Of a stretch of 64,000 bases of DNA, positions 1 through 64,000 are shown in pieces. This stretch comes from Candidatus Saccharimonadota bacterium. Its GTDB lineage: Bacteria > Patescibacteriota > Saccharimonadia > UBA4664. The notes under the pieces were generated by a model. It ran no database searches. It had not been told where the DNA came from and worked only from the letters and a program-made list of their open reading frames with translations. Location: NCBI GenBank assembly GCA_019352195.1, contig JACAFG010000005.1, positions 92,287-156,286 on the forward strand, read 5' to 3'. The first letter of the stretch is position 1. Each line of letters begins with the position of its first letter. The translations under genes and the position numbers were made by a program.

Positions 1-1046
1 TGGCGAAGTGCCCGGCCCAAATTATTGGCGTAACGGGCACTAAAGGCAAAGGCACGACCACAATGCTGATTGCTAAAATGTGCGAGGCAGCCGGGCGTAA
101 CGTCTTTGTGGGGGGCAATATTGGCTTACCGCCACTAAGCTTTTTGGATGAGGTAACCGCCGATGATCTCGTAGTGCTCGAATTATCGAGTTTTCAGCTG
201 TTTGACGCGACCGTGTCTCCCCATATCGCCGTATGCCTGATGGTGGTTCCCGAACATCTCAATTGGCATCGGGATTTTGCCGAGTATGCGGCGGCCAAAG
301 GCAATATTTTTGCTCATCAAACTGCCGGCGATTTGGCCGTCTATTACCCGCGTAATGACACCTCAAGCCAGCTGGTGGCCCTGTCGCCCGGGCATCATGT
401 GCCATATCTTGAGGCGCCAGGGGCAATTATTGACGGTGATTATGTCAAAATAGACGATCAAACGATCTGTCGTACCGACGAAATTGGCTTACTGGGACCA
501 CATAATCAGCAAAATATTGCGGCGGCAATCACGGCGGTGTGGGAGCTGTTGGACCACAATACCCAGGCCATTGCTGGGGTCGTACGCGACTTCAAAGGTC
601 TCGAACATCGGCTTGAGCTAGCTGGCGTGTATCAAGGCGTGCGCTATTATGATGATTCGTTTGCCACGACGCCCGAAACGGCGATTGCCGCAATCCAGGC
701 CTTTGCGGGCGAAAAAGTCGTTATTTTGGGCGGTGCAGATAAAGGTGCGTCATATGACGAGCTGGCGGGGGTAGTAGAAGATACCAAAGTAATTCACGCC
801 CTGCTTATTGGCGAACAAGCGCCTCGACTCGCCACAGCCCTCGATAAAGCCGGTTTTTCGCATTACACCGTGGTGAAGTGGCAAGGAATGGACTCGCTCG
901 TTCAAACGGCTTCACATTTAGTAGAGCCCGGCGACGTGGTGCTCCTTAGTCCGGGCTGCGCCAGTTTTGGTTTGTTTACCAACTATAAAGATCGGGGTAA
1001 TCAGTTTATGGCGGCCGTCCACGCATTAATTTCGAAAGAGGTGTAG
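1..1046 (+). CDS. murD: UDP-N-acetylmuramoylalanine--D-glutamate ligase (5' partial; reading frame enters the window at nt 3)
   Basis: Mur-ligase P-loop GVTGTKGKGTTT at nt 30-65. Mur ligase central and C-terminal domain pattern follows. Stop at 1044-1046. Confidence 0.8.
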   Translation, partial: AKCPAQIIGVTGTKGKGTTTMLIAKMCEAAGRNVFVGGNIGLPPLSFLDEVTADDLVVLELSSFQLFDATVSPHIAVCLMVVPEHLNWHRDFAEYAAAKGNIFAHQTAGDLAVYYPRNDTSSQLVALSPGHHVPYLEAPGAIIDGDYVKIDDQTICRTDEIGLLGPHNQQNIAAAITAVWELLDHNTQAIAGVVRDFKGLEHRLELAGVYQGVRYYDDSFATTPETAIAAIQAFAGEKVVILGGADKGASYDELAGVVEDTKVIHALLIGEQAPRLATALDKAGFSHYTVVKWQGMDSLVQTASHLVEPGDVVLLSPGCASFGLFTNYKDRGNQFMAAVHALISKEV

Positions 1047-1047
1047 C

Positions 1048-2334
1048 TTGCAGCACGACATAAGCGAACAAACATTGCCGAGCGGAGCCAAGGGGCTGCT
1101 GGTGAATGTCCCGGGAGCACCGGTTTACAACATCGTGGTGCGGTTTAATTCTGGCTACCAATTTGGTAATTTTGAGCGTTTTGAGCTGCCGCATGTGTTG
1201 GAGCATATGATGGGCTGCGGCTCGGCCGCGTACCCGAAACCAAACGAGTTTAAGGTTGAAGTCACCAAAAACGGCGCCTACCGTAATGCTAATACTTCGT
1301 CGCGCGTAAATGGTTACGTGCTTGAATGCGCAGCCTTTGAGTTGCCTCGTATCTTGGATTTGCTCGAAGAATATCTAGCCCGACCTACTTTTCCAGCCGA
1401 AGCTCTGCCTACCGAACTGAGCAACGTGAGCGAAGAGCTCAGCCGAAATATCACTGACCACGACCGGGCGGTAGGGATTGCGTTGTTGGCAAAAAGCTTT
1501 CCGAAGGATTTTATGGCCTATGAGCCTCGTATTAAGCAGCTTTCACGCATCAGCCGAGACGACGTGACCGCATACTACGCGCAAACTCATACGGCTAAAA
1601 ATGCGCGATTTTATATTGCAGGCGACATCGATGAGGCGCGTCAGGCGAGCTTACTGGAGCGTTTGGAGCAGATATTTAGCCAGTTGCCAGAGGGTAAACG
1701 GTTAGTGTACCGCGATGATCCTGGTACTTCGAGCATAGAGACTATTGTGACACAGCGTAGTATTGAACCTTTGTACTATATCTGCGAAGTTTACGGTGGG
1801 GGAATGACCGATCAGGAGCGACGCGCGTTAAAACTGCTACGCGTCATGTTGTTCGGCGGTTTTGCCTCCCGAGTCTACGGTGAGGCGCGCCGGCGCGGTT
1901 TGGCCTATCACATTGGCGGCGGGGTAAACGCCTCGAGTGATTCGTCGGCATTGTCGTTTAGTGGTAACGTGTCGTGGCCCAACGCGGCCCCGTTGTTTGA
2001 ATTAGCGGTAACTGAGATTCTTAAGCTGCGCGACGAGGGCCCATCCGAGGCTGAAGTGCAAGCCGGAATTGATTTAATTATTGGATCCATGGATCGGTCG
2101 CTCCAAACAGCGGGGGACACGATGGGCTATTATTTGGGGCTCTATGATGCCGAAGAACGTATTGTGATGCTGGCCGAAGAGCAGGCGGCAATTCGGGCCT
2201 TAATGCCGAAGGATGTACAGCACGTGGCGCGCATCGCACGGACTGGGGCGGCTCACGGACTGAGTTTGTTGGGTGACCCTAAGCCCGAAGCCCAGTTGGA
2301 ACTAGAGACTATTGCCGCGCGTCTTTGGAGTTAA
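1048..2334 (+). CDS. M16 (pitrilysin/insulinase) family zinc peptidase
   Basis: Inverted zinc motif HVLEH (HxxEH) near the N-terminus. Length about 428 aa. TTG start directly after the murD stop, with an AAAGAGG RBS. Confidence 0.65.
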   Translation: MQHDISEQTLPSGAKGLLVNVPGAPVYNIVVRFNSGYQFGNFERFELPHVLEHMMGCGSAAYPKPNEFKVEVTKNGAYRNANTSSRVNGYVLECAAFELPRILDLLEEYLARPTFPAEALPTELSNVSEELSRNITDHDRAVGIALLAKSFPKDFMAYEPRIKQLSRISRDDVTAYYAQTHTAKNARFYIAGDIDEARQASLLERLEQIFSQLPEGKRLVYRDDPGTSSIETIVTQRSIEPLYYICEVYGGGMTDQERRALKLLRVMLFGGFASRVYGEARRRGLAYHIGGGVNASSDSSALSFSGNVSWPNAAPLFELAVTEILKLRDEGPSEAEVQAGIDLIIGSMDRSLQTAGDTMGYYLGLYDAEERIVMLAEEQAAIRALMPKDVQHVARIARTGAAHGLSLLGDPKPEAQLELETIAARLWS

Positions 2335-2381
2335 GCATAAGCAAAAAGCACAAAAACCGCTCAAAAGCTTGTAAAAATCAT

Positions 2382-2415
2382 TGACACATGCTCCAATTTA
2401 TGATACTTTGAACTA
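2382..2415 (+). promoter_or_regulatory. candidate sigma70-type promoter (TTGACA ... TATGAT/GATACT) in the intergenic region before the GC-rich island
   Basis: TTGACA at 2382-2387 with A/T-rich -10 candidates 15-18 nt downstream. Confidence 0.3.
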
Positions 2416-2602
2416 TCGCTCTGTTGGTGATTGGAAGATTTGTATAGCGAATACTCGCACTGGCAGCTGGACCTTGAAAAGTTGGACAGTCATGGGTCAT
2501 TAAATGAGGCCTGAATTTTAGGTCTTAAATACTGATCCGCGTTATACAAATCAACACACAATACCAACAGTCCATCCTTTCTACTCTCCCAAGGAGGCGG
2601 TC

Positions 2603-3175
2603 ATGACCGCAGATACAAGTTCCAGCGGTTCGACCGCAGGTTCATCTTCCCGCGAGCCGGAATACTTGCACCATGATGCAGTCGTCACCGTTGACGATTT
2701 CAACAATCTGGTGCGGACCTATCGCCGGCTCGGTGGTCTACTGAATCAACTTCAGGTCAAGGTCGATGGTCTTGCGCAGTCGGCTGCAACGCCTTCAGGC
2801 GAAACCGATGCGGACCGAATCGAGCGGAGTTTCGAAATCCTCAAAACGTCGCCCGAGTTTTTGGCGCGCGTTGGGGCTGCCGGAGACTATCTGGACGATT
2901 CCGCCTACTTCGATTCCGGAGTTTACATCACACGGAAGTTCTACTTGGCCGCGGACGCCTTGAAGGCGAACCCGCTTTTTGCGGGTATGTCGGCTCACGA
3001 GCGTGAAGAGATTGTGGCTGTTGCCCTGATCTCGAACGCCATCGAAGATGACACTGACAGGAACAAGAAGAAGCCCGCACGCTGTGAAGCGGTTGCGGCT
3101 GAAATCCTGGACACCATCGCTTTCAAGCTCCTTCCGGAGTACCTCAAAGCCGCCATCGCCCTCGGGCAAAAATAG
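2603..3175 (+). CDS. hypothetical protein (island-encoded, Ser/Thr-rich N-terminus)
   Basis: ORF with an AAGGAGG RBS 6 nt upstream. Lies in a GC-rich segment. No recognisable motif. Confidence 0.4.
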   Translation: MTADTSSSGSTAGSSSREPEYLHHDAVVTVDDFNNLVRTYRRLGGLLNQLQVKVDGLAQSAATPSGETDADRIERSFEILKTSPEFLARVGAAGDYLDDSAYFDSGVYITRKFYLAADALKANPLFAGMSAHEREEIVAVALISNAIEDDTDRNKKKPARCEAVAAEILDTIAFKLLPEYLKAAIALGQK

Positions 3176-3188
3176 ATAAGGAACGCTC

Positions 3189-4253
3189 ATGGCCCGCGCC
3201 TCTGCAGCCACGGTTGGCACAGTCGTGCCGATCGCCCCTCCCACTGGTACGCCGGCGGGAACGCCGACTGCCACCTACGAACTCCTACCGGTGAGCTTGC
3301 TCGCTGTGATGGCCGAAGAGGCCAACAAGCGTGAAGGTGATCTGGCAGGGCGTCCGGGTCGCGTCGAAACTGCCGTTCGCGGCAAGCGACGCAAGCCACG
3401 CCCGGTGAAAGACGCCCTTCCGGGCCAAATGACCGCGGCAGCTTGGTCTAGCGTCCTGTCGAGCGAGATCAGAAATCGCCGCGGGGACTACACGGTTTCC
3501 GACGCCGAGGCGCTCGAAATGGCCATGGTGGCCGCCCCGTCGATTCTCGGTGTGGCGGGGGACAGATCGGCGCTCGGCCCCACGGGGCCCAATGCGTCGG
3601 ACCGTAGCCCGCGCTTCAAGCAGGCGGTGGAACTCGGCATGGCCACACAGAAGCAACGTAAGAAGCTGCTGAATGGTCTGGAAGCCGACGATCATCCGCC
3701 GAAGTGGAAGTGGCTGTGGACACCGATCATGATGATCGTGTTCGCGGCTTTCCTCTACGCCTGCGCAGTTGCGGCAGGCGCGTCGGAGTTTTGGCGCGAT
3801 GTGATCGCGTTGCCCCTCATCGGAGCTATTGTCTGGTGGTTGGTCAACGTCTACAAGCGCCGCTCTGTCGTCACGCCGGCCGTGCTCTATGCGGCTGCCT
3901 GCGCGTTGGCGATCTTGGTGATCGTGCTGAATGCGATCTTGCATTCCGGGTCTCCAACCACCACCGGACCGTCCGCGCCGGCCGATACCGCCCCCATTTC
4001 GACGGGGGACTACAGCGGCGTCAACGCGGAAGACCTGAACTTGGTTCAGGGGATTCTCGTCCATCTGAGCCAGTGCACGGGGAAGTCCGTCAACCCCAGC
4101 TGCAAGATCTGGCTCCCGAGCGACTCCACGACCGGGGCGCTCGTACTCAAGCCGCTCAAGGGAAGCGATGTCGAAGCCTACTGCACGCGGGTGCAGTCGG
4201 CTAGCAGGTCTACCAACGGCGCGATCACGGTACCCGGTTTCTGCACTCCATAG
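3189..4253 (+). CDS. hypothetical membrane protein (3 predicted TM helices, Cys-containing C-terminal ectodomain)
   Basis: AAGGA RBS. Hydrophobic helices (WKWLWTPIMMIVFAAFLYACAVAAG ...). The antisense 730-aa ORF is a GC artefact. Confidence 0.4.
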   Translation: MARASAATVGTVVPIAPPTGTPAGTPTATYELLPVSLLAVMAEEANKREGDLAGRPGRVETAVRGKRRKPRPVKDALPGQMTAAAWSSVLSSEIRNRRGDYTVSDAEALEMAMVAAPSILGVAGDRSALGPTGPNASDRSPRFKQAVELGMATQKQRKKLLNGLEADDHPPKWKWLWTPIMMIVFAAFLYACAVAAGASEFWRDVIALPLIGAIVWWLVNVYKRRSVVTPAVLYAAACALAILVIVLNAILHSGSPTTTGPSAPADTAPISTGDYSGVNAEDLNLVQGILVHLSQCTGKSVNPSCKIWLPSDSTTGALVLKPLKGSDVEAYCTRVQSASRSTNGAITVPGFCTP

Positions 4254-4277
4254 AGCCCAAACTGTGGTGGGGCCCTC

Positions 4278-5369
4278 TTGCACAACGATGCAGTTTTGGC
4301 CGATCTGGAGAAGAGGCTCGCCGGCATGCCGTCGACGCTCGATTCCGGGACGTCTAAGAGCAAGCTCCCGACGTCCGTTCCGCCCACGCGGGCGAGCGCC
4401 GATAACTCCTTCGGGAAGTGGTTGGTGAGGTTGCTCCTGCTCATGGTCGTCGGCGGCATCGTCGCCCTCTTCATGGGCATGACGCCGCAGCCGCAGACCG
4501 CTGCTCCCACCGCCTCGGCCCCGAGGTCGACCGCCCCGGTCGCCGTCCACCACGGTTCGCTGTTGGCCCCGTTCGGCATCACGTCGGGCATCGTCAACGG
4601 CGTGACCGGGCTGACGCCCAAGGCCACGACCCCGGCGAAGCCGGCGGCCAAGCCGAGGGTGGTGACCAAGGCCAAGATCATCATCAAGCGCGCGGCCCCC
4701 AAGCCGATCGCCAAGGTGGTGATCAAGCCGGTGACCAAGCCCCAGGCGTTGGCACCCGCGGCCCGTCCGCAGAGCAACGCCAACACGGTGACCAGCACCG
4801 ACAACCAGACGGCCACCGGCAACTCGGTGGCGACGGTCGTCGCCCAGCCGGCCCCCAAGATGACGCCGGCCCCCGCGCCCGCGAACCAGATCGTCACGGT
4901 TCGCCAGCCGGACCCGTTCAACAAGGTGGTGACCATCGGTCAGCCGAGTCACAAGTCTGACCCGGCCCCCAAGGCCTCCGATCCGGCCCCCAAGGCGGAT
5001 CCCACCCCCAAGGCCGCTCCGGACCCGGTCGTCGTCGTCAAGATCCCGGCCCCCCAGCCGGCACCGGTCGCCAAGAACCCGGCCCCGCAGCCGGCACCGG
5101 GCCCCAAGCCGGCTCCGGTCGCCAAGAACCCGGCTCCGCAGCCGGCACCGGTCGCCCAGAACCCGGCCCCGCAGCCGGCACCGGCCCCCCAGCCGATCGC
5201 CAAGAACGGCAGCGGGGCGCAGACCAACACGCCGGCCGGCGTGACCGATCAGAACACCAAGAGCGCGGTCACTGGGCAGGCCGGCGTCGGCACCGTCGCC
5301 ACCAATTCCGGTGGTAAGGGCGTCACCGACCCGAACCCGACCAACCAGACCGTGACCTTCGGCGGATAG
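4278..5369 (+). CDS. membrane-anchored proline/alanine/lysine-rich repeat protein
   Basis: Single N-terminal TM helix. Then tandem PAPQPAPVAKNPAPQPAP repeats with an actinobacterial-style proline-rich composition. Confidence 0.4.
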   Translation: MHNDAVLADLEKRLAGMPSTLDSGTSKSKLPTSVPPTRASADNSFGKWLVRLLLLMVVGGIVALFMGMTPQPQTAAPTASAPRSTAPVAVHHGSLLAPFGITSGIVNGVTGLTPKATTPAKPAAKPRVVTKAKIIIKRAAPKPIAKVVIKPVTKPQALAPAARPQSNANTVTSTDNQTATGNSVATVVAQPAPKMTPAPAPANQIVTVRQPDPFNKVVTIGQPSHKSDPAPKASDPAPKADPTPKAAPDPVVVVKIPAPQPAPVAKNPAPQPAPGPKPAPVAKNPAPQPAPVAQNPAPQPAPAPQPIAKNGSGAQTNTPAGVTDQNTKSAVTGQAGVGTVATNSGGKGVTDPNPTNQTVTFGG

Positions 5370-5569
5370 TCGGGTCGATCTACTCAGAAAAACCAACTTC
5401 GGTTGGTGCAGTACCTTTTTGCAGTACGTAGTACCGCATTTCCCGCAGTAACCAGCAATACACGCGTGAACGTGCATTACCTTCTTGTTACTACGAGCGC
5501 ACCTCGATTTGTCGCCCCTTGCGATAAATCACCCCGTTATACCCAGAAGTAAACGGTCTGTTACATGAG

Positions 5570-5698
5570 ATCACGATACGGAGCCGCTTGGGCTAATCGT
5601 GATACGCAGCTTGTTGGATACGGAGCCATATGGGCTAATCTAACTAACTGCCACCCGCTAGGGGAGAGATAAGGAGCCGCAAGGGCTAATCTCTCCCC
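5570..5698 (+). repeat. array of three stem-loop units (5570-5603, 5613-5644, 5661-5698). Each has an 18-nt conserved loop A(C/A)GGAGCC-NNNN-GGGCTA and different but self-complementary flanking arms.
   Basis: Unit 1 arms ATCACGAT/ATCGTGAT. Unit 2 arms GTTGGAT/ATCTAAC (a G-U wobble on the + transcript). Unit 3 arms GGGGAGAGAT/ATCTCTCCCC. The cores are near-identical. Confidence 0.6.
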
Positions 5699-5867
5699 GG
5701 CGGAGGACCACTTTATTGGTAATGATCTATGACTGTCCGACTTTAAGAAGCCCACAGCGGTTCTTTTACAACTTGTGACATGGTTCGAATTTCTACATTT
5801 ACCAATGAAAACCAAGGCTTTTAGTCTGGTTTTAAAGCAAATAATAATCCTCACGAAGGAGGCTAAG

Positions 5868-7445
5868 ATGTCCATCAAGACATTTGCTCGTTCTCGTTGG
5901 GGTAAGGTTGCCGCGGCTCTCATCCTCATTGCCGGAATCACGATTCCAGTAACGCAGGTAATGGGCGCCACGGGCACCGATCCTAACTGTCCAAACGACG
6001 GCTACGGCCGTGACTGTAACGATAACTCGCTCATTTATGGTGGCGTTTACACCAAGACTGAGTTCCTTAACCAATTTGACGCTAACAAAGACCGCGTTGG
6101 CCACACTGACCTGCAAGCCATTTATGGCGCCCAGGGTGTGACGCACGCTAACTTTGCCTCGGCCGATACCGTCCCCGGTGTCGTTTACAAAAATGGTGAT
6201 GTTAAAGTTAACGGTGTTACCGTTGCTACCAACACCTGGTCGAGCGGCCGTCAGTACGAGGCTGGATCAATCGCCAAAGACGGCGTTTACTTCCGCCCCG
6301 AACAGGTTGCGTTTATTGCTGACAGCATTCCTGCTTGGATCAACATGAACGGCAAGACGTTTAACTACGCGGTTATCATGTCCTGTGGTAACACGGTTGT
6401 AAGTTCGGCGACGCCCTTTGGCCAGATCTACAAGCGCGTGACTGATGTTACGACAGACCCAACTCACAACTACGCAGCTGACACGAATGCCACTGCTATC
6501 ACCGTTAACCCGGGCGACACGGTTAAATACCAGGTTCGCATCGATAACAACGGTTACGGCGACATGACTAACACGGTTATGACTGACACGTTGCCAACCG
6601 GTGTCGCGCTCTCCAACGGCGGCGATGGCCACCTGGTTGCCAACTTTGGCACCGTTAAGGCCTCGAGCGCGGTTGAAGCCGACATTACCGTTAAGGTGAC
6701 AAAGACAACCGAAGGTTACATCGACAACGAAGCTTGCTTTACCGCCAGCAACGGCCAGTCGGGTTGTGACCACGCGGTTATCCACGTTGTCCCTAAAGCT
6801 ACGCCCACGCCGACTGCTACGCCTACGCCTAGCATGACGCCCACCCCAACACCAAAGCCCACAACGCCAACTCCGACGCCTACGGTCACTCCAACCCCAA
6901 CGCCAACTCCTGTAGAGGAGTTCAGCTGTGGTGGCTTGGCCATTACGCCTAAGAGCGTAGGTTCGCTCGAGTACACCTTTACGATCACTCCCGTCACGAA
7001 GAACGTTACCGTTACTGGTTACATCTACGTGGTAAAGAATGACAAAGGCGTCACGGTAGCTACGCTTACAAGCGGTGCCAATCACAATAGTGTTGGCTAC
7101 ACCTTCCCAAGCGCTGGTAATTACAGCGTAACGGGTCAGGTTGTAACGAACCGTGGTACCACGCCCGTAGTTGAGCTTTGCTCGGCTAATGTGACAGCTG
7201 GCCCAACGGTTACCCCAACTCCTACGCCCACCCCTGGTACACCTACGCCTACCCCAACCCCTTGTACTACGCCTGAAACCGGTACGACTGGTGAAGTTTG
7301 TGGAGCCTCAACTGGCCCTTCAACCTTGCCTGCAACCGGTGGTGCAGCCCTCGGTGGCATTGGCGGCATTGGTGCTATTGGGTACGCCACTCGTGCCTAC
7401 TTGCTCTCTAAGAAGTCACTTATTGACTCTCTGCGCAACAAGTAA
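5868..7445 (+). CDS. LPXTG-anchored cell-surface protein with a Pro/Thr-rich linker
   Basis: GAAGGAGG RBS. N-terminal signal peptide. PT repeats (PTPTATPTPSMTPTPTPKPTTPTPTPT). C-terminal LPATGG followed by a hydrophobic stretch and a KKS tail, the sortase sorting signal. Confidence 0.7.
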   Translation: MSIKTFARSRWGKVAAALILIAGITIPVTQVMGATGTDPNCPNDGYGRDCNDNSLIYGGVYTKTEFLNQFDANKDRVGHTDLQAIYGAQGVTHANFASADTVPGVVYKNGDVKVNGVTVATNTWSSGRQYEAGSIAKDGVYFRPEQVAFIADSIPAWINMNGKTFNYAVIMSCGNTVVSSATPFGQIYKRVTDVTTDPTHNYAADTNATAITVNPGDTVKYQVRIDNNGYGDMTNTVMTDTLPTGVALSNGGDGHLVANFGTVKASSAVEADITVKVTKTTEGYIDNEACFTASNGQSGCDHAVIHVVPKATPTPTATPTPSMTPTPTPKPTTPTPTPTVTPTPTPTPVEEFSCGGLAITPKSVGSLEYTFTITPVTKNVTVTGYIYVVKNDKGVTVATLTSGANHNSVGYTFPSAGNYSVTGQVVTNRGTTPVVELCSANVTAGPTVTPTPTPTPGTPTPTPTPCTTPETGTTGEVCGASTGPSTLPATGGAALGGIGGIGAIGYATRAYLLSKKSLIDSLRNK

Positions 7446-7665
7446 TTGCGGTTTACCAGCGGGGCCTTGGCCCCGTAACGGTAAATTGGCGCCCATCGCT
7501 TTTGGATCGTGATTTTCACGAACCATGTCACTCGTATCAAAGAGGCCCCTCGCGGGCCTCTTTGTCGTGGAATTATTATGGCTTTACAAAGCCACTTATG
7601 CTTGTATAACGAGGTAAAAAAGACTACAGTTATCCATTGATTTACTGAGTTCATAACGGAGAAGA

Positions 7666-8424
7666 ATGATGAAACAAATTTCACGTCTGGTAGCAGCTCT
7701 CGTCCTGGTGGCGCTGGTAAGCCCAGTAACGGCTTTGGCCTCCACGGGCGGACGCGACTGCGACGATAACGCCTTAGTATATTGTGGTGCCTATACCCAA
7801 AGTGAGCTCAACACAAAAATTGCTCAGGGTGATACCAAAAACTCGGCGGCCGATTTGCAGGCCATTTACTCAAGCCGCGGTATGACTACGGCGGCCATTA
7901 ACGCCACCGTTGATGGCACTGTGTCGCAAGATGGCCGCGTGTTTGTGAACGGACACGTGGTGGCGACCGACGCTAAGAGCGACGGGCGCCACAAGCAGCC
8001 AACCGGTTCAGTAGCGGACGGTTCGTTGTGGCTGACGCCGACGCAGGATTCGTTCCTGAGCACATCAATTCAGGCGTTCGTTTATATGAAGAGTGGCGTC
8101 TTTCAGTGGGCCATTCTTAAGTCTTGTGGTAACACGGTGGTAGCCACACCGCCAACGACTCCGACGCCCACCCCGACGGCGACACCAACACCCAAGCCGA
8201 CGCCCACGCTAACTCCCGCGACGACGGTAACGCCGACGCCTACCCCGGTAGCGCCAACTCCTACGCCAACCCCGACCCCAACGCCCACGCCGCTGCCATC
8301 AACTGGTCCCGAAGCGCCGATTGCCGGTGTTATGGGGCTCACGGGCATCGGTTACGCTGCGCGCAGCTACTACGCCAGTCGTAACAAGTTGCGCAACGCC
8401 CTGCGCAAGATTGTGGATAAATAG
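7666..8424 (+). CDS. LPXTG-anchored cell-surface protein, paralog of 5868..7445
   Basis: Shared N-terminal domain (DC(D/N)DN(A/S)L(V/I)Y ... DLQAIY ... SCGNTVV). PT linker. C-terminal LPSTG followed by a hydrophobic stretch and an RNK tail. Confidence 0.7.
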   Translation: MMKQISRLVAALVLVALVSPVTALASTGGRDCDDNALVYCGAYTQSELNTKIAQGDTKNSAADLQAIYSSRGMTTAAINATVDGTVSQDGRVFVNGHVVATDAKSDGRHKQPTGSVADGSLWLTPTQDSFLSTSIQAFVYMKSGVFQWAILKSCGNTVVATPPTTPTPTPTATPTPKPTPTLTPATTVTPTPTPVAPTPTPTPTPTPTPLPSTGPEAPIAGVMGLTGIGYAARSYYASRNKLRNALRKIVDK

Positions 8425-8471
8425 CCAAGATTGGCGTTCGTTTTTCGTTCGGTTTGATAAATAACATCAAA

Positions 8472-8500
8472 AAAAGGCTTAACTGAGCCTTTTTTTGATG
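8472..8500. terminator. bidirectional intrinsic terminator (AAAAAAAGGCT-TAACTG-AGCCTTTTTTT)
   Basis: GC stem flanked by A-run and T-run, downstream of the surface-protein gene. Confidence 0.6.
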
Positions 8501-8537
8501 AGCAGGGAATTTGAAAAGAAACGCTTGTGCTACTAGA

Positions 8538-8590
8538 CAGTGGGTAGGAGAGGGTACTATACTGGTTTCAGTGGGTTCCGGTGGGTGAGA
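8538..8590 (+). promoter_or_regulatory. Pmra promoter region with three direct GTGGGT (MraZ-box-like) repeats
   Basis: GTGGGT at 8540-8545, 8571-8576 and 8581-8586; the last two have 10-bp periodicity. TATACT -10 at 8559-8564, directly upstream of mraZ. Confidence 0.5.
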
Positions 8591-8611
8591 CCAAACCACA
8601 AAGAGGCGCAC

Positions 8612-8977
8612 ATGGATTACTTTCAACACAAACTTGATGACAAAAACCGACTCACGCTACCAGCGGAGCTTCACCAAGAGTTTGTAAGTGGTCTTGTACT
8701 CGCCCAAGGGTTTGACTCAACCATCTTTCTATACCCGCAGCACCTTTGGACAAATGCTGTCGAACGAGCTCTGGCTGGTGAGGTTATTGATGAAGAAAAT
8801 TTTCGTCGCAACCGCCAACTGCGGCGCGGTAAAGTAGCAAGCAAACTCGATGCCAAACAAGGCCGAGTCACGCTGCCACAGCATCTACTGGATTACGCCG
8901 GCATCACCAAAATGGTGAGTGCTACCCGAATTACGACGTCGGCAGGATCATATTGGGCCCTCGAAAGCCAACAGTAG
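8612..8977 (+). CDS. mraZ: transcriptional regulator MraZ
   Basis: MDYFQHKLDDKNRLTLPAEL ... RVTLPQHLLDYAGI duplicated SpoVT/AbrB-like halves. First gene of the dcw cluster. The annotated longer ORF starts at 8540. Confidence 0.7.
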   Translation: MDYFQHKLDDKNRLTLPAELHQEFVSGLVLAQGFDSTIFLYPQHLWTNAVERALAGEVIDEENFRRNRQLRRGKVASKLDAKQGRVTLPQHLLDYAGITKMVSATRITTSAGSYWALESQQ

Positions 8978-9132
8978 CCAAGAATCGTTATTATCCCTGC
9001 TCATTAAAATATCAAAACAAACATTTTAAAGTCAGCTACTCGGCAGTCAGCAGCGGTCCCTTGGGCCCCCGCAACAAATTGAGCCTAGTACCTGTATCGA
9101 AACCAAACTCCACCTCACAACACTCTCTTTTT

Positions 9133-9157
9133 AGGAATTATCACGTTGATAATTCCT
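9133..9157. promoter_or_regulatory. perfect 11-bp inverted repeat AGGAATTATCA-cgt-TGATAATTCCT (operator-like palindrome) between mraZ and rsmH
   Basis: Seen directly in the sequence. The stem is too AT-rich for a terminator. Confidence 0.35.
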
Positions 9158-9253
9158 TACCACCACTTCGTTCCTTAATTGGAACAAACTCCACTCCAAA
9201 AAACAAAAACTGTGCAGAAACAAAACGTTGACTGCCGAATAGGTGACCTTAAA

Positions 9254-10183
9254 ATGAACACCACCCCACACCAACCAGTTTTATTAGACCAAGTTGTACG
9301 GGTCCTCTCACCAAGGGCTCTTGAGTCGTATCTGGACGGGACAGCCGGGTATGGCGGGCACGCAGCCGCTATAATTGATGCGATCGGCCCGAATGGCCGC
9401 GTCATCCTGGTAGATCGTGACGCCAATGCTACGAGAGCATTAGCAACGCGTTGGGGCGACCAGGCAGAGATTATGAACGCGACCTACCTCGAAGCAGCCA
9501 CACGGCTCGCCGAGGACGGGCCGCTCGTTGATATGATTCTGCTTGATCTGGGGGTGTCGTCACCACAGCTTGATAATGCGGAGCGCGGATTTAGTTTTAA
9601 AGCCGATGCCCCGCTCGATATGCGCATGGACCAGTCGGACTCACGGACGGCGGCCGATATCATCAATAAATATGATGAACGTCGGCTTGCCAAAATCCTC
9701 CGAGACTACGGCGAAGAGCCCAAGGCTAATGCCGTGGCACGAGCCATTGTCGGCGCCCGTCCCCTGGCAACAACGTATGATCTGGCCAAAATCGCCAGAC
9801 GTTACGCGGCTCCCATGAAGGACGTGGATAATGCCACGAGGACGTTTCAGGCCGTGCGTATTGCCGTTAATGATGAGCTCGGTCAGCTCGAACAGGCGCT
9901 ACCTATTTTGGTACGACTGCTCGCTCCCGGCGGAAGGATCGCTGTCATCAGCTTCCATTCGCTCGAAGACCGAATCGTCAAACAGTTCTTTGAGACCGAG
10001 TCACGTGATTGTATCTGCCCGCCTAAGCAACCGATCTGTACCTGTGGTCATGTTGCAACGCTGCGGAAACTGACGTTTAAGCCAATCATCGGTGACTCAA
10101 CCGAAATTGCTATCAACCCGCGAGCCAGGAGTGCAAAGCTCCGCGCCGCCGAAAAACAAAACCAAAATAAAAGGAGCGACTAA
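9254..10183 (+). CDS. rsmH: 16S rRNA (cytosine1402-N4)-methyltransferase
   Basis: N-terminus MNTTPHQPVLLDQVV. SAM-MTase motifs (LDGTAGYGGH, DLGVSS). Position after mraZ. Confidence 0.85.
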   Translation: MNTTPHQPVLLDQVVRVLSPRALESYLDGTAGYGGHAAAIIDAIGPNGRVILVDRDANATRALATRWGDQAEIMNATYLEAATRLAEDGPLVDMILLDLGVSSPQLDNAERGFSFKADAPLDMRMDQSDSRTAADIINKYDERRLAKILRDYGEEPKANAVARAIVGARPLATTYDLAKIARRYAAPMKDVDNATRTFQAVRIAVNDELGQLEQALPILVRLLAPGGRIAVISFHSLEDRIVKQFFETESRDCICPPKQPICTCGHVATLRKLTFKPIIGDSTEIAINPRARSAKLRAAEKQNQNKRSD

Positions 10184-10464
10184 ATGTCGATCAAGATCAG
10201 CAACCTCAGTACCAAAGCAGTTTCTGTGAAGGTGAAAGTTCGCAAGAAATAACTTGCCAGCTAGTTTGCTGGGCGGTGTGGCCACAAATATTGGCGCACC
10301 GCCCGCCCGAAAGGGTAGTAGTGTCATTCCAATTCGGCTCAGCCGAAGCCTGTGAAGCTATTAAAAATTGAAACGAATCCTGAACCGAGTTTAGGATGAC
10401 ATTAGTGTCTAGAAAACGTCCGTTAAGAAAACCAAAATAAAACATCAAAAAGGAGGGCATCCTC

Positions 10465-10785
10465 ATGGCTACCGCAACCCTCGTAGCTCGCCGCAATCAA
10501 AACTTATATCGTCAGCCTACCAAGGTAGTAATGGGACCAACGTCGGCGACGTTTGTCGTTATTGCTCTGGTAGCGGTCCTAGCGCTGCTGTATTTAAACC
10601 AAATTACCAAAACCAGTGTGTTTGGTTATAAATCGGCCGCTTTGTCGGTTCAACTTGATCAAATTAAATCGGATGAGCGCGACATGAACGTCGAAGCGGC
10701 GCGACTCACATCAATTCAGGCAGTTCAGCAATCGGCTGCGGCCAAGGCAATGGTTCCGACTACTCAAATTACTTACGCCAAATAG
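10465..10785 (+). CDS. ftsL: cell division protein FtsL-like (septum formation initiator)
   Basis: About 106 aa. Single TM helix then a coiled-coil segment. Lies between rsmH and ftsI. Confidence 0.55.
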   Translation: MATATLVARRNQNLYRQPTKVVMGPTSATFVVIALVAVLALLYLNQITKTSVFGYKSAALSVQLDQIKSDERDMNVEAARLTSIQAVQQSAAAKAMVPTTQITYAK

Positions 10786-10828
10786 AGTAGCGCGAACGAG
10801 TTTTCAACAGATATGGTAAGGTAGGACT

Positions 10829-12601
10829 GTGGCAAGCGTAAGCGACACAATTCAGCAGAAAAGGCGACTCGACCTCATGCGGATGGGACTCGCCTTTTTT
10901 GCGTTGGTATTGCTGGGTAGATTGTTCTATTTGCAGGTTATCAAACATGCTAGCTACGCGCGGCAGGCGAGCAATGAGCATACCCGAAAAGACGCGCTTC
11001 CGGCGACGCGCGGGGAGTTGTTCGTGCACGATGGTTCGGGCGGCATATCGCCGATCGCGCTCAACCAAACGCTTAATGTGCTGTCAGCTGATCCGAGATT
11101 TGTGAAAGACCAACCGGCTACCGCGCAAAAATTGGCCGCTATTACGGGTGGCTCGGCCGCCGCGTACGAAAAAAGCATGGCGAGCGCGACTGAGTATGCC
11201 AAGCTGGCCGATAGGATTCCAAATGATCAGGCAGCGAAAATTAAGGCCTTAGGATTAACTGGAATTTGGCTGGTGGCTCAGGATTACCGGACGTATCCCG
11301 AGGGTTCGCTGGCGGCGCAAACCCTGGGATTTGTGAACGCGGACGGGACGGGGCAGTACGGAATTGAGCAATATCTAAATCCGGAGCTGACCGGAACTCC
11401 GGGGCAACTGTCGGGTAAAACCGATACGAATGGGGTGCCAATTTATACTTCGGGTAATATTGATAAGCAGCCGATTGATGGCAAAAGCTACGTTTTGACC
11501 ATCGATAGAAACGTCCAAGCCGAAGTTGAACAGGCCTTGGCCGATCGAGTCAAAGCCGTAAACGCCAAAAGTGGTAGCGCGGTGGTGCTTGACCCCAATA
11601 CCGGCGCCGTGATTGCTATGGCGACGTACCCAACTTTTGATCCTAACCATTACGCTAACGTCTCCAATTATGGTGTGTTCTTAAATCAGGTGGTTGACGG
11701 TCAGTTTGAGCCTGGTTCGGGTTTGAAAGTATTCACCATGGCAGCCGGGCTCGATCAAGGTAAAGTGACCCCGGACACCACTTATAACGACCCCCATTGT
11801 TACACCATTGACACGCGTCAAGTGTGTGACGCCGCCACCGACCTACCGGGACCCAACAGGAGCATGACGGTGGTACTACGTGACTCGCTTAACACCGGCG
11901 TGATGTTTGTGCTGCGTAGCCTCGGCGGGGACCCGAATAAGTTTACGCTGGCCGGCAAAAAGACGTTATACGATTACTTCACGAATCACTTCGGCTTTGG
12001 TACGAGTACGGGTATTGAGCAGGCCAATGAGGTTCCGGGCATAGTCAATTTGCCGAGCAACGCTGCCGGTAATGACGTCAATTATGCCAACATGAGTTTT
12101 GGCCAGGGAATTGACGTTACCATGATCCAGATGGTGGCAGCCATGGGCGCAATTGCTAACGGCGGTAAATTATGGCAACCGCATTTGGTTGACGCGGTCA
12201 TGAACGACGACGGCACGCAATCAAGGATTGCGCCAAAACTTGAAAAAGACCATGTAATTTCTGCCGCCGCCGATGCGCAACTTAACCAGATGCTGCAAGT
12301 GGTAGCTAAGCATGGCTCAGGTTATATTGCCGATGCCATGAACCCAAATTATTCCATTGCCGGTAAGACGGGTACGGCGCAAATTCCTAAATCTGATGGC
12401 ACGGGTTACATTGACGGGGCCAATATTGGTTCTTTTATTGGTTACGCGCCGGCTACCAATCCAAAATTTGTGTTGATGGTACGTATCAATGAGCCAGATG
12501 TTACCGGCTACGCTGAAACCACGACGGTGCCATTGTTTGGGCAAATTTGCACGTGGCTGTTTAACTACTACGGCATTGCGCCAACTGGGCAAATAAAGTG
12601 A
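10829..12601 (+). CDS. ftsI: penicillin-binding protein 2B / FtsI-type class B transpeptidase
   Basis: N-terminal TM helix. PBP dimerisation and transpeptidase pattern including IAGKTGTAQ (the KTG box). Position in the dcw cluster. Confidence 0.85.
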   Translation: MASVSDTIQQKRRLDLMRMGLAFFALVLLGRLFYLQVIKHASYARQASNEHTRKDALPATRGELFVHDGSGGISPIALNQTLNVLSADPRFVKDQPATAQKLAAITGGSAAAYEKSMASATEYAKLADRIPNDQAAKIKALGLTGIWLVAQDYRTYPEGSLAAQTLGFVNADGTGQYGIEQYLNPELTGTPGQLSGKTDTNGVPIYTSGNIDKQPIDGKSYVLTIDRNVQAEVEQALADRVKAVNAKSGSAVVLDPNTGAVIAMATYPTFDPNHYANVSNYGVFLNQVVDGQFEPGSGLKVFTMAAGLDQGKVTPDTTYNDPHCYTIDTRQVCDAATDLPGPNRSMTVVLRDSLNTGVMFVLRSLGGDPNKFTLAGKKTLYDYFTNHFGFGTSTGIEQANEVPGIVNLPSNAAGNDVNYANMSFGQGIDVTMIQMVAAMGAIANGGKLWQPHLVDAVMNDDGTQSRIAPKLEKDHVISAAADAQLNQMLQVVAKHGSGYIADAMNPNYSIAGKTGTAQIPKSDGTGYIDGANIGSFIGYAPATNPKFVLMVRINEPDVTGYAETTTVPLFGQICTWLFNYYGIAPTGQIK

Positions 12602-12666
12602 CTGGTTAATCGTCTTTTAACGCTTACGCTCTGAGCTCGAATTATGCTACACTAACAGATAAGATT

Positions 12667-13725
12667 ATGGCTTTAATACCAACAATCAATTTCGTCCACG
12701 CGAAAGAAATTACATCGCTGACCCGGATCGGGACGGTGGCAGTATTATCCTTTGGATTATCGATGCTGTTAACACCGGTTTATACCAAGCTGGCCTTCAA
12801 GTACAAGTGGTGGAAACAAGCGCGTACCAACTCGTCAACGAGCGGTGAAGCCACACCCATTGTGCACCAGCTCCAAGCGGCTAAGCATCAGCGACCGTTT
12901 CCAACGATGGCAGGCATTATTACGATCGTAACAGTACTCATTATTACGCTGCTGCTTAACCTCAGCCGCAGTCAAACCTGGCTCCCGTTGTTTGCCTTCA
13001 CCTGCGCTGGGTTAGTCGGCTTGCTCGACGACTATATTAATGTCCGGGGTTCTAACAATCTGGCCGGTGGGTTGCGCGCCAATATAAAGTTGTGGCTCAT
13101 ACTGGGCGTAGCAATGATCGGCGGATTTTATTTTTACTTTAAGCTCGGGTATCACCTTATTCACGTGCCGGCGGTGGGGGACTTTAGTATCGGTTGGCTC
13201 TACATTCCGTTGTTTGTCTTTGTAGTGGTGGCGACTGCTAACGCGGTTAATATCACCGACGGTTTGGACGGTTTAGCCGGCGGACTGCTCACGACTGCCT
13301 TCGGTGTTTACGCGGTTATTGCTTACTTCCAACAAAGCTACGGCCTGGCGGGTTTTTGTGCCACCATTGTGGGCGCTATGCTGACATACACGTGGTTTAA
13401 TATTTTCCCAGCTCGTTTTCTTATGGGGGACAGTGGGGCATTTGCTCTGGGTACGGCACTGGGTGTGGTAGCTATGCTTACCAACACGGTCTTTGTCTTG
13501 CCTATTATCGCCGGCGTATTTGTCATTGAAGCTGGTTCGAGTGTGCTCCAAATTGCCTCTAAGAAAATTCTCCACCGCAAAATCTTTTTGTCGGCCCCGC
13601 TGCATCATCACCTTGAGGCTATAGGTTGGCCGGAAACCAAGGTCACCATGCGGCTATGGGTGGTGGGGCAAGTATTTGGCGCCGTCGGCCTGATCCTGGC
13701 GCTCATCGGAAATAAAATGTTGTGA
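12667..13725 (+). CDS. mraY: phospho-N-acetylmuramoyl-pentapeptide transferase
   Basis: Polytopic membrane protein with the MraY pattern (NAVNITDGLDGLAGG). Follows ftsI directly; no murE or murF lies between them. Confidence 0.9.
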   Translation: MALIPTINFVHAKEITSLTRIGTVAVLSFGLSMLLTPVYTKLAFKYKWWKQARTNSSTSGEATPIVHQLQAAKHQRPFPTMAGIITIVTVLIITLLLNLSRSQTWLPLFAFTCAGLVGLLDDYINVRGSNNLAGGLRANIKLWLILGVAMIGGFYFYFKLGYHLIHVPAVGDFSIGWLYIPLFVFVVVATANAVNITDGLDGLAGGLLTTAFGVYAVIAYFQQSYGLAGFCATIVGAMLTYTWFNIFPARFLMGDSGAFALGTALGVVAMLTNTVFVLPIIAGVFVIEAGSSVLQIASKKILHRKIFLSAPLHHHLEAIGWPETKVTMRLWVVGQVFGAVGLILALIGNKML

Positions 13726-14942
13726 GCGTAGCCAAGACGCAGACCCTGCGAACCCACCATCCGGATTATGTCATTGCACTTATTATTACGATTTTGCTTG
13801 CCATAGGTCTAGTCATGCTTTATTCGGTAAGTCCTATTTTGAGCCAAAAGCTCACGGGTGTAACGGGCCGTAATTACTACTTTATTAATCAGCTGATGTA
13901 TGTCGGCATTGGGATTGTGGCGTGGATTGTGGCTACGGCCATTCCGTACCACGCTTGGCGTAAATACGCGGTATGGCTGCTTGGCGCGTCAATTTTAGCG
14001 ATGCTCGCCCTGGCCGTGCCCGGGCTTGGCCGGAGCGCTTTGGGTGCGACACGGTGGCTAAAAGTGGGCCCGTTTCAGGTGCAACCCGCCGAAATTCTCA
14101 AGCTGTCGCTCATATTGTACTTAGCCGCGTGGTTCGAACGTCGCTCGAGCGAGGTAAAATCGTTCGTTGATGGCGTTATTCCGTTTGTCATTATGGTGGG
14201 TTCGGCCTGCTTTGTGATCGCGGTGCTGCAACGAGATATGGGTACCATGATGGTGCTCGCTTTTGCGGCTATTGGCATGCTGTTTACTGCGGGAGTGAAG
14301 TGGACACACCTTGGTGTCGTACTCGGTACGAGTGCGATTGGGGCGGGATTACTCATTGCGGCTTTTCCGCACCGTTTGAGCCGTCTAGCAGTGTTTCTCA
14401 ATCCCACCGCGGACGCGATGGGCAGCGGCTACCACATCAATCAGGCGCTGATTGCCGTTGGATCTGGTGGGTTTTTTGGCCTGGGGCTCGGGCATAGTAT
14501 CCAGGTGTACGGTTATTTGCCGGAAGCTGCCAATGACTCGATTTTTGCCATTATCGCCGAGGAATTTGGTTTTATTGGATCCCTCGCGGTAATTGTATTA
14601 TTTGGCTTGCTTATTTATCGCGGCTTGCAGGTGGCGCGCTCTGCACCAGACATGTTTGGACGCTTGGTAGCTACCGGCATTACGCTGTGGCTGTTATTTC
14701 AGGCGGCTATTAATATTGGCGCCATGCTGTCACTATTGCCGCTCACTGGAATTCCGTTGCCGTTTATATCTTACGGCGGCACGAGTTTGGTGATTTCGTT
14801 GTTTGGGGCTGGTATTTTACTGAATATATCTAAGTACACCACGCGAGAGGAGGACTATGCGGATCGTAGTCAGCGGGGGCGGGTCGGCGGGGCATATAAC
14901 CCCAACGCTCGCCGTTTGCGAAAAACTCAAATCGCTCGATAG
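13722..14942 (+). CDS. ftsW: SEDS-family lipid II polymerase FtsW
   Basis: Ten-TM FtsW/RodA pattern (SGGFFGLGLGHS, PFISYGGTSL). 3' end overlaps murG. Confidence 0.85.
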   Translation: MSVAKTQTLRTHHPDYVIALIITILLAIGLVMLYSVSPILSQKLTGVTGRNYYFINQLMYVGIGIVAWIVATAIPYHAWRKYAVWLLGASILAMLALAVPGLGRSALGATRWLKVGPFQVQPAEILKLSLILYLAAWFERRSSEVKSFVDGVIPFVIMVGSACFVIAVLQRDMGTMMVLAFAAIGMLFTAGVKWTHLGVVLGTSAIGAGLLIAAFPHRLSRLAVFLNPTADAMGSGYHINQALIAVGSGGFFGLGLGHSIQVYGYLPEAANDSIFAIIAEEFGFIGSLAVIVLFGLLIYRGLQVARSAPDMFGRLVATGITLWLLFQAAINIGAMLSLLPLTGIPLPFISYGGTSLVISLFGAGILLNISKYTTREEDYADRSQRGRVGGAYNPNARRLRKTQIAR

Positions 14943-15984
14943 CAGCCTCGAGTTGCTGTACATCGGTCAGGCCTCGAGCATGGAAGCTCGCATTGTGGCT
15001 GCGGCTAAAATTCCGTTTGCCTCAATTCAAGCCGGTAAGCTGCGGCGGACGAAGAGTCTCCAGGCGGCCATGCTTAATGTCCGCGATATGGCATTGGCGG
15101 TGACTGGGGTAGCACAGGCGACGAAGGTGTTGCGCCAATTCAAACCCGACATTGTCTTTCTCAAAGGCGGCTATGTGTGTTTGCCCGTGGGCGTGGCGGC
15201 AAAATTGCTCAGAATTCCTTATGTTATTCATGAATCGGATATTCATGTCGGGCTTACCAATCGTATTTTGGCTCGTTGGGCAACGACGATTGCCGTCGGT
15301 TTTCCGGTGAAAAATTATCATGATTTTGATCCCGACAAACTGGTTTTTACCGGTAATCCCGTCCGTCATGGGCTGCTTCGGGCCCACCGGCTAGAGGGCT
15401 TGGCGGCGTTTAAGCTTGAAGGGGCGTTACCGGTAATTTTGGTGACGGGCGGGTCGCAGGGAGCGCGCCAGGTGAATGACGTTGTCTTGGATGCTTTGCC
15501 TGAGCTGCTCGAGCGCTATCAGGTAATTCATCAAACAGGCGACGGCGAAATTGGCCGGATTAAGTTTGAATTATCACGTCGAAAACTCAAATATATTAAA
15601 CGCTACCGCCCGGTGGCTTTCCTTATGGCCGAAATGCCGATGGCGCTCGCCGCTGCAGATTTGCTGATAGCGCGAGCGGGCGCGCAAACGATTGCCGAAG
15701 CGGCCGTGCTAGCTAAACCAACCGTACTAATACCGAACTACCAAGCGGCAGCACATCAGCAGGAAAACGCCAAAGTCCTCGCCCGCGCGGGCGCGGCGCG
15801 CGTCTTAAATGGCGCTACGGTGACGCCCGGACAGCTGGTAGGGGAGGTGAGACGCATTTTGGACAATCCGCACGAGCTGGAGCTATTGGGGCAGGGGATT
15901 AAGGCGTTTGGCCGCCCGCACGCCGCGGCAGATTTGGCGAAGCTCATCTTACGGGTGGCAGGGCAGGGGAGAACGCGTGGCTGA
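14857..15984 (+). CDS. murG: UDP-GlcNAc:undecaprenyl-PP-MurNAc-pentapeptide GlcNAc transferase
   Basis: MRIVVSGGGSAGHITP N-terminus (GT28 G-loop). GAGGAGG RBS. Confidence 0.85.
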   Translation: MRIVVSGGGSAGHITPTLAVCEKLKSLDSSLELLYIGQASSMEARIVAAAKIPFASIQAGKLRRTKSLQAAMLNVRDMALAVTGVAQATKVLRQFKPDIVFLKGGYVCLPVGVAAKLLRIPYVIHESDIHVGLTNRILARWATTIAVGFPVKNYHDFDPDKLVFTGNPVRHGLLRAHRLEGLAAFKLEGALPVILVTGGSQGARQVNDVVLDALPELLERYQVIHQTGDGEIGRIKFELSRRKLKYIKRYRPVAFLMAEMPMALAAADLLIARAGAQTIAEAAVLAKPTVLIPNYQAAAHQQENAKVLARAGAARVLNGATVTPGQLVGEVRRILDNPHELELLGQGIKAFGRPHAAADLAKLILRVAGQGRTRG

Positions 15985-16771
15985 TCGGCAAATACGCACA
16001 AATGGTCGGCCGAGCTATGGCCGGCCCGTGCCACCACGCCCGCGCGGCCGAACGCGGCCGTCGTTTAAGCTCGGGCTTATCCCGCGGCGCCTCCTATTGT
16101 TGGCAATTGCGCTGGTGGTCGTGATTTTGGGGCTCAGGCAAGTGTTTAGCATTCGGACTATTACGGTGGTGCCGGCTAACCCTACCACGGCTGCTGAAGC
16201 TAAGCAGATCTTGGGCGCCAGCTGGTCGCTAGGCAATGCGCTGACGTTTAATGGCTCGTCGTTTAGTTCTAAGCTGACGGCCATGGACGCAACGATTAAG
16301 AGTGTCTCCACGACAAGATTATTGCCGTCGGGTCTGCGCGTGGTTGTGACATTCAAGCAGCCCAGCCTGGGCTGGCTGAGTGGCAACGAGGGCCACTTAC
16401 TCGACGTTGATGGTACGGCTATTGGCGTGCTGCCAGCCGGTAATAAATTACCGGTAGTAACGGACGACTCCAACTTGCCGGTCACGGCTGGTCAGGCGGT
16501 GGTAGCGCCACGCTTCGTTAGCTTTGTCACTGGCGTATCCAAACAATTACCGAACACCGGCTTAACTGCGACGAAGTACGAAATTAAGGACACAACCTTT
16601 GATTTGTACGTTACAACCAATAAAGGCTATCAGCTTATTTTGGACACTAGCAGGCCAGTGGGGGATGAGATGGGGGATCTGACCGCTGTGCTTAACAACT
16701 TGAAGCAAACAGGTAAAACCCCAGCGCAATACATTGATCTACGCATTGCCGGACGCGCGTATTATAAGTAA
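15977..16771 (+). CDS. FtsQ/DivIB-like cell division protein (start uncertain; GTG at 15977 overlaps the murG stop)
   Basis: Arg-rich cytoplasmic tail and a single TM helix, then a periplasmic domain. Last gene of the cluster. The annotated longer ORF starts at 15908. Confidence 0.45.
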   Translation: MADRQIRTNGRPSYGRPVPPRPRGRTRPSFKLGLIPRRLLLLAIALVVVILGLRQVFSIRTITVVPANPTTAAEAKQILGASWSLGNALTFNGSSFSSKLTAMDATIKSVSTTRLLPSGLRVVVTFKQPSLGWLSGNEGHLLDVDGTAIGVLPAGNKLPVVTDDSNLPVTAGQAVVAPRFVSFVTGVSKQLPNTGLTATKYEIKDTTFDLYVTTNKGYQLILDTSRPVGDEMGDLTAVLNNLKQTGKTPAQYIDLRIAGRAYYK

Positions 16772-17136
16772 GGCTCAAGCTGAAATTGGAGCTCCGACTT
16801 CCCTGTTTCTAGTTCGGTTTTTGTCTGGCCCATATCCGAACAAAATTATAGAGTGCACCACGGGGAAAATTCCCCGAGTAAATAAGAGCTAGTAGGGGGC
16901 AAAAGTGCGAAAAATGAGAAAATTCAAATTCAGCTTAAAAACCGGCTAGAACGGGCTTTTAGCTCATATGTGGCTTTGGCGTCGCAAAATATACATTGTG
17001 CGACATTGAGTCTATTGATGAGAAGATGACTACTACTACCCCTTTCGTATTCCATAATATCCTTATGCCAAGCCAATAAGCGCATTCTGAGTTATTTTGT
17101 GCAGTGATCTTGCTTCTCGTCGGTCTGTCTTTTGTC

Positions 17137-17189
17137 TTAATAGCCTAAGTCCCCCGCTCTAAATTAGAGCGGGGGACTTAGGCTATTAA
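17137..17189. terminator. perfect ~26-bp-arm palindrome (CTTAATAGCCTAAGTCCCCCGCTCTAA-a-TTAGAGCGGGGGACTTAGGCTATTAAG) between convergent operons
   Basis: Seen directly in the sequence. No flanking T-runs, so it could also be a protein-binding site. Confidence 0.5.
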
Positions 17190-17301
17190 GTTGGCGTGGT
17201 TTGGGGCGAGAGTACTCGGTAACTATGGGACGCGCTTCTACGCGAGCTGGGCGGGCGGTATAAGCCCAAAGTGTAAGACAGGGTTACACGGGGCGCTGGG
17301 G

Positions 17302-20205
17302 TTAGTTCTTCTGGTCAGAGGTAGGGGACTCGGCTGAAGGAGCAGCAACGCTAGCTGCTACCGGCTGCTGTTCCCCACTCTTTTGTTGCATGGCGGCCGC
17401 GATGGCTTCGCGGATGGCGTTGTCGTTCACACGAGGCGCAGGTGGTGCAATTACCCGCTGACTCCCCTGCCCTGCTGGCATGGCGGCAGGTGGGTTCACT
17501 GCTGGCGGTCGATACGCGTAACGCTTTGGTGCTGGCTCCTGGTGGCTGGTGGCGCGCTCCCGGCTGTCCGGTCGGCGCTGCTCCCCTGCTGTCTCGTTGG
17601 TTGGAGCAGGCGGCAAATTGGGGTTTTTGAGCGCAGCCAAGAATTCGCTCTTGGGTGTGTTCGGTGTTTGATCGGCAGAGGTCATATTCGAGGTAATTGG
17701 GTTGGTAGATACGACGTTGTCGACGGCGCGATCGCCCACGGAAGGGCCATCCTCGGTGCGGCTACGGATATCGGCTTCGACGCTAGCACGGTCGGAGGCA
17801 TAAACTGAGCGTGAATTAAGAACGATTTTCTCAAACAAATCGTTCTCGGGGTCGGGACGTCGTAAGGTTGTTGCCGAAAATGGAATAGTTTTCTCGCCGT
17901 TTACGATCATGGAGATGAAAATATTTTGGTTATTGAGGCGGGTAATATCGGTGGCTTCAAAGGTTGGCTCAAAATATTTACCCAAGATAACAGAGTCGCC
18001 TGGGCCAACGCGGAAGCTCACGATGGTACCAACGTTACCAAACACGGCGTCACGCACGGTTTCGGGCATTTGGGCGACGTATTGGTTAGCGACAGTGAGG
18101 TTCAGGCCGTACTTACGAGCTTCGGACAAGATTACAGCAAAACTATCGGTAGCAAAGTTTTGGAATTCGTCGACGTAGAGATAAAAGGGACGGCGATCCT
18201 CGAGGGCCATATCGGCTCGTCCCATGGCCGCAAGTTGGATCTTCGTAACCATAAGCGCGCCTAAAATGGCGGCGTTGTCTTCACCGACCTGACCGCGTGA
18301 GAGGTTAACGATGAGGATCTTGCCTTCATCCATAATTTTACGAAGGTTAAACGCTGACTTCTTTTGGCCGACGATATTACGGATGAGTGGGTTGGCCACA
18401 AAGGCACCCACCTTGTTGAGCACCGGAGCGATGGCTTCGGAGGCAAACTTCTCGTTCCAACTGGCAAATTCTGTTACCCAGAAGTTGCGCACGACCGGAT
18501 CGTCAATTTCTTTGATGACGCGTTTGCGGAAGTCTTTTTCGGTTAGCATGCGCGTGATGTCGAGCATGGTAGCGTCCGGATAGTCCAGCAGGGCTAAAAT
18601 TGTGTAGCGCAAAATGTACTCCAGGCGCGGACCCCAGGAGTTCTCAAACATGCGCTTAAGCACGCCGACGAGCTCGGAACTAATGTGGTTTTTGAGGTTG
18701 ATATCAATTACTTCCATCGGGTTGAAGGCCATTGGATTATCACGGTCGGTGGCGTCAAAATATACCACGTCTTTAATGCGGTCTTCGGGAATATACTTCA
18801 TGACGTCGGTAGCGTAATCACCGTGGGGGTCAATGATAGCAAAGCCTTGGTTTTGATATATGTCCGACAAAGTGAGCAGCTGCAGGAGCATACTCTTACC
18901 GGCGCCGGTTTGGCCAATGATGTACATGTGGCGGCCGCGGTCGCGGCGCTTGATCCCAAACTTGAGCTGGCGACCGCGGAAGTTGGTAAGACCAAACAAG
19001 CTCATGTCGCCCGGTTCGGTAATACCCTCAACCGGCAAACTGGCCGGGGGCTCGGAGGTCTTAGAGGTTGTCCATACCATTGATGGTGTTTCGACTGACT
19101 TGTGAGGCAAATGGTAGAGCGAGGCGAGCTCTTCAATATTGAGGACCTGGCCAGACTCGAGGAATAACCGAGAACGGTACTCGTCGATAAACTCAATTGA
19201 ATTATAGGTTTTACCCTGTCCAAAACCGTTCAAGTTGGTGGTGTTGAATTGCTTAAAGCCGCCAATAAGGGCCTGGAGACGCGACTTAGCCATGGTTTCG
19301 CTGGGACCAAGGTAGGCAATGCGAATTTTCACTTCATAACCGAGTTTGGTAATTTTTTCTTCGACAGCTTTGATCATGGTCTGATCGCCGGTGGAAACTT
19401 CGACTTTTTTGACCTCACCCGGTTTAGCAGTTGCATTTGGCGGCGTTGAGAGGGCCTTCGCGAAGTTGGAGACAATATAAATTGGCAGGCCGAGCAGTAG
19501 TTCCCGGAGTTCCCCCGCTAAACCGCGATCGCTTTTGCCTGCCTTGATGTTATCGATAAATTTCTTACCGCGGTCTTGCCAACTATCGTCAACGGGACGA
19601 GCCAAAATTTGGATCCAGGCTTCCTCGCCTACTCCTTCAAGCTTAGCGAGTACGCCCGTGATGCCGGCCAGCGGGTCGACTTCGAATGAGGCGAAAGTTT
19701 TTACTGGCAGTACGTCGGGCTTGGTGAGTACGAGCTCGGTACCATAAATAGCCCGCCCGCCGGGATCGGTTTTAGTGTAATCTTCGGGATTTTCGGCAAT
19801 CTGGACCGTAGGATACTGCGCGTAAACTTGGCTTTCAACAAAGTCTTTGAGGTGTTTGGGGCACCAAATATAAAACTGGATTGAGTTCTCGCGAGCAACA
19901 ATCTCAAATGAGATGTGCTCTTGGAGTGAGCCTTCACGCAGCAATTCATCTTTGCCGCGCAAAATGCCGTGCAGGGAGGCAAACATTTGTTCGGCCGAGA
20001 GCTCTTTTTTCTCGTTATCTTTGGGCACGTCGATACGCAGCAAAATCGTTTCAATTTCGTTGACCCATTTGATGCGGCGGCGGTTTTGATACGTAAGGTA
20101 CGCGATGACCGCAACCACTACGATCCAAAGTTGGAATTTAAATAGGAGCAGGCCAATAATATCTAAAATGGCAAATAGAGGCGATAAGACACTACCAAAT
20201 GGCAA
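17302..20205 (-). CDS. VirD4/TraG/FtsK-HerA-superfamily P-loop ATPase (type IV secretion coupling-protein-like) with an N-terminal membrane anchor and a Pro/Ala-rich C-terminal tail
   Basis: N-terminal TM helices. Walker A GQTGAGKS. Walker-B-like YLYVDEFQNF. Low-complexity C-terminus. Confidence 0.55.
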   Translation of the reverse strand: MPFGSVLSPLFAILDIIGLLLFKFQLWIVVVAVIAYLTYQNRRRIKWVNEIETILLRIDVPKDNEKKELSAEQMFASLHGILRGKDELLREGSLQEHISFEIVARENSIQFYIWCPKHLKDFVESQVYAQYPTVQIAENPEDYTKTDPGGRAIYGTELVLTKPDVLPVKTFASFEVDPLAGITGVLAKLEGVGEEAWIQILARPVDDSWQDRGKKFIDNIKAGKSDRGLAGELRELLLGLPIYIVSNFAKALSTPPNATAKPGEVKKVEVSTGDQTMIKAVEEKITKLGYEVKIRIAYLGPSETMAKSRLQALIGGFKQFNTTNLNGFGQGKTYNSIEFIDEYRSRLFLESGQVLNIEELASLYHLPHKSVETPSMVWTTSKTSEPPASLPVEGITEPGDMSLFGLTNFRGRQLKFGIKRRDRGRHMYIIGQTGAGKSMLLQLLTLSDIYQNQGFAIIDPHGDYATDVMKYIPEDRIKDVVYFDATDRDNPMAFNPMEVIDINLKNHISSELVGVLKRMFENSWGPRLEYILRYTILALLDYPDATMLDITRMLTEKDFRKRVIKEIDDPVVRNFWVTEFASWNEKFASEAIAPVLNKVGAFVANPLIRNIVGQKKSAFNLRKIMDEGKILIVNLSRGQVGEDNAAILGALMVTKIQLAAMGRADMALEDRRPFYLYVDEFQNFATDSFAVILSEARKYGLNLTVANQYVAQMPETVRDAVFGNVGTIVSFRVGPGDSVILGKYFEPTFEATDITRLNNQNIFISMIVNGEKTIPFSATTLRRPDPENDLFEKIVLNSRSVYASDRASVEADIRSRTEDGPSVGDRAVDNVVSTNPITSNMTSADQTPNTPKSEFLAALKNPNLPPAPTNETAGEQRRPDSRERATSHQEPAPKRYAYRPPAVNPPAAMPAGQGSQRVIAPPAPRVNDNAIREAIAAAMQQKSGEQQPVAASVAAPSAESPTSDQKN

Positions 20206-20208
20206 TTA

Positions 20209-21249
20209 CTATTTCTCCTTAAGGTCGTAGGTAGCTTTCGCAGTCCGGACGAATTGATCTTTTTCCTGAAGATTAAGAATAATGGTGGTGGTTTTGACTT
20301 GGCGCTTCATAAGGACACGGCGGACAATTTCATCCTTGTGCAAGGGCGCAGATTCTTCGCGTAAAACTGAGGCAATAATCTCGGCAACCGTACCAGGCGT
20401 GTAGCCCCACTCGCTGAGCGCGTAAATACCGCGGCCAATAAGAATGAAGCGGCCGTCTTTGATGAGTTCATTGTGAACTGCTTGCACGGTAACGTTACGC
20501 TTGTTGGTACCCAGGCCACGAACGTGGTGGGCGATGTCCGAGAAGTGCAGCGGGCGGCCATGGCGAGCAAGGACGAGATAGGTTTTGTCGCGAATGCTTT
20601 TCGGGTTAACCTCGGGCCAAGCAACCAGTCCCCACTTGCCGTCAAAATAAGCGAGTTGCTTTGATACGCGCATGAGCTGCTCGAGGGTTTCGGGTTCAAG
20701 CTCGGAAGCTAGCTTGGAGCGCAGCTTTACGAGCGTGGTGGGCTTGCCGTAGGCGGTGACCGCGGCTACTACTTCTTCGATGAGCTGGACAATTTGGGAG
20801 CGACCAAAGATTGGGAGCAATCCAACTGCCGCACGAAGGTGATCGTCGTCGTCGATAAGGTCGACACCATGGGACAGTAAGCTCAGGAAGATAATGTAGG
20901 GGGCGTCGGTTTCGGGCGCAGCGAGTATGGCAGTAATATCGCTAATTAGAGCGACGCCACCAAAGTCGCGTACGACGGTGGTAATAACTTCATTGGCTCG
21001 TGATAGCTCGGCAAAGTCAAGGCTGCGGAGTTTGGTTACTGCCGCCTTCTCGATTTGGCGAACGCGTTCACGGGTAATGTTAAAATCGTTGCCGATTTTC
21101 TCGAGAGTTTGGCGTTTGGCCATACCAAAGCCAAACCGGCCAGCAATTATCTGGCGGTCGCGTTCACGGCGAAGCTGCCCCAAGATAGTTTTGGTGGCGT
21201 CGCGGTAGTCGTACTTGGTGCTCGTTGCGGTCGCAGTTTGGTTTGTCAT
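20209..21249 (-). CDS. DNA-binding protein with an N-terminal sigma-70 region 4 HTH and a C-terminal HARE-HTH-like domain
   Basis: IAGRFGFGMAKRQTLEKIGNDFNITRERVRQIEKAAVTKLR is a sigma region 4 signature. HFSDIAHHVRGLG ... DGRFILIGRGIYALSEWGY resembles the HARE-HTH of the RNAP delta subunit. Lies 4 bp upstream of the ATPase gene. Confidence 0.5.
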   Translation of the reverse strand: MTNQTATATSTKYDYRDATKTILGQLRRERDRQIIAGRFGFGMAKRQTLEKIGNDFNITRERVRQIEKAAVTKLRSLDFAELSRANEVITTVVRDFGGVALISDITAILAAPETDAPYIIFLSLLSHGVDLIDDDDHLRAAVGLLPIFGRSQIVQLIEEVVAAVTAYGKPTTLVKLRSKLASELEPETLEQLMRVSKQLAYFDGKWGLVAWPEVNPKSIRDKTYLVLARHGRPLHFSDIAHHVRGLGTNKRNVTVQAVHNELIKDGRFILIGRGIYALSEWGYTPGTVAEIIASVLREESAPLHKDEIVRRVLMKRQVKTTTIILNLQEKDQFVRTAKATYDLKEK

Positions 21250-21256
21250 TGCTTCA

Positions 21257-21285
21257 ATTATAAAATATCGCTAAATTTGTGTCAA
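21257..21285 (-). promoter_or_regulatory. consensus sigma70 promoter on the minus strand (TTGACA-17 nt-TATAAT) whose -10 ends 7 nt before the ATG at 21249 (leaderless transcript predicted)
   Basis: The reverse complement of 21257-21285 reads TTGACACAAATTTAGCGATATTTTATAAT. Confidence 0.55.
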
Positions 21286-21394
21286 CAATCGAGGCAAAGC
21301 GAAGTTATTAGCGCTCGATCTCATACGTAAAGATAATTTTATAACATGTTTACGCATTATGCAATAGCTTTTATATCGGGTATTAGAAAATGGG

Positions 21395-22807
21395 CTAGAA
21401 CCCGGCTAATTGCTTGGTAATGGTGGCATCTAAGTCCGAAATTTTGACGCGAGTTTGCTCCATCGTGTCGCGGTGACGAATGGTAACTTCGTGGTTGTCG
21501 AGCGAATCAAAGTCGATGACCACGCACAACGGCGTGCCAATTTCGTCTTGGCGGCGGTAACGCTTACCAATGTTGCCGTTGTCGTCGTACGCAACACCGT
21601 TAAATGTCGTTTTGAGCTGTCGATACACTTTGGTCGCAAGTTCAACGAGCTCTGGTTTGTTACGAAGTAAAGGCGAGACGGCAATTTTTATTGGTGACAG
21701 CTCCGGCTTGAGTTTGAGTACAACACGAGTATCGTCGCCCGAGGTAGTCTCAACGTGGTAAGCGTCGCTTAGGAAAGCCAAAAACATACGTCCCATTCCA
21801 ACTGAAGTTTCCAAAATCCACGGAATGTACTTTTCGCCAGTCGTCGGTTCGGTATACGACAGATCAACCCCCGAAAACTTAGTGTGTTGTGATAGGTCAT
21901 AATCGGTGCGGTCATGGATACCTTCGAGCTCATCGAAGCCATAGGACGGGAAATTGTATTCGATATCCCAGGCATCGGAGGCATAAAAAACCAGATTTTC
22001 ATGCTGCTTAAAGTTGAGGTTTTCTGGCTTAATACCCATTTTGATATACCAATCAAAGCGCGCCTGCTTAATGCGATCGTAGGCAGCTTTGTTCTCGTGC
22101 GGCTTCACAAAGTATTGAGTATCGGCTTGTTCCATTTCCCGGGTTCGAAAGAGGAAATTGCGCGGGCTAATTTCATTGCGGAAGGCTTTTCCAATCTGGG
22201 CAATGCCGAACGGAATTCGCGCTGGCGTTGTATCAACCACGTTTTTGAAATTGAGGTAAATCCCCTGGCAAGCTTCGCCGGGTAGGTATACGGGGTGGTC
22301 AAAACCGTCGCCGGTAAAGTCGCCCATATTGGTTTTGACTAATAAGTTAAACGCGCGCACTGGGCTAAAGTCCTTTGCGCCACATTTGGGACATTTGAGT
22401 TTGTCCTTGTTTTCGTCAAAGAGTCGCTGCAAATCGGTTTCAGACATTTTTTCGTCAGCCGTAACGCCGATTCTCTCAAGTTCTTTATCGACTCGAATGC
22501 GCGTATTGCAAACTTTGCACTCGGCCAGAGGATCAGAAAATCCGGTGGTGTGACCTGAGGCATCCCAGACCCGAGGCTCTTTAAAAATGGCTGAATCGAG
22601 GCCATAAAAGTCGTCTCGATCGTAAATGTGCTCTTTCCACCAAGCCTTCTTAAGATTATTGAGAAGCTCGACGCCGTAAGGACCAAAATCGTACATTCCT
22701 GCCATACCGCCATAAATCTCGCTACCTTGGTACACAAAACCACGTCGTTTTGCTAGTGCGACAATGTCTTCCATATTAACTTTTGGCTGTTCGTTAGATT
22801 TCGGCAT
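21395..22807 (-). CDS. glyQS: glycine--tRNA ligase, alpha2 homodimeric type
   Basis: About 470 aa. Class II aaRS motifs and the anticodon-binding domain pattern of single-chain GlyRS. Confidence 0.88.
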   Translation of the reverse strand: MPKSNEQPKVNMEDIVALAKRRGFVYQGSEIYGGMAGMYDFGPYGVELLNNLKKAWWKEHIYDRDDFYGLDSAIFKEPRVWDASGHTTGFSDPLAECKVCNTRIRVDKELERIGVTADEKMSETDLQRLFDENKDKLKCPKCGAKDFSPVRAFNLLVKTNMGDFTGDGFDHPVYLPGEACQGIYLNFKNVVDTTPARIPFGIAQIGKAFRNEISPRNFLFRTREMEQADTQYFVKPHENKAAYDRIKQARFDWYIKMGIKPENLNFKQHENLVFYASDAWDIEYNFPSYGFDELEGIHDRTDYDLSQHTKFSGVDLSYTEPTTGEKYIPWILETSVGMGRMFLAFLSDAYHVETTSGDDTRVVLKLKPELSPIKIAVSPLLRNKPELVELATKVYRQLKTTFNGVAYDDNGNIGKRYRRQDEIGTPLCVVIDFDSLDNHEVTIRHRDTMEQTRVKISDLDATITKQLAGF

Positions 22808-23108
22808 GAAATTGAAGATTATCCGGATGTGTTAGCTCATTATAGTCGTCGTCGCTGATTTGGCCAACTGAAGCCAAATACGCCAGATCGGCCACGAAGA
22901 TAGCGCGAATGTCATCATAACGGGGTGATTTCTTGTCCGCCAAAATACGCAAAGTTGCAGTTGAGTCCTTAATAAACTCTTCGAGCTCGTCCTCGTTCAT
23001 CATTTCCCCTTCGGTTTTGTCGGGGTTACTGACGCATCGCGCCGGCGGGTCGACATCGGCGGCCCGATAATCTTCGAGATGCCACGCAAGTTCTGATAAT
23101 GGATTCAT
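22794..23108 (-). CDS. hypothetical acidic protein
   Basis: ORF only; its end overlaps the glyQS start by 14 nt. Confidence 0.3.
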   Translation of the reverse strand: MNPLSELAWHLEDYRAADVDPPARCVSNPDKTEGEMMNEDELEEFIKDSTATLRILADKKSPRYDDIRAIFVADLAYLASVGQISDDDYNELTHPDNLQFHAEI

Positions 23109-23842
23109 AAAGTTGCTCCTAGGGTGCCCGAACGGACGCTGTGGCCGCCGTGGGCGTCATAAAAATCATCGCAGTCGGCCAAACTGCTGGCAGCCATTTC
23201 AGATGCCCCGCCGATACGGGCGATCGTAGCGTATGGATAGTTAAACAGCAAGCGCCACAGTTTTATGGCGGGTTGTGACATCGGTGAAGCGACGGCGCCG
23301 CGGTCATCATCGCAGGTGAGGCCGCCCCGCTCGGCCTCAAACCAGTAACGCGAGTCAGCGTCCGACCGGCCACAGACGAGGCATTGGTCGAGTGACGGCT
23401 GCAGACCCGAAATGGCGAGGAGGCGGAGTTTAAACCATAGCTCGACCAGTGGACCTGACTCCCCTGCTTCGACCGCCCCCAAGGCCATGCGCGTGTGCGC
23501 GTACAGCTCGGGCTGGGGCTCACCAGGCTGGGCAAAGCGGTCCACGAGCGAGGCGATGATAAACGCCAGTCCTAGGCGCTCGTAGTTGGCCGTAAGCTCA
23601 TGCGGATACCACACGAGCCGGGCGGATGTAACTACGTCGAGGTTACGGCCGGTCGCAAGCATCAGCGCTACTTCGCCAAATGGCTCCAGATGACCACCCG
23701 ATTTGCTTTTAACGCGGCGAATACCTTTGGCAACGGCGCTAATCTTGCCATGTTCGGGCGTAATAAAGCGAATAATACGGTCGGCTTCGCCAAAATTGGT
23801 GCGGCTTAGCACGATGCCGGTAGTTTGGTATGTAGCGCCCAC
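23105..23842 (-). CDS. recO: DNA repair protein RecO
   Basis: N-terminal OB fold (GIVLSRTNFGEADRIIRFIT ... GKISAVAKGIRR) and a C-terminal Cys-containing region. GTG start with a TAGGAGGG RBS. Confidence 0.8.
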   Translation of the reverse strand: MGATYQTTGIVLSRTNFGEADRIIRFITPEHGKISAVAKGIRRVKSKSGGHLEPFGEVALMLATGRNLDVVTSARLVWYPHELTANYERLGLAFIIASLVDRFAQPGEPQPELYAHTRMALGAVEAGESGPLVELWFKLRLLAISGLQPSLDQCLVCGRSDADSRYWFEAERGGLTCDDDRGAVASPMSQPAIKLWRLLFNYPYATIARIGGASEMAASSLADCDDFYDAHGGHSVRSGTLGATL

Positions 23843-23896
23843 GCACCCTCCTATCTCAACTTATTATAGCGAGCGGGCGTATAAACGCGAAGCGAC

Positions 23897-23924
23897 CCCG
23901 GTTTCTTGCAAGAAACCGGGGTCG
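23897..23924. terminator. perfect 28-bp palindrome ACCCCGGTTTCTTGCAAGAAACCGGGGT at the boundary between GC-rich island 2 and recO
   Basis: Seen directly. A minus-strand TATAAT -10 for recO lies immediately downstream. Confidence 0.5.
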
Positions 23925-23939
23925 ATCGGACGATGTGGA

Positions 23940-24368
23940 TCAGGCGGAGACGAGCTCCGGAGATGTGACGGGCTCGGTCGTGGCGGTGGTCGGGTCGATC
24001 AGCTGTGGGAAAGCGTTGTCGTCGAACCGAGTGATATAGCGCTTGATGCGCCACGTGGTGGCGACGCCGGGGCGCTCCTCGGTGAAGTCGGTGCCGCCCT
24101 CTTTGAGGGGCAAGACCGTGGTGCCCCAGGCGGCCGCGACGATGGCGGCGAACTCCTTGTCGACGATGATGTAACCGGGGTAGACGGTGTAGTCCCCGAG
24201 GCCGAGGTCGCGCAGGGCCCGGTGACCGGTGCAATCCTGCGGCTGGCATGGGGTGGCCACCGGCAGGCTGGTGAGCTCCGGCTGGCCGAAGGCGGTGCGC
24301 AGCGCGTTGAGGTCGCGGCGCATGCCACGAATGGCGAGAGATGCGGCGGATCTGGTCATGGACAACAT
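23940..24368 (-). CDS. hypothetical protein (GC-rich island 2)
   Basis: ORF in a high-GC segment. The plus-strand RG-rich 282-aa ORF is judged an artefact. No motif recognised. Confidence 0.3.
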   Translation of the reverse strand: MLSMTRSAASLAIRGMRRDLNALRTAFGQPELTSLPVATPCQPQDCTGHRALRDLGLGDYTVYPGYIIVDKEFAAIVAAAWGTTVLPLKEGGTDFTEERPGVATTWRIKRYITRFDDNAFPQLIDPTTATTEPVTSPELVSA

Positions 24369-24456
24369 CCTTCCAACTCGGGGTGGAAATGCGGGCTCGC
24401 AAGTATGAGCTTATGGTTGTTATACGACACTGGTGTCGAAATAACAACCATAACGG

Positions 24457-24882
24457 CTAGGCGGCAGAGGGCGCTCGGTTTTCGTCGAAACCGGGCAGCA
24501 GTCCGTCGTCGAAGTTTTCAACGAACAGACTCACGTCTCGGGGCAGCTTGAAGTGAACTTTGCGGCACTGGGGGCCGTCGGCGCACTTCAACTGCTTGCT
24601 GCCCCAGCTTCGTCGTACCGCGGCAGCGTTACTGGGGTCAAGCGCGATGTCGCTCCGGGTGATGTAGAACTCACCCAAGCCGTCACAGCGCAACGTGCGG
24701 TGCACGGGGCAAATGTCGGCGCCGCGGATCGCGCCTTTGGACATGGTGCGGCGGGGCTTGGCCCCGAGAGCGGCGCGCAGCAGATTGATCTGGGTGAGCG
24801 CTGCGCGGGCGACCGCGGCTTGGTTGATCTGGATCACGCTGGTAACGGGAAGATTGACGTCAGAGGAAGATTTCATCAGCAT
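24457..24882 (-). CDS. hypothetical protein (GC-rich island 2)
   Basis: ORF with an AAAGGG RBS. Several Cys residues. No motif recognised. Confidence 0.3.
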   Translation of the reverse strand: MLMKSSSDVNLPVTSVIQINQAAVARAALTQINLLRAALGAKPRRTMSKGAIRGADICPVHRTLRCDGLGEFYITRSDIALDPSNAAAVRRSWGSKQLKCADGPQCRKVHFKLPRDVSLFVENFDDGLLPGFDENRAPSAA

Positions 24883-25393
24883 GAGCTGACCCTTTCGAGA
24901 TCTGGTCGGGGGAATTCGAACTTGGATTGTTGATACCTGGGTTGCCCTGTTTGGTAAGCCAGGTTTCAGCGCGCACTGAGTTCGGCAAAGGGACTGGCAA
25001 CCAGTTCCGGAATGCCGTCCGCGCTGTCGAAGCGCTTGATGAAACGAATGACGGCAGGCGGGTTGCGGAGCTTGACGCGTAAGCCATGCGACGTCTCGAA
25101 GAACTTCGGCACACGCTTAATCCTGGGAGGACATCAACGAGCGTGTTGTGTACCGCGCAAATGTTTTAGCGCGCAGGAATGCCTGGTCGGGGGGTCTTCA
25201 GTGGACTACCTCCCAGCGCCTGACGCAGGCGGTTGCATGCTTCGAGCATGCCGGCGGTGAGTTCGGCATTAGTACGAGATTTGAACATGACGGGCCCCAA
25301 TTGTGTCGATGTACTGGTTTGGTGGAAAAACAAAACCTGAACTAGTTATACGGTATGTGGGCTAATGAGGCAAGATTTTCTAGTGGCTATGTC

Positions 25394-25801
25394 TTAGGCT
25401 TCGTCTTGAGAAGCTTTGTGGCCGGACGCTTTCAACACTTTCACCGCTTTGGTGACAACTTCGTCGGGAGTATGGTGACTCTTAATGAGATAATCATTGA
25501 CCCCTAAAGCTTTAGCCAGCTCTTGGTTCATATCGACTTCGGCTTGGCCAAGGTTAGTGAGTAAAATAACAGGGATTTGACGCAGTTCTGGCTGCTTCTT
25601 AATTTCCTTAAGCACATGAAAGCCATTGAGTTTTGGCATGAGGATATCGAGGAGAATTAGTTCGGGTTCGAATGTTTCTAAGGCCTTAAGGCAGTCTTCG
25701 CCGTTAGTGGCAATGTGGACTTCGTGACCTTCCAACTCAAATTTTGCCTGATACATTTCTACTAAGATGGCGTCATCTTCGACGAGCAAAATTTTTGCCA
25801 T
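25394..25801 (-). CDS. single-domain response regulator (CheY-like receiver only)
   Basis: MAKILLVEDD ... LLDILMP ... LTN receiver signature with phospho-Asp. No output domain. Confidence 0.8.
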   Translation of the reverse strand: MAKILLVEDDAILVEMYQAKFELEGHEVHIATNGEDCLKALETFEPELILLDILMPKLNGFHVLKEIKKQPELRQIPVILLTNLGQAEVDMNQELAKALGVNDYLIKSHHTPDEVVTKAVKVLKASGHKASQDEA

Positions 25802-25860
25802 GTGTGTGCTCCTTTCCCGTGGGCTGTAATTAGTTTATCAGATAGCGTTGACCCAGTCGC

Positions 25861-28800
25861 CTATTTTAATAGCGGTAATTGTTTAGCAATAGGCAGGGCG
25901 AACTTAAATTTACTGCCTTTCCCCTCTTGGCTGGTTACCCAAATGCGGCCACCGTGATTTTCGACGAGGTTTTTAACGATATATAAGCCGAGTCCGGTAC
26001 CCCCTGCCTGCACGCTCATGGGGTTATATATCCGGCCAAATTTGGTGAATAGACGGTCGAGTTGATTTTTAGTGATACCGACACCGTGGTCGGCTACGGT
26101 CGTTACTAATTCGTCCCCTACTACTTGACAGTCAATTTCTACCTGGGTGCCGGGGGTCGAGTATTTAATGGCGTTATCAACCAAGTTGAGAAGGATTTGG
26201 TGGAGACGAGTTTCGTCGGCCAGGACCAGCGGTAAGCGTTGTCGGCGCTTCAGTTTGATCATGATTTGGCTAGCGGCGCCCTTCGCCCCCAGTTCGGCCA
26301 CGACTTCGCTAATAATGGCTTCAATCGCCACCGGGTTGATGGTGAGCGAAATTTTGCCACTTTCGATGTAGCTGACATCGAGCAAATCTTCGACGAGGTC
26401 GATCATGCGCTGATTGCTTTGGTAAACGCGGCTGAGATAGTGAAATTGCTTGTCGGTAAGCTCGCCAAAGTCGTGTTTTAAGACCATCGACAGGAAGCCT
26501 TTGATGGCGGTTAGGGGCGTCCGCAGTTCGTGCGACACAATCGAGATGAAGTCGCTTTTGATGGCTTCGACTTCGCGGTCTCGTTGAACGTTACGGATGA
26601 GGGCGATGCCTGAGGTAATTTGGCCGGCGTCATCAAAAATTGGTGAATAGCTGATCTCGGTCCATATACGGGTCCCCATGCGAGTTTCAAGCATCTGCTC
26701 GGTTTTAGCGATGGTGTGACCGTCCGTGAGGACCCGTACCAACGGTGATGGCCCCAAAGTGCGGCCTTCGCTGACCACGGCTTTGACGACGCGTTCAAAC
26801 GGCCTGGTAATGGCGTCGGTGATTTCGTGGCCGGTAATTTCGGCAGCCGCTGGGTTGAAACCAACCACCGCGCCGCGTCGGTCGAAAATAACAATCCCTT
26901 CGTCGGTGAAGCGGAAGACGGCTTCCCAGCGTTCGCGGCGAGCGTTGACGTCGTGGTAGAGGGTGGCATTTTCGACGAGAACAGCCAAACGCGTTGCAAC
27001 CAGGCGTAGTAGTTTCGCGTCGTGGTCGCTGTAAGGTTGGCTAGCACGTTCGACAAGGAGGACGCCGAGAGTCTTCGAGTGGTGCACGACGGGCATCGCC
27101 AGGTGGAACAAATTGGATTCGTCGGGCTCGTCGCTGGCAAAACCGCGTCGGCTCACAAAGGCGTGCGCTACCGCGTTCGTCGAATCAAGGCCGAGTGAGT
27201 CTGGTTTTTCGTCGCGGGTGCTTTCTTCACAGACGAGCTGCTGTAAGTTGGGGTCATACAGAAAAATATTCACTTCGTCGGAACGCGTCAGAATAGAAAT
27301 TTTTGACAGATACTTGCGGTAAATGTTTTGGACATTAAAGCCCACAATGCTTGAGAGTTCAGCGAGTCCCGATAGTTCACGTAAGTGGCGCTGAGCTTTA
27401 GCGGCCATCTCGTTGGCTTCGACGGTTTTTTCAACGAGCGGCGTAATGTCTCGTGCGGTGGCGATGGCGCCAGTCGCTCGACCGCCGGTAAATATGGGTC
27501 CAACTGACAGCTGTATATGCTGGCCTGTCGCGGTGTGGGCGTAGGTGGTGTGCCGCTTGCCGCCAAAGACGCTCTCAATGAGTTCGGTGGGATCGCGGTC
27601 GAAGGTGAGGTCGGGGCGCAGGGCTAGTTCGCTAAAAAAACGGTGACCGTGGACTTCACCCTTGAGACTAAACAGGCGCAGCCACTCTTCGTTGCAGTCT
27701 TCGATGAAGCCGTTTTCGTCGAGTATCATGAGGCCATCGAGAATATTGGATTGAATGGCGGCAAGCTTCTCTTTTTCCAGATACATAGGCGTGATGTCGC
27801 GGATACTGACCATGAGGCCATGCGCGCCTGGTATGTCGGTGGCGTAGTCGGTGAAAAGCGCTTCGTAGTAACGGTGATCTTCACCAGCGCGTTCAATGGT
27901 GATACGTCCGGTCTGACCGGCGCGGGCAAGTGCGACAATCGCGCGGGCTTTTTCGATGTTCACCGTAATGCCGCCCGATTCGGCCAGCGTCGTTACTCGC
28001 ATAATTCTACCGACATCTTTTGAAGTCAGGTTGAAGAGTTTGTCGGCTGGTTTATTGCTGTAAGTTAGGCGGTCTTCGTGGTCGAAAATGAGCAGGCCGT
28101 CTTCCATGTGATTGCGCGTTTGTTCGACATCGCGAGCGGCGCTCACGAGACTCGTATGGAGGCGCGCATTGGTGATCGCGGTGGCGGCTTGAGAAGCGAG
28201 GCTACCGCTGAAATGTTCTTCAGCTGGCGTAAACTGGCGTGTGATTTTGCTACACATCGTGAGAGCGGCAATGAGTTCTCCGTCAATCTCTACCGGTGCT
28301 ACAAGCATGCTTCGAATACCTTCGTCGGCAATAATTTTGGACTGATTGAGGAAGTTGCCGTGGCTCGCATCCGTAATACTGACTGGCTTGTGCTCGGCCG
28401 CGAGCTTACTCGTTGTCGGCGAAGTGAGATCAATGGTTACGGCTTTAACATACTCTTTTGATAACCCGAGCGAGTGGTAGATTGTCATGGTATCAGTGCC
28501 ATCGGGACGCATCAGCAGCGAGACGGCGTCGACGTGAAAAAACTTCTTGGCCTGGGCGATGAGCGTGTCGACGATATCATCGAAATTGAGTGAACCGGAA
28601 ATCGCTTGGGTGGTGGTTTGGAGCAGCAACGTTTGGGCAATGCTCGAAGCCACACTCATCTCAAGCGAGAAGCGACCTAGACGCTCTGAGGCGGTATTGA
28701 CGATGGCGGCAATAACGGCGCTGAGTTCCCGGCTTGGTTTGCTGGCACTCCACAAAATAATGGCGCCGCGTATTTCGGGCCGGCCCTTTAATGGAAAGGC

Positions 28801-29121
28801 GGTTACGATTGGAGCGCCGAGTTGGGCGGCAAGGCCGGTTACTTCGGGCAGCTTGCACCAAGCGGCAATGGTGAGCTTACGATCCGGGTACGTAAGCCGG
28901 CCGCGACGGGCCAGCGAGATGGTGTGCTCGTCAGTGACGTCGACGTGACTGCCGGTATAGGTAAATGCGCTTGCAAAGCAGTCCGGTGCAAGTTTAGCGA
29001 TGGCAGTGGTGGTGACATCAAGGACTGTTGTTGGAGAATCGGTCTTACTGAGCTCAAGCAGCGCGTCGGTTACAGCGGCGAGCATATCTGACTGATTCGT
29101 TGCAGGTTCGCTTAAGCTCAT
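25861..29121 (-). CDS. cytoplasmic multi-sensor histidine kinase (GAF, multiple PAS, HisKA, HATPase_c), 1086 aa
   Basis: H-box ISIVSHELRTPLTAIKGF. N-box LHQILLNLVDNAIKYS. G2 GTGLGLYIVKNL. No N-terminal TM helix. PAS-like repeats throughout. Confidence 0.85.
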   Translation of the reverse strand: MSLSEPATNQSDMLAAVTDALLELSKTDSPTTVLDVTTTAIAKLAPDCFASAFTYTGSHVDVTDEHTISLARRGRLTYPDRKLTIAAWCKLPEVTGLAAQLGAPIVTAFPLKGRPEIRGAIILWSASKPSRELSAVIAAIVNTASERLGRFSLEMSVASSIAQTLLLQTTTQAISGSLNFDDIVDTLIAQAKKFFHVDAVSLLMRPDGTDTMTIYHSLGLSKEYVKAVTIDLTSPTTSKLAAEHKPVSITDASHGNFLNQSKIIADEGIRSMLVAPVEIDGELIAALTMCSKITRQFTPAEEHFSGSLASQAATAITNARLHTSLVSAARDVEQTRNHMEDGLLIFDHEDRLTYSNKPADKLFNLTSKDVGRIMRVTTLAESGGITVNIEKARAIVALARAGQTGRITIERAGEDHRYYEALFTDYATDIPGAHGLMVSIRDITPMYLEKEKLAAIQSNILDGLMILDENGFIEDCNEEWLRLFSLKGEVHGHRFFSELALRPDLTFDRDPTELIESVFGGKRHTTYAHTATGQHIQLSVGPIFTGGRATGAIATARDITPLVEKTVEANEMAAKAQRHLRELSGLAELSSIVGFNVQNIYRKYLSKISILTRSDEVNIFLYDPNLQQLVCEESTRDEKPDSLGLDSTNAVAHAFVSRRGFASDEPDESNLFHLAMPVVHHSKTLGVLLVERASQPYSDHDAKLLRLVATRLAVLVENATLYHDVNARRERWEAVFRFTDEGIVIFDRRGAVVGFNPAAAEITGHEITDAITRPFERVVKAVVSEGRTLGPSPLVRVLTDGHTIAKTEQMLETRMGTRIWTEISYSPIFDDAGQITSGIALIRNVQRDREVEAIKSDFISIVSHELRTPLTAIKGFLSMVLKHDFGELTDKQFHYLSRVYQSNQRMIDLVEDLLDVSYIESGKISLTINPVAIEAIISEVVAELGAKGAASQIMIKLKRRQRLPLVLADETRLHQILLNLVDNAIKYSTPGTQVEIDCQVVGDELVTTVADHGVGITKNQLDRLFTKFGRIYNPMSVQAGGTGLGLYIVKNLVENHGGRIWVTSQEGKGSKFKFALPIAKQLPLLK

Positions 29122-29186
29122 CGTTCCACCTTATGAATGTTAGATTAGCACTCGTCGACGTCCGCGCTCAAGCGTAAGAGGGACTG

Positions 29187-29867
29187 TTATGGATTAATCT
29201 TGGCCTGGGCTAAAATAGCTTGATATTCCGTAGCGTAGGCTGGATCTTCATTCACGAAGACCATCGTTTTGTCACGAACTGGGACAGCGATAAGCGTCTT
29301 CGTACGGGGGTCGTTAAAGGTACCAGTAAATTGCATCGCGCTAATACCGGCCACGGTGACGTCTTTTTCAGTCAGCATTTTGCTGGCTAGCAATTTTGTG
29401 GTGTAGTCTGCAGTTTGCTGACGGATCAGCAGTATCTCGGTGGCATACAAGTCGTCAACTCCGTTGGAGGTTCGCAAAATGTCGGGCTGAAGAACCAGGG
29501 TAACCTGGGTAGTGGAGTTGTCTTCGAGGTCGGCGCTAATCATCCAGTTTTTAGGGAAGCTGATGGCAAAGGAGCCAAACGCGGCAGGCGCCGTGTACGT
29601 ACGAAACGGTGATTCATTAGCTAAAATGGCGGCTTTGTCATCGGCTTCTTTTTGGGTGTTGGCGGCGCTTTCGGCGGCGGCTTGTTTGGCTGATGCCAAT
29701 GAAGCCGTAGCGGAGTGGGCTTTACCGACAGCAACCACGCTGGCTAGCCCAAAGCCGAGGGTGCCAATGCCCAGAACAATAATGAGAATAAGACTCAGGT
29801 GCGAGCTGCGCTGTGGTGCGGCCGGCGGGACGCCTGACGAGATAATGATAGGTGGTTCGGTATTCAT
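29187..29867 (-). CDS. membrane-anchored extracytoplasmic hypothetical protein
   Basis: N-terminal TM helix then a soluble domain. Immediately upstream of the kinase on the same strand. Confidence 0.4.
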   Translation of the reverse strand: MNTEPPIIISSGVPPAAPQRSSHLSLILIIVLGIGTLGFGLASVVAVGKAHSATASLASAKQAAAESAANTQKEADDKAAILANESPFRTYTAPAAFGSFAISFPKNWMISADLEDNSTTQVTLVLQPDILRTSNGVDDLYATEILLIRQQTADYTTKLLASKMLTEKDVTVAGISAMQFTGTFNDPRTKTLIAVPVRDKTMVFVNEDPAYATEYQAILAQAKINP

Positions 29868-29903
29868 ACTTAGTGCTTATGCTAACGCTTTGGGGCAAAC
29901 AGT

Positions 29904-30389
29904 TCAAGCGCCGTAGCGGTAACGGAAGGCGTTGCGGGTGGTAATTTCGGCTTGGCGACCGGGAATAGCGAAAATGTAGCTAATCACCGGGGTAGATTGC
30001 TGGATCTCTTGGGCGAGCTTGGCATCAAGTTTGGGCATCAGGCGGTCGATCAGAAAAACGTATATAACCGCAGCTGGCGGCAGCGTAATGCCCCAAAAAT
30101 CGGCCAGATGAATCGTCACCAGCTTACGGTAACGCCACGTAACAATTTTTGAGATCACCACTAACACGGGATTTATTTCGTAGCCAATGCCACGGTAGCC
30201 AGCTTTGGCGGCCGCCCGTAAAAACCGCCCATCCCCAGAGCCTAAATCAACAATGGTCTGTCCGGACGTGAGCTCGGCTAGTTTAAGCAAAGCGGCACTA
30301 TCACGCCGTAAAATAGGAACATACGGCGCGCCGACGAGGGCGCCAATACCAAATGGCAGCAGAATCACCAAGATGATTAGGACGGTCAT
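29904..30389 (-). CDS. small class I SAM-dependent methyltransferase
   Basis: Motif I VDLGSGDGRF and motif II GYEINPVL. Confidence 0.5.
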   Translation of the reverse strand: MTVLIILVILLPFGIGALVGAPYVPILRRDSAALLKLAELTSGQTIVDLGSGDGRFLRAAAKAGYRGIGYEINPVLVVISKIVTWRYRKLVTIHLADFWGITLPPAAVIYVFLIDRLMPKLDAKLAQEIQQSTPVISYIFAIPGRQAEITTRNAFRYRYGA

Positions 30390-30649
30390 GCGAACAAGTT
30401 AGCAGCATCCAGACCATCATCTGGCAGCGTTAAAGCGGCAGGCTTGGCCGGGGCAGAGAATTTTACTTTAATTTTTTCGACCCGGTTTTCAACGCTCGTT
30501 AGGTGTTCCTTGAGTGCTGCGGCTAGTTCCATTCCCCGTTCAAATTTGACGAGGCCTTGATCGAGGTCGACGTCGGTAGATTCAAACCAGCCAGTAATGG
30601 CCTCAAGCTCGGTCATCGCCTCGTCAAATTGAAATTTCTTGTCAGTCAT
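30386..30649 (-). CDS. xseB: exodeoxyribonuclease VII small subunit
   Basis: About 87 aa helical protein. Overlaps the start of the MTase and the end of xseA (operon). Confidence 0.7.
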   Translation of the reverse strand: MTDKKFQFDEAMTELEAITGWFESTDVDLDQGLVKFERGMELAAALKEHLTSVENRVEKIKVKFSAPAKPAALTLPDDGLDAANLFA

Positions 30650-31884
30650 GGCTTGCTAATTACCTCCGTATCGGTGCTGCCTTTGGCCAATTGTACCACG
30701 AGCCGGTCGCCGTTTTTGAGCGTAGCGGCGTCGCGTACGATCGTACTATCGTGACGTACGATCGCGTAGCCACGCTGCAGGGTAGCTTCCGGATTGAAGC
30801 CTTGCAATACGCGCCGTAGGCTCGTGAGCTGCGCTTGTTTTTGCGGCAGTAACTGACGCTCGAAGGTGCTAAGTTTGTACTCCATAGCTTCGGTGCGGGC
30901 ACGAAACTGTTTGGGTTGAGCACTTAGGCGATCAAGCGCGCGCCACAAACTGGTGACCTTGGCATCAAGCTGCTGACGTGGGTAGCGCAGATAGGCCTCA
31001 AGCCGGGTTACGGCGCGGTCAATGCCTAGTTTATGGCGGTCGAGGGCGGCGTCAAGGGCGCTGGATGTACGTCGACTAAGCTCATGAACGCGCGCGGTTA
31101 GCTCGACCCGGTCCGGGACCACCAGGCGCGCGGCGTCGGTTGGGGTCGCGGCGCGTACATCAGCCGCGTAATCGGATAAACTGAAATCGATTTCGTGTCC
31201 GACGCCCACAATAATGGGGGCGCGGCTGGCAGCAACCGCACGCGCTACGGGTTCGGTCGAAAAGGCGGCCAAATCTTCAAGCGAGCCGCCGCCACGAATA
31301 AGGACGACGACGTCGACTGGAGTGCTTGAATTAAAGTATTCAAGCGCTGCTACCACCTGATCGGGCGCGCTCGGTCCTTGCACGGTGACGTCGGCAACGC
31401 GAACATCGAGACCACCCCAGCGGGCGCCTAAAATTTTGATGAAGTCCGCATAGGCGGCACTAGTGGCGGAGGTAATAAGGCCGATGGTTCGTGGATACAT
31501 CGGCAGGGGGCGTTTGCGCGCCGGGTCAAACAGCCCTTCAGCTTCGAGTTTAGCACGCAGCAGCTCCATGGCGCGACGCAACGCGCCCTCCCCTGCTATT
31601 TCGACGGCACGGACAGTGAACGAAAACTTGGAATATTTGGTGATTTTCGGTGAGCCGGTCACCCGCACTTTCATACCGTCTTCGAGCGGCAGTTTGAGCT
31701 GGTGGACTGTCATAAAACAGTTGATAACGTTGGCATCGTCTTTGAGATCAAAAAAGACCCACTTGCCCTGATTGATTTTAAAACTCGAAACTTCGCCCTC
31801 GATGATCACTTGCGGGTAGGCAAAGCTAAGCGTCTCATTGATGATGCCGACAAAGTCGGTAACTGAAATTACTTGAGGCTGCAT
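30646..31884 (-). CDS. xseA: exodeoxyribonuclease VII large subunit
   Basis: N-terminal OB fold then the catalytic core pattern (GVGHEIDFSLSDYAADVRAATPTDAA). Confidence 0.85.
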   Translation of the reverse strand: MQPQVISVTDFVGIINETLSFAYPQVIIEGEVSSFKINQGKWVFFDLKDDANVINCFMTVHQLKLPLEDGMKVRVTGSPKITKYSKFSFTVRAVEIAGEGALRRAMELLRAKLEAEGLFDPARKRPLPMYPRTIGLITSATSAAYADFIKILGARWGGLDVRVADVTVQGPSAPDQVVAALEYFNSSTPVDVVVLIRGGGSLEDLAAFSTEPVARAVAASRAPIIVGVGHEIDFSLSDYAADVRAATPTDAARLVVPDRVELTARVHELSRRTSSALDAALDRHKLGIDRAVTRLEAYLRYPRQQLDAKVTSLWRALDRLSAQPKQFRARTEAMEYKLSTFERQLLPQKQAQLTSLRRVLQGFNPEATLQRGYAIVRHDSTIVRDAATLKNGDRLVVQLAKGSTDTEVISKP

Positions 31885-31916
31885 GGTTGTAGTATAGCGG
31901 ATCGGAGGCAGCTGAT

Positions 31917-32936
31917 TTAGTCGGTTACTGGCAGCAGCGGCGTGAGATATTTTCGGTAATAGATAAAGCCCGGAGGTAGGAAGAGGGCGAGGTTAAGCGC
32001 GCGGTAGCTGAGAGCTGCGCTAAAGGCGAGGCTAAACGGCTCACCAAGCGCGGTGAGAGTACCGACCATGCCCGCCTCATAGACGCCAATACCATTGGTT
32101 ACAAAACTGGCCAGGCTCGCAAGATTGGCAAAGGTGTAGGCGGCAATAATTACGCCGAGGTTTATCCAGTGTCCAAAGCCAATAAAGACGGCTGATACGC
32201 TTAAGACTTCGAAGATATTACCGGCGAGCGCCCACCATAGCAGCCGGGCTTGGTGTCCGTACTGGCTCGTAACTTCGTGGAACGTATTGTAAAACTCATC
32301 AAAAAAGCTACTCACCGTCTGGTGAGTCAGTAAGACGCGTTTTTGACGCAACAGATGGTGCCAAAGCCAATTCGTGAAGTTGACGAACGGCTTCGTGACG
32401 GCTTGCAGGCGCTTTCGATCGGTGCAGATAAATAACACAATGAGCGAAATGGTTAAAATCAGCAGAATGCTGATACTGGTAAACCGGACCGACAAACGGC
32501 TAATATCGCCGTCAAAATAAAGCAGAAGAAAGCCAACCGCCAGAATGGGAATGTAAGATAAGATGGTAAAAATGTAGCGTCCCAGCTGAGACAATGTGGC
32601 TTGGCCGGCTGGGACGTCGTCATGAACGGCGGCTACCAAGAAGGCGGTGCCGGCCACACCGCCTCCCGGCAACGCGGTATTGGCAAAGTTTACCGCTAAG
32701 GAAATTTCAAACAGCTTGCGAAAATTTACCTTTTGACCGCTCATCTGGTAAAACGTTTGGTAAAAGCCGGCGTTGGCCCAGTACGATAATAATTGCGTCA
32801 GGACGAGCAGCGGAATAACGTACCAATGAGCCTGGGTTAGGGCTGTCACGACTTTGCCCAGCTGACCAAAATTGGAGACTGCGATGACGGTGAGCCCAAT
32901 GAGGCCGAGCAAAATAAAGCCGCGTCGCATATTCAT
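31917..32936 (-). CDS. UPF0104/YbhN-type (lysyl-PG-synthase TM-region-like) integral membrane protein
   Basis: Polytopic membrane protein. Start taken at MNMRRGFILLG (32936); the longer annotated ORF (to 33047) runs into a GC-rich hairpin. Confidence 0.5.
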   Translation of the reverse strand: MNMRRGFILLGLIGLTVIAVSNFGQLGKVVTALTQAHWYVIPLLVLTQLLSYWANAGFYQTFYQMSGQKVNFRKLFEISLAVNFANTALPGGGVAGTAFLVAAVHDDVPAGQATLSQLGRYIFTILSYIPILAVGFLLLYFDGDISRLSVRFTSISILLILTISLIVLFICTDRKRLQAVTKPFVNFTNWLWHHLLRQKRVLLTHQTVSSFFDEFYNTFHEVTSQYGHQARLLWWALAGNIFEVLSVSAVFIGFGHWINLGVIIAAYTFANLASLASFVTNGIGVYEAGMVGTLTALGEPFSLAFSAALSYRALNLALFLPPGFIYYRKYLTPLLPVTD

Positions 32937-33165
32937 TGCTGTATTATAGCGCTTAACGTAATACGGGCCACCCGCGCAAGATCTGCGTGGGTGGCCCGGT
33001 GGTCGTAAAACGAGCTGCGGTTCGGTCCTAGCCGAGGTGCAGTGCATCGTTTCGTCCCGTATTTCAGGGAGCGCTGCGAGTGACGAGCTCGCGCACTAGA
33101 TATGGATCATCTCCTTGGTTGTCTTTGACGCAAAATGGATCGGGCGACTTGGTGATTGAGATGGT

Positions 33166-33630
33166 TCAGGCGGCGGTGCTGGCCGCGAATCGGCCGTGGA
33201 AAGTGAGGTAGCGGTTTTGGACGGCCGCGTCGATGTAATCCTGGAGTCGGCCTGGATCCTGCCGGAGTTCCCTGAGTTGGGCGGAACCGATCAGGATGAT
33301 CGGCCACTTGGGCATGGTTTCCGCAATCCGGCCAATCTTGGCTTGCTTGAGACCCTCGCGGCGGACTTCCGTGACTTCGATGTAGAGCTTGAGCCCCGGT
33401 AGGTAGAAATCGGGCGCCATGCAAGTGATCCGCCCACTGGCCAGTCGAATGAAGAACCGGTGTGGCTCGCCTTCGTGCAGATGGCCAAGATCGTCCAGCC
33501 ATTCGGAGACCTCGATTTCTGCTCCTTGGAGCGGGCTTCTGGGGATCCGATTGGGCTCGCGGTGAGGCACGAAGTGCTCGAATGCCTTGGGAGAGCGGTA
33601 CGACTTGATTCGATTACGCTTGCTCATCAC
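33166..33630 (-). CDS. hypothetical protein, possibly PD-(D/E)XK (DUF559-like) nuclease fold (GC-rich island 3)
   Basis: PDFYLPGLKLYIEVTE ... K arrangement resembles a PD ... (D/E)xK. Weak call. Confidence 0.25.
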   Translation of the reverse strand: MMSKRNRIKSYRSPKAFEHFVPHREPNRIPRSPLQGAEIEVSEWLDDLGHLHEGEPHRFFIRLASGRITCMAPDFYLPGLKLYIEVTEVRREGLKQAKIGRIAETMPKWPIILIGSAQLRELRQDPGRLQDYIDAAVQNRYLTFHGRFAASTAA

Positions 33631-33945
33631 ACTGCTACTTTCGGGGACGAGTGGTCCAGGCGGCTTGCTCGGCGACCGGGCGGGGCGCCAGGTGCGACGG
33701 CGTGCCTGTGGGTCGGTGCAGCTTGCGGCCGCGTCGTTGCGGCAGCTGGGTCGGCTTGCGAGACGACCTGCGTGAGACAGGGTTGAACATTTTGATGCCC
33801 CTCCGTCTTTGGGTTATCAAAAAACCGCCTGGTCGGGATGACTAGGCGGTGGTGCGAGCAGGCAGCTTCACATCGATCGGTCGGAAGACGTCACGGCTGG
33901 TGGCTGCATACCTCATAGTCATAACTATAGAAAAATGATAGGACT

Positions 33946-35124
33946 ATGTCAATGAGCTTTGGCAGTTTTGTCATGTACAATGACGATATGACTGCTACGA
34001 CTCACCTCGCAATTCTTGGTCGCCAGCCCGAACTGGGGCTACTCGAACTCGAAAGTTTGCTTGGTGCAGATAATATAACACTTTTTGGTAAAAAAGCAAG
34101 TCTTTTTAGTGGTGACGTGTCCATTAACCGCTTAGGCGGTGTCATCAAAATCGGCGATGTGCTGTATTCTGGGCCGACCATTGATGTGCTTGAAGCGCCC
34201 ATTGATTGGCTAGGGCTGGGCCGCGGAGAACGTAAAACTACGTTTGGCTTAAGTTTTTATGGACCAAGCGTCAATCCGCGCTTAGTTTTGGCCACGGGTC
34301 TTGAACTCAAAAAACGATTACGTCAGGCCGGTCCAGTACGACTGGTCTCGCCTACAACGGGGACGGATCTGACCGCGGCTCAGTTGCATCATAATAATGT
34401 GCTCGGAGAAGGTTTCGAGCTCATGGTGATGGTGAGCGGTAGCCAGATGGTGGTGGCTCGGACGACGGCCGTCCAGGACATTGACGCCTATGCCGCGCGC
34501 GATCACGCCCGTCCGGCCCGCAGCGCGAAAGTTGGCATGTTGCCACCAAAACTAGCCCAAGTATTGCTTAACACAACGTCTGCCCCCGTCATCATTGATC
34601 CGTTTTGCGGTACGGGCGTCGTGTTACAAGAAGCCTTGCTGACGGATCGGAGCGCCTATGGTTCTGATTTAGCGCCCGAAATGGAGGCAGCGACCCGGAC
34701 AAATCTGGAGTGGCTAGCCACCCAAACGTCCACTCCCCTCCCCGCTTGGCAAGTAAATACGGCTGATGCGCGAAAGGCAACCTTACCGACCAGTGAAGCC
34801 GCCGTTGTGAGTGAAGGTTATTTGGGCACCAATCTAACGGCCATGCCTGGCTCAACGCAGCTGGCGGAGCTAGAGGCTGAGATAACCGCTCTCTACCGTG
34901 CCAGCCTACTCAATTGGGCCCGTCAATTGCCGTCGGGAGCCGAGATTGCTTTGTGTCTGCCGAACTGGCGAGTCCAAGGGGGCTGGAAGACTCCAAGTGT
35001 GGTTGACGATCTGTACAAAATCGGATACACTACTAAGGTTTTTAAGCACGTCCCGGGACCCGTGCGTTACGCTCGACCCGATCAAATTGTTGGACGGCAG
35101 TTTTTATTGTTAACGAGGCTCTAA
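33946..35124 (+). CDS. putative SAM-dependent RNA (guanine-N2-type) methyltransferase
   Basis: DPFCGTGVVLQEA motif I typical of RlmL/RsmC/Trm11-type MTases. The start may be at 33988 instead. Confidence 0.5.
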   Translation: MSMSFGSFVMYNDDMTATTHLAILGRQPELGLLELESLLGADNITLFGKKASLFSGDVSINRLGGVIKIGDVLYSGPTIDVLEAPIDWLGLGRGERKTTFGLSFYGPSVNPRLVLATGLELKKRLRQAGPVRLVSPTTGTDLTAAQLHHNNVLGEGFELMVMVSGSQMVVARTTAVQDIDAYAARDHARPARSAKVGMLPPKLAQVLLNTTSAPVIIDPFCGTGVVLQEALLTDRSAYGSDLAPEMEAATRTNLEWLATQTSTPLPAWQVNTADARKATLPTSEAAVVSEGYLGTNLTAMPGSTQLAELEAEITALYRASLLNWARQLPSGAEIALCLPNWRVQGGWKTPSVVDDLYKIGYTTKVFKHVPGPVRYARPDQIVGRQFLLLTRL

Positions 35125-35127
35125 AGC

Positions 35128-35409
35128 ATGTCACATACAAAAGCTGGTGGTTCCACTCGGAACGGCCGCGACTCAGCTGGTAAGCGCTTAGGCGTTAAGA
35201 GCTACGGCGGCGAAGTTATTCGTACGGGCGGCATTATTGTCCGTCAGCGCGGTAGTCGGATTGAAGCTGGCGAAGGCGTTGCTATGGGCGTTGATCAGAC
35301 GCTCTACGCCATGCGCGACGGCGTGGTCGCCTTTACTACGCGTCAAGTTCAGAAGTTTACCGGTACCAAGGTCCGTCGCACTTTTGCGATGGTAGTTGAT
35401 CCTAAGTAG
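35128..35409 (+). CDS. rpmA: 50S ribosomal protein L27
   Basis: [24 protein letters not shown] ... L27 signature. Confidence 0.9.
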
Positions 35410-35428
35410 TTGTAACTTCTTAGTGCAA

Positions 35429-35460
35429 AAACGGGCAGTTGCAAGACTGCCCGTTTTTGT
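35429..35460. terminator. intrinsic terminator AAAAACGGGCAG-TTGCAAGA-CTGCCCGTTTTTG
   Basis: GC stem plus T-run after rpmA. Confidence 0.65.
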
Positions 35461-35472
35461 TATGCTTGGATA

Positions 35473-36045
35473 ATGAACAAAAGCCGAACAATAATTCGAC
35501 GCGTAGTAGCGGAGATTGCCCCTTTTGATGAGCTTGAGCGTCAGCAGATCGCGTCTACCGAGGCCTGGATCGACAGTGTCGAACCGATTTATCGCCACTC
35601 TAATCCAGCTCGGCACTTGGTGAGCTATGTTGTGCCATTTGATCTTACGACTCGATCGGTTTTGTTGTTTTATCATCGTAAATCTGGATTATTACTACCG
35701 CCAGGAGGCCACCTCGAAGACAATGAAACGCCCCTCCAAGCTACCAAGCGCGAAATGGCAGAAGAACTTCATCAAGTGGCCTCGTTTTACGCGTGGGTTG
35801 GCGCGGCGCCGTTATTTTTGACCGCGACGGATACCGTGGGGAGTGCGCCGCATACCGACATTAGTTTGTGGTTTACGGTTTGTCAGACACCCAGTGACGA
35901 TCCGTGGTACGACAAGCGCGAATTTAGCGGTTACCGCTGGGTCCCGCTCAAAAGTCTGATGGCACCTGGTGATAAACTCGACCCCCAGATGCATCGGTTT
36001 GCGCGCAAGCTAAATTCAATTTTGGAACTAGTTGACCCAAAGTAG
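35473..36045 (+). CDS. NUDIX hydrolase
   Basis: Nudix box GGHLEDNETPLQATKREMAEELH. Confidence 0.75.
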   Translation: MNKSRTIIRRVVAEIAPFDELERQQIASTEAWIDSVEPIYRHSNPARHLVSYVVPFDLTTRSVLLFYHRKSGLLLPPGGHLEDNETPLQATKREMAEELHQVASFYAWVGAAPLFLTATDTVGSAPHTDISLWFTVCQTPSDDPWYDKREFSGYRWVPLKSLMAPGDKLDPQMHRFARKLNSILELVDPK

Positions 36046-36052
36046 GTAGGAG

Positions 36053-36448
36053 TTAGTTGGCTTTAGTTGAGACTTGCGGCTTGAGGTGGCGGTGAACATG
36101 GGTAAGGACCTCGGGAATAACCCCGGGCGAGTTGATAAACACATCGGTTAGGCCGAGTTGTTTACTACGGGTGCGAAGGTCGGCAGTTATGAGTGGAGTC
36201 AGCAGAATTATTTTGGAGTGAGCGGTCTCAGGGGTGAGTTGGATAATCTCAATGAGATCATGACCGGGCGTTGGTAAATCGGCGTCCATAATAATGAGTT
36301 CAGGCTGGTGATTGAGACTATGTTGCAGCAGGTCTTGGCCGTCACGGCACAAAATAACCTGGTACGGGTACTCGCTGAGCCGGTTCGAGTAGGCGGCCGC
36401 AAGGCGCGTGTTGGCCATCGCAATAATGACGCGGGGAGATTGTCTCAT
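36053..36448 (-). CDS. receiver-like (pseudo-receiver?) domain protein translationally coupled to pyrG
   Basis: Rossmann-like receiver topology with IIMDADLP retained. The N-terminal acidic pair is replaced by AMAN. Overlaps the pyrG stop by 4 nt. Confidence 0.45.
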   Translation of the reverse strand: MRQSPRVIIAMANTRLAAAYSNRLSEYPYQVILCRDGQDLLQHSLNHQPELIIMDADLPTPGHDLIEIIQLTPETAHSKIILLTPLITADLRTRSKQLGLTDVFINSPGVIPEVLTHVHRHLKPQVSTKAN

Positions 36449-38085
36449 GCTCGTACCTGTGCGGCCGCTTGTTTGAGACTGGCCTGCATAAAACCATTAA
36501 ACAGCGGATGCGCGCGATACGGGCGGCTTTTAAATTCAGGATGGAACTGGCTGGCGACAAAATAGGGATGATCACGTAGCTCAACGACTTCAACGAGCTT
36601 TCCGTCCGGCGACAGGCCAACCAAATTAAGCCCGGCGGCAGTTAGCTGATCGCGGTAGTCATTATTTACTTCCCAACGGTGCCGGTGCCGCTCGGTAATT
36701 TTGGTATTACCGTAGAGCATGGCCGACTTTGAACGTCGCTCGAGGACACAGGGATAATCGCCCAGACGCATGGTGCCACCTTTGGTCTCGACGCCACGCT
36801 GATCGGCCATAAGGTCGATAACCGGGTATGGCGTGTTGGGGTCTACCTCGGTGGTATGGGCACCCGTCAGGCCGCTATTGCGAGCCACTGCAATAACGGC
36901 TGTCTGGAGACCCAAACACAGCCCGAGGTACGGAATACCGTGCTTGATGGCGTATTGGCCCGCAATAATCTTGCCTTCGACGCCGCGGCTGCCAAATCCG
37001 CCGGGCACTACCAAACCGTCGTAACCTGCTAGTAAGTCGGCCGGTTCGGCGCTTTCCAAAGCTTCGGCGTCAATCCAGCTAATCTGCGGCTGGATCGAAT
37101 TGGCCCAGCCGGCGGCTTTGATGGCCTCAAAGACGCTCATATAGGTATCTTCGTTGTCCATATACTTGGCTACTACACCAATGCGCAGAACGCGGTGGTC
37201 GGGATGTTTAATGAGCGATACCAATTTTTCCCAGGCGTCTAGTTTTGCTTTGCGGTCTTTGACACCGAGGTGGCGACAAATATAGTTGGGGATGCCCGAT
37301 TGCTCAAGCAGAAGCGGCACTTCATAAACCGTTTTGGCCGTTGGCATAGGAATAATTGCGTCTTCATCAACGTCACCAAATAAGGCAATTTTGGTTAATA
37401 CGCCTTTGGTGAGCGGCTTTTCGGCGCGCGCCACAACCACGTCGGCTTGAATACCGGCTTCACGTAAATCCCGAATGGCGTTTTGCGCTGGCTTGGTTTT
37501 AAGTTCGTGGGACGCTTCTAGGTACGGGACATACACCAGATGCATTGATAGCGTACTGGCGTGGCCGACGCGGCGGCGAAACTGGCGGATGGCTTCTAAC
37601 GTGGCTTGGGACTCGTAGTCCCCCACTGTGCCGCCAACCTCAACGATGTGAAAATCAAAGCCACGGCCAGCGGTAAGGATTTGATCCTGAATTTCGTTGG
37701 TCACATGGGGAATAATTTGTACGGTTTTACCTAAATATTTGCCGGCGCGCTCATCGGCAATAATTTTAGCGTAAATCCGGCCGTTCATGACGGAGCTGCT
37801 TTGGGTGAGCTCATCATCGAGGAACCGCTCGTAGTGGCCAAGATCCAAATCGGTCTCGGCGCCGTCTTTGGTTACAAAGCATTCACCGTGCTCGGCTGGG
37901 TTGAGCGTACCGGCGTCGGTATTAAAGTAGGGATCGAGTTTTTGGAGGTTAACTTTGAATCCGCGAGCTTTGAGGGTGGTTCCGAGCGAAGCGGCGGTGA
38001 TGCCTTTACCGAGTCCCGAAAGCACTCCGCCGGTCACAAAGATGTACTTCGTGGTAACTTCCGCCACGCGTTCCCCTCTCAACAA
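36445..38085 (-). CDS. pyrG: CTP synthase
   Basis: MTTKYIFVTGGVLSGLGKGITAASLG N-terminus. Glutamine amidotransferase C-terminal domain. Confidence 0.92.
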   Translation of the reverse strand: MLRGERVAEVTTKYIFVTGGVLSGLGKGITAASLGTTLKARGFKVNLQKLDPYFNTDAGTLNPAEHGECFVTKDGAETDLDLGHYERFLDDELTQSSSVMNGRIYAKIIADERAGKYLGKTVQIIPHVTNEIQDQILTAGRGFDFHIVEVGGTVGDYESQATLEAIRQFRRRVGHASTLSMHLVYVPYLEASHELKTKPAQNAIRDLREAGIQADVVVARAEKPLTKGVLTKIALFGDVDEDAIIPMPTAKTVYEVPLLLEQSGIPNYICRHLGVKDRKAKLDAWEKLVSLIKHPDHRVLRIGVVAKYMDNEDTYMSVFEAIKAAGWANSIQPQISWIDAEALESAEPADLLAGYDGLVVPGGFGSRGVEGKIIAGQYAIKHGIPYLGLCLGLQTAVIAVARNSGLTGAHTTEVDPNTPYPVIDLMADQRGVETKGGTMRLGDYPCVLERRSKSAMLYGNTKITERHRHRWEVNNDYRDQLTAAGLNLVGLSPDGKLVEVVELRDHPYFVASQFHPEFKSRPYRAHPLFNGFMQASLKQAAAQVRA

Positions 38086-38225
38086 TTGTATTCAGTATAC
38101 GTGGTTAAGCTTGTGACCCGCAAGCTAAACTGTTGAGGAGCCCCGCCGAAATTATTTGGCGGGGCTCCTGAGTCGGCGTTAGGGGCCGACGAGTTGGGGC
38201 CTGGGCGGACATTGTGACTAAACAG

Positions 38226-38414
38226 TCAGGGGTGCTGATCAACCCGATCTATCCAAGCAAGTCCAGATGGGTCGGTTTCGAGATGACAAGTCGGACAACG
38301 AAACCACACGGGAGCTCGATGCAGGTGTGACGTAAACTGTTCAAGTTGGATCATGCAACGTGGACAAGACCGGGCGGTTTGGGTAGCTGGCAGGTTGAGG
38401 GTTGCGTTGATCAT
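38226..38414 (-). CDS. small zinc-ribbon protein (two CxxC pairs), in a short GC-rich segment
   Basis: CPRC ... CPTC spacing. A perfect hairpin terminator lies at 38131-38162 downstream. Confidence 0.3.
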   Translation of the reverse strand: MINATLNLPATQTARSCPRCMIQLEQFTSHLHRAPVWFRCPTCHLETDPSGLAWIDRVDQHP

Positions 38415-38506
38415 TGGGACCCTTCGGCTCGAGCATTGGGTGGGCTACGATGCATGCTGTTCGAGTGCGGCGGATGAACGACCCCGCAGCTCGTTTTGAT
38501 CTTGAT

Positions 38507-39482
38507 CTATTTTAGCTGGTTGAGGGCGGCGTCGAGCTGCGGATCGCGGTTATTGTTGTAATCATCGGGCGTGAGCTGCACGACGACGTCAGGCGTGATC
38601 CCCTTTTGACCAATGTTGATGCCATTGGGGGTGAACCAGTGAGCTACGGTGACTTTGAGTTCACCACCGCCGGACAGATTCTTGATCTCCTGGGCCCTCG
38701 GGCAGGAATTCGCTGGCAACCGTAACACCGGCGTCGAGGAAGCCGCCCGGATTGTCACGCAGATCCAAAATGATCTTGCTGGCGCCCTGCTGCTTGAGTG
38801 ACGTCGCAGCTTTATCGATGAGCTCTGACGTATCGGAACCGAAGGTGCGAATTTGGATGTAGCCAATCGTACTGGTTTTCATACTCGAGGTGACGCTGGG
38901 CACCGTAATGTTGGCGCGGGTAATTTTGACGTCGAAGGCGGGGGCATTGCCTCGTACAATCGTCAGCGTAACTACTGTACCGGCTGTCCCACGGATCTTG
39001 GTGACGGCGGCATCGACCGTCAGTCCGCTCGTTGAGGTACCGTCGATTTTGGCAATAATATCGCTCGAACGAAGTCCTGCCGCGGCGGCTGGCGTGTCTG
39101 GGACCGGTGAAACGACGGTTAGATAGTTATTTTTGAGCCCAACTTCGGCGCCAATGCCCGATAATTGTCCATTGAGCTGATCGTTGAGGGCTTTGGCATC
39201 GGTGGGGCTCAAATAGACAGTGTACGGATCGCCGGCGGACGACACGAGACCGGCCTTGGCACCTTCAAGGGCTTTCTCGGGGTCAACGTTACCGTCGAAA
39301 TTGCTCCTCAGCATACTGTAAATTTCATTGAGGCTTGAGAAGTCGAGCTTGCTCTGATGTAGCCCCGGCAACGTAATATAATCGCGGGCAATATCACCGG
39401 CGTAGAATGAGGCCACCATAAGTACGAGTACGATGAGGCCGCCGCTTAGTTTGCGAAGGACATCGGGTTTGAGGGTTTTCAT
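38507..39482 (-). pseudogene. ctpA: S41 C-terminal processing peptidase (Ctp) remnant. It has an N-terminal signal/TM and PDZ domain (39482-38661) and a C-terminal tail (38866-38507) in different frames, with the catalytic Ser/Lys segment apparently deleted.
   Basis: Frame A ends ... ILDLRDNPGGFLDAGVTVASEFLPEG at about 38690. Frame B resumes ... LSGGGELKVTVAHWFTPNGINIGQKGITPD. The expected VVLVNxGSASASE ... FGKG block is absent in all frames. Confidence 0.55.
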
Positions 39483-39553
39483 AGGTGGGCCTTTCGGATT
39501 ACCGCCTGTTAAAGCGGCTCAGGGGGAGCCGCTTTAAGGTCGCATATGTAATT

Positions 39554-40630
39554 TTAGTGAATGTAGTTGAAATAGCTCTTGGAATAGGTACCGTAGCGGA
39601 AGTGACCGTAACCGTCATAGTTCATTTCACTCACAATGACGTTGTCGCCTTGAATGGCCTCTACCACCGCAACGTGTCCGTAGGCTCCGGCACTGGTTTG
39701 GGCAATAGCCCCTACCTCTGGCGTACTGTCGACTCGGAAACCGTCGGCGCGGGCATATCCGGCCCAAGTGTTGGCATTGCCCCACCCGGTAGGAACGGCG
39801 CGACCCATGGAGGCACGACGCCATCCGGCCCAGGAGACACACTCGCGGTTGAGGCCCCAAGCCCCACCATAGCCGTAGGCATCTTGCGGAGCACTACACC
39901 AGGCGCTTGGATAGCCGCCATTGCCGTGGCCGTTGTCGCAGGCACCGCCCGACCCGCTCGAGGCACCGGGGATGGAGCCGCCGAAGCTGCGTGAGTTGGC
40001 GGCTAGGATGGCAGCCTGCTGCGCTTTGAGCGAAGCAATTTGCGAGTTGCTCTGCTTTACTTGCGCATTAGCGGCGTTAACGTTTTGCGCAGCGGTGGCC
40101 AGGAGCTGGTTGGCCTCAGCTTGGTTTGCGGCTAGTTGTTGGTTTTGGGTGTTTTCGTTGTCCAAAATAGCCGTAACTTGAGTTTTTTGGTCGGCCAGCT
40201 TAGCTTGAGTCGCCAATATGTCGGCCATGGCTGACTGAATTTTATTCTTAATGCTGTCCTGATACTGCTGTTGGTTGAAGTAGTCGCTTAAATTATTGCT
40301 GGAAGCAATCATTTCGATAGGTGTAATCGATGAATCAAGATACATGCTCTTGAGGTTATCGCCCAACGCGACTTTTTCGCTACTCAGTTTGGCCTCGTTA
40401 GAAGCAATATTTGCGGTCACCTGATTATACTGGGCTTGATTGAGGTTGATCTGAGCCTGCAGTGCGTTCATTTGGGCTTGCAGCTGCTGCACGCGAGCCT
40501 GGTAATCGTTGGCCTGCGCCGAGTACTGGTTGGCGGTGGCCTGTTGTTGACTGGCCTGAACTTTGAGCGCGGCGATTTGCTGGTCGAACTGATCAGCTAA
40601 GGCTGCACTCGAAAACAAAGAACAGACCAC
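39554..40630 (-). CDS. coiled-coil + CHAP-domain peptidoglycan hydrolase (PcsB/CwlO-like). The N-terminus is unresolved: the signal peptide extends upstream of the first canonical start.
   Basis: About 200 aa Q/A-rich coiled coil. C-terminal CHAP domain (CVSWAGWRR ... GHVAVVE ... MNYDGYGHFRY). The in-frame upstream sequence KFTNLSQTVIRAIAAVVVCSLFSSAALA looks like the signal peptide but contains no ATG/GTG/TTG before the TAG. Confidence 0.7.
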   Translation of the reverse strand: MVCSLFSSAALADQFDQQIAALKVQASQQQATANQYSAQANDYQARVQQLQAQMNALQAQINLNQAQYNQVTANIASNEAKLSSEKVALGDNLKSMYLDSSITPIEMIASSNNLSDYFNQQQYQDSIKNKIQSAMADILATQAKLADQKTQVTAILDNENTQNQQLAANQAEANQLLATAAQNVNAANAQVKQSNSQIASLKAQQAAILAANSRSFGGSIPGASSGSGGACDNGHGNGGYPSAWCSAPQDAYGYGGAWGLNRECVSWAGWRRASMGRAVPTGWGNANTWAGYARADGFRVDSTPEVGAIAQTSAGAYGHVAVVEAIQGDNVIVSEMNYDGYGHFRYGTYSKSYFNYIH

Positions 40631-40893
40631 AACCGCAGCAATGGCGCGGATGACGGTCTGTGATAGATTGGTGAACTTAGTACGGATAGTCTTGCCCCTC
40701 CAAGCACTTTCAATGATATAGCATATGTTCTATCTGTCAAACTGGTTGTGCTATTGACCTTATTCACAAGAAATGGGCCTATTTAATAGCTGAGTTTTAG
40801 ATGAATACATTACGAGAGGTTTTATCTGGTGGCAACTCCGAACACTGTATTTTGGCATGGAATGAGCTGAGGATGTTCGTTTGTTCGGCTGGA

Positions 40894-41808
40894 CTAGAGT
40901 TTGAGATATCGGCTCATAGCTAAAATTGATGAGACGGCGCCAATAATAATTCCGAGCAGCAGTTCACCGCCTAAGATCACAAACGGATAGGATTGGAAGA
41001 AGCTGATGGTAGAACCAAAGTCGATATAACTAGCCACCTTGGGCGCACTACTCAAGAGAACTAGATACGAGAAGGTTACGGCAACGATGGCCGCGATAAT
41101 TCCGTAAAGGGCCGCCTCAAAAATAAACGGTCCGCGAATAAACCATTTGGTGGCACCGACAAGCTTCATGATTTCGATTTCATCGCGCCGGGTAAAAATG
41201 GCCATTCTGATGGTGTTGAAAATGATCAGTGTCGAAATGACGACAAAGACAATACTGGCTGCTAAGCCCGCAGTTTTGAAGAAGTTAGCAAAGTGAACAA
41301 TACGGTCGATGGTTTCTTTGCGGCCGCCCGTGTAGCTTGGTGGGGCGGTGGGATCGAGCAGACTTTGGTTGGCCTGCTGACTCACGACTGCTTCGATAGC
41401 GTCGAGATGTTTGGGATCGATGGCTTTTACCTCAATTGAAGACGGCAAAACATTGCCAGCTGTATCGAGCGCCTGGATGAGCGATGGCTTATCTTTGTTT
41501 TGGTTCTTATAGTTAGCAACTGCCTGATCAGGGCTGACATACATGAGGCTCGCGACGTTACCGCTGCTTTTGAGGGCGGCTTCGAAAGCAGCCACCTGAT
41601 CGGGCGTCGTGTTATTGTTGAGGAAAATCGAGACGTCAATTTTATCGGTCACCCCTTTGATGGTAGCGGTAAGGGCGAGGCTTGAGATAAACGACACAAT
41701 GACGATGATAAGGGTCACCGTCATAACGGCGGTAGCAGCAGTTGAGAGCCAGGCGTTACGCAGAAAGTTGCGGATGCCGCCGTGAAGTATTCGCCAAAAT
41801 TGCAGCAT
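40894..41808 (-). CDS. ftsX: cell division ABC transporter permease FtsX
   Basis: Four-TM FtsX topology with a large extracytoplasmic loop. Overlaps the ftsE stop. Confidence 0.85.
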   Translation of the reverse strand: MLQFWRILHGGIRNFLRNAWLSTAATAVMTVTLIIVIVSFISSLALTATIKGVTDKIDVSIFLNNNTTPDQVAAFEAALKSSGNVASLMYVSPDQAVANYKNQNKDKPSLIQALDTAGNVLPSSIEVKAIDPKHLDAIEAVVSQQANQSLLDPTAPPSYTGGRKETIDRIVHFANFFKTAGLAASIVFVVISTLIIFNTIRMAIFTRRDEIEIMKLVGATKWFIRGPFIFEAALYGIIAAIVAVTFSYLVLLSSAPKVASYIDFGSTISFFQSYPFVILGGELLLGIIIGAVSSILAMSRYLKL

Positions 41809-42551
41809 TAGTTTTGTGCCTCAACCCCAGTGGCAATGCCCTTGGTAGCGCCCTTGAGGGTCGTTGGGTTTTCTAAGGTGTAGCGTCCCTGTTCATCATC
41901 GCGGATGATGCGGCCGCGGTTGATCGTGATAACACGTCGTTTGAGGGCGTTTACAATTTCTTTGTTGTGCGTAGTGAGCAGCACGGTGGTACCAAAACGG
42001 TTAATTTTGAGCAAAAGCTCGATAATTTGCCAGGCATTGCCGGGGTCGAGGTTACCGGTTGGTTCGTCGGCGATAAGAATTTTGGGCTGGCGAATGAGCG
42101 CCCGGGCAATGGCGACACGCTGACGCTCACCACCTGACAGTTCGTGCGGGTACATGTTTTGCTTGGCCGATAGGCCAACGAGGGTGAGCATCTTGGGTAC
42201 AGCGCGCTTAATTTCGCGCTGGCGGGCCCCCGAAACTTCGAGCGCAAAGGCGACATTTTCACCTACGCGGCGGTTGGGTAGGAGTTTAAAATCTTGAAAC
42301 ACCACCCCAATGCGACGGCGCACGAGCGGCACGTCTTTCGCGGTAATCGTGTCGTAATCAAGTCCACCGACAATGATTTTGCCTGAACTATGCGTTTCTT
42401 CGCGCGTCAGAAGCTTGATGAGCGTACTCTTGCCGGCGCCACTGGAACCCACAATAGTCACAAATTCTTTAGGCTCAATATGAAGATTGAGACCCGATAA
42501 CGCCGTTTGGCCGTTCGGATATACTTTGGTAACTCGATCGAATAGAATCAT
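41808..42551 (-). CDS. ftsE: cell division ABC transporter ATP-binding protein FtsE
   Basis: Walker A GSSGAGKST. ABC signature LSGGERQRVAIARAL. Walker B ILIADEPT. About 247 aa. Confidence 0.9.
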   Translation of the reverse strand: MILFDRVTKVYPNGQTALSGLNLHIEPKEFVTIVGSSGAGKSTLIKLLTREETHSSGKIIVGGLDYDTITAKDVPLVRRRIGVVFQDFKLLPNRRVGENVAFALEVSGARQREIKRAVPKMLTLVGLSAKQNMYPHELSGGERQRVAIARALIRQPKILIADEPTGNLDPGNAWQIIELLLKINRFGTTVLLTTHNKEIVNALKRRVITINRGRIIRDDEQGRYTLENPTTLKGATKGIATGVEAQN

Positions 42552-42606
42552 TACCGTCTCATCTTATCATAGAGTGAACTTGGTTGTGGTTAGGATAGGC
42601 GGTACA

Positions 42607-42645
42607 TGATTGAGGACGATCCTGGTGACAAGATCGTCCTCAATT
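42607..42645. promoter_or_regulatory. perfect 13-bp inverted repeat ATTGAGGACGATC-(10 nt)-GATCGTCCTCAAT at the junction between the ftsE upstream region and GC-rich island 5
   Basis: Seen directly. Lies about 60 bp upstream of the ftsE start codon. Confidence 0.4.
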
Positions 42646-43040
42646 GTCGTGAGAGACGGGCGATGATTTTGCGGCTTATTTCATTAGCCGCGGGGTGGCC
42701 TCAACTGGCTGGGACGGGCCCGGTTGGGCGGCGGACCGATGCTGGCCATGGCTTCGAGGGCACGGTTACCTCGATGGTTGCGTTGGGCGCCGGTGTGTCG
42801 AGTAATCGATTTCCGGCCGGCTCGGCCAAATAAGGTAGGCCGTCGGAGTTCTGGCCGGCGATGCCGGCGAAGGTCAGATGACGCAAGAAGCTGCCGACTT
42901 CGACGGCGAACTGGCTGGCGGTCGTGTCAGTCCCCTCGTCCCCAATTGCTACCAGAAACTTCGTCCGGCATTTGCGGCAGCGCCGATCGACTGATGGCAC
43001 ACGTATGCCGCACGCCCCACACGTGTAGGGACCGCCAACA

Positions 43041-43156
43041 CGAAATTAAGCGCGCTGTGCCCAAGATGCTCACCCTCGTTGGCCTATCGGCCAAGCAAAA
43101 CATGTACCCGCACGAACTGTCAGGTGGTGAGCGTCAGCGTGTCGCCATTGCCCGGG
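43041..43156 (+). repeat. 116-bp inverted duplicate (115/116 identical) of an internal ftsE segment (42101-42216, encoding EIKRAVPKMLTLVGLSAKQNMYPHELSGGERQRVAIAR)
   Basis: Direct sequence comparison. The single difference is a synonymous T/C (GTA vs GTG, Val). Confidence 0.85.
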
Positions 43157-43200
43157 GCAATTATTATCCCAAACATGTCATACTAGTTAAAGGTAGCCCA

Positions 43201-43569
43201 ATGAGCGAATACCCAAACCATATACGAGCGCAGTTTGATGAGGCGGTAACGTCGAGTCCCGACGCGCTGCTGTGTATTCTCAACCCGGCGGGCCAGCTGC
43301 TCGCGGTCTCGCCTTCAGTCGAGCCGATTCATGGCTATCTCCCGTCTGAAGTGGTTGGGACTAACTTTTCCATCTACTTTGATGCCGATGACGTAAATCA
43401 TCTAAGGTTAGTTATCCAAGATTGTATTCTAACCGGGCAATCCATCGAAGCAAGCCGCCGCGTTAAGCACAAAACTGGCGCCTACCGGCGAATGCGTGGG
43501 GCTGCCACCAAACTTGAGGATGATGCTACAGGTGATGCCTATATTCTCTCAATTGCTCGGCCGGTTTAG
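43201..43569 (+). CDS. small stand-alone PAS-domain protein
   Basis: About 122 aa. A PAS-like fold is inferred from ... LCILNPAGQLLAVSPSVEPIHGYLPSEVVGTNFSIYFDADD ... The ORF track fuses it to upstream junk (42724..). Confidence 0.45.
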   Translation: MSEYPNHIRAQFDEAVTSSPDALLCILNPAGQLLAVSPSVEPIHGYLPSEVVGTNFSIYFDADDVNHLRLVIQDCILTGQSIEASRRVKHKTGAYRRMRGAATKLEDDATGDAYILSIARPV

Positions 43570-43682
43570 CTGGCGTTCGCAGCAAAAAACTACGCGAACT
43601 ACCCGGCCAAGTGGTACAAATAAGCATAATTGTCAGCAAAAAGTAACATTATTAGCCATATTGCAGTTATCAGGTACAAATT

Positions 43683-43713
43683 CATTGACACAAATGTCAA
43701 TGTGTCCTAACAT
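43683..43713 (+). promoter_or_regulatory. promoter with a palindromic operator: CATTGACA-caaa-TGTCAATG overlapping a TTGACA -35; TAACAT -10 lies 17 nt downstream
   Basis: Lies in a locally AT-rich spacer inside the GC-rich island, 75 nt upstream of the TasA-like gene. Confidence 0.45.
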
Positions 43714-43787
43714 ATCTTGGTGTCGTCTATCCAGGCGATCGTTCCACCACGTGTTCGAGGAATCGAGCACGCGACAAAAGGAGTCCC

Positions 43788-44462
43788 ATGTCCAGTTCCA
43801 AGCCCAGCGTGAACCCCGATGCCAAGCCCAAGCGGAAGCGTCGCGGTCTCGTAGCCCTCTTCTGTTCCGTCTTGCTCTGCGGCGGCCTCTTCGTGTTCCT
43901 CGGTTAGGCCAGCACCGGTGCCTACTTCAGCGACACCAAGGCCGGCACCGTCTCCGGTACCGTCGGATCCATCAAGATCACGGGTACCGGCGGCTCGGGC
44001 GCCGACAATCTCTCGGTCAGCTTCGATCGGCTGCTGCCGGGTGAGAACCAGTCGGTGACGACGTCATGGACGAACACCGGCCTCAACAAAGAAGACGTCT
44101 TCGTGGTGTTCTCGAACCCTGACGCGCTGCACGCGCTGAACAACCTCGGGACCTACGGTGAGGTCCACATCGTGGGCAACAACGGACCGGTCTTCGACAG
44201 CGCCAACCTCAACGACAATTCGGCGTCATGTGTCACGTTCTCGCCGTCGGGATGTTGGCCGGTCGCCAAGAGCTACAAGATCGGCACCAACATCACCCCC
44301 GGAGGCACCGGATCCTGGACGTTCACCTTCGGGTACGCCTCCAAGCTGTCGACTCAGTCCGCCGCCGGCGGTGGCGATTGGAACTCCTACCCCTTGGGTG
44401 GGCCGACCAACTCCGGTCTTCCGTACCAGCTGGTCGCGGTCCAGCCGGGCCAGACCCCGTAG
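43788..44462 (+). pseudogene. TasA/camelysin-family secreted protein with a SipW-cognate-class signal peptide, interrupted by a single in-frame TAG at 43905-43907
   Basis: AAAGGAG RBS. MSSSKPSVNPDAKPKRKRRGLVALFCSVLLCGGLFVFLG-TAG-ASTGAYFSDTKAGTVSG ... (the AxFSD(T)E motif). Same frame throughout. Confidence 0.6.
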
Positions 44463-44520
44463 TACCACTTAGGTGGCGCGGGCAACGTCTGTCCGCGCCA
44501 CCTAGGTCCTACCACAAGGA

Positions 44521-45042
44521 GTGGACATAGTGCCAAAATGGCTCAGTATCACCGTCAGTGCCCTCGTCTTTGCTGCCATGGTGGTAGTAAGCCTGTCGCT
44601 TCTGATGTCACACCACCTCTATGTGGTGCGCACGGGCTCAATGGGAAACACCTACCCGCCCAAGACGCTCGTCGTCGTCAAGGTTGGTGAGTACCATGTG
44701 GGACAAGTTATCTCGTTCCGCGAGCATGGCGATATCACCACCCACCGCCTCCTCGGCTTCAACGCCGACGGTACGCTCATCACCAAAGGCGACGCCAACG
44801 ACACTCCCGATCCCTGGACTCTCCACCGCTCCGACATTATCGGTGGCGTCACTGGCTCGGTTCGCGGCCTCGGCTACTGGTTCATCTATGCGAAGAACCC
44901 CTACGGCCTCGGCTCCATGGTTTGCTTAGTCCTCGCGATCTGGCTGTCCATCAAACTTTACCGCGAGATGACTCCTGAGACCGACGCAGAGTCCGACCCG
45001 CCCGACAATTCGCTCGAGGATCTCATCCTGAGCTCCTCCTGA
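44521..45042 (+). CDS. sipW: SipW-type (archaeal/ER-type, S26B) signal peptidase I
   Basis: N-terminal TM helix. VVRTGSMGNTYPPKTLVVV, then VGQVISFREHGDITTHRL and ITKGDANDTPDPW, compared from memory with B. subtilis SipW (SGSSMEP ... VTHRVIEV ... ITKGDNN ... D.W). C-terminal TM helix. GTG start with an AAGGAG RBS. Confidence 0.75.
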   Translation: MDIVPKWLSITVSALVFAAMVVVSLSLLMSHHLYVVRTGSMGNTYPPKTLVVVKVGEYHVGQVISFREHGDITTHRLLGFNADGTLITKGDANDTPDPWTLHRSDIIGGVTGSVRGLGYWFIYAKNPYGLGSMVCLVLAIWLSIKLYREMTPETDAESDPPDNSLEDLILSSS

Positions 45043-45105
45043 CCACCAGCCCTCGTCCGCAACTAGTTTTGCGCGGACGGGGGCTTCGTCTATTTTGCAG
45101 TTAGG

Positions 45106-45795
45106 CTACCACAACCAAAGTAAAATGTCTGCACCCCCAGAAGGAGTGCAGGCATTTGATTTTCGGACCTGACAAGACCAGTCGGTCATGCAGATATGCG
45201 GCACGCCAGCGATAATCGCACGCTTGGGGTTACCAGCCGCCGTCCACTCGTCGTGGGTGATGAGGATGGAAACGCTGCCCGCCTGGGCATTACAATCTGG
45301 AACTTCCCAGACGGGGGCGCTTACCTTGGCAATGACAAACCCATCGAGAAAGCGTCGCACCGGCGCGTAGCCGGAAGCGGCCCAGTCAACTCGTTGGATG
45401 TAGTGGTACTGATCGACGCCCGGCGAGCTGAAGAACACCTCGGCCGTCGATGTCATGTACCGCAGCACGTCGCTGTCGGGAATCCATCTCACTGTGTGAA
45501 TCGTCGGGTTACCCCAAGCCACCCGTTGGGCGTGGGACATATATGTCGCATGGCCACCGACCACCCGGTAGGCCCGTGCGTTCCACGAGTAGCGGACGTA
45601 GGATCCGGACGGCGTTGCAGCTTTGACAGTCTGAGCAAAGACAACTGACACAGTGGCAGGGCTGGCAGCCACGGGTGTGGCCGCCGAAGCCGTGCCAACC
45701 GTAGCAAAAACCACGATGCCCAGTGCGAGGATGAGACTGCTCGCCAACGTGACGAGGCGGTTCCTCCAGGGTATGGGAGTACGAACAGAAGACAT
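45106..45795 (-). CDS. secreted hypothetical protein (signal peptide; Cys/Trp-rich)
   Basis: N-terminal signal peptide MSSVRTPIPWRNRLVTLASSLILALGIVVFATVGTASA. No motif recognised. Confidence 0.4.
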   Translation of the reverse strand: MSSVRTPIPWRNRLVTLASSLILALGIVVFATVGTASAATPVAASPATVSVVFAQTVKAATPSGSYVRYSWNARAYRVVGGHATYMSHAQRVAWGNPTIHTVRWIPDSDVLRYMTSTAEVFFSSPGVDQYHYIQRVDWAASGYAPVRRFLDGFVIAKVSAPVWEVPDCNAQAGSVSILITHDEWTAAGNPKRAIIAGVPHICMTDWSCQVRKSNACTPSGGADILLWLW

Positions 45796-45834
45796 GATTG
45801 CCTTTCTTGAGGCAGTCGGGAACCTCCATTCCGT

Positions 45835-46840
45835 TTTGAATCAGGACACTCTCCCGCAAACTGACACCATGAAGAAAGCACCCAAACTGTCGGATGCGGA
45901 GCGGTCAGAAATTGGCACACTTTTAAGTAAAAAAGTATTTACTTCGGGACATTGCCCGGGTATTGGGGCGCAGCCCCAATACCGTGTCCGACGAGATTAA
46001 GCGCAATAGTGTGTGGGATCGGTATGAGGTCGAGTCGGCGAAACGCAAAAGCTACTATGTGCGTAAATATGCCAAGTATCAGGGCAAGAAGATTCAGGAA
46101 AATATGGATCTGCGGTGGTACATCATCGTGCGGCTTCAGGCGCATTGGAACCCAGATGAAATTGCTGGAGCCATAAGCAGCTGTTTTACGCCTCCAAAAC
46201 TGCCATTTACGACTGGCTACGTTCCGAATGGGGCCAGCGTTACTGCCAGTTTCTGGACTCACAGCGACATCGCCCGCGCAAGCGCCAGAAGAAGGCGGTT
46301 CGTCCCATGATTACAGATAGGGTGAGCATTGTAGAACGGCCTTTGGGCGCCACAAATCGCACCCGGTATGGCCACTGGGAGGGTGACACGGTTGTGTCCG
46401 GAAAACGCACCGGTAGCACGGCGGCGTTGGTGGTGACCGTGGAGCGCAAAACACGGCTCGTGGCCGCGAGAACAATACCCGACTTGAGGCCGGCGAGCTT
46501 TAATAGCGCCATCCAGGACGTCCAGACTGGCGTAACAAAGATGCGCAGTCTGAGTTTAGACAACGGCATTGAGAACCGTTGGCACGGCCAGCTGAGCGTC
46601 CCAGCTTACTTGTGTGCTCCGTACTCCAGTTGGCAAAAAGGCAGTGTAGAAAATGCTAACAAAATGATACGGCGGTACCTGCCCAAGGGCCTGGATCTAG
46701 TCACCGTGACACCGACTCGCTTACAAGATATTATTTAGATAATTAGCAACAAACCCAGGAGGATCCTGGGGTATAAATCGGCCACACAAGTGGCCACAGA
46801 GAAAGGAATATTACGAGAGCAAGTGTCCTGATTGGGGGCT
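45835..46840 (+). mobile_element. IS30-family insertion sequence remnant (~1.0 kb) with imperfect terminal inverted repeats sharing AATCAGGACACT
   Basis: IR core at 45839-45850 and its reverse complement at 46822-46833. A transposase ORF lies between them. Confidence 0.65.
45869..46738 (+). pseudogene. IS30-family DDE transposase, split across three frames
   Basis: HTH segment LGRSPNTVSDEIKRN. WNPDEIAG. TAIYDWL ... HWEGDTV ... ERKTR ... DNGIEN ... SWQKGSVENANKMIRRYLPKG. Frame change at the A6 run near 45925-45935 and a second change near 46165-46175. Confidence 0.7.
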
Positions 46841-47174
46841 GAATGCAGCTTTTTTCGGGTGATATTGCAGCAACTACGTCGGCGTAGTCACTACGACTTA
46901 CAACCATGTCTTCTCCTCGGGCTAGGGACGGATTTGACGACACTTTGTCGTCAATGGGAACTGGGACGAGCGGGACTCTGTCTGGTGTCGGGGCACGTTG
47001 GGTGGACCCATTCTGCCGGGATGATGGGCGGCAGGCCGAGCACGTCGCGCAGGGGGCGGTCGATTCCTGTCCAGTCGGACAGTTTGGGACGGGACATGAA
47101 GACTCCAAGAGGTCGAAGGACGGCGATCAACGTGGAACTAGCGATATTATGAAATAACATATTAATAATTACAA

Positions 47175-48272
47175 CTAATCGTCGCTACCGGAGCCTATTT
47201 GGCCGTTGAGATAAGCTTCAATAAACAAATCGAGATTGCCGTCTAAGACGCCGGCGGCATCATTCGTTTCGGCCCCGGTGCGGACATCTTTGACCTTAGT
47301 GTAGGGATGGAGCACATAATTGCGGATTTGTTGGCCCCACTCGGCGGCTTTATCGGCACCGCGCAATTGGCCAAGTTCGGCGGCCTGTTCCGCTTCGAGG
47401 CGCGCCGCTAAACGGGCTTTCAGCACGGCCATGGCTTTGTCTTTGTTTTGTAGCTGTGAGCGCTCGTTTTGAATCGCCACCACCGTATTGGTCGGTATGT
47501 GGGTGATGCGGACAGCTGAATCAGTCGTGTTAACGCTTTGGCCGCCTTTGCCGCTCGAGCGATACACATCGATCCGCAAGTCTTTGGGGTCGAGTTCGAT
47601 ATCGGCGGTGCTGCGGTCGAGTTGAGGTAGTACCTCAACCAGCGCAAATGAAGTTTGGCGTAAATCGGCCGAATTAAATGGGCTTTGGCGAACTAGACGA
47701 TGAACGCCGGCTTCGCCTTTGAGTTTGCCAAAGGCAAACGGCCCGGAGATTTCAATAGTGGCGCTCTTAATTCCCGCTTCCTCACCAGGCGAGGTTGATA
47801 GAATTTCGGCGCTAAAATTCTGCGAGGTCGCCCATCGCACGTACATGCGTTGGAGCATTTCGGTCCAGTCTTGCGCGTCGGTACCGCCGGTACCGGCATG
47901 GAGCTCGATAATGGCGCCGGTCCGATCATGCGGGCCTGATAGCTTGAGCTCAAATTCGCGTGCTTCATAGTCGGTTTTGAGGCGCGAGTAGGTAGCTTCG
48001 GCGGTTTCGGCGTAGCCCGGGATATCGGTGACGCCAAATAATTCATCACTGACTTGGCTTTCGAGCGAGCGCCAACTTTCGACATGTTTCGTGAGTTCGG
48101 CGAGGCGCTGCGAAGTTTTAGCCGCGGCTTGAGGATCATTCCAAAAATCGGGCGCTTGGGTGGCCGCGCTGAGCTTGGCGATCTCGGTAGCGTCGGCAGG
48201 TATACCAAGTTTAGCGATGGCGGATTGAATTCGCTCCAACAGATCAGTGTAGCGGTGAATAAGGTCTTGCAT
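47175..48272 (-). CDS. prfB: peptide chain release factor 2 (uninterrupted ORF; no programmed +1 frameshift site)
   Basis: SPF tripeptide motif and GGQ (SSGKGGQSVNTTDSAVRITH). 365 aa in one frame. Confidence 0.88.
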   Translation of the reverse strand: MQDLIHRYTDLLERIQSAIAKLGIPADATEIAKLSAATQAPDFWNDPQAAAKTSQRLAELTKHVESWRSLESQVSDELFGVTDIPGYAETAEATYSRLKTDYEAREFELKLSGPHDRTGAIIELHAGTGGTDAQDWTEMLQRMYVRWATSQNFSAEILSTSPGEEAGIKSATIEISGPFAFGKLKGEAGVHRLVRQSPFNSADLRQTSFALVEVLPQLDRSTADIELDPKDLRIDVYRSSGKGGQSVNTTDSAVRITHIPTNTVVAIQNERSQLQNKDKAMAVLKARLAARLEAEQAAELGQLRGADKAAEWGQQIRNYVLHPYTKVKDVRTGAETNDAAGVLDGNLDLFIEAYLNGQIGSGSDD

Positions 48273-48289
48273 ACCTCTATTATACGGCT

Positions 48290-50620
48290 TTAGTTGCCAG
48301 GTGGGGTATTGCGACCGCTGGGGTTGGGCGTTGATGACGGGCTAGCCGCGTTAGCCGCGTCTTTGAGCAGTTGCTTAATACTATTGCCGAGGCTTGTCGC
48401 GGGCGACGGGGACGGAGACGGCGACGGGCTGGCCGTGGGAGCGGATGAGTTGCAGTGGTTGGTAGGTACTTTGTCCGTCGGGAAGACTTCGGCCGTGACT
48501 GCGGTGTCCCATGGATTGGCGAGTCCCCCACCGCTCGTGCAAACATTCGCTACGGTTACGCCAGCTGGGACGCTAAAAGTTTGGGGCGCGCCCGAACCAA
48601 CCACGGATTCCATGTAGTCGTGCCAAATGGGGGCGGCACCGGTGATACCGTCGACGTTTTGCATCGGAGTGTTATTGCTATTGCCGGCCCAAACGGCTGT
48701 GACAATGCCGGGTGTATAGCCAACGGTCCAGTTGTCGCGGAAGTCATTGGTAGTTCCGGTTTTGGCCGCCGCCGGAATTTCCACGCCGGTCGTTACATTG
48801 GTTAGGCGCAGTGGTGAGTTAAAGGGAAACTCTGGCTGGCGCGCGTGATTATCGCTCAAAATGTTCGTCATCATATAGGCATAGCGGGCATCAATGGCGT
48901 TGGGCGTGGCAGCAACCGCAGGTTTGGTTATGTTATTGCCGTAACGGTCGGCCACTTTCAGGGCGTAACGAGACGGGACTTTGGTCCCCCCGTTCGCAAT
49001 CGTGCCGTAAGCGGTAGCCATGTCGAGCGGTGTGACCTCACCTGCTCCAAGTACCAGGCTTAAACCATACTGGTTGGGACTCCCCAGGGTGGTAATGCCC
49101 ATCGCGGAGGCGGTTTTGAGGGTGCCAGGAATGCCGGCAAACTGCAGGGTTTTGACAGCCGGAATATTGAGCGAGTTATCCAACGCGGTTCGAACCGTAA
49201 CGGTGCCGTGGAAGCGCAAATCGTAGTTTTCGGGAATGTAGGTAGTGCCATCACCATTAGGCAGCACCATCGGCGCATCTAAAATAGTGGTGGCGCCGTT
49301 CCAGCCTTTGGCAAAGGCGGTGAGATAGGCAAAGGGTTTGAAACTAGAGCCTGGCTGTCGTAGTCCGTAGGCGGCAACGTTATATGCGCCCCAGCCAGGT
49401 GCGTTGTAATTGGCGCTGCCGACCATGGCCAAAATATCGCCGCTACCCGGCTCCATTGAAACTAAAGCGCCGTTGGTCAGATTGTGGGAGCCGAGTTTGC
49501 TGATCTGGGCGCTCACAATGCCTTCGGCTGTTTGCTCGTCTTTGAGGTCTAAGGTAGTGGTGACGGTGAGTCCGCCTTGTTTGACGGCTGTGTCACCGTA
49601 TTGTTTGGTGAGTTGATCAAGAACGTAAAATACAAACCAAGGCGCTTTGATGTCGTAGTTTTGGGCGTAAAACACAATTGGCTCTGCCTTGGCGGAAGCG
49701 GCCTGCTCGCGGGTAATTTGGCCGAGCGTCAGCATGCGGTCCAAAACAAAGTCGCGGCGTTGGGTGGCGGCGGTAAGGTCGACATTGGGATCGAGGCGGC
49801 TCGGCCCCAGTGGCAAGCCGGCTAGAAGCGCACTTTGTGACAAGCTCAGTTTGCTGGCGGGAGTATGAAAATAGGTTTGGGCAGCGGCTTCAATACCGTT
49901 GGCACCTTCGCCGTAGTAGGTTTCGTTAAGATACATCTCGAGGATTTGGTTTTTGCTATATCGCTGCTCTAGATTGGTCGCTAAAACGATTTCTTTAAAT
50001 TTGCGCGTAAACGATTTGTCACTTGATAGCAACGAGTTTTTGATGAGCTGCTGCGTGAGCGTTGAGCCGCCCTGAACTTCGCCGTGCTGGGTAACGTCAA
50101 CGAGGGCAGCGCGCGCCATACCGCGCCACGAGAAACCTGGCTCGCTGTAAAAATTGGGATCTTCGGCCGCTAGCGTGGCATTACGTAAGTTCATTGGTAG
50201 TGTACCCAGCGGATCAATGATAATGTGCTGTGCGCCGTAAGCCTCGTACAACACCTGTCCGTTGCGATCCAAAATGGTCGTACCAACCTGTTTTTTGGCC
50301 ATGAGCGCAGCCGGGCTCGACAGGTCGGTGGCGTAGAAGGCGTAGGTTGAGGCGGCGACGGTGAGACCGGCAATGGTGGCAGTAAGAATACCGGCCGCAA
50401 TAATTGCTAGATAAATCGCTCGGGCACGGTGATTCCAAAAGAAACGGTACAGACGACGCAGGAAGCGCTGCAAATCGGCTCCGGCCGCCGCCCCAAAGTC
50501 GCTGGCGGCTTTCCAGTCGTAGGCGGAGTCAATGCGTGGGGTCGGCAAACCAAGCGACAGCGTTTCGTAGAACGGCTGCTGCTGACGTTTTCGTAGTTTT
50601 TGTCGCTTGGATTTGGCCAT
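48290..50620 (-). CDS. class A penicillin-binding protein (glycosyltransferase GT51 + transpeptidase)
   Basis: N-terminal TM helix. GT51 motifs (AAEDPNFYSEPGFSW, GGSTLTQQL). Transpeptidase domain. Ser/Pro-rich C-terminal tail. Confidence 0.85.
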   Translation of the reverse strand: MAKSKRQKLRKRQQQPFYETLSLGLPTPRIDSAYDWKAASDFGAAAGADLQRFLRRLYRFFWNHRARAIYLAIIAAGILTATIAGLTVAASTYAFYATDLSSPAALMAKKQVGTTILDRNGQVLYEAYGAQHIIIDPLGTLPMNLRNATLAAEDPNFYSEPGFSWRGMARAALVDVTQHGEVQGGSTLTQQLIKNSLLSSDKSFTRKFKEIVLATNLEQRYSKNQILEMYLNETYYGEGANGIEAAAQTYFHTPASKLSLSQSALLAGLPLGPSRLDPNVDLTAATQRRDFVLDRMLTLGQITREQAASAKAEPIVFYAQNYDIKAPWFVFYVLDQLTKQYGDTAVKQGGLTVTTTLDLKDEQTAEGIVSAQISKLGSHNLTNGALVSMEPGSGDILAMVGSANYNAPGWGAYNVAAYGLRQPGSSFKPFAYLTAFAKGWNGATTILDAPMVLPNGDGTTYIPENYDLRFHGTVTVRTALDNSLNIPAVKTLQFAGIPGTLKTASAMGITTLGSPNQYGLSLVLGAGEVTPLDMATAYGTIANGGTKVPSRYALKVADRYGNNITKPAVAATPNAIDARYAYMMTNILSDNHARQPEFPFNSPLRLTNVTTGVEIPAAAKTGTTNDFRDNWTVGYTPGIVTAVWAGNSNNTPMQNVDGITGAAPIWHDYMESVVGSGAPQTFSVPAGVTVANVCTSGGGLANPWDTAVTAEVFPTDKVPTNHCNSSAPTASPSPSPSPSPATSLGNSIKQLLKDAANAASPSSTPNPSGRNTPPGN

Positions 50621-50736
50621 GAGGTATCCACGCTATGCCAGTGGCAAAGCACATTATCTGATAATTGTCACAATAGACAACCATTGTAGCTGGTGACTGG
50701 ACGATCTTACAAGAGCTGATGTCATAACTGAGAAAT

Positions 50737-53049
50737 TTATGAAGCGCGTGGTTTGGTAATCCGTTTACGCTTGGATCGTGCTGGTGCGGCGGTGAGCATG
50801 TCTTTGGCGACGGCCGCGGTGATGCTGGTGGGATCGGTGCCTTTGGGGATTTTGGCATTTTTGGTGCCATCAGTAATGTAGGGACCAAATCGGCCATTAA
50901 GCACTTGGATGCCGCCGTCAAAGGTGGCAATGTGCTTTTCGGCGTCGGCCTGTTTTTTGGTAGCAATCAGCTCTAGGGCTCGCTCCAGGGTGATAGTAAA
51001 GGGATCGTCAGGCTTAATTGAGACGTACGTCTTGCCAAACTGAACGTAGGGACCAAAGCGTCCGAGGTTGGCTTTAATGTCTTCACCATCAGGAGTTTGT
51101 CCCAGTGTGCGCGGCAGTTTGAACATTTCCAGCGCCTCGTCGAGGGTAACCTGGTCGATCTTCTTCCCGTTGGGCATGGGTGCAAACTTGGGCTTTTCGT
51201 CGTCTTCGGCGAGACCAATTTGGAGCATGGGGCCGAACCGACCCATGCGGGCGATGACGGGTTTACCGCTTTTGGGATCGGTGCCAATTTCGCGTGCGCC
51301 CGAAGCCGCCATGCGGTCAACGTCAGCGGCAGCCAAGACCGTCTCGTGAAATGGGCCGTAAAACTCGGCGATCATTTTGTTCCACGGCTGATGACCATCA
51401 GCAATTTCGTCGAACTCTTCTTCGACTTTTTTGGTGAATCCTGGGTCGACGACACCGCTAAAGTGAGCGACTAAAAAGTCATTTACGAGCATGCCGATGG
51501 CCGTTGGGAAAAGTTTGCCCTTATCGGCGCCATAATTTTCAGTGGTATCGATTTCCTTAACCGTGCCTTGTTCGAGGACAAATTGCTTAACGGGCCGCTG
51601 AGCGCCTTCGAGGTCGCCTTTTTCGATGTACTCGCGGTCTTGGATGGTAGAAATGGTCGGTGCGTAGGTCGATGGGCGACCAATGCCCATTTCTTCCAGC
51701 GCTTTGACGAGGCTGGCTTCGGTGTAGCGTGGCTTAGGACGAGTGTAGGTTTGCACGGCACGCATAATTTCAAGATCAAGGACGTCGCCTTTGGCAAGCG
51801 GCGGTAAAATCCCCTCTTCCTCGGTTTCTTCGTCGCTTTCTTGGGCCAAATAGAGTTTAAGGAAGCCGTCAAACTTAATCTGCTCGCCTTTGGCGATCAA
51901 CAGCTCAGAGCGTGTCGAAATGGCTATTTCGCCGGTGGTACGCTCAAGCTGGGCGTCGGCCATTTGAGACGCCACGGTACGTTTCCAAATGAGCTCATAT
52001 AAACGCTGCTCATTGCGCTCGCCACTAATGGTTGAGCGGGCAAATTGAGTCGGTCGAATGGCTTCGTGGGCCTCTTGGGCGCCGGCTGATTTGGTCGTAA
52101 ATTGGCGAAGCTGGTGGTAGCGGGCCCCAAATTCTTTGGTTATTTCGGCTTTGGAGGCTTCTATCGCTAGATCACTCAAGTGCACTGAGTCGGTACGCAT
52201 GTAGGTAATATGACCCTGCTCGTAGAGCCGTTGAGCCCCGCTCATGGTTTGGCGAACGCTAAAACTGAGTTTACGCGCCGCTTCTTGCTGCAACGTTGAA
52301 GTGGTAAACGGCGCGGCTGGTTTACGTGACGCGGGCTTGGTTTCGAGGCTTGAAACGCTAAATTTGGCACCGATGCAGTCGGTAACAAACTTGTGGGCAT
52401 CGTCGCTTTGGGCGAACTTCTGCGGCAGTTCTGCTTTAACCTTGCCGTCGCTGGCGCTAAATTCGGCGGAGATTTTGTAGCTGGCGCTGCCGGCAAAGTT
52501 TTCAATTTCGCGCTCGCGCTCAACAATAATTCGCACCGCGACACTTTGGACGCGGCCAGCGCTGAGGCCGGTTTGGATTTTGCGCCACAAAACTGGCGAA
52601 ATTTCGTAGCCAACGAGGCGATCGAGTACCCGCCTGGCTTGTTGGGCATCAACTAGATTTTGATCGACAAAGCGCGGGTTGGCGATGGCTTTTTTGATGG
52701 CAGTTTCGGTAATTTCGTGAAAGACAATGCGCTTGGTGGTTTTGGGATCGAGGCCGAGCGCTTGGCACAAATGCCAGCTAATAGCCTCCCCTTCGCGGTC
52801 TTCATCGGATGCTAGATAAACTTGGTCGGTGGCTTTGACGAGTTTCTTTAGTTCAGCAATGCGCTTCTTCTTGTCAGGGCTGACCTCGTAATCGGGCTCA
52901 AATTTGTGCTCAATATCAATGCCCATGCCGCTTTTGGGCAAGTCACGGACATGACCAAAGGAGGCCTCGACGATATAATCGGCGCCTAAAAATTTGCTGA
53001 TGGTTTTGCCCTTGGCCGGGCTCTCGACAATAACTAAAGATTTGCTCAT
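50737..53049 (-). CDS. topA: DNA topoisomerase I
   Basis: TOPRIM N-terminus MSKSLVIVESPAKGKTISKFLG. Type IA core. C-terminal zinc-ribbon-like and basic tail. Confidence 0.92.
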   Translation of the reverse strand: MSKSLVIVESPAKGKTISKFLGADYIVEASFGHVRDLPKSGMGIDIEHKFEPDYEVSPDKKKRIAELKKLVKATDQVYLASDEDREGEAISWHLCQALGLDPKTTKRIVFHEITETAIKKAIANPRFVDQNLVDAQQARRVLDRLVGYEISPVLWRKIQTGLSAGRVQSVAVRIIVEREREIENFAGSASYKISAEFSASDGKVKAELPQKFAQSDDAHKFVTDCIGAKFSVSSLETKPASRKPAAPFTTSTLQQEAARKLSFSVRQTMSGAQRLYEQGHITYMRTDSVHLSDLAIEASKAEITKEFGARYHQLRQFTTKSAGAQEAHEAIRPTQFARSTISGERNEQRLYELIWKRTVASQMADAQLERTTGEIAISTRSELLIAKGEQIKFDGFLKLYLAQESDEETEEEGILPPLAKGDVLDLEIMRAVQTYTRPKPRYTEASLVKALEEMGIGRPSTYAPTISTIQDREYIEKGDLEGAQRPVKQFVLEQGTVKEIDTTENYGADKGKLFPTAIGMLVNDFLVAHFSGVVDPGFTKKVEEEFDEIADGHQPWNKMIAEFYGPFHETVLAAADVDRMAASGAREIGTDPKSGKPVIARMGRFGPMLQIGLAEDDEKPKFAPMPNGKKIDQVTLDEALEMFKLPRTLGQTPDGEDIKANLGRFGPYVQFGKTYVSIKPDDPFTITLERALELIATKKQADAEKHIATFDGGIQVLNGRFGPYITDGTKNAKIPKGTDPTSITAAVAKDMLTAAPARSKRKRITKPRAS

Positions 53050-53204
53050 ATGGATGCAACCATAACAGCTCAGTCAAGTTTTAGGCTAGTCCTATGCATG
53101 TGGACAACTAGATTTGGGGAAGCAAAATGCTCCCGTGTCTTCTATATATGACAATGGCCCGCTCGATCCCGGTTAGGATCGAGCGGGCCACGGCGAACAG
53201 GTGG

Positions 53205-53477
53205 TCAGAACTGGGCCGGGGGCTCGGAAGTTTTGACTTTGAGGGCGTCGAGCTTCCGGGAGATTTCTTGCTGTTGGAGGTACAGGAGCTTGTTTTGCTC
53301 CGAGAGGCACCACAAGATGGTTCCTCCGATGGCGATGATAATGCCGCCAAGCATGGTAAATTGCGCGGTCAAGCCGGCACCACTCGTCGAGTCCACTAGG
53401 CCCAGGACAAAGATGCCGACGCCCAGTAGCGCGAAGAGGTTACCCATCCTTTTGATTCGGTCGAGATGATCAGTCAT
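53205..53477 (-). CDS. small two-TM membrane protein (GC-rich island 6)
   Basis: ORF with two hydrophobic helices and a C-terminal coiled segment. A perfect hairpin (53155-53195) lies downstream. Confidence 0.3.
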   Translation of the reverse strand: MTDHLDRIKRMGNLFALLGVGIFVLGLVDSTSGAGLTAQFTMLGGIIIAIGGTILWCLSEQNKLLYLQQQEISRKLDALKVKTSEPPAQF

Positions 53478-53499
53478 GGCAATGCTCCTGTCGGTGGCT

Positions 53500-54207
53500 T
53501 CAGCCCACGTTGGAATGATCGTCGATGAAGTTCGCCGACGCGGCTTTGCGCTGGGCGGTCACTATGGGCGTGAGCGTGCCAACCAAAAACGAGACGGTGG
53601 TGGCCGTGGGCAACTCGACACCCAGTTGGCGCGCGTAGTTGGCCGGGTTACTTCCGAGTATGATGCGCGCGCCGGACTGGCGGATGGTTTCGAGCAGCGC
53701 ATCGAGCGTTGAGCGCTCTAAGACGTTGGTGACAACATCGAAGGTAGCCGCGCTGACATCGTCGCCACGGTAGCCGACTGCGATGGGTCCGCTGTGGCGG
53801 TCGAGCGCCTCATGGACGAGCTTTATGACATGGTCGACGACGCTCTTTTTGAACTGGTGGATGATTCTCGGTCGGCTGGCAAACAAGTAGTTTTCCAGAC
53901 TGGCGCAGAGGTGGGCCAACTGGATGCGCTCGTACGCCGATTTGGCCGGATCGATCTGAAACGGCGCTTGGTCGTAACGCCGCAACTGGAGTAACCCGTG
54001 CGAGTTGAGATCTGCGTGGTCGTCGCTGGTTTCGATCTCCCAGCAGACGGTTTGAACCATGAGAGGTCTGCGGAGAGACCGCGGCACTTGATAGGCCAAG
54101 GCGGACCGGAGGTTGAACAATCCGGCGGCAAGGGCCTCACCGGAGGTGAGGCACTGCTCGACTTCGGTGATAAGCCGCGTGAGGATGGGAGCGTTCACTA
54201 AGGTCAT
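53500..54207 (-). CDS. hypothetical protein (GC-rich island 6)
   Basis: 235-aa ORF with no recognisable motif. Co-directional with the small membrane protein, 23 bp apart. Confidence 0.3.
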   Translation of the reverse strand: MTLVNAPILTRLITEVEQCLTSGEALAAGLFNLRSALAYQVPRSLRRPLMVQTVCWEIETSDDHADLNSHGLLQLRRYDQAPFQIDPAKSAYERIQLAHLCASLENYLFASRPRIIHQFKKSVVDHVIKLVHEALDRHSGPIAVGYRGDDVSAATFDVVTNVLERSTLDALLETIRQSGARIILGSNPANYARQLGVELPTATTVSFLVGTLTPIVTAQRKAASANFIDDHSNVG

Positions 54208-54519
54208 TTCAAATTTCTTTCGCTCGGGTACTCAGATGAGCACGGGTCGGGTAAAGTATTTATACCATCGGAGCCTACAACAAGCAATAGACAGACTCGT
54301 TTAAACATGCTACAATAGTTTCAATTGTTGATCGTGAACCGCTTTGATCCGCTGAAAGTGAATCGTTCATGACGGCGATTCATAACACGATCCGTTGCCT
54401 GGCGCGCCAAGCGTCAGCAGACATCATTCCACCAGCGAGCCGTAACTGGCTTGCCCGAGGCAGAAAATCCTTAGTGGACTGTATCCAGGTGACAGGTTCT
54501 AACAACTTAAGGAGTCCCT

Positions 54520-55740
54520 TTGTACGGAAACCAATCTAACGGCGGCCGCAGTGGCGGTAATCGTGTCTATTCTTCACGAAATCACCGTCAGCCCCAAGTA
54601 AAATCAATCGACCCCGCGCGCTTTATTAAAGCCGCTACGGCCATCAAAGAAGTCGAAGTTTACGACTCTAAAAATACCTTTGCCGACTTTGGCTTTTCGC
54701 CTCGTTTGGCGCAAAACATCATTTCGCAAGGCTACGTTACGCCAACCCCGATTCAAGATGGTGGTATCCCGGTCGTTATGTCGGGTCGCGACCTCATCGG
54801 ACTTGCCAACACCGGAACCGGTAAAACGGCGGCTTTCTTGCTGCCAATCATGCACCGCATGCTTAACGGTGAGGCTACTCGCACGCTCATCATGGTGCCT
54901 ACCCGCGAACTCGCGGTTCAAATTGAGGAAGAATTCCGCAAATTTGGCGCCGGTTTACCGTTGCGCTCAGCACTCGTTGTTGGTGGCGCGTCAATTGGTA
55001 AGCAGCTGGCGCAAATTGGTCGTCAGCCCCAGTTTATTATTGGTACCCCGGGACGACTAAAAGACTTGATCGAAAACTACGGTCTGAAGTTTGACGGTTT
55101 TAGCACGCTTGTGCTCGACGAAGCCGACCGCATGCTCGACATGGGCTTCATCCGCGACATTCGTTCGATTCTCGATCACTTCCCGCCCAATCGCCACACT
55201 TTGTTCTTGTCGGCTACCATCACGCCGGAAATCCAAGGTCTAACCTCAACCATCCTCAACAACCCTGAAACGATCAGTGTGCGTAAGGGTGAGACGAGCG
55301 ATCACGTGAACCAAGACGTTATTTACGTGGACGGCAAAGAAGCCAAGGAAGATAAATTGGCAGAACTGCTCAAAGACCCCGCTTTTACGAAAGTCTTGGT
55401 CTTTGGAGATACTAAGTGGGGCGTCCAGAAGCTGGCTGACCGTTTGGAGCAGCGCGGCTTTAAGGTTGCCGCAATCCACGGTAACAAGAGCCAACCACAG
55501 CGCCAGCGCGCACTCAACGACTTTAAGGCTGATCGCGTCCAAGCGCTGATTGCTACTGACGTGGCGGCTCGTGGTTTGGACATCCCGCAGGTTTCGCACG
55601 TGATCAACTTTGATCCGCCGAAGATCTACGAAGACTACGTTCACCGCATCGGCCGTACCGGCCGTGCCGGTCACCATGGTCACGCGCTCACGTTTGTGCC
55701 AACCCAGCGCAACGCGAGCCCAGTTCCCTACCGCCGTTAG
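54520..55740 (+). CDS. DEAD-box ATP-dependent RNA helicase
   Basis: Q-motif and motif I ANTGTGKTAAF. DEAD (VLDEADRMLDMGF). SAT. Motif VI HRIGRTGRAG. TG-extended TACAAT promoter and a long structured 5' UTR (54330-54519). Confidence 0.88.
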   Translation: MYGNQSNGGRSGGNRVYSSRNHRQPQVKSIDPARFIKAATAIKEVEVYDSKNTFADFGFSPRLAQNIISQGYVTPTPIQDGGIPVVMSGRDLIGLANTGTGKTAAFLLPIMHRMLNGEATRTLIMVPTRELAVQIEEEFRKFGAGLPLRSALVVGGASIGKQLAQIGRQPQFIIGTPGRLKDLIENYGLKFDGFSTLVLDEADRMLDMGFIRDIRSILDHFPPNRHTLFLSATITPEIQGLTSTILNNPETISVRKGETSDHVNQDVIYVDGKEAKEDKLAELLKDPAFTKVLVFGDTKWGVQKLADRLEQRGFKVAAIHGNKSQPQRQRALNDFKADRVQALIATDVAARGLDIPQVSHVINFDPPKIYEDYVHRIGRTGRAGHHGHALTFVPTQRNASPVPYRR

Positions 55741-55796
55741 TTCGTTGCGGTAACAAAAAAGAACCCCTTAGGGGGTTCTTTTTTGGTTGGCATGAG

Positions 55797-56195
55797 TTAT
55801 GATCGGCGACTCGAGCGTAAAATGCCGACGAGCAAGGCACTAATTACGGCTACCGTGATGATGGCGGCTACGGCCGGTAAATCAAAGTAGTTGGTGCCAA
55901 TCGGCTGGGCATAGTTAAACAGAGAAGCAAATGGCCTCGTAAAACCGTTGGTGGTGCTGTAAATGAAGTTTGTCAGCGCAGTGGAGTCGGAAACCCCGAG
56001 CAAGGCCATGACAAACCGGATAGCCAGCAGGGCTACGACTAAGGTGGCGATCCAACCAATGATGAGCTCTAGAGCTCCTAGGGGTCGGTCGCGCTCATCG
56101 GTTGCGACTTCCCGGTATGAAGCGGTAGGGGTTAACGTTTCGTGAAAGTTAGTTTTGCGTTCGTCGTCAGGGACGACATAAGTTCGGCGTGCCAT
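55797..56195 (-). CDS. small integral membrane protein (two TM helices)
   Basis: ORF with hydrophobic helices and an N-terminal charged region. Confidence 0.3.
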   Translation of the reverse strand: MARRTYVVPDDERKTNFHETLTPTASYREVATDERDRPLGALELIIGWIATLVVALLAIRFVMALLGVSDSTALTNFIYSTTNGFTRPFASLFNYAQPIGTNYFDLPAVAAIITVAVISALLVGILRSSRRS

Positions 56196-56294
56196 AAGTC
56201 TCTCCTCTTATGTTTTGCATCATGAACTTTGAGCACAGGTGATGCATTGGTCAAAATGACGATAAACTAAATTTGAACTGGAGTTGCCTAGTTA

Positions 56295-56335
56295 AAAAGG
56301 CGAAACGCCTCCGGACAGTTCGTCCGGAGGCGTTT
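56295..56335. terminator. strong hairpin AAACGCCTCCGGAC-agtt-CGTCCGGAGGCGTTT followed (minus strand) by a T-run
   Basis: 15-bp perfect stem, downstream of the minus-strand gene 56380..56856. Confidence 0.6.
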
Positions 56336-56379
56336 GTGGCAGGTCGCCAAAGACATCCCTTACGCTCGGGGCGCAGGGA

Positions 56380-56856
56380 TTAGTGGGCTGTGGACGTGGC
56401 GCCGATAACGAAGCGGTTGGCGCCTTCGAGCTTGATCTTGTGCCGGCGGCAGAAGGCCAAAACGTCGCGCCGCATGACGGCGTAGACTCGTTCGAAAACA
56501 TCCTCGTCGATGGGGACCGCACTTCCCAGATATTCGCAAGATGCTTGGCGACCATTGATCGTCCAGCTGCACCATTTGGAAAAGTCAGTGCTCCACTCGA
56601 TCGAGGAGAGCTTTGGGTCGCGGAACTTGATGCGCCAGTTCACCTGGCTAGGACTGTAGAAGTTTTCCAGTGACACATTGACCGTGATGCTCGAGCGCCG
56701 ACCATTATCAGTCAGCGTTGAGCTTCGATACTCTCGCGTCCCTGCTTGTTCGAACAGGTCAGTCAGAAACTGGCTTTCGTGGGTAGCGCTGTCGAGGTAA
56801 TACAAAACACCGACGATGGCGGCGCGCTGCATTTGGGCGAGCAGTGAGGCTTCCAT
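56380..56856 (-). CDS. hypothetical protein (moderately GC-rich, island-like)
   Basis: 158-aa ORF ending at a strong terminator. No motif recognised. Confidence 0.3.
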   Translation of the reverse strand: MEASLLAQMQRAAIVGVLYYLDSATHESQFLTDLFEQAGTREYRSSTLTDNGRRSSITVNVSLENFYSPSQVNWRIKFRDPKLSSIEWSTDFSKWCSWTINGRQASCEYLGSAVPIDEDVFERVYAVMRRDVLAFCRRHKIKLEGANRFVIGATSTAH

Positions 56857-56935
56857 GGTTTGAACTCATTTCTATGTCGAAAAGCAATTTGGGCAATATG
56901 AGCGGTATTATATCATTAAATGGCTAAATTAGCAA

Positions 56936-59380
56936 CTAATTGGGTGTGGGTGTCTGAGGTAGGTTGAGCTGGGCGACGTCGAGCTTGATGGCAGTGCCTG
57001 GGCCCGCTTCCCCGCGCAGAATTTGGCTAGCCACGGCGTCTTCAACCGTGCGTTGAACCATCCGACGCATGGGGCGCGCACCGAGGCGGGGGTCGTAACC
57101 GGCGTGCACCAAGGCGGTCACGGCCGCGTCGGTGAGCTCTACCGTCACTTTTTGCGGGGCGAGGGTCTTATTAACTTCCGTAATGAGGATGGCCACGACT
57201 TGGCCAAGTTCGGGCTCGTTGAGGGGGCGGAACAGGACGATCTCATCAAAGCGGTTCAGGAGCTCGGGCTTGAAACTACCGCCCGAAATGAGCTGCTCGA
57301 CAAATTGCTTCTCGAAGGTTTCCAGCGCCTCCCCGGCTTCAATATGAGATCTAATTTCGTCGGCACCGGCATTGGAGGTGGCAATGATGATGGCGTCTTT
57401 AAATGAGGCCGATTTGTTTTGACTGTCGGTGAGGTTGCCCTCATCAAGCAGCTGCAGCAATAAGTTCAGAATAGCCGGATTGGCTTTTTCGATTTCATCA
57501 AATAGCACCACACTAAAAGGTTGCTGCTTGATCCGGGGTAAGAGCCCGCTGGGGTTTTCGCTGGGTCCGGCCAGTAAACGGGCAATGTCAGACGGCTGCT
57601 GATATTCACTCATATCCAGTCGAATCATATGGTCTTCGGCGCCAAAGTACAGCGCGGCGAGACTTTTGGCGAGCTCGGTTTTACCAACACCCGTTGGTCC
57701 TAGGAACAAAAACGAACCAATGGGCCGTTTGGGGTTAGCCACGCCCGCCCGGGCACGGCGCAGGGCCGCCGCGACGACACTGACCGCGCGCGTTTGGTTG
57801 ATCATGCGTTCGTGGATGTGATCTTCTAAATGCAGTAATACATCAGCTTCAGCGGCATCGGCCGCTTGGACTTTGACGCCGTATTGGCTCTCAATGGCAC
57901 GGTCGATGCTACCGGCGGTAATGAACTGACCGTCGGCAAAGTTAAAACTACTCTCAAGGAGTTTGAGGCTGCGCCCGGGATTGGCTTCATCGGTATTGTA
58001 GCGTCCGCTCATAATGTAGGCTTGGCGCAGTGCCTGCCAGGTGGTAAACGAACGTCCGCCCTCCAAATTGAGCGCGCGGTCGGCGAGCAAGCGCATCACG
58101 TCAGTTTGGCTAGGTTCTGTCAGCACGATGGGCGTTAACATGCCAGCCAGCGCTACGTTAGTGCTGCGCAGACGTTGCCAGTCGCCGGGTGACAGGGTGA
58201 GCACCAGTTTGAAGCGGCGTGACTGCACAATCGGTAGTAACAGCTGACTTAGATTTACGGCGCCGCTGCCCTGGCCAAAGAAGAGCTGGGCTTCATCTAA
58301 CGCTACAACGATGTTACCGGCGCCGATGGCTTCGCTGAAACAGCCGAGGACGATGCGCTCGATGTCGCCGGCGCCTTCGACGCGCGATAAAATACTGGCT
58401 GCGCTGAGGCTCACCACCTGGTGGTGACGCAGGCTGCCGCTGGCTTCGCCGCGGAGGAGTCGGTCGGCTAAACCAAACAGTAAGGCGGTTTTGCCGATGC
58501 CCGTCTCCCCGACGAGTACGACGCTGGAGGTGCCGCTGTCGAGGCTGGCAATAAGGGCGTCGAGTTGGGCGGTGCGTTCTTGCTGGACAAAATTACCACC
58601 AGCAGCTTCAATTTGCTTACTCATATTGTCGGCAAAACCGTTCAGGATCGGCGTGTAGCCGGAGGCCCAATCACGCGCGATGCCCCCATAAATTGGCTTA
58701 TGCGAAGCCAAATATTTTTCTAGGCGCGCCAGCCAGCCGACGCCCTCAACGAGTTCTGAGGTGTCGATTTTAGTGGCGGTGAGCAGGCTGGTAACGGCCG
58801 GATTGAGATTGATAAGGGCGACGACGATGGCTCCCACGCTCAAATACGGGTCTTCGGCACTGCTAGCGATCGCAGCAGCTTGGTTCATGAGGTCATTTTC
58901 GGTCGGTTTGAGGCCGACGAGGGCGCCGGCAATGAGCTCACTCGGCAGGCCAAAGCGTGAGGTGAGAAAGCGGGCTTGCCAGCTAGGAGCCACCAGGGCC
59001 CATAAACCGGCAGCATCAAGGTTTGACTGGTAGCCGGCCAATAGTTCGGACGGGAGCAGGCGCTCGAGGGCGGTAGTGGTACCTAGCGTCGCCGGTGTGG
59101 CCTGCAGAACGGCTTTGGTGAGCCAGGTAGCTAAGCTGATAAGTACCAACCCCACGCCTAAACTGACGCTGGCGTGAGGGAGCTTAACGACCATAGCGGC
59201 TACGCCGCCGATAATCAGGAGCCAGCTCAAGAGCGTTAGTGCCAGGACGAGGGGCTTCGGAAGACGTCGGCCGAGACGAGCGGAGGCAATTAGGGGCGAA
59301 CGGGAGTTGAAGCGGTAATTATTCATTTGCTGATCCCCACGAAAATGAGGATGACTCCGGCGACGGGTACGAACGGCCAA
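56936..59380 (-). CDS. ClpA/ClpB-family double AAA+ ATPase with an N-terminal membrane anchor
   Basis: N-terminal TM helix. AAA-1 Walker A VLVGETGIGKTAL. AAA-2 FLGPTGVGKTELAKSLA with a sensor/arginine-finger region. No obvious middle coiled-coil domain. Confidence 0.7.
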   Translation of the reverse strand: MAVRTRRRSHPHFRGDQQMNNYRFNSRSPLIASARLGRRLPKPLVLALTLLSWLLIIGGVAAMVVKLPHASVSLGVGLVLISLATWLTKAVLQATPATLGTTTALERLLPSELLAGYQSNLDAAGLWALVAPSWQARFLTSRFGLPSELIAGALVGLKPTENDLMNQAAAIASSAEDPYLSVGAIVVALINLNPAVTSLLTATKIDTSELVEGVGWLARLEKYLASHKPIYGGIARDWASGYTPILNGFADNMSKQIEAAGGNFVQQERTAQLDALIASLDSGTSSVVLVGETGIGKTALLFGLADRLLRGEASGSLRHHQVVSLSAASILSRVEGAGDIERIVLGCFSEAIGAGNIVVALDEAQLFFGQGSGAVNLSQLLLPIVQSRRFKLVLTLSPGDWQRLRSTNVALAGMLTPIVLTEPSQTDVMRLLADRALNLEGGRSFTTWQALRQAYIMSGRYNTDEANPGRSLKLLESSFNFADGQFITAGSIDRAIESQYGVKVQAADAAEADVLLHLEDHIHERMINQTRAVSVVAAALRRARAGVANPKRPIGSFLFLGPTGVGKTELAKSLAALYFGAEDHMIRLDMSEYQQPSDIARLLAGPSENPSGLLPRIKQQPFSVVLFDEIEKANPAILNLLLQLLDEGNLTDSQNKSASFKDAIIIATSNAGADEIRSHIEAGEALETFEKQFVEQLISGGSFKPELLNRFDEIVLFRPLNEPELGQVVAILITEVNKTLAPQKVTVELTDAAVTALVHAGYDPRLGARPMRRMVQRTVEDAVASQILRGEAGPGTAIKLDVAQLNLPQTPTPN

Positions 59381-59691
59381 GCAAGTATGAGGATTCCTCC
59401 CCCAAGGCCAATTCCGAGCATGGCAACGAAGGCTGCGAGCAAGGCCAGGAGCCGTACGGCGAGGCCGACAAAGCGCGACACGGTATTATCGACACTGGCT
59501 CGCAGGCGTTGGCTCATCGAACCGGAGCTACTCGTAACAATGCGCCGCCACGGCGCGAACAAGGTTTGCAACAAGAGCCCAACCGAGAAGTTTTGTGACA
59601 ACCGCACGAGGCGTGCACGGATACCGGTGGCCACACTAGACCACCCGCGGGTATACCACCAGCTGAGCCAACTCACAAAAAGCATAAGCAA
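59323..59691 (-). CDS. small polytopic membrane protein overlapping the start of the Clp-like gene
   Basis: ORF with 3 hydrophobic helices. Ends 58 nt inside the downstream gene (possible translational coupling). Confidence 0.3.
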   Translation of the reverse strand: MLMLFVSWLSWWYTRGWSSVATGIRARLVRLSQNFSVGLLLQTLFAPWRRIVTSSSGSMSQRLRASVDNTVSRFVGLAVRLLALLAAFVAMLGIGLGGGILILAWPFVPVAGVILIFVGISK

Positions 59692-59748
59692 ATTGTACCA
59701 CTCTTAAGGGCGTGATGCCGTACTCAAACCGCTCGGCTTGACGTGAGA

Positions 59749-59777
59749 GTATTGACATATATGTAATTATAGGTTAT
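59749..59777 (+). promoter_or_regulatory. sigma70 promoter TTGACA-17 nt-TATACT
   Basis: Seen in the sequence upstream of the Apf-like gene. Confidence 0.5.
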
Positions 59778-59820
59778 ACTGTTTCGCGTCCTTGAAAAAC
59801 GGCCTGTTACAGGGTCTTTT

Positions 59821-60498
59821 TTGATGGACGTGCAGGTAAACAAAGGTATATGTGCCACACCCTCCGTGGCCATCATGCGTAACATCTCGACGCTAGCAGC
59901 CGCTCTTGTGCTGTTAGCCACCCAGGTTAACGTTCCGTTTCGTACGAACGTTGCCGACGCAGCTTCGGCTCCGGCCACCGCTACGACAGTTTACGAGGTG
60001 AGCTTACAAACCAACACGCCCGACGCGGTTGTTGTGTCTGGTCCTAAAATGCCCGATTACAACACCGAGGTCCTTGTGCCGTTGCATGCTGCTCAGGCTC
60101 AGGAGGTCGCTGCCGCTCAGGCTGCTGCCGCCGCTGCTCAAGCTGCCAAAGCTCGTGCCAAGGCCCAATCGGTCACAAAGATCGCTGTTGCAGCTCCGTT
60201 TGTAACAGGTTCACACACCGATTGGATGGCCGCCGCCGGTATCGCTCCGAGCGATTACGCTTATGTCGATTATATCGTTGACCACGAAAGTGGTTGGGGT
60301 ACGACTAAAGCTAACTATTCCGGTTCTGGCGCCTATGGTTTAGGTCAGGCCCTGCCCGCCAGTAAAATGGCGACGTATGGTTCCGACTATTTGACCAACC
60401 CGGTTACTCAGTTGAAGTGGGCCAATGTCTACGCCGTGGGCCATTATGGTTCATGGGCCAACGCATACGCTCACTGGTTGAACCGCCATAGCTGGTAA
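59821..60498 (+). CDS. secreted protein with an Apf/YocH-type C-terminal lysozyme-like domain (aggregation-promoting-factor-like)
   Basis: Signal peptide (MRNISTLAAALVLLATQ; the real start may be 59875). Ala-rich linker. C-terminal DHESGWGTTKANYSGSGAYGLGQ ... GHYGSWANAYAHWLNRHSW, which resembles Lactobacillus Apf. Confidence 0.55.
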   Translation: MMDVQVNKGICATPSVAIMRNISTLAAALVLLATQVNVPFRTNVADAASAPATATTVYEVSLQTNTPDAVVVSGPKMPDYNTEVLVPLHAAQAQEVAAAQAAAAAAQAAKARAKAQSVTKIAVAAPFVTGSHTDWMAAAGIAPSDYAYVDYIVDHESGWGTTKANYSGSGAYGLGQALPASKMATYGSDYLTNPVTQLKWANVYAVGHYGSWANAYAHWLNRHSW

Positions 60499-60510
60499 AA
60501 CAGCGAATCA

Positions 60511-60537
60511 AAAAACCGCCTTCGGGCGGTTTTTTGG
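60511..60537. terminator. bidirectional intrinsic terminator AAAAAACCGCC-TTCG-GGCGGTTTTTT
   Basis: Perfect stem with a TTCG tetraloop. Lies between convergent genes. Confidence 0.7.
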
Positions 60538-60540
60538 AGT

Positions 60541-61188
60541 CTAGGGGCGGTCGATGAGCTTTATGCCAGCCTCGGCCGCCAGCAGTGGTGCAAGCTGGAT
60601 GAGCTGGTTATCAGTCACGCTGACGCCGCGCAGGCCGTCGAGACCCCGGATAGTGCTAAGGTTGCAACTATTGAAGCTAGTTTTATAGAGGTGAGCGCGA
60701 TCTAAAGCAGTGCGGTCGAGCAGACAGTCTTCAAAGCGGACATCGTTTAAATTCGCGCCCTGAAAGCTCGCTTCTGATAAATCGCAGTTGGTAAAACTCA
60801 CGCGCGACAAACTGGCGGCGCTAAAGTTGGCCATATTGAGTTTAAGGTCGGTAAAACTAGTGTCCTTGATGGTACTGCTCGACATAATGACGGCCGAAGC
60901 GAGGCCGCCAGCAAAGCTGACTCTGATAAAGGATGAGCTATCAAAACTGGTGCCAAATAGATGACAACGCGTAAACTGCGTGTCCGAGATATCAGCCGAT
61001 TTGATGACGCAGGCAGTTAATTCGCATTCAATGATGCGGCTCAGGGCAATACTAGCTCGCTCAAGTGAGAGGTTGGCGAGGGTCCCCGTTTGGATAGACG
61101 CTCCCTCCACTGGCTGATGGAGCTGGTTTAGTGGCGTCGGTTCAAGCTGGGTGGGCAGTTTCGGGGCCTGAACGATTGCATGCATCAT
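60541..61188 (-). CDS. pentapeptide-repeat protein (Qnr/MfpA-like)
   Basis: Continuous A(D/N)LXX pentapeptide repeats over about 180 aa (for example ANLSLERASIALSRIIECELTACVIKSADISDTQFTRCHLFGTSFDSSSF ...). Length about 215 aa, typical of DNA-mimic PRPs. Confidence 0.65.
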   Translation of the reverse strand: MMHAIVQAPKLPTQLEPTPLNQLHQPVEGASIQTGTLANLSLERASIALSRIIECELTACVIKSADISDTQFTRCHLFGTSFDSSSFIRVSFAGGLASAVIMSSSTIKDTSFTDLKLNMANFSAASLSRVSFTNCDLSEASFQGANLNDVRFEDCLLDRTALDRAHLYKTSFNSCNLSTIRGLDGLRGVSVTDNQLIQLAPLLAAEAGIKLIDRP

Positions 61189-61521
61189 ACATGAGAGTAT
61201 ATATCAGCGGACACTTTGAGGATCCGAGATTATAGCACAAGTGCAATAAATATACGTTGCGTCATTTAACCAAAGACATTAATTTTTACAGATGTTACTT
61301 GGAGGCGGCTGAGAGCAGGGTATCTGGGTTGCCCGTAGCTGTGTAAAACTGTGATAGCTGCTGGATTTGGGTTTGGGCACGGTCATTGAACGCGTTCAGT
61401 CCATAGAAGTACGCGCACATGAGCGTGAGAATGATAACTATTTTTGCCATTGGCCCTAAGTGATATCAATAAGCAGACGGTTATGCAAGCTTAAAAGGCT
61501 TCATAGAGGGCTAAGTTGAAA

Positions 61522-62484
61522 CTAAACGGCGGCTGGAAGCTGGGCCTGGGCGAGAATCGTGCGAACTTCGGCAGGCGTTGTTGCGTCCATGAGTTGGGCG
61601 CGGAGCTCGGCTGCGTTGGGCCAACCAGCAACGTAGATTTTGAAGAACTTTTTTAACACCTGAAAGTGCTTCGTACTACCCCATTGTTCGTAAAGCTCAA
61701 CATGCCGCAGTAACACGGCAATCCGCTCTTCGGGCGTACGCTCGATGTGTTCGCTCGAAAAAACGTCGATGTCATGAAAAATGCCGCGCCCAATCATGAC
61801 GGCGTCGACGCCGGTTTGAGTAGCTAATTGTTCACCCTGGGCGCGGCTTAAGACATCACCGTTGCCAATAATGACGGTATGCGGCGCGAGCTGATCGCGC
61901 AATTTGACGACTTTAGAGATTTCGTCCCAATGGGCTGGTACTTTGCTCATTTCGCGCACGGTCCGGCCGTGGATGGTCAGAGCCGCCAGATTTTGTTGCA
62001 GGAGCCAGCCGGTCCATTCCTCGGTGATAATAGCGTTTAAGCCGACGCGGGTTTTGACGCTGACCGGTAAACCGGGCGCGCCGCGTTTAACGGCGGCGAT
62101 AATTTCGCCGGCTAGCTCGTAGTTGCCAATAAGGCCGCCGCAGCAGCCTCTGGCCACAATCCCCCGTTCAGGACAACCCATATTGATATCGATGCCGGCA
62201 AAGTTACCCGAGGCGGCAATTTCGCGCGCGGTGAGCTCGTACTTTTCGGGATCATTGCCCCAAATTTGGGCAATGAGGTTAGCTGACTCGCCCGGAAACA
62301 CACGCAAACGTTCTAACGTGCGTTCACGCCCCGCCGACTGAAGGCCGTCAATACTTACAAATTCGGTCATGAATACGTCGGGCGGCGCGACTTCTGCGAC
62401 TAACTGACGAAAGACCACGTCAGTAACGTCGTCCATGGGAGCCAAGACAAAAAAAGGCCGCTTAAGCTGTTGCCAAAAGTTCAT
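61522..62484 (-). CDS. dusB: tRNA-dihydrouridine synthase
   Basis: TIM-barrel Dus motifs (LAPMDDVTD, GIDINMGCP, catalytic Cys in RGCCGG). Confidence 0.85.
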   Translation of the reverse strand: MNFWQQLKRPFFVLAPMDDVTDVVFRQLVAEVAPPDVFMTEFVSIDGLQSAGRERTLERLRVFPGESANLIAQIWGNDPEKYELTAREIAASGNFAGIDINMGCPERGIVARGCCGGLIGNYELAGEIIAAVKRGAPGLPVSVKTRVGLNAIITEEWTGWLLQQNLAALTIHGRTVREMSKVPAHWDEISKVVKLRDQLAPHTVIIGNGDVLSRAQGEQLATQTGVDAVMIGRGIFHDIDVFSSEHIERTPEERIAVLLRHVELYEQWGSTKHFQVLKKFFKIYVAGWPNAAELRAQLMDATTPAEVRTILAQAQLPAAV

Positions 62485-62643
62485 TTTAGTATTGTAACAT
62501 CTATTTAGCTATTTGGGCACGGTCGGCTTGTTGGCGCCTAGCGGTTGATCCTTGAGGCCAAATAAATGGGGCTGGTAAAGCTAGGTAATATTCCAGGAGA
62601 GTTAGGTGTTTGGAAGGTTAGTTGATTAATTTGCATAAAGTGT

Positions 62644-62672
62644 GTTGACATTATTAACAATATGTGCTAGTA
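62644..62672 (+). promoter_or_regulatory. near-consensus sigma70 promoter TTGACA-17 nt-(TGc)TAGTAT
   Basis: TTGACA at 62644-62649. TAGTAT at 62667-62672 with an upstream TG. Confidence 0.55.
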
Positions 62673-62679
62673 TTTAGGG

Positions 62680-62907
62680 CGTGTTCCGCTTAAAGCGGGA
62701 TCGAACCAAACAAATATACCACTCATCTGCCTACAATAAGTAATGGAATGCACCCTCCTTTCGTTACTTGTAGGCGGATTAGTCCCTTCAAACCCGTTGT
62801 TCTTCACTGTAACATCGCACAAAACAGCTTCGCGCTGCGGTTGAAGGGTGTAACAAAATCCCCACCGGTTGTAACCACCTACAACTGTCGTGGGGATTTT
62901 GTTTTGG
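62680..62907 (+). ncRNA. candidate orphan structured small RNA (~230 nt) bounded by the promoter above and an intrinsic terminator (stem AAAATCCCCA/TGGGGATTTT at 62855-62900, then GTTTTGG)
   Basis: No plausible ORF or RBS. Internal long-range complementarity (CCTACAATAAGTAA/TTACTTGTAGG; GTCCCTTCAAAC/GTTGAAGGG). A nested GTTGTA/TACAAC hairpin sits inside the terminator loop. The next gene is on the opposite strand. Confidence 0.3.
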
Positions 62908-63225
62908 TAACTCCACTGTCAATACACTGGCAAAATTCCGATATAACCACATAATTCTGCGCCGGAATACTCTGGGTAGCCCCGGTATCGCCCTACCGTC
63001 GTCTAACCCGCTAAAGTCAAGACCGCGTTGTCGCGGCGCAATCACCGGAGTGAGGCGGATGAGGCCTCGGAACGTGTCGATGTAGTCGTAGCCGGGGGCG
63101 GACCTGAATTCAAAGATACCAACAGGATTGAACATTTCGCCGTTGTCGCGCAATTTACGTCGTTTGGCGGCACGCCTTATTTCGGATTCCGACGAGACCA
63201 GGTGGTATACTTCGTGGCTGTTCAT
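62788..63225 (-). CDS. hypothetical protein; its 3' third overlaps the structured region and may be a spurious extension
   Basis: ORF downstream of pth on the same strand. Weak RBS. No motif. Confidence 0.2.
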   Translation of the reverse strand: MNSHEVYHLVSSESEIRRAAKRRKLRDNGEMFNPVGIFEFRSAPGYDYIDTFRGLIRLTPVIAPRQRGLDFSGLDDGRAIPGLPRVFRRRIMWLYRNFASVLTVELPKQNPHDSCRWLQPVGILLHPSTAARSCFVRCYSEEQRV

Positions 63226-63319
63226 GGCAGACTCGATTCTTCTGCGCGAGGAGGCTCATCGAGCTCTTTGGGCCTCGCATAGACAAAAATACTATACACT
63301 CTAGTAGATGTTAAGTTAA

Positions 63320-63931
63320 CTAAAGCAGCAAGGTGGTGTCTTCTATGAGCTCGATTTCGCGGAGTTTGGCGACAAGGACGTCGGCAGCGCGTCGGATAAC
63401 CGTGGGCAGCGCGGCTTGTTCGTCGGTGCTAAATGGTTTGAGAACATACACTTCGCTGGGTTCGACCGCGCGGTCGTTAAGGCTAATACCCATACGTACG
63501 TGGACAAATTGATTACCGATAGCGGCCGTGATGGAGCGAATCCCCTGCTGACCAGAAGTGGCGCCGTGTCTGATACGGAGTTTGCCAAAATCGACGTCGA
63601 CATCATCATAAATTACCCAAACGTCGTCTAATTTGACGCGGTACTTTTGCATCAGTCGCTGCACGGCGTCCCCGCTGAGATTCATCATAGTTTGAGGTTT
63701 AGCCAAAATAAGTTCAACTTCAGCTAGCTCGGCCTTAATGATTTCGGCCTTAGATTTGTCGTCGGAGGTCCACTTGGAGATTTTTAAGCCTTGATTTGAA
63801 TAGGCTTCGGCGGCCGCAATGGAGGTTCGCAGCTGCTCGGCGAGCTCGTCGATGACCATAAAACCTATGTTATGGCGCGTATTGGCGTAGCGTTTGCCAA
63901 CATTACCGAGACCAACGATTAGTTTGGTCAC
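63320..63931 (-). CDS. pth: peptidyl-tRNA hydrolase
   Basis: MTKLIVGLGNVGKRYANTRHNIGFMVID N-terminal Pth signature. Confidence 0.9.
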   Translation of the reverse strand: MTKLIVGLGNVGKRYANTRHNIGFMVIDELAEQLRTSIAAAEAYSNQGLKISKWTSDDKSKAEIIKAELAEVELILAKPQTMMNLSGDAVQRLMQKYRVKLDDVWVIYDDVDVDFGKLRIRHGATSGQQGIRSITAAIGNQFVHVRMGISLNDRAVEPSEVYVLKPFSTDEQAALPTVIRRAADVLVAKLREIELIEDTTLLL

Positions 63932-64000
63932 CGGCCCGTCCCCTTGCCGCCGGGACGCGGTCCGGTGGATTTAGAACGGAAGTTAAGGCTAATCGGCGTA

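What the first reader, a model, noticed from the sequence alone, without database searches (positions are those of the whole stretch)
42101..43156. 116-bp inverted duplicate of an internal ftsE segment at the island edge
Nt 43041-43156 are the reverse complement of ftsE nt 42101-42216 (115/116 identical). The single change is synonymous in the ftsE frame. The two copies bracket about 825 bp that include the ftsE 5' end, its promoter and the first GC-rich DNA. This looks like a scar of the recombination event that brought in the island. It is also a substrate for inversion of the ftsE promoter and 5' region, which would disrupt ftsE. Alternatively it is a chimeric assembly join.
Basis: seen in the sequence. 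Interest (0 to 1): 0.65.

Follow-up and report, generated by a model that had tools for sequence, protein, structure and literature searches.

The report
Orphan inverted ftsE fragment upstream of ftsE
A 129-base piece of the cell-division gene ftsE really is copied in reverse orientation 0.8 kb upstream of that gene, inside a decaying block of inserted DNA in a Saccharibacteria genome, and it looks like an ordinary rearrangement scar, not an assembly error or a working switch.

Summary
The arms are 42101-42229 (ftsE codons 108-150) and 43028-43156: 129 nt with 4 mismatches, including a 97-nt exact stretch. It is the only long-range repeat in the 64-kb window.

The window comes from a Saccharibacteria metagenome-assembled genome (MAG), GCA_017884045.1. 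Independent k=31 contigs assembled from raw reads (Logan, run SRR11551193) break exactly where this repeat predicts. One of them runs straight across the left junction of the copy. So the copy is in the reads, and the mis-assembly reading is not supported.

In relatives, prfB sits next to ftsE (median gap 47 bp in 111 loci). Here 4,627 bp of lineage-specific DNA lies between them. That DNA is decaying: a remnant resembling an FG-GAP repeat, a TasA-like gene with a nonsense codon, and a split IS30 transposase.

The copy is not at the edge of this insertion. It sits at an internal junction between a 63% GC remnant and a 53% GC PAS gene. It has sharp ends and runs exactly from GGGCCC to CCCGGG, with GGG at both junctions.

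Best reading: templated filler DNA from a replication or repair template switch, probably non-functional. It is a latent substrate for inversion that would break ftsE. It also misled the gene caller into calling a 167-aa PAS protein. Interest is low.

The parts
42101..42229 (-). Arm 1: the source segment inside ftsE. It covers sense nt 323-451, codons 108-150, including the ABC signature motif LSGGERQR. It starts at GGGCCC and ends at CCCGGG.
43028..43156 (+). Arm 2: the orphan inverted copy. Its + strand reads in the ftsE sense. It has 4 mismatches, at 43031, 43038, 43040 and 43059. Its flanks show no homology to ftsE.
43060..43156 (.). The 97-nt stretch that exactly equals the reverse complement of 42101-42197. 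This is the part shared in the raw-read de Bruijn graph and the likely crossover substrate.
   Evidence: assertion; contig break points
41808..42551 (-). ftsE, intact, 247 aa. It is 89% identical at protein level to the closest relative and colinear with it through arm 1.
40894..41808 (-). ftsX, which overlaps the ftsE stop codon by 1 nt. A PcsB-like coiled-coil/CHAP hydrolase gene (39554-40630) follows.
42230..43027 (.). The 798-bp segment between the arms. It holds the ftsE 5' 322 nt, a 46% GC spacer, a hairpin with 16-nt arms (42609-42644), and a 63% GC segment Z (42650-43027).
42704..43039 (-). Open frame in Z that weakly resembles one FG-GAP repeat unit. It has no start codon before its first CxxC, and upstream the frame is closed by a TAA inside arm 2. 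I read it as a gene remnant.
43201..43569 (+). Stand-alone PAS-domain gene, 122 aa, with its own AAAGG ribosome-binding site. The public record's 167-aa call (43066-43569) runs wrongly into arm 2.
43788..44462 (+). TasA/camelysin-like gene for a SipW substrate. It carries an in-frame TAG (43905-43907) just after the signal peptide, so it is a pseudogene.
44530..45042 (+). SipW/archaeal-type signal peptidase I.
45821..46851 (+). IS30-family element. It has imperfect 30-nt terminal inverted repeats, and its transposase is split into two frames (45963-46310 and 46307-46738).
42552..47174 (.). Lineage-specific mosaic insertion that separates prfB (47175-48272, minus strand) from ftsE. The gap is 4,627 bp, against a median of 47 bp in relatives.

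Best explanation
The second copy is a real, recent and probably non-functional templated insertion ('filler DNA').

Proposed origin (inferred). During a replication or repair accident inside the DNA inserted between prfB and ftsE, a free 3' end ending in GGG annealed by microhomology to the opposite strand of ftsE, 0.8 kb away. It copied 126-129 nt, from GGGCCC to CCCGGG. It then switched back, again at GGG. This left an inverted ftsE fragment between a remnant of an FG-GAP-like gene and a PAS gene.

Consequences that follow from the sequence:
1. A 97-nt exact inverted repeat now flanks the ftsE 5' end. It could support rare homologous inversion that would split ftsE.
2. Any minus-strand transcript that starts upstream of the copy and reads into ftsE would carry 129 nt complementary to its own coding region.
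3. Gene callers extend the PAS ORF into the fragment.

What is shown: the repeat, its exact limits, its presence in raw reads, the inserted and decaying context, and the sharp ends. What is inferred: the template-switch origin and the lack of function.
For: The copy is real.
- Logan contigs of SRR11551193 match the window 100%. One ends at 42130, one spans 42168-43089, and one starts at 43127.
- These are the k-1 overhangs expected around the exact 97-mer and around the copy-specific base at 42198/43059.
- The 922-bp contig crosses the 43027/43028 junction without a branch.

The copy is local and recent.
- It is 115/116 to 125/129 identical to this genome's ftsE, but only 74% identical to the closest relative's.

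It looks like a single clean insertion.
- There is no residual ftsE homology in 150 nt on either flank. Local scores are no better than shuffles: 375 of 500 and 70 of 500 shuffles reached the observed score.
- The copied block starts exactly at the GGGCCC hexamer (sense nt 323) and ends exactly at CCCGGG (nt 451). ftsE has only 14 six-nt palindromes in 744 nt.
- Both junctions carry GGG.

It sits at a junction of unrelated pieces.
- The left flank is 63% GC and holds an FG-GAP-like remnant with no start codon.
- The right flank is 36% GC, followed by a 53% GC PAS gene. The PAS homologues are 123-124 aa and start at the Met of 43201.

The surrounding block is inserted and decaying.
- The prfB-ftsE gap is 4,627 bp, against a median of 47 bp and a maximum of 3,629 bp in 111 relatives.
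- None of the island proteins is found in the relatives' loci.
- There is a nonsense codon in the TasA-like gene and a split IS30 transposase.

The model itself comes from the literature. Short templated segments from nearby DNA, in direct or inverted orientation, joined at 2-5 bp (2-15 bp in E. coli) microhomology, are the signature of FoSTeS/MMBIR (PMC2621351).
Against: - No ancestral sequence or sibling strain was found. The best relative is only 76% identical in DNA. So I cannot show that the two flanks were contiguous before the event, and the microhomology cannot be verified.
- GGG is only 3 nt, and the palindrome coincidence was noticed after the fact.
- Joining the flanks in silico does not restore a start codon for the remnant ORF (my reading of the sequence).
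- Three of the 4 mismatches cluster in the first 13 nt. This needs an extra assumption, such as error-prone synthesis just after the switch or later mutation.
- Lack of function is inferred from context, not tested.
Confidence: 0.55

Rival explanations
1. The fragment is the remnant of a larger inverted duplication. A longer inverted copy of the ftsE region once lay here, and later deletions or insertions trimmed it on both sides to 129 nt.
For: The region is visibly being reshuffled and eroded. The left 13 nt of the copy are more diverged than the rest. That could be an older tract next to a gene-converted core.
Against: This needs at least three events within the time taken to accumulate 1-4 substitutions. 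No residual homology is seen beyond either end. The right end drops from 97 of 97 identical to no similarity in one step, exactly at a palindromic hexamer.
Confidence: 0.15
2. The fragment arrived with incoming DNA. It was picked up next to ftsE in a near-identical strain, for example by imprecise excision or by one-ended transposition of the unit carrying the IS30 element. It then came back with that DNA by recombination.
For: An IS30-family element lies in the same insertion. The copy-specific G at 43059 is absent from this genome's ftsE and from three relatives. The PAS segment next to the copy has host-like GC content.
Against: The fragment is 2.7 kb from the IS and does not abut any recognisable element end. 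No integrase, and no direct repeat of the att type, is present. The donor would need a disrupted ftsE. No second locus or strain carrying the fragment was found.
Confidence: 0.12
3. The fragment is a functional element. Either it is one arm of an invertible switch that toggles FtsEX between an intact form and a split form (FtsE(1-150)-PAS fusion), or it is a cis-antisense leader that pairs with ftsE codons 108-150 in the mRNA and invites double-strand-specific RNases.
For: The inverted isomer built in silico gives an open 287-aa in-frame FtsE(1-150)-linker-PAS ORF. A promoter-like site on the minus strand (43190 to 43163; TTAACT, 16-nt spacer, TG-GATAAT) sits just outside the copy and points through it toward ftsE. 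The RNA of 43170 to 42090 folds with the full long-range stem.
Against: No recombinase lies within about 10 kb on either side (precomputed Pfam; island ORFs). The arms are far longer than those of known invertons. The flipped state inactivates a conserved division ATPase, because it lacks Walker B. By my estimate, being in frame with no stop over 45 nt has a chance probability of about 0.16. Promoter-like hits are not significantly enriched (3 found against 1.2 +/- 1.1 expected). The feature is unique to one MAG, so there is no conservation.
Confidence: 0.05
4. The fragment is an artefact. The copy comes from chimeric library molecules or from mis-assembly, and does not exist in the organism's chromosome.
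For: The source is a short-read scaffolded MAG with an N10 gap nearby. The copy is about one read length long. Its mismatches cluster at one end, as read-end errors would. Only one sample contains the organism.
Against: A second assembler working from the raw reads reproduces both junctions and both copy-specific variants. It shows no competing branch at 43027/43028, and its contigs break only at the positions the repeat itself dictates. Both flanks of the copy are unique sequence, so no simple fold-back or repeat-collapse path yields this structure.
Confidence: 0.07

Closest known systems
Templated insertions at complex rearrangement junctions (FoSTeS / MMBIR; Hastings et al. 2009, PMC2621351)
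   Same: A short segment is copied from DNA less than 1 kb away. It is inserted in inverted orientation between unrelated sequences, with sharp ends and a few bases of possible microhomology (GGG) at each junction.
   Different: The pre-event sequence is unknown, so the microhomology and the single-event origin are inferred. The model was built mainly on E. coli amplification and on eukaryotic data, not on Saccharibacteria.
Invertible promoter switches (invertons such as fimS, hin, Bacteroides capsule promoters)
   Same: Inverted repeats bracket a segment immediately upstream of, and overlapping, a gene's 5' end.
   Different: The arms are 129 nt here, against roughly 10-40 nt from my own knowledge. 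One arm lies inside the coding sequence of an essential-type gene. There is no invertase nearby. The flipped state destroys the gene rather than repositioning a promoter. Both orientations have not been observed.
Homologous (RecA-type) inversions between dispersed inverted repeats, such as IS copies or rrn operons
   Same: A 97-nt exact inverted repeat is long enough for homologous exchange. The predicted product is a simple inversion of 42198-43059.
   Different: Here the repeat is a gene fragment, and the inversion would be deleterious. No isomer has been observed. At k=31 the two isomers share all k-mers, so the available contigs cannot reveal one.
Diversity-generating retroelement template/variable repeat pairs
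   Same: Two copies of about 130 nt, one in a coding region. Three of the 4 mismatches are adenines in the non-coding copy.
   Different: There is no reverse transcriptase. Only 3 of 29 adenines differ, and one mismatch is at a G. The 'variable' copy would be the conserved ABC signature region of FtsE. The orientation is inverted.
Duplicated gene ends at integration sites of genomic islands (attL/attR)
   Same: A fragment of the neighbouring host gene is repeated in association with inserted DNA.
   Different: Integration sites give direct repeats at the two edges of the element, and usually involve the gene's 3' end. Here the repeat is inverted, internal to the gene, and internal to the insertion, and there is no integrase.

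Membership tests
Templated insertion by template switching (FoSTeS/MMBIR-type) | The inserted segment is a copy of nearby sequence, in direct or inverted orientation. | tested here: met
   The source lies 798 nt away, in inverted orientation, at 97-99% identity.
Templated insertion by template switching (FoSTeS/MMBIR-type) | The segment sits at a breakpoint between sequences that are otherwise unrelated, and it has sharp ends. | tested here: met
   Neither flank has homology to ftsE. GC is 63% on the left and 36% then 53% on the right. The left-flank ORF lacks a start codon.
Templated insertion by template switching (FoSTeS/MMBIR-type) | Microhomology of 2-15 bp at each switch point relative to the pre-event sequence. 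| tested here: inconclusive
   GGG is present at both junctions, and the block is bounded by GGGCCC and CCCGGG. The ancestral junction is not available.
Invertible DNA switch (inverton) | Inverted repeats flank the invertible segment. | tested here: met
   129-nt arms with 798 nt between them.
Invertible DNA switch (inverton) | A site-specific recombinase (tyrosine or serine invertase) is encoded nearby. | tested here: not met
   No Phage_integrase or Resolvase hit among the island ORFs, nor among the called genes within about 10 kb on either side. The only related gene is a split IS30 DDE transposase.
Invertible DNA switch (inverton) | Both orientations are present in the population. | not testable with these tools
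   The two isomers share every 31-mer because the exact stretch is 97 nt, so the Logan contigs cannot distinguish them.
Diversity-generating retroelement (TR/VR) | A reverse transcriptase lies next to the template repeat. | tested here: not met
   No RT domain is found in any island ORF or neighbouring gene.
Diversity-generating retroelement (TR/VR) | Mismatches are confined to adenines of the template repeat, and many of them differ. | tested here: not met
   Three mismatches are at A and one at G. Only 3 of 29 adenines differ.
Integrative-element att duplication | Direct repeats of the target at both ends of the element, plus an integrase. | tested here: not met
   The repeat is inverted and internal to the insertion. 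No direct repeat longer than 19 nt is found in 40500-48500. There is no integrase.
Terminal inverted repeats of a transposable element | Both arms are ends of an inserted element that is absent from empty sites. | tested here: not met
   Arm 1 is colinear ftsE coding sequence that is conserved in L001 and other relatives.
Assembly chimera | The junctions are absent from, or contradicted by, an independent treatment of the raw reads. | tested here: not met
   The Logan contigs reproduce both junctions and break only at repeat-dictated positions.

The most novel reading that the evidence does not exclude
The inverted ftsE fragment could be a working control element for cell division in an epibiotic Saccharibacterium.

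One version is a recombinase-independent homologous flip-flop. It would switch between intact ftsEX and a split state that expresses a 287-aa FtsE(1-150)-PAS fusion.

The other version is a self-antisense leader. It would form a 129-bp duplex with the ftsE coding region and so tune the FtsEX-PcsB machinery.

The evidence does not exclude either version, because orientation ratios and transcription could not be measured here.
Probability: 0.04. Interest if true: 0.7.

Novelty: new member of a known kind. Interest (0 to 1): 0.22.

Why it matters
The main value is practical.
- A suspicious inverted repeat in a MAG can be checked against independent raw-read contigs. Here that check clears it of being a mis-assembly.
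- The public record's 167-aa PAS protein should be corrected. It is an over-extension into an ftsE fragment.
- The conserved prfB-ftsEX operon of Saccharibacteria turns out to be a recurrent landing site for unrelated DNA.

There is also a modest biological point. This is a clean natural example of a short inverted templated insertion in a reduced, uncultivated bacterium. It leaves an essential-type division gene next to a 97-nt inversion substrate.

If the minority reading (switch or antisense leader) were true, it would be an unusual way of regulating FtsEX. Nothing found here favours it.

Tried and rejected
- **Hidden longer homology around the copy.** I compared 150-nt flanks by local alignment against shuffles and by in-register identity. 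There was no signal.
- **Closer relatives or the same species elsewhere.** The genome contigs and metagenome-contig scans with FtsE gave at best 89% and 75% protein identity. No empty site or sibling allele is available.
- **Island proteins in 160 related loci.** The only hit is the ftsE-derived stretch itself.
- **Island DNA against plasmids and phages.** Only the generic ABC signature region matched.
- **Homologues of the ORF left of the copy.** The word-indexed search found none. The full HMMER search found only weak FG-GAP-repeat similarity. I had first read the ORF as a zinc ribbon, from its two CxxC motifs. I dropped that for a gene remnant.
- **Staggered-break inversion model.** Rejected. 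It needs an ancestor in which ftsE was split.
- **Fold-back priming.** Rejected. The 798-nt spacer is not duplicated.
- **Campbell-type or att integration.** Rejected. The repeats are inverted, not direct.
- **DGR.** Rejected. There is no RT, and the mismatch pattern does not fit.
- **Misplacement of short-insert read pairs.** I worked this through. It would give a direct copy, not an inverted one.
- **Rfam and tRNA scans of the window.** Nothing found.
- **Other short filler copies in 40500-48500.** None beyond chance-level matches of 17-20 nt.
- **Literature look-ups** of the accession and the run number found no paper.

Full report
**1. The observation**

The repeat finder on 41000-44500 returns a single inverted pair: 42101-42229 and 43028-43156, 129 nt, 97% complementary, with 798 nt between the arms. 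It also shows 13 further nt with 10 matches at one end.

The four differences, written ftsE to copy, are C>A at 43031, G>A at 43038, G>A at 43040 and A>G at 43059. The core difference is GTA>GTG (Val), which is synonymous. Three relatives carry GTA, so the change arose in the copy.

A 97-nt stretch is exact: 42101-42197 equals the reverse complement of 43060-43156. Self-BLAST of the whole window gives E = 4e-56, and there is no other long-range repeat in 64 kb.

Arm 1 is inside ftsE (41808-42551, minus strand; ABC_tran 1.5e-35). It covers sense nt 323-451, codons 108-150, including the LSGGERQR signature motif.

**2. Where the window comes from, and whether the copy is in the reads**

The FtsE protein is found exactly on contig JABBYD010000014.1 of GCA_017884045.1, a 220.8-kb scaffold of a Saccharibacteria MAG. 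Apart from one 203-position gap (section 8), the window matches that record exactly over the stretch compared.

The same collection holds Logan assemblies of public runs. From my own knowledge these are de Bruijn contigs built at k=31. Four Logan contigs of run SRR11551193 carry neighbouring proteins. The three that border the repeat were aligned to the window, and all match it at 100%:

| Contig | Length | Window coordinates |
|---|---|---|
| L166 | 18.4 kb | ends at 42130 |
| L168 | 922 bp | 42168-43089 |
| L170 | 2.7 kb | starts at 43127 |

These break points are what a 97-nt exact inverted repeat predicts at k=31:
- 42130 = 42100 + 30
- 43127 = 43157 - 30
- 42168 = 42198 - 30
- 43089 = 43059 + 30

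Positions 42198 and 43059 are the copy-specific bases.

L168 also runs through the left junction of the copy (43027/43028) and carries both variants, one at each of its ends. So both copies and both junctions of copy 2 are present in the raw reads under a second assembler. No competing branch appears at the junction.

The graph cannot tell the orientation of the internal segment. Inversion isomers share all 31-mers.

**3. Context**

FtsE relatives identify the lineage as Saccharibacteria. The closest is L001, at 89% protein identity and about 76% DNA identity. No closer genome or metagenome contig was found.

In 111 related loci prfB lies upstream of ftsE on the same strand:
- The median gap is 47 bp.
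- 63 loci have gaps of 100 bp or less.
- 19 loci have gaps over 1 kb.
- The maximum gap is 3,629 bp.

In the window prfB is at 47175-48272 and the gap is 4,627 bp, the largest seen. Other lineages hold unrelated cargo in this gap: MgtE, a racemase, a hydrolase and a CAAX protease. None of the window's island proteins occurs in any related locus. So 42552-47174 is lineage-specific inserted DNA in a recurrently used spot.

The insertion is mosaic and decaying. In order, it contains:
- A 46% GC spacer with a hairpin whose arms are 16 nt (42609-42644).
- A 63% GC segment Z (42650-43027). Its minus-strand frame has no start codon before its first CxxC, and upstream it is closed by a TAA inside the ftsE fragment. 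It resembles only a single FG-GAP repeat unit. The word-indexed search found no homologue.
- The ftsE fragment.
- 44 nt at 36% GC.
- An intact 122-aa PAS gene (43201-43569).
- A TasA-like SipW-substrate gene with an in-frame TAG at 43905-43907.
- A SipW-type signal peptidase.
- An unknown 229-aa ORF.
- An IS30-family element with a split transposase.

The two PAS homologues found are 123-124 aa and start at the Met of 43201. The record's 167-aa PAS call, which begins at the Met of the FtsE-derived KMLTLVG, is therefore an over-extension.

The copy is not at the edge of the insertion. It lies 477 bp inside it, at an internal junction between compositionally different pieces.

**4. Anatomy of the copy**

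The flanks of the copy show no residual similarity to the flanks of the source. Local alignment scores are within the shuffle distribution, and in-register identity is at background level.

In ftsE sense coordinates the copied block starts exactly at GGGCCC (323-328) and ends exactly at CCCGGG (446-451). ftsE holds only 14 six-nt palindromes in 744 nt. Both junctions therefore read GGG...GTA GGG ACC... on the left and ...GCCC GGG GCAATT... on the right.

Three of the four mismatches lie in the first 13 nt.

**5. Most likely explanation**

A single templated insertion by template switching fits best. A 3' end ending in GGG anneals to the opposite strand of ftsE, 0.8 kb away. It copies about 126 nt and returns at another GGG.

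This is the FoSTeS/MMBIR pattern: short nearby segments, in direct or inverted orientation, joined at 2-5 bp microhomology (2-15 bp in E. coli) (PMC2621351). The copy is nearly identical to this lineage's own ftsE but only 74% identical to L001's. That shows it was made locally and recently.

The repeat, its limits, its presence in the reads and its context are shown. The template-switch origin is inferred, because no pre-event allele is available. I give it about 0.55.

**6. Consequences**

I built the isomer expected from a crossover within the 97-nt stretch. In it, ftsE is split in two. One product is an open 287-aa in-frame fusion of FtsE(1-150), a 16-aa linker and the PAS domain. The other joins an Arg-rich non-gene frame to FtsE(108-247). 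FtsE(1-150) lacks Walker B.

The next gene after ftsX is a PcsB-like CHAP hydrolase. From general knowledge of FtsEX-PcsB systems, the flipped state should therefore be deleterious. That makes the repeat a hazard, not a switch.

A minus-strand transcript crossing the copy and ftsE would fold into the full long-range stem. The consensus scan finds no promoter-like site between the arms on the minus strand. It does find one just outside the copy (43190 to 43163). Overall the hits are not significantly enriched (3 found against 1.2 +/- 1.1 expected).

**7. Rivals**

- **Trimmed remnant of a larger inverted duplication (0.15).** It needs several events in a short time, and it leaves no flanking homology.
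- **Carry-over with mobile or foreign DNA from a sibling strain (0.12).** An IS30 element is present, but it is 2.7 kb away. There is no element end, no att repeat and no integrase.
- **Functional switch or antisense leader (0.05).** No recombinase lies within about 10 kb. There is no conservation. The flipped state is deleterious. Being in frame with the PAS gene has a chance probability of about 0.16.
- **Artefact (0.07).** The Logan contigs contradict it.
- **DGR, att duplication and transposon terminal repeats.** I tested their defining features and they were not met.

As a baseline, 1.73 Mb of related loci contain only three inverted repeats of 60 nt or more, and none involves ftsE.

**8. 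Verdict**

- It is not an assembly chimera.
- It is not at the island edge.

It is best filed as an ordinary rearrangement scar, a new example of a known kind. It brings an annotation consequence and a latent inversion hazard. Interest is low (about 0.2). The only exciting reading, regulated inversion or self-antisense control of ftsEX, is not excluded but has no positive support (about 0.04).

One side finding: the window lacks 203 positions of the public record at 38693/38694. That stretch is 193 nt plus an N10 gap in the record, and 200 nt in the raw-read contig. It makes the S41 peptidase look truncated in the window, although it is intact in the reads.

Noticed in passing
window 38693/38694 (L081 11859-12061; L166 3438-3637): The window lacks a stretch that is present in the public record (193 nt plus an N10 scaffold gap) and in the raw-read Logan contig (200 nt). 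Because of this, the S41/Ctp peptidase ORF reads as 273 aa and looks truncated in the window. It is 391-392 aa, with PDZ and Peptidase_S41 domains, in the other two sources. This is a data-preparation or scaffold-gap effect, not a pseudogene.
   Followed up: partly
window 43788-44462 (+), stop at 43905-43907: This is a TasA/camelysin-like secreted protein gene with a SipW-type signal peptide (...ASTGAYFSDT). It carries an in-frame TAG right after the signal peptide. A SipW-type signal peptidase gene follows at 44530-45042. The block is 61% GC, against 54% for the window, which suggests foreign origin.
   Followed up: partly
window 45821-46851: This is an IS30-family element with imperfect 30-nt terminal inverted repeats. 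Its transposase is split into two frames (45963-46310 and 46307-46738). Two Logan contigs meet at its left end (one ends at 45848, the next starts at about 45820). That hints at a branch in the read graph there, from other IS copies or a strain variant.
   Followed up: partly
window 43066-43569 (+): The public record annotates a 167-aa PAS protein whose first 45 residues come from the ftsE fragment and the linker. Homologues are 123-124 aa and start at the Met of 43201, which has its own AAAGG ribosome-binding site. The deposited protein (P0001) is an over-extended call.
   Followed up: yes
prfB-ftsE intergenic region in loci L001-L162: prfB-ftsE-ftsX is a conserved cluster in Saccharibacteria, with a median gap of 47 bp. 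In 19 of 111 loci more than 1 kb of unrelated cargo is inserted there: MgtE in L084, and a racemase, a hydrolase and a CAAX protease in L090. This is a recurrent insertion spot.
   Followed up: partly
window 42609-42644: A near-perfect hairpin (16-nt arms, 4-nt loop, no T tract) lies between the end of the FG-GAP-like remnant and the ftsE start. It may be a U-tract-less terminator that came with the GC-rich segment, or an operator.
   Followed up: no
window 3001-5500 and 23001-25000; repeats at 4983-5207: There are two further GC-rich blocks (60-67% GC, against 54% for the window). The first contains short tandem-like direct repeats (about 85% identity, 96 nt). These may be other foreign or repetitive-protein regions.
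   Followed up: no
L150 9877-12609; L134 285-3682: These are the only other inverted repeats of 60 nt or more in 1.73 Mb of related loci: 97 nt at 100% and 106 nt at 95% in L150, and 213 nt at 92% in L134. None involves ftsE, and I did not examine what they are.
   Followed up: no
window 39554-40630 (-): The gene after ftsX encodes a coiled-coil plus CHAP-domain protein with weak similarity to the PcsB and ScrM peptidoglycan hydrolases. This suggests an FtsEX-PcsB-type division hydrolase module in this Saccharibacterium.
   Followed up: no

What the first reader, a model, noticed from the sequence alone, without database searches (positions are those of the whole stretch)
42560..47160. GC-rich island upstream of ftsE carrying a TasA-like fibre protein with its dedicated SipW-type signal peptidase
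A ~4.6 kb visibly GC-rich block sits between ftsE and prfB. It encodes a TasA/camelysin-family protein whose signal peptide carries the SipW-cognate AxFSDT motif (43788..44462). A 12-bp-stem hairpin with no T-run lies between the two genes (44467-44512), reminiscent of operon-internal attenuators that set the structural-protein to peptidase ratio. Immediately after comes an archaeal/ER-type signal peptidase whose motifs match SipW closely from memory (44521..45042). The island also holds a small PAS protein, a secreted Cys/Trp-rich protein and a dead IS30 element. TasA/SipW pairs build biofilm-matrix fibres in Firmicutes and occur in other Gram-positives. Finding one on a compositionally foreign island in what looks like a reduced-genome, episymbiont-type organism suggests horizontal acquisition of an adhesion or matrix module, possibly from a high-GC actinobacterial host. 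A palindromic operator overlapping the -35 (CATTGACAcaaaTGTCAATG, 43683-43702) suggests repressor control analogous to SinR on tapA-sipW-tasA.
Basis: partly seen in the sequence, partly recalled or inferred. Interest (0 to 1): 0.8.

Follow-up and report, generated by a model that had tools for sequence, protein, structure and literature searches.

The report
Acquired TasA-like fibre cassette, now broken

Summary
The window comes from a Candidatus Saccharibacteria MAG (GCA_017884045.1). A 4.6-kb insertion splits the prfB–ftsE junction. That junction is a 39–160 nt gap in the four closest relatives, and none of 80 related loci has the module within 10 kb.

Only the 1.3-kb core is clearly foreign. 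GC3 is 0.85 for the TasA-like gene and 0.76 for the peptidase gene, against 0.57–0.62 for native genes. The rest is a mosaic:
- a 129-nt inverted copy of the genome's own ftsE
- a small PAS gene with native composition
- a near-orphan secreted protein
- an IS30 remnant spread over three reading frames

The fibre gene carries an in-frame TAG at codon 40 (43905–43907), inside the signal peptide. TAG is the commonest stop codon in this window, and a second assembly shows the same base.

The protein fails the Pfam camelysin and NCBIfam TasA cut-offs. Its predicted fold, however, has the TasA fibre as its only significant Foldseek match. The peptidase is intact and of the S26B (archaeal/SipW) type.

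The hairpin between the two genes is real (18 bp) and is present in 55 of 56 homologous cassettes. The closest intact copies are in other Saccharibacteria, inside a clade that also holds high-GC hosts. The operator idea is untested.

The parts
41808..42551 (-). ftsE (native left flank)
   Evidence: ABC_tran E 1.5e-35. 90% identical to FtsE of the closest relative L005. GC3 0.57.
42552..42608 (-). Remnant of the native ftsE upstream spacer, with a -10-like TATGATAAGAT
   Evidence: Read directly and compared with the 39-160 nt prfB-ftsE spacers of L005-L008. Inferred.
42609..42644 (.). Perfect 16-bp hairpin at the ftsE-side edge of the insertion
   Evidence: Inverted repeat I8. Fold -27.3 kcal/mol, z -6.4. 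Function unknown; it may insulate ftsE from transcription out of the insertion.
42645..43027 (.). Unassigned GC-rich segment (GC about 0.60), no recognisable gene
   Evidence: No Pfam or NCBIfam hit for its ORFs. Frame analysis inconclusive.
43028..43156 (+). Inverted duplicate of an internal ftsE piece (copy of 42101-42229), 97% identical
   Evidence: the repeat finder I1. 97% to this genome's own ftsE but 77% to L005's. It encodes REIKRAV...LSGGERQRVAIAR, in frame with the PAS ORF.
43201..43569 (+). Small PAS-domain protein with native-like composition (annotated from 43066 as 167 aa)
   Evidence: PAS_3 E 8.6e-9; TIGR00229 E 7.7e-13. GC3 0.53. Absent from all other cassette loci.
43683..43713 (+). 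Promoter-like site TTGACA-17-TAACAT (43685-43713), overlapped by the exact palindrome CATTGACA-N4-TGTCAATG (43683-43702)
   Evidence: The -35/-10 layout aligns with strong promoters in L003, L085 and L086. The palindrome itself is not conserved.
43722..43739 (+). Small stem-loop at the start of the 5' leader (7-bp stem, ATCC loop)
   Evidence: Same position and (G/A)TCC loop in L003, L085 and L087; a similar hairpin in L086. One G-C to A-T compensatory change. Limited to the closest clade (7 of 71 loci, no better than the reverse-strand control).
43788..44462 (+). TasA-superfamily fibre-subunit gene, inactivated by an in-frame TAG at 43905-43907 (codon 40)
44467..44507 (+). Intercistronic hairpin: 18-bp stem, 5-nt loop, no U-tract
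   Evidence: A long hairpin sits at the same place in 55 of 56 non-redundant homologous cassettes (median z -4.8), with unrelated sequences.
44530..45042 (+). S26B (archaeal/SipW-type) signal peptidase I, intact. SD AAGGAG at 44516-44521; the ORF is open from 44521.
   Evidence: TIGR02228 51.0 bits (cut-off 51.85). Homologues score 53-60. Invariant G39-S40-M41, H75-R76, G90-D91-A92 and D97 are kept. GC3 0.76.
45048..45085 (.). 13-bp GC-rich hairpin between the convergent genes; likely a bidirectional terminator
   Evidence: Fold -28.5 kcal/mol (+ strand) and -30.1 kcal/mol (- strand), z about -3.4. Followed by CUUCGUCUAUUUUG on the + strand.
45106..45795 (-). 229-aa secreted protein of unknown function (signal peptide ...GTASA/A; Cys/Trp-rich C-terminus)
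   Evidence: No Pfam or NCBIfam hit. Only 12 clusters at E <= 1e-3 among 1.84 billion representatives, best non-self 32-36% identity. GC3 0.67. Not linked to the cassette elsewhere.
45821..46851 (+). Degraded IS30-family element: imperfect 30-nt terminal inverted repeats (45821-45850 / 46822-46851) and a transposase split over three frames
   Evidence: Inverted repeat I3. Stitched translation scores NF033563 156 bits against a cut-off of 80. tblastn pieces at 45869-45979, 45963-46307 and 46304-46828. The independent Logan contig ends at 45848.
46852..47145 (.). Unassigned segment
   Evidence: No family hits for any ORF.
47146..47174 (-). AT-rich native spacer just after the prfB stop, with a promoter-like TTGTAA-17-CATAAT
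   Evidence: Inferred to be the prfB-proximal half of the ancestral prfB-ftsE spacer.
47175..48272 (-). prfB (native right flank)
   Evidence: PCRF E 5.6e-48 and RF-1 E 8.8e-38. GC3 0.58.

Best explanation
WHAT IT IS. A foreign two-gene cassette has been inserted into the otherwise tight prfB-ftsE junction of a Saccharibacteria chromosome, together with other material. That material is an IS30 element, an orphan secreted-protein gene, a PAS gene and a duplicated scrap of ftsE.

CASSETTE LAYOUT. Sigma-70-type promoter, then a leader with a 5' stem-loop, then the TasA-superfamily subunit gene, then a long GC-rich intercistronic hairpin, then a Shine-Dalgarno sequence and GTG start for an S26B (SipW/archaeal-type) signal peptidase, then a terminator.

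HOW INTACT COPIES PROBABLY WORK (inferred by analogy with B. subtilis TasA/SipW and archaeal AbpA).
1. The pre-protein is exported by Sec.
2. The dedicated peptidase cleaves it at the conserved TGA|YFSD site.
3. This frees an N-terminal strand on an approximately 180-aa beta-sandwich.
4. That strand inserts into the next subunit (donor-strand exchange) to build an extracellular fibre.
5. The hairpin after the subunit gene probably acts as a partial terminator or a 3' stabiliser, so subunit mRNA greatly exceeds peptidase mRNA.

IN THIS GENOME. A TAG at codon 40 ends translation within the signal peptide's hydrophobic core. No exportable subunit can be made, so the module is a recent pseudogene, while the peptidase gene is still intact.

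SHOWN: the insertion, the foreign codon composition, the stop codon, the fold similarity, the conserved gene pairing and the conserved hairpin.
INFERRED: cleavage site, fibre formation, hairpin function, loss of function.
For: INSERTION
- prfB is followed directly by ftsE in the 4 closest relatives (gaps 39-160 nt; FtsE up to 90% identical).
- No TasA-like or SipW-like gene lies within 10 kb in any of 80 related loci.

FOREIGN COMPOSITION
- GC3 is 0.85 and 0.76 against a native median of 0.59.

STOP CODON
- In-frame TAG at 43905-43907.
- The same base appears in the Logan assembly of SRR11551193, 100% identical over 43127-45848.
- TAG ends 23 of 49 long ORFs in the window.
- No tRNA gene in the window.
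- The public annotation keeps only a 135-aa fragment.

RECENT INACTIVATION
- The window copy keeps all 32 family-invariant residues in a 65-sequence alignment.
- There are no frameshifts.

FAMILY
- 264 homologues, full length 205-235 aa.
- The TasA-like to SipW-like gene order occurs in 65 of 86 loci.
- The fold model (pLDDT 79, pTM 0.76) has residues 1-13 at low confidence, as expected for a free donor strand.
- The TasA fibre 8aur is the sole Foldseek hit at E <= 0.001 (1.9e-5).
- Peptidase_M73 is the only Pfam family hit by any member: 9 of 65, best E 8.3e-5.

PEPTIDASE
-.

HAIRPIN
-.

PUBLISHED MECHANISM OF TasA, SipW AND AbpA
- PMC9674648 and PMC9245690.
Against: - The stop codon rests on one read set. 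Both assemblies come from SRR11551193, so a consensus error or a minority or majority allele cannot be excluded.
- Sequence-level membership in TasA/camelysin fails every curated threshold.
- Most of the intercistronic hairpins lack a U-tract, so their role is conjecture.
- The insertion junctions themselves are covered only by the MAG contig, not by the independent contig.
Confidence: 0.7

Rival explanations
1. The cassette works. The TAG is a sequencing or consensus error, or one allele in the population, and this organism does make and export the TasA-like fibre subunit.
For: Everything else is pristine. All 32 family-invariant residues are kept and there are no frameshifts. The peptidase is intact with its catalytic residues. 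The promoter, leader hairpin, SD and intercistronic hairpin are all in place.
Against: Two assemblers agree on the base, although they used the same reads. TAG is the commonest genuine stop codon here. A single-base substitution is not the usual Illumina assembly error. A second labelled Saccharibacteria MAG also has a broken TasA-like gene next to an intact peptidase.
Confidence: 0.15
2. The protein is a secreted beta-sandwich protein processed by a dedicated S26B peptidase, but it is not a polymerising fibre. It could be a monomeric cell-surface, cell-wall-binding or camelysin-like protein.
Confidence: 0.2
3. The block is native or ancestral. Its higher GC only reflects the Gly/Ala/Pro/Thr-rich composition of the proteins.
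For: Cassette GC stays at 0.55-0.70 whatever the host background, which ranges from 0.38 to 0.73. That pattern suggests a composition constraint on the gene itself.
Against: The excess is at third codon positions (0.85 against GC1 0.52 and GC2 0.53), not at positions set by the amino acids. The site is empty in the closest relatives and the genes are absent from 80 related loci. Other Saccharibacteria carry the cassette at unrelated sites.
Confidence: 0.03
4. The block is an assembly or binning chimera: actinobacterial DNA joined into a Saccharibacteria contig.
For: The contig comes from a metagenome. The NCBI record has an N-gap about 4 kb away. The junctions are not covered by the independent Logan contig.
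Against: Both flanks lie on one 220-kb contig and match the conserved Saccharibacteria order CHAP-ftsX-ftsE / prfB-PBP. The independent contig physically links the cassette to the native-composition PAS gene and to 30 nt of the ftsE-derived repeat. That repeat differs from ftsE at 4 of 129 positions, so it is a real diverged copy. The nearest cassette relatives are themselves in Saccharibacteria.
Confidence: 0.04

Closest known systems
Bacillus subtilis tapA-sipW-tasA operon (TasA fibre, PDB 8AUR/5OF2; SipW S26B peptidase)
   Same: A secreted jelly-roll or beta-sandwich subunit is encoded next to a dedicated archaeal/ER-type signal peptidase. The signal peptide ends in a conserved aromatic-F-(S/N)-D motif. 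The best structural match of the model is the TasA fibre. [quoted passage not shown]
   Different: - Gene order is subunit first, then peptidase.
- There is no TapA-like nucleator or anchor.
- The mature protein is about 180 aa, against about 233 aa for TasA.
- A long intercistronic hairpin is a family-wide feature.
- Pfam PF12389 and NCBIfam NF046066 thresholds are not reached.
- There is no SinR-type regulator nearby.
- Here the subunit gene is truncated.
Archaeal TasA-like donor-strand filaments: AbpA bundling pili (7UEG), Sulfolobus 0406 threads (7PNB), CanA/CanX cannulae, Natrinema Tafi pili
   Different: The archaeal systems use the generic peptidase; no dedicated gene lies nearby. Sequence identity is 4-16%. 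The hosts here are bacteria.
NCBIfam TIGR04088 'SipW-dependent-type signal peptide' proteins of Gram-positive bacteria
   Same: The N-terminal motif is of the same type. One JGI homologue is annotated with it (P0018). Three of 65 family members hit the model weakly.
   Different: The best score is 17.1 bits against a cut-off of 19. The window protein has no hit. The mature domain belongs to no curated family.
Genomic islets carried with IS elements in Saccharibacteria (for example the acquired arginine deiminase system, PMC8764695)
   Same: A reduced episymbiont genome has gained an accessory surface or metabolic module by horizontal transfer.
   Different: Here the acquired module is already inactivated. 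The known attachment organelles of Saccharibacteria are type IV pili (PMC9894109, PMC11623550), not TasA-like fibres.

Membership tests
Pfam PF12389 Peptidase_M73 (camelysin/TasA) | HMM score at or above the gathering threshold (22.5 bits) | tested here: not met
   Window protein: no hit at E <= 0.1. Closest intact homologue P0003: 21.7 bits, residues 10-85 only. Nine of 65 members hit at E <= 0.01, best 8.3e-5, and it is the only Pfam family seen.
NCBIfam NF046066 biofilm matrix protein TasA (equivalog) | Score at or above 450 bits | tested here: not met
   20.5 bits for P0003. Two of 65 members hit weakly. A profile of the family finds no TasA chain among PDB sequences even at E <= 10.
TasA superfamily (structural) | Jelly-roll or beta-sandwich fold whose closest solved relative is TasA or AbpA | tested here: met
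TasA superfamily (functional) | Polymerisation by N-terminal donor-strand exchange | not testable with these tools
   Indirect only. The mature N-terminus is conserved and is modelled at pLDDT < 50 over residues 1-13.
TasA/SipW-type system | A dedicated S26B peptidase gene adjacent to the subunit gene | tested here: met
   Adjacent in the window (59-67 nt spacer, depending on which GTG starts the peptidase) and in 65 of 86 homologous loci. Most exceptions are contig ends.
TIGR04088 SipW-dependent-type signal peptide | Score at or above 19 bits on the signal-peptide model | tested here: inconclusive
   The window protein, queried with X at the stop, gives no hit. The best homologue scores 17.1 bits, and 3 of 65 members hit at E <= 0.01. 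The motif TGAYFSDT is plain by eye.
Signal peptidase I, S26B / TIGR02228 (archaeal-type, includes SipW) | Score at or above 51.85 bits, plus the catalytic Ser/His and the GDxN box | tested here: inconclusive
   The window scores 51.0 bits (E 1.4e-13), 0.85 bits short. Orthologues in L003, L086 and L087 score 53.4, 59.7 and 53.6. S40, H75 and D91 are invariant and present. The Bacillus SipW equivalog NF046067 is not met (34 against 190).
IS30 family insertion sequence | NF033563 transposase at or above 80 bits; a single intact ORF; terminal inverted repeats | tested here: not met
   Homology is met (156 bits on a stitched translation). The ORF is split over three frames. The candidate 30-nt inverted repeats are only 73% complementary. 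It is an IS30 remnant, not an active element.
Horizontally acquired genomic islet | Empty site in relatives, atypical composition, and a mobility gene | tested here: met
   Empty site. GC3 outlier for the cassette only. IS30 remnant present. No flanking direct repeats found. No copy on known plasmids or phages.

The most novel reading that the evidence does not exclude
The unannotated 205-235 aa family is a minimal, two-gene TasA-like fibre system of Actinomycetota. It has been exchanged repeatedly, and in both directions, between actinobacterial hosts and their Saccharibacteria episymbionts. Episymbionts with intact copies may use host-type fibres to anchor in, or co-polymerise with, the host's matrix. 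The conserved intercistronic hairpin would then set the subunit-to-peptidase ratio.

The evidence does not exclude this:
- Low- and mid-GC hosts fall in at least four separate places in the tree. One actinobacterial copy is a low-GC patch beside an IS481 fragment.
- A second Saccharibacterium in the same sample carries an intact pair.
Probability: 0.12. Interest if true: 0.7.

Novelty: new member of a known kind. Interest (0 to 1): 0.38.

Why it matters
For this window, little: the acquired module is apparently dead, so it says nothing about how this organism attaches to anything. It corrects a tempting reading.

Three wider points may be useful.
1. A sizeable family (264 hits; most named ones are Actinomycetota) is annotated almost everywhere as 'hypothetical protein'. 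It can be assigned to the TasA superfamily by fold and by its obligate S26B partner. This suggests TasA-like fibres are common in Actinobacteria.
2. The cassette carries a structurally conserved but sequence-variable hairpin between the subunit and peptidase genes. That is a testable device for differential expression.
3. The cassette's scattered presence in Saccharibacteria, still with high-GC codon usage, is a clean marker of gene flow between episymbionts and high-GC bacteria. Actinobacteria are the known hosts.

Tried and rejected
- Recoding of TAG. Rejected: TAG ends 23 of 49 long ORFs, the window has no tRNA gene, and there is no Rfam element in 42000-47600.
- Sequence-level link to TasA through a family profile against all PDB chains. 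Nothing found, even at E <= 10.
- AlphaFold-database fold search (afdb50). The library was unavailable.
- Plasmid or phage vehicle for the cassette. No tblastn match in 72,556 plasmids or 50,697 phages.
- Identity of the secreted 229-aa protein. No family was found and it is a near-orphan. Scans of its few relatives gave only noise.
- Identity of the edge segments 42645-43027 and 46852-47145. No hits.
- The palindrome as a conserved operator. It is absent from the homologous promoters and has no second copy in the window.
- The 5' leader hairpin as a family-wide element. It is restricted to the closest clade (7 of 71 loci, against 6 in the reverse-strand control).
- Other SipW-type substrates in the window. 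None found by motif scan.
- Other IS30 copies in the window. None.
- Literature on TasA or SipW in Saccharibacteria, and on this MAG. Nothing relevant.

Full report
SOURCE AND LAYOUT

The peptidase protein is found, identical apart from its start, on NCBI contig JABBYD010000014.1 of GCA_017884045.1. The record is labelled Candidatus Saccharibacteria bacterium, locus tags HJC99. The window GC is 0.540.

The finding lies between ftsE (41808-42551, minus strand) and prfB (47175-48272, minus strand). Both were confirmed by Pfam.

THE KEY CORRECTION

The 'TasA-like' ORF 43788-44462 is not open. Its translation reads MSSSKPSVNPDAKPKRKRRGLVALFCSVLLCGGLFVFLG*ASTGAYFSDT..., with TAG at 43905-43907.
- The stop sits in the hydrophobic core of the signal peptide, six codons before the conserved TGAYFSD motif. 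In 19 aligned homologues that position is a variable small residue.
- The public annotation keeps only a 135-aa fragment from GTG 44055 (P0001).
- TAG is the most frequent stop codon of long ORFs in this window, 23 of 49.
- There is no tRNA gene in the window and no Rfam element nearby.
- An independent Logan assembly of run SRR11551193 is 100% identical over 43127-45848, including the TAG. It uses the same reads, so it excludes an assembler artefact but not a read-level or population effect.
- The rest of the gene is undamaged. It keeps all 32 residues that are invariant in a 65-sequence alignment.

The simplest reading is a very recent nonsense mutation.

IS IT TasA-LIKE?

By curated sequence models, no.
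- There is no Pfam or NCBIfam TasA/camelysin hit for the window protein.
- A family profile finds no TasA chain among all PDB sequences.

The only families that any member touches are nevertheless the expected ones.
- Peptidase_M73: 9 of 65 members, best E 8.3e-5. The closest intact homologue scores 21.7 bits against a cut-off of 22.5.
- TasA equivalog and TIGR04088: a few weak hits.

The fold evidence is more positive.
- An AlphaFold2 model of the mature part (pLDDT 79, pTM 0.76) is a beta-sandwich whose first 13 residues are unplaced.
- Foldseek against the PDB returns one match with E <= 0.001: the cryo-EM TasA fibre 8aur (E 1.9e-5, probability 1.0, TMq 0.45).

I therefore place the protein in the TasA structural superfamily with moderate confidence, and not in the Pfam camelysin family. 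Fibre formation by donor-strand exchange is shown for TasA and AbpA (PMC9674648, PMC9245690). For this protein it is an inference.

THE PEPTIDASE

The downstream ORF is an intact S26B-type signal peptidase.
- TIGR02228 scores 51.0 bits (E 1.4e-13) against a cut-off of 51.85. Its orthologues in three related cassettes pass at 53-60 bits.
- It keeps the invariant GSM, HR and GDA boxes and both terminal hydrophobic segments.
- Its real start is probably GTG 44530, preceded by AAGGAG at 44516-44521. This matches the annotated 170-aa product and the same SD-N7/8-GTG layout in L003, L085 and L086.

THE CASSETTE IS A CONSERVED UNIT WITH A CONSERVED HAIRPIN

I collected 86 loci that encode relatives of the subunit.
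- The SipW-like gene follows directly in 65 of them. Most of the others end too soon to tell.
- The window hairpin has an 18-bp stem (44467-44507), -39.8 kcal/mol, z -5.7.
- In 56 non-redundant spacers, 55 contain an uninterrupted stem of at least 8 bp, commonly 14-22 bp, just after the subunit stop codon. Median z is -4.8, and 91% are below -2. The sequences are unrelated.
- Most have no U-tract.

I interpret it as a partial terminator or a 3' stabiliser that raises subunit mRNA over peptidase mRNA, and this is untested.

In the closest clade, the promoter (perfect TTGACA-17-TATAAT in L003) and a small leader stem-loop with a (G/A)TCC loop are also conserved, with one compensatory change. That element is not family-wide.

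WAS IT ACQUIRED?

Yes.
- A scan of one genome per species with PrfB returned 80 loci, mostly Saccharibacteria.
- In the four closest, prfB is followed by ftsE after 39-160 nt (L005-L008; FtsE 66-90% identical).
- No locus has a TasA-like, SipW-like, PAS, secreted-protein or IS30 match within 10 kb.
- The window still has recognisable halves of the old spacer at each edge.
- Composition agrees, but only for part of the block.

| Gene or segment | GC3 |
|---|---|
| TasA-like subunit | 0.85 |
| SipW-like peptidase | 0.76 |
| Secreted 229-aa protein | 0.67 |
| ftsX, ftsE, prfB, PBP | 0.57-0.62 |
| PAS gene | 0.53 |
| IS30 pieces | 0.61-0.63 |

(All values.)

Bulk GC of the whole block is only 0.567 against 0.541. 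'GC-rich island' therefore overstates it.

FROM WHOM?

- Named homologues are largely Microbacteriaceae (Cryobacterium, Glaciihabitans, Amnibacterium), Terrabacter and Gaiellaceae.
- The closest intact copies (62-68% identity) sit on contigs of 47-53% GC.
  - L003 is a Saccharibacterium: its pyruvate kinase is 85% identical to labelled Saccharibacteria.
  - L086 comes from the same sample as the window, and its NusG is 60% identical to a Saccharibacteria NusG.
  - A labelled Saccharibacteria MAG (L088) has a SipW-like gene preceded by a TasA-like gene split over three frames.
- In a bootstrapped neighbour-joining tree, the window copy groups with L003 and L085 (75%). That trio lies inside a ten-member clade (71%) that also holds L086 and five hosts of 62-70% GC.
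- Other low-GC hosts fall elsewhere in the tree.
- Cassette GC stays near 0.55-0.70 across backgrounds of 0.38-0.73. In one actinobacterial contig (L087) the cassette is a low-GC patch beside an IS481 fragment.

So the module moves between high-GC bacteria and Saccharibacteria more than once. The immediate donor of this copy could equally have been another Saccharibacterium. No copy was found on known plasmids or phages.

THE REST OF THE BLOCK

- A 129-nt piece of this genome's own ftsE (42101-42229) is repeated in inverted orientation at 43028-43156. It is 97% identical to that ftsE, against 77% to L005's. It is in frame with the PAS ORF, so the annotated 167-aa PAS protein begins inside ftsE-derived sequence.
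- The IS30 remnant (45821-46851) has imperfect 30-nt ends and a transposase that needs three frames. The independent contig breaks at its edge.
- The secreted 229-aa protein is nearly an orphan.
- Two edge segments are unassigned.
- The palindrome at the -35 is exact. It is not conserved, it is unique in the window, and it lies within what chance allows. No repressor gene is present.

VERDICT

The central gene is broken, family membership is only at superfamily level, and the 'island' is a mosaic. This is a decayed member of a known kind of system.

The more interesting by-products are at family level: an unannotated TasA-like fibre family with an obligate S26B partner, a conserved intercistronic hairpin, and evidence of exchange with episymbionts.

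Noticed in passing
window 42101-42229 and 43028-43156: A 129-nt inverted duplicate of an internal ftsE fragment (97% identical) lies inside the insertion, in frame with the PAS ORF. The publicly annotated 167-aa PAS protein (43066-43569) therefore starts with ftsE-derived residues, including the ABC signature LSGGERQRV. How the copy arose is unexplained; IS-mediated rearrangement is one possibility.
   Followed up: partly
L011, L014, L015, L017, L022, L023, L039, L040, L048, L054, L057, L062 (gap between prfB and ftsE): In other Saccharibacteria the same prfB-ftsE gap holds unrelated cargo of 0.7-3 kb: two prepilin genes (L011), a LemA+TPM pair (L017, L039, L040, L057), an MscS-like channel (L015) and small Clp_N-like proteins. 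The junction looks like a recurrent variable slot.
   Followed up: partly
window 3180-5369; also 53500-54231, 33166-33813 and 23000-25000: Other compositionally odd patches. 3180-5369 has GC 0.64-0.70 and GC3 up to 0.91, and encodes Pro/Ala-rich membrane or repeat proteins. 53500-54231 has GC3 0.76. These may be further acquisitions.
   Followed up: no
L087 8001-9237 (contig_29557, GC 0.69): In a high-GC, presumably actinobacterial contig, the same cassette is a low-GC patch (0.55; subunit GC3 0.58) next to an IS481-type fragment. This suggests transfer from a lower-GC donor into an actinobacterium. In the neighbour-joining tree its nearest neighbour is the mid-GC L086, but bootstrap support is only 34%.
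   Followed up: partly
L088/L089 5465-5892 (GCA_037975565.1 / GCA_037200465.1): A labelled Saccharibacteria MAG has a TasA-like gene split over three reading frames upstream of an intact SipW-like gene. The same contig also shows a split BipA, so assembly error is possible.
   Followed up: partly
L086 8001-9222 (Logan SRR11551193_14357): A second mid-GC organism in the same sequencing run as the window carries an intact TasA-like plus SipW-like pair at a different locus. The subunit is about 60% identical to the window's, and the organism's NusG is 60% identical to a Saccharibacteria NusG.
   Followed up: partly
P0249: A pyruvate kinase labelled Streptomyces caniscabiei is 83% identical to a Saccharibacteria enzyme and lies on a 957,675-bp contig. 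That is the size of a whole Saccharibacteria genome, so an epibiont genome may be hidden in a Streptomyces assembly.
   Followed up: no
window 38693/38694 versus L001 3962-4164: The NCBI record has 10 N plus 193 nt at this point that the window lacks. This is an assembly discrepancy about 4 kb from the finding.
   Followed up: partly
window 42609-42644: A perfect 16-bp hairpin (z -6.4) sits at the ftsE-side edge of the insertion, just upstream of the remnant ftsE promoter.
   Followed up: partly
window 5775-7445: A 556-aa surface protein with Thr/Pro-rich linkers and a C-terminal LPATGG sortase-type motif.
   Followed up: no

What the first reader, a model, noticed from the sequence alone, without database searches (positions are those of the whole stretch)
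43788..44462. Single in-frame amber codon inside the signal peptide of the TasA-like gene
From the ATG at 43788 (good RBS), one frame runs uninterrupted for 224 codons except for a TAG at 43905-43907. The TAG falls in the hydrophobic core of the signal peptide, just before the AYFSDTK SipW-recognition motif. It is either a very recent inactivating point mutation, a sequencing error, or (least likely) stop read-through. The partner peptidase, promoter and RBS are all intact, which argues against long-standing pseudogene status.
Basis: seen in the sequence. Interest (0 to 1): 0.6.

Follow-up and report, generated by a model that had tools for sequence, protein, structure and literature searches.

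The report
Nonsense-mutated TasA-like gene in Saccharibacteria
A gene for a secreted fibre-type protein, which this Saccharibacteria genome appears to have acquired from Actinomycetota, has one premature stop codon in its export signal; this is most likely an ordinary, recent knock-out mutation, not recoding.

Summary
The frame from ATG 43788 to the stop at 44460-62 is open for 224 codons except for TAG at 43905-07. The flanking 39 and 184 codons align in frame with more than 260 full-length homologues (205-235 aa).

The TAG is in the GenBank scaffold (Ca. Saccharibacteria MAG GCA_017884045.1) and in an independent Logan assembly of run SRR11551193. TAG is a normal stop here: it ends 21 of 53 long ORFs, including ftsX, prfB and this gene. 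Recoding is therefore excluded. No in-frame start that could supply a signal peptide follows the TAG.

The protein is a distant TasA relative. A profile comparison with TasA gives E 2e-5 over the cleavage motif and donor strand, and the best fold match is the TasA fibre. It sits in a two-gene cassette with an intact SipW-type peptidase. The family is mainly actinomycetotal, and the gene's GC3 is 0.85 against about 0.6 for native genes.

The gene shows no other damage, so the mutation is recent. The 4.6-kb island around it is decaying: it holds a dead IS30, an ftsE fragment and a PAS fragment. Relatives are also inactivated in another Saccharibacteria MAG (frameshifts) and in a Terrabacter isolate (TGG to TAG).

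Verdict: an ordinary recent pseudogene, or a loss-of-function allele. Interest is low.

The parts
43685..43713 (+). Sigma-70-like promoter candidate (TTGACA, 17 nt spacer, TAACAT) in a 44.5% GC upstream region
   Evidence: Consensus scan gives 10 of 12 matches. Similar TTGACA / TATAAT-like boxes lie upstream of the cassette in L047, L049 and L029 (read from the sequences printed). Function is inferred, not shown.
43778..43783 (+). Ribosome-binding site AAGGAG, 4 nt before the ATG
   Evidence: Read directly from the sequence.
43788..43904 (+). First 39 codons of the TasA-like gene. They encode the charged n-region (KPKRKRRG) and the hydrophobic region (LVALFCSVLLCGGLFVFLG) of a SipW-type signal peptide.
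   Evidence: ORF listing. Collinear with the signal peptides of the homologues.
43905..43907 (+). In-frame amber codon TAG (codon 40), at P6 relative to the predicted cleavage site A45|Y46
   Evidence: The aligned codon is TCC (Ser) in the two closest relatives and GTA, GCA or GTC in others. The cleavage site is inferred from the profile alignment with TasA.
43908..44462 (+). Remaining 184 codons plus the terminal TAG. They encode the end of the signal peptide (ASTGA), the predicted donor strand (YFSDTKAGTVSGTVGSIKIT...) and the beta-sandwich body of the TasA-like protein. GenBank annotates only the 135-aa tail (44055-44462, HJC99_05000).
   Evidence: for homology and conservation. for the model (pLDDT 68.5), whose best PDB match is the TasA fibre 8aur_A (E 1e-4). 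for the hhalign comparison with TasA (E 1.9e-5).
44467..44507 (+). Perfect 18-bp GC-rich hairpin between the TasA-like gene and the peptidase gene. It has no T-run and is a likely intercistronic attenuator or mRNA stabiliser.
   Evidence: Fold energy is -40.7 kcal/mol with z = -4.9. Comparable long hairpins lie at the same position in L013, L029, L047, L049, L004 and L040 despite unrelated sequence.
44530..45042 (+). SipW-type (archaeal/ER-type) signal peptidase I gene, apparently intact. It is 170 aa from GTG 44530; the longest ORF starts at 44521.
   Evidence: TIGR02228 gives E 1.4e-13 at 51.0 bits, against a cut-off of 51.85. SipW NF046067 gives E 2e-8. The TGSM, HR and GDA motifs are invariant across 7 cassette peptidases.
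45106..45795 (-). 229-aa predicted secreted protein of unknown function inside the island, with a classical ASA-type signal peptide. It is listed as context, not as a shown part of the system.
   Evidence: ORF listing. No family hit. GC3 is 0.665.
45821..46851 (+). Dead IS30-family element. It has imperfect terminal inverted repeats at 45821-45850 and 46822-46851. The transposase reading (45869-46831) is broken by two frameshifts and an in-frame TAG at 46736-46738.
   Evidence: Inverted repeats. Three-frame translation. The joined reading matches NF033563 IS30 transposase at E 2.2e-52 over the full model and across the stop.
43028..43156 (-). 129-nt inverted copy (97% identical, 4 mismatches) of an internal piece of the adjacent ftsE gene (42101-42229). 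It marks the left side of the island.
   Evidence: The Logan contig begins at 43127, 30 nt (k-1) inside this copy.
43066..43569 (+). Truncated PAS-domain ORF, a remnant of a sensor gene, fused in reading to the ftsE fragment
   Evidence: PAS_3 E 5e-8 and TIGR00229 E 6e-12. Called as a 167-aa gene in the GenBank record.

Best explanation
The TAG is a genuine single-base nonsense mutation that has recently inactivated a horizontally acquired gene.

The gene encodes a distant TasA-type secreted subunit. In its intact form the pre-protein would be exported. The co-encoded SipW-type signal peptidase would cut it between A45 and Y46 (TGA|YFSD, equivalent to TasA TWA|AFND). The freed N-terminal strand would then insert into the next subunit to build an extracellular fibre. 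These steps are inferred by analogy with TasA.

The two-gene cassette (subunit, hairpin, peptidase) is typical of Actinomycetota. It has entered Saccharibacteria-type genomes several times. Here it lies in a 4.6-kb island between ftsE and prfB, next to an IS30 remnant.

With TAG at codon 40, translation ends after a 39-residue signal-peptide stub. The next in-frame start (GTG 44055) would give a 135-aa fragment with no signal peptide and no donor strand. No functional secreted product is therefore made.

The ancestral codon was probably a small or hydrophobic residue one step from TAG. TCG (Ser) or TTG (Leu) fit best; TGG and CAG are also possible. Nothing else in the gene or its partner has decayed, so the event is recent. 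It may still be a segregating loss-of-function allele in the population.
For: Shown:
- The TAG is present in the window, in the GenBank scaffold (0 mismatches over 15,769 nt) and in an independent Logan assembly (0 mismatches over 2,722 nt).
- TAG terminates 21 of 53 long non-overlapping ORFs in the window, including ftsX, prfB and this gene itself.
- Both halves align in frame with full-length homologues, and every homologue has a sense codon at that position.
- No ATG, GTG or TTG occurs in frame between the TAG and 44055.
- All 33 invariant columns are retained. Only 3 of 62 columns that are at least 90% conserved differ, within the 0-7 range of intact homologues.
- The peptidase is intact.
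- Foreign origin: GC3 is 0.853 against 0.57-0.62 for neighbouring housekeeping genes. Homologues are overwhelmingly from Actinomycetota. In loci labelled Saccharibacteria or Patescibacteria the gene is more GC-rich than its flanks, whereas in most Actinomycetota loci (29 of 32) it is less GC-rich than its flanks. The Saccharibacteria-type sequences fall in three separate places in a neighbour-joining tree.
- The island is decaying: a dead IS30 with 2 frameshifts and 1 in-frame stop, an inverted ftsE fragment and a PAS fragment.
- The family is recurrently lost. The copy in Saccharibacteria MAG L040 is split over three frames. The copy in Terrabacter sp. NPDC000476 has TGG changed to TAG, plus changes at otherwise conserved positions.
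- No intact near-identical allele exists among 5.8 billion clustered proteins or in JGI metagenome contigs.

TasA relationship:
- hhalign gives E 1.9e-5 over TasA residues 23-79.
- The best Foldseek match in the PDB is the TasA fibre 8aur_A, at E 1e-4.
- 13 of 40 homologues weakly match PF12389.
- The TasA donor strand is residues 28-38, directly after the SipW site (PMC9674648).
Against: - No reads were available, so base-call quality and the allele frequency at 43906 are unknown.
- The two assemblies probably derive from the same read set.
- The intactness of everything except one codon would also fit continued function through read-through, or a consensus or sequencing error.
- The open downstream frame is weak evidence for recency on its own. 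At GC3 = 0.85, stop codons arise slowly.
- Zero changes in 33 invariant columns bounds post-inactivation divergence only to about 9% or less (my estimate).
- Fibre formation and SipW dependence of this family are inferred by analogy and have not been demonstrated.
Confidence: 0.82

Rival explanations
1. The TAG is a sequencing, consensus or assembly error, or the consensus of a mixed population in which the dominant functional allele carries a sense codon. On this view the gene is really intact.
For: - Apart from this one codon the gene, promoter, RBS, hairpin and peptidase are all intact.
- The window's assembly is not flawless. It lacks 193 nt plus a 10-N gap that the GenBank scaffold has inside the S41 peptidase gene at 38693/38694.
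- The genome is a metagenome-assembled genome, so strain mixtures are possible.
Against: - Two different assemblers give the same base, with 0 mismatches over 2.7 kb.
- The site is not in a homopolymer or repeat.
- Substitution errors in a short-read consensus are rare (general knowledge).
- The neighbouring IS30 and relatives elsewhere show that real inactivating mutations are common in this island and this family.
Confidence: 0.08
2. The TAG is read through by near-cognate decoding or by a suppressor tRNA. A low level of full-length, exportable pre-protein would then still be made. Because the codon lies in the cleaved signal peptide, almost any inserted residue would be tolerated.
For: - The stop lies in a region removed from the mature protein, where any small or hydrophobic residue is seen in homologues.
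- There is no downstream decay.
- A second in-frame TAG occurs in the same island, in the IS30 remnant.
Against: - TAG is the commonest stop codon of bona fide genes in the window.
- No tRNA gene of any kind lies in the window.
- No Rfam element was found at E <= 1 across 42500-47200.
- No outstanding structure lies immediately 3' of the TAG (z = -2.2 only).
- The IS30 with the other TAG also has two frameshifts, so it is simply dead.
- Basal UAG read-through in bacteria is very low (general knowledge).
Confidence: 0.03
3. The organism, or the donor, reads TAG as a sense codon, through genetic-code reassignment or pyrrolysine.
For: Some candidate-phyla-radiation lineages use altered codes, but that recoding is UGA, not UAG (general knowledge). 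Two in-frame TAGs lie in one island.
Against: - TAG ends 21 of 53 long ORFs at lengths typical of their families: RF2 at 365 aa, FtsX at 304 aa, and the TasA-like gene itself at the position where its homologues end.
- Homologues from Actinomycetota have ordinary sense codons at the site.
- No tRNA gene lies in the window.
Confidence: 0.005
4. The island is an assembly chimera. It would be actinomycetotal DNA mis-joined into a Saccharibacteria contig through repeats, so the 'pseudogene in Saccharibacteria' context would be wrong. The TAG itself would still be real.
For: - The Logan contig ends at both repeat boundaries, the ftsE copy at 43127 and the IS30 inverted repeat at 45848, so it does not bridge to ftsE or prfB.
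- The cassette is GC-rich.
Against: - The Logan contig starts with the last 30 nt (k-1) of a 97-nt stretch identical to this genome's own ftsE. The island is therefore joined in the assembly graph to Saccharibacteria sequence.
- The 218-nt upstream region is 44.5% GC with a sigma-70-type promoter. This resembles the upstream regions in other Saccharibacteria-type loci and differs from the Terrabacter locus at 60.6%.
- Intact cassettes sit inside long contigs labelled Saccharibacteria or Patescibacteria elsewhere: L013 in 690 kb and L029 in 172 kb.
Confidence: 0.05

Closest known systems
Bacillus subtilis TasA with its dedicated signal peptidase SipW (tapA-sipW-tasA operon)
   Same: - A secreted beta-sandwich subunit is encoded next to an archaeal/ER-type signal peptidase.
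- The cleavage-site motif has an aromatic residue at P2' (TGA|YFSD against TWA|AFND).
- The N-terminal 60 residues (cleavage motif, donor strand, 'NL-PG' and 'N-G' strands) align with TasA 23-79 at hhalign E 1.9e-5.
- The best PDB fold match is the TasA fibre 8aur_A.
- TasA polymerises by donor-strand exchange of residues 28-38 (PMC9674648).
- F at P2' and the SipW dependence of TasA are described in the abstract of PMC10269814.
   Different: - The window protein has no significant Pfam or NCBIfam TasA/camelysin match.
- It is shorter (about 179 aa mature against 234) and about 14% identical in the structural alignment.
- The gene order is subunit then peptidase, with no TapA-like gene. The cassette has two genes in every locus inspected.
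- It occurs in Actinomycetota and Saccharibacteria, not Bacillota.
- In this window it is broken by a stop codon.
SipW-dependent-type signal peptide proteins (NCBIfam TIGR04088) and the camelysin/CalY family (Pfam PF12389, Peptidase_M73)
   Same: The family carries the same N-terminal motif class. 5 of 27 homologues touch TIGR04088 (best E 0.002), 3 of 27 touch the TasA model NF046066, and 13 of 40 touch PF12389 (best E 8e-5).
   Different: All these matches are weak, far weaker than a family member would be expected to give. The window protein itself matches none of the models. This is an unnamed sister family, not a member.
Archaeal bundling pilin AbpA and other distant TasA-like fibre subunits
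   Same: They are examples of TasA homologues so divergent that only structure or profile comparison detects them. They assemble by donor-strand complementation (PMC9245690). The CanA and CfaB donor-strand pilins follow TasA in the fold search.
   Different: AbpA lacks a dedicated SipW gene, whereas this family always has one. No structure or filament has been observed for this family.
Ordinary nonsense-mutation pseudogenes in horizontally acquired islands
   Same: A single premature stop lies in a foreign-composition gene, beside a degraded insertion sequence and gene fragments. Related copies are independently inactivated (L040 by frameshifts, L016 by TGG to TAG).
   Different: Nothing of substance. 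The only unusual point is that the stop lies in the signal peptide and the rest of the cassette is still pristine.

Membership tests
TasA / camelysin family (Pfam PF12389; NCBIfam NF046066) | Significant match to the family HMM | tested here: not met
   The window protein, tested as the read-through form and as the mature part, has no Pfam hit at E <= 0.05-0.1 and no NCBIfam TasA hit. Among homologues, 13 of 40 give weak PF12389 hits (best E 8.3e-5) and 3 of 27 give weak NF046066 hits.
TasA / camelysin family (fold level) | Jelly-roll or beta-sandwich body with an N-terminal donor strand directly after the cleavage site | tested here: inconclusive
   The AlphaFold2 model has pLDDT 68.5 and pTM 0.70, and its N-terminal 20 residues are disordered. 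The top Foldseek PDB hit is the TasA fibre 8aur_A (E 1e-4, probability 1.0) but TM is only 0.45.
SipW-dependent secretion cassette | Adjacent archaeal/ER-type signal peptidase I with its catalytic motifs | tested here: met
   TIGR02228 gives E 1.4e-13 at 51.0 bits, just under the 51.85 cut-off. SipW NF046067 gives E 2e-8. TGSM, HR and GDA are invariant in 7 cassette peptidases. The pair is syntenic in every locus inspected.
SipW-dependent secretion cassette | SipW-cognate signal peptide motif (TIGR04088) with an aromatic residue at P2' | tested here: inconclusive
   The window N-terminus, with X at the stop, does not reach TIGR04088. 5 of 27 homologues match weakly. The TGAYFSD motif is nearly invariant and aligns with TasA TWAAFND.
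SipW-dependent secretion cassette | TapA-like accessory or nucleator gene in the operon | tested here: not met
   No third conserved gene accompanies the pair in the window, L004, L013, L029, L047 or L049. The 229-aa neighbour has no family match. No dedicated TapA model was run.
TasA-type fibre | Forms extracellular filaments by donor-strand exchange | not testable with these tools
   This needs expression and electron microscopy of an intact family member.
Pseudogene by nonsense mutation | A premature in-frame stop where full-length homologues have a sense codon, with homology continuing in frame on both sides | tested here: met
Pseudogene by nonsense mutation | The stop codon is a functional terminator in this genome, and no alternative start rescues the product | tested here: met
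   TAG ends 21 of 53 long ORFs. The next in-frame start is GTG 44055, which lies beyond the signal peptide and the donor strand.
Pseudogene by nonsense mutation | The stop is real in the reads, and fixed or at least the major allele | not testable with these tools
   Only assemblies were available. Two assemblies agree, but there was no read-level data.
Stop-codon reassignment or pyrrolysine decoding of UAG | TAG is absent or rare as a terminator of conserved genes; a dedicated tRNA(CUA) is present | tested here: not met
   TAG is the most frequent terminator in the window. The window has no tRNA genes. The rest of the genome was not available.
Programmed stop-codon read-through | A stimulatory 3' context or structure, and conservation of the stop in relatives | tested here: not met
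   No relative has a stop at this codon. The 3' fold has z = -2.2 only. There is no Rfam match.

The most novel reading that the evidence does not exclude
The amber codon may not be a dead end but a leaky or population-level switch. Because it lies in the cleaved signal peptide, occasional read-through would restore a fully normal mature fibre subunit. So would reversion, or co-existing sense alleles in the population. On this reading, an epibiotic Saccharibacterium could keep a host-derived (Actinomycetota-type) TasA-like adhesion or matrix cassette at very low or heterogeneous expression. The broader point would be that Saccharibacteria repeatedly borrow, use and discard this cassette from the phylum that contains their known hosts.
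Probability: 0.05. Interest if true: 0.55.

Novelty: new member of a known kind. Interest (0 to 1): 0.2.

Why it matters
For the amber codon itself, very little is at stake. It is an ordinary, recent loss-of-function mutation. It should be annotated as a pseudogene rather than as a 135-aa 'hypothetical protein'.

The context has modest value.
- It identifies an unnamed, mainly actinomycetotal two-gene cassette: a distant TasA-like subunit, a conserved intercistronic hairpin and a SipW-type peptidase.
- The cassette has entered Saccharibacteria-type genomes at least three times and is repeatedly inactivated there.
- Cultivated Saccharibacteria live attached to Actinomycetota hosts (general knowledge). 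A host-type surface-fibre cassette in the epibiont is therefore a plausible lead for attachment or matrix biology.
- That lead rests on the intact copies (L013, L029, L047, L049), not on this broken one.

Tried and rejected
- **Genetic-code change.** Rejected. TAG ends 21 of 53 long ORFs.
- **Local suppressor or pyrrolysine tRNA.** The window has no tRNA genes.
- **Read-through signal.** The RNA 3' of the TAG is not outstanding (z = -2.2). There is no Rfam hit across 42500-47200.
- **Rescue by a downstream start or another frame.** The overlapping 182-aa ORF 43496-44044 is an off-frame artefact of GC-rich coding sequence. The first in-frame start after the TAG is 44055.
- **Search for a near-identical intact allele.** The protein search returned only the 135-aa self hit, then relatives at no more than 68% identity. 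An exact DNA pattern with NNN at the codon found 0 matches in JGI metagenome contigs. The ancestral codon therefore could not be read directly.
- **Sequence search against solved structures** with the family profile found nothing meaningful; the best hit was auracyanin at E 0.56.
- **Test for a pattern of in-frame TAGs.** I scanned all frames for long open stretches split by one stop. The only other candidate in a real-looking gene is 3189-4253 / 4278-5369. A homology search returned only the self hit (HJC99_04795, 354 aa), so this is undecidable. They are probably two adjacent orphan genes that happen to share a frame.
- **Taxonomic assignment of the closest relatives (L047, L049).** Comparing their neighbouring genes with the window and other Saccharibacteria loci found no shared housekeeping genes. 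Only their mid to low flank GC (0.52 and 0.47) argues against Actinomycetota.
- **Literature search** for the accessions, or for SipW/TasA in Saccharibacteria, found nothing specific.
Full report
**1. The observation**

The sequence shows ATG at 43788, preceded by AAGGAG at 43778-43783. TAG lies at 43905-43907 as codon 40. The same frame then stays open to the terminal TAG at 44460-44462, giving 39 + 1 + 184 = 224 codons.

The read-through translation finds 264 proteins at E <= 1e-3. Apart from the truncated self entry, the best hit is 3.5e-74 at 63% identity, and nearly all hits are 205-235 aa. In a 27-sequence alignment, the 39 residues before the stop form a signal peptide (KPKRKRRG, then LVALFCSVLLCGGLFVFLG) collinear with those of the homologues. 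The invariant TGAYFSD motif begins three codons after the stop.

**2. Where the window comes from, and whether the base is real**

The 135-aa tail ORF (44055-44462) is GenBank protein HJC99_05000 of a Candidatus Saccharibacteria MAG (GCA_017884045.1, scaffold JABBYD010000014.1). The scaffold is identical to the window over 15,769 nt around the gene, TAG included.

A contig assembled independently by the Logan project from run SRR11551193 equals window 43127-45848 with no mismatch. It also carries the 39-codon stub ending at the TAG. I could not inspect reads, so allele frequency is unknown. An assembler artefact is nevertheless unlikely.

**3. Is TAG a stop in this organism?**

Among 53 long, non-overlapping ORFs in the window, 21 end in TAG, 19 in TAA and 13 in TGA. 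The TAG-terminated ORFs include ftsX, prfB (365 aa, the normal RF2 length) and the TasA-like gene itself.

The window has no tRNA gene and the island has no Rfam match. The RNA 3' of the TAG shows no remarkable structure (z = -2.2). Code reassignment is excluded, and nothing supports programmed read-through.

No ATG, GTG or TTG lies in frame between the TAG and 44055. Any re-initiated product would therefore lack both the signal peptide and the N-terminal strand.

**4. What the gene is**

The window protein matches no Pfam family. Its only NCBIfam hit is a weak, below-cut-off match to an unrelated domain (invert_tail, E 0.0015). The family is nevertheless a distant TasA relative, on four grounds.

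- 13 of 40 homologues touch Pfam PF12389 (camelysin/TasA; best E 8e-5). 5 of 27 touch TIGR04088 (SipW-dependent signal peptide) and 3 of 27 touch the TasA model.
- A profile of the family aligns with B. subtilis TasA residues 23-79 at E 1.9e-5.
- An AlphaFold2 model of the mature part (pLDDT 68.5, pTM 0.70) has the TasA fibre 8aur_A as its only PDB match below E 1e-3. Donor-strand pilins (CfaB, CanA, PapE) follow.
- The downstream gene (44530-45042) is an archaeal/ER-type signal peptidase of the SipW kind (TIGR02228 E 1.4e-13). Its TGSM, HR and GDA motifs are invariant across seven cassette peptidases.

In TasA, the residues directly after the SipW site (28-38) are the donor strand that polymerises the fibre (PMC9674648). 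TasA has F at P2' and needs SipW (PMC10269814 abstract). By analogy, the intact protein would be exported, cut at A45|Y46 and polymerised through its new N-terminus. That mechanism is inferred, not shown.

The TAG sits at P6, the C-terminal edge of the hydrophobic region.

**5. The cassette and its origin**

In every locus inspected the subunit gene is followed by the peptidase gene, with no third conserved partner. These loci are Terrabacter L004, Saccharibacteria L013, Patescibacteria UBA5147 L029, L040, L047 and L049. Between the two genes there is always a long perfect GC-rich hairpin. Its sequence is unrelated between loci but its position is the same. In the window it has 18 bp at 44467-44507, with -40.7 kcal/mol and z = -4.9.

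Of 44 loci found in species-representative genomes, almost all are Actinomycetota: Terrabacter, Cryobacterium, Glaciihabitans, Thermoleophilia, Gaiellaceae, Acidimicrobiales and others. Three are labelled Saccharibacteria or Patescibacteria.

The window gene has GC 0.634 and GC3 0.853, against GC3 0.57-0.62 for ftsX, ftsE, prfB and other native genes. In the Saccharibacteria-type loci the gene is always more GC-rich than its flanks. In 29 of the 32 Actinomycetota-type loci it is less GC-rich than its flanks.

In a neighbour-joining tree without support values, the window groups with L047 and L049, which come from genomes of about 47-52% GC. L013 and L029 fall elsewhere among Actinomycetota. 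This suggests at least three transfers into Saccharibacteria-type genomes.

Upstream of the cassette, the Saccharibacteria-type loci have regions of 35-51% GC with good sigma-70 boxes. The window has TTGACA-17-TAACAT at 43685-43713. This suggests the cassette was expressed in its new hosts.

**6. The island**

Between ftsE (41808-42551, minus strand) and prfB (47175-48272, minus strand) lie 4.6 kb of foreign or scrambled DNA. The contents are:

- A 129-nt inverted copy of an internal ftsE piece, 97% identical (43028-43156).
- A truncated PAS-domain ORF.
- The cassette.
- A 229-aa secreted protein of unknown function.
- An IS30 element. Its transposase reading needs two frameshifts and contains an in-frame TAG at 46736-46738. 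The joined reading matches NF033563 at E 2e-52 across the stop.

The large housekeeping genes of the window are uninterrupted. The damage is therefore specific to the island and not a sign of a poor assembly.

The Logan contig begins exactly k-1 = 30 nt inside the stretch identical to ftsE. This ties the island to Saccharibacteria sequence in the assembly graph and argues against a chimera.

**7. Age of the mutation**

The window protein keeps all 33 invariant columns of a 40-sequence alignment. It deviates at 3 of 62 columns that are at least 90% conserved (S for T, V for G, V for T). Intact homologues deviate at 0-7 such columns. At each of the three positions, some intact homologue also departs from the consensus.

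There is thus no detectable decay apart from the stop. With zero hits in 33 invariant sites, my rough bound on divergence since inactivation is about 9% or less. The peptidase, hairpin, RBS and promoter are intact.

The codon aligned with the TAG is TCC (Ser) in the two closest relatives and GTA, GCA or GTC in others. A one-step ancestor such as TCG or TTG is plausible, but it cannot be determined.

**8. Precedents**

- In Saccharibacteria MAG L040 the subunit gene is split over three reading frames while its peptidase is intact.
- In the isolate Terrabacter sp. NPDC000476 the conserved W codon TGG of 'EDVWVVF' is TAG, and several conserved positions have changed.

Loss of this subunit gene is thus recurrent.

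No intact near-identical allele of the window gene exists in the protein collection or in JGI metagenome contigs.

**9. Verdict**

The best explanation is a genuine, recent nonsense mutation, possibly still polymorphic, in a horizontally acquired TasA-like gene within a decaying island (confidence about 0.8).

The rivals are:
- Consensus or sequencing error, or a minor-allele consensus (about 0.08).
- Functional read-through (about 0.03).
- Code reassignment (below 0.01).
- Assembly chimera, which is a separate issue affecting only the context (about 0.05).

The finding is real but ordinary. The mildly interesting by-product is the unnamed actinomycetotal TasA-like/SipW cassette and its repeated gain and loss in Saccharibacteria.

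Noticed in passing
window 45821-46851 (TAG at 46736-46738): An IS30-family element with imperfect terminal inverted repeats. Its transposase reading is broken by two frameshifts and a second in-frame TAG inside the conserved domain. The joined reading matches NF033563 at E 2e-52. It is a dead insertion sequence flanking the cassette.
   Followed up: yes
window 43028-43156 versus 42101-42229: A 129-nt inverted duplicate (4 mismatches) of an internal fragment of the neighbouring ftsE gene. It is fused in an ORF (42724-43569) to a truncated PAS-domain remnant, which points to past rearrangement at the ftsE-prfB junction.
   Followed up: partly
window 44467-44507; L013 ~6596-6640, L029 ~6585-6618, L047 ~929-962, L049 ~7744-7782, L004 ~6539-6579, L040 ~6479-6521: Every TasA-like/SipW cassette examined has a long, near-perfect GC-rich hairpin (about 11-18 bp stem) just after the subunit gene's stop codon and before the peptidase gene. 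The sequences differ between loci. It is probably an intercistronic attenuator or mRNA stabiliser that sets the subunit-to-peptidase ratio.
   Followed up: partly
L016 (Terrabacter sp. NPDC000476), codon at 6163-6165: The orthologue in this isolate genome has TAG where its sister strains have TGG (W of EDVWVVF). It also has substitutions at otherwise conserved positions (ALHQLNTLG, WNANPQG). This is an independent, older amber pseudogene in the same family.
   Followed up: partly
L040 (Ca. Saccharibacteria bin.23) 5830-6450: The TasA-like gene is split over three reading frames by two frameshifts, while the downstream SipW-type gene (6513-7103) is intact. The contig name suggests a long-read assembly, so indel errors are not excluded.
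   Followed up: partly
window 3189-5369 (+), TAG at 4251-4253: A 63-67% GC region holds two protein-like orphan ORFs (354 aa and about 347-363 aa; GC3 0.77 and 0.91; the second is Pro-rich and repetitive). They share a frame and are separated by one TAG plus 8 codons. The 730-aa ORF on the opposite strand looks like an antisense artefact (GC1 0.83, Arg/Gly-rich). A homology search found only the self entry HJC99_04795, so I cannot say whether this is one gene with an in-frame TAG or two genes.
   Followed up: partly
window 38693/38694 (L001 4437-4639): The GenBank scaffold has a 10-N gap plus 193 nt inside the S41 (CtpA-like) peptidase gene that the window lacks. The gene is 392 aa in the record but appears as a 273-aa ORF in the window. 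This is an assembly-version discrepancy 5 kb from the finding.
   Followed up: partly
L047 150-200, L049 6970-7010, L029 5830-5860: Strong sigma-70-type promoters (TTGACA ... TATAAT, TATGAT or TATAAG) lie in AT-rich DNA upstream of the GC-rich cassette in Saccharibacteria-type loci. L047 and L049 also share a short motif (GTCRTTCGTCCGAGYGAC) between promoter and start. L047 1-66 looks like the 3' part of a tRNA cut by the contig end, but ARAGORN did not call it.
   Followed up: no
window 47175-48272 (-): prfB (RF2, with the SPF motif) is a single uninterrupted 365-aa ORF. It therefore seems to lack the programmed +1 frameshift found in many bacterial prfB genes. It ends in TAG.
   Followed up: no
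window 23000-25000: A second GC-rich patch (0.59-0.62) lies around recO (23105-23842, minus strand). Its adjacent ORFs have no family match (23703-24551, 24553-24933) and may be off-frame artefacts or further foreign DNA.
   Followed up: no
window 45106-45795 (-): A 229-aa protein with a classical signal peptide (…TVGTASA|ATP) has no Pfam match and only one very weak NCBIfam hit (E 0.083). It lies between the peptidase gene and the IS30 remnant. Whether it came in with the cassette is unknown.
   Followed up: no
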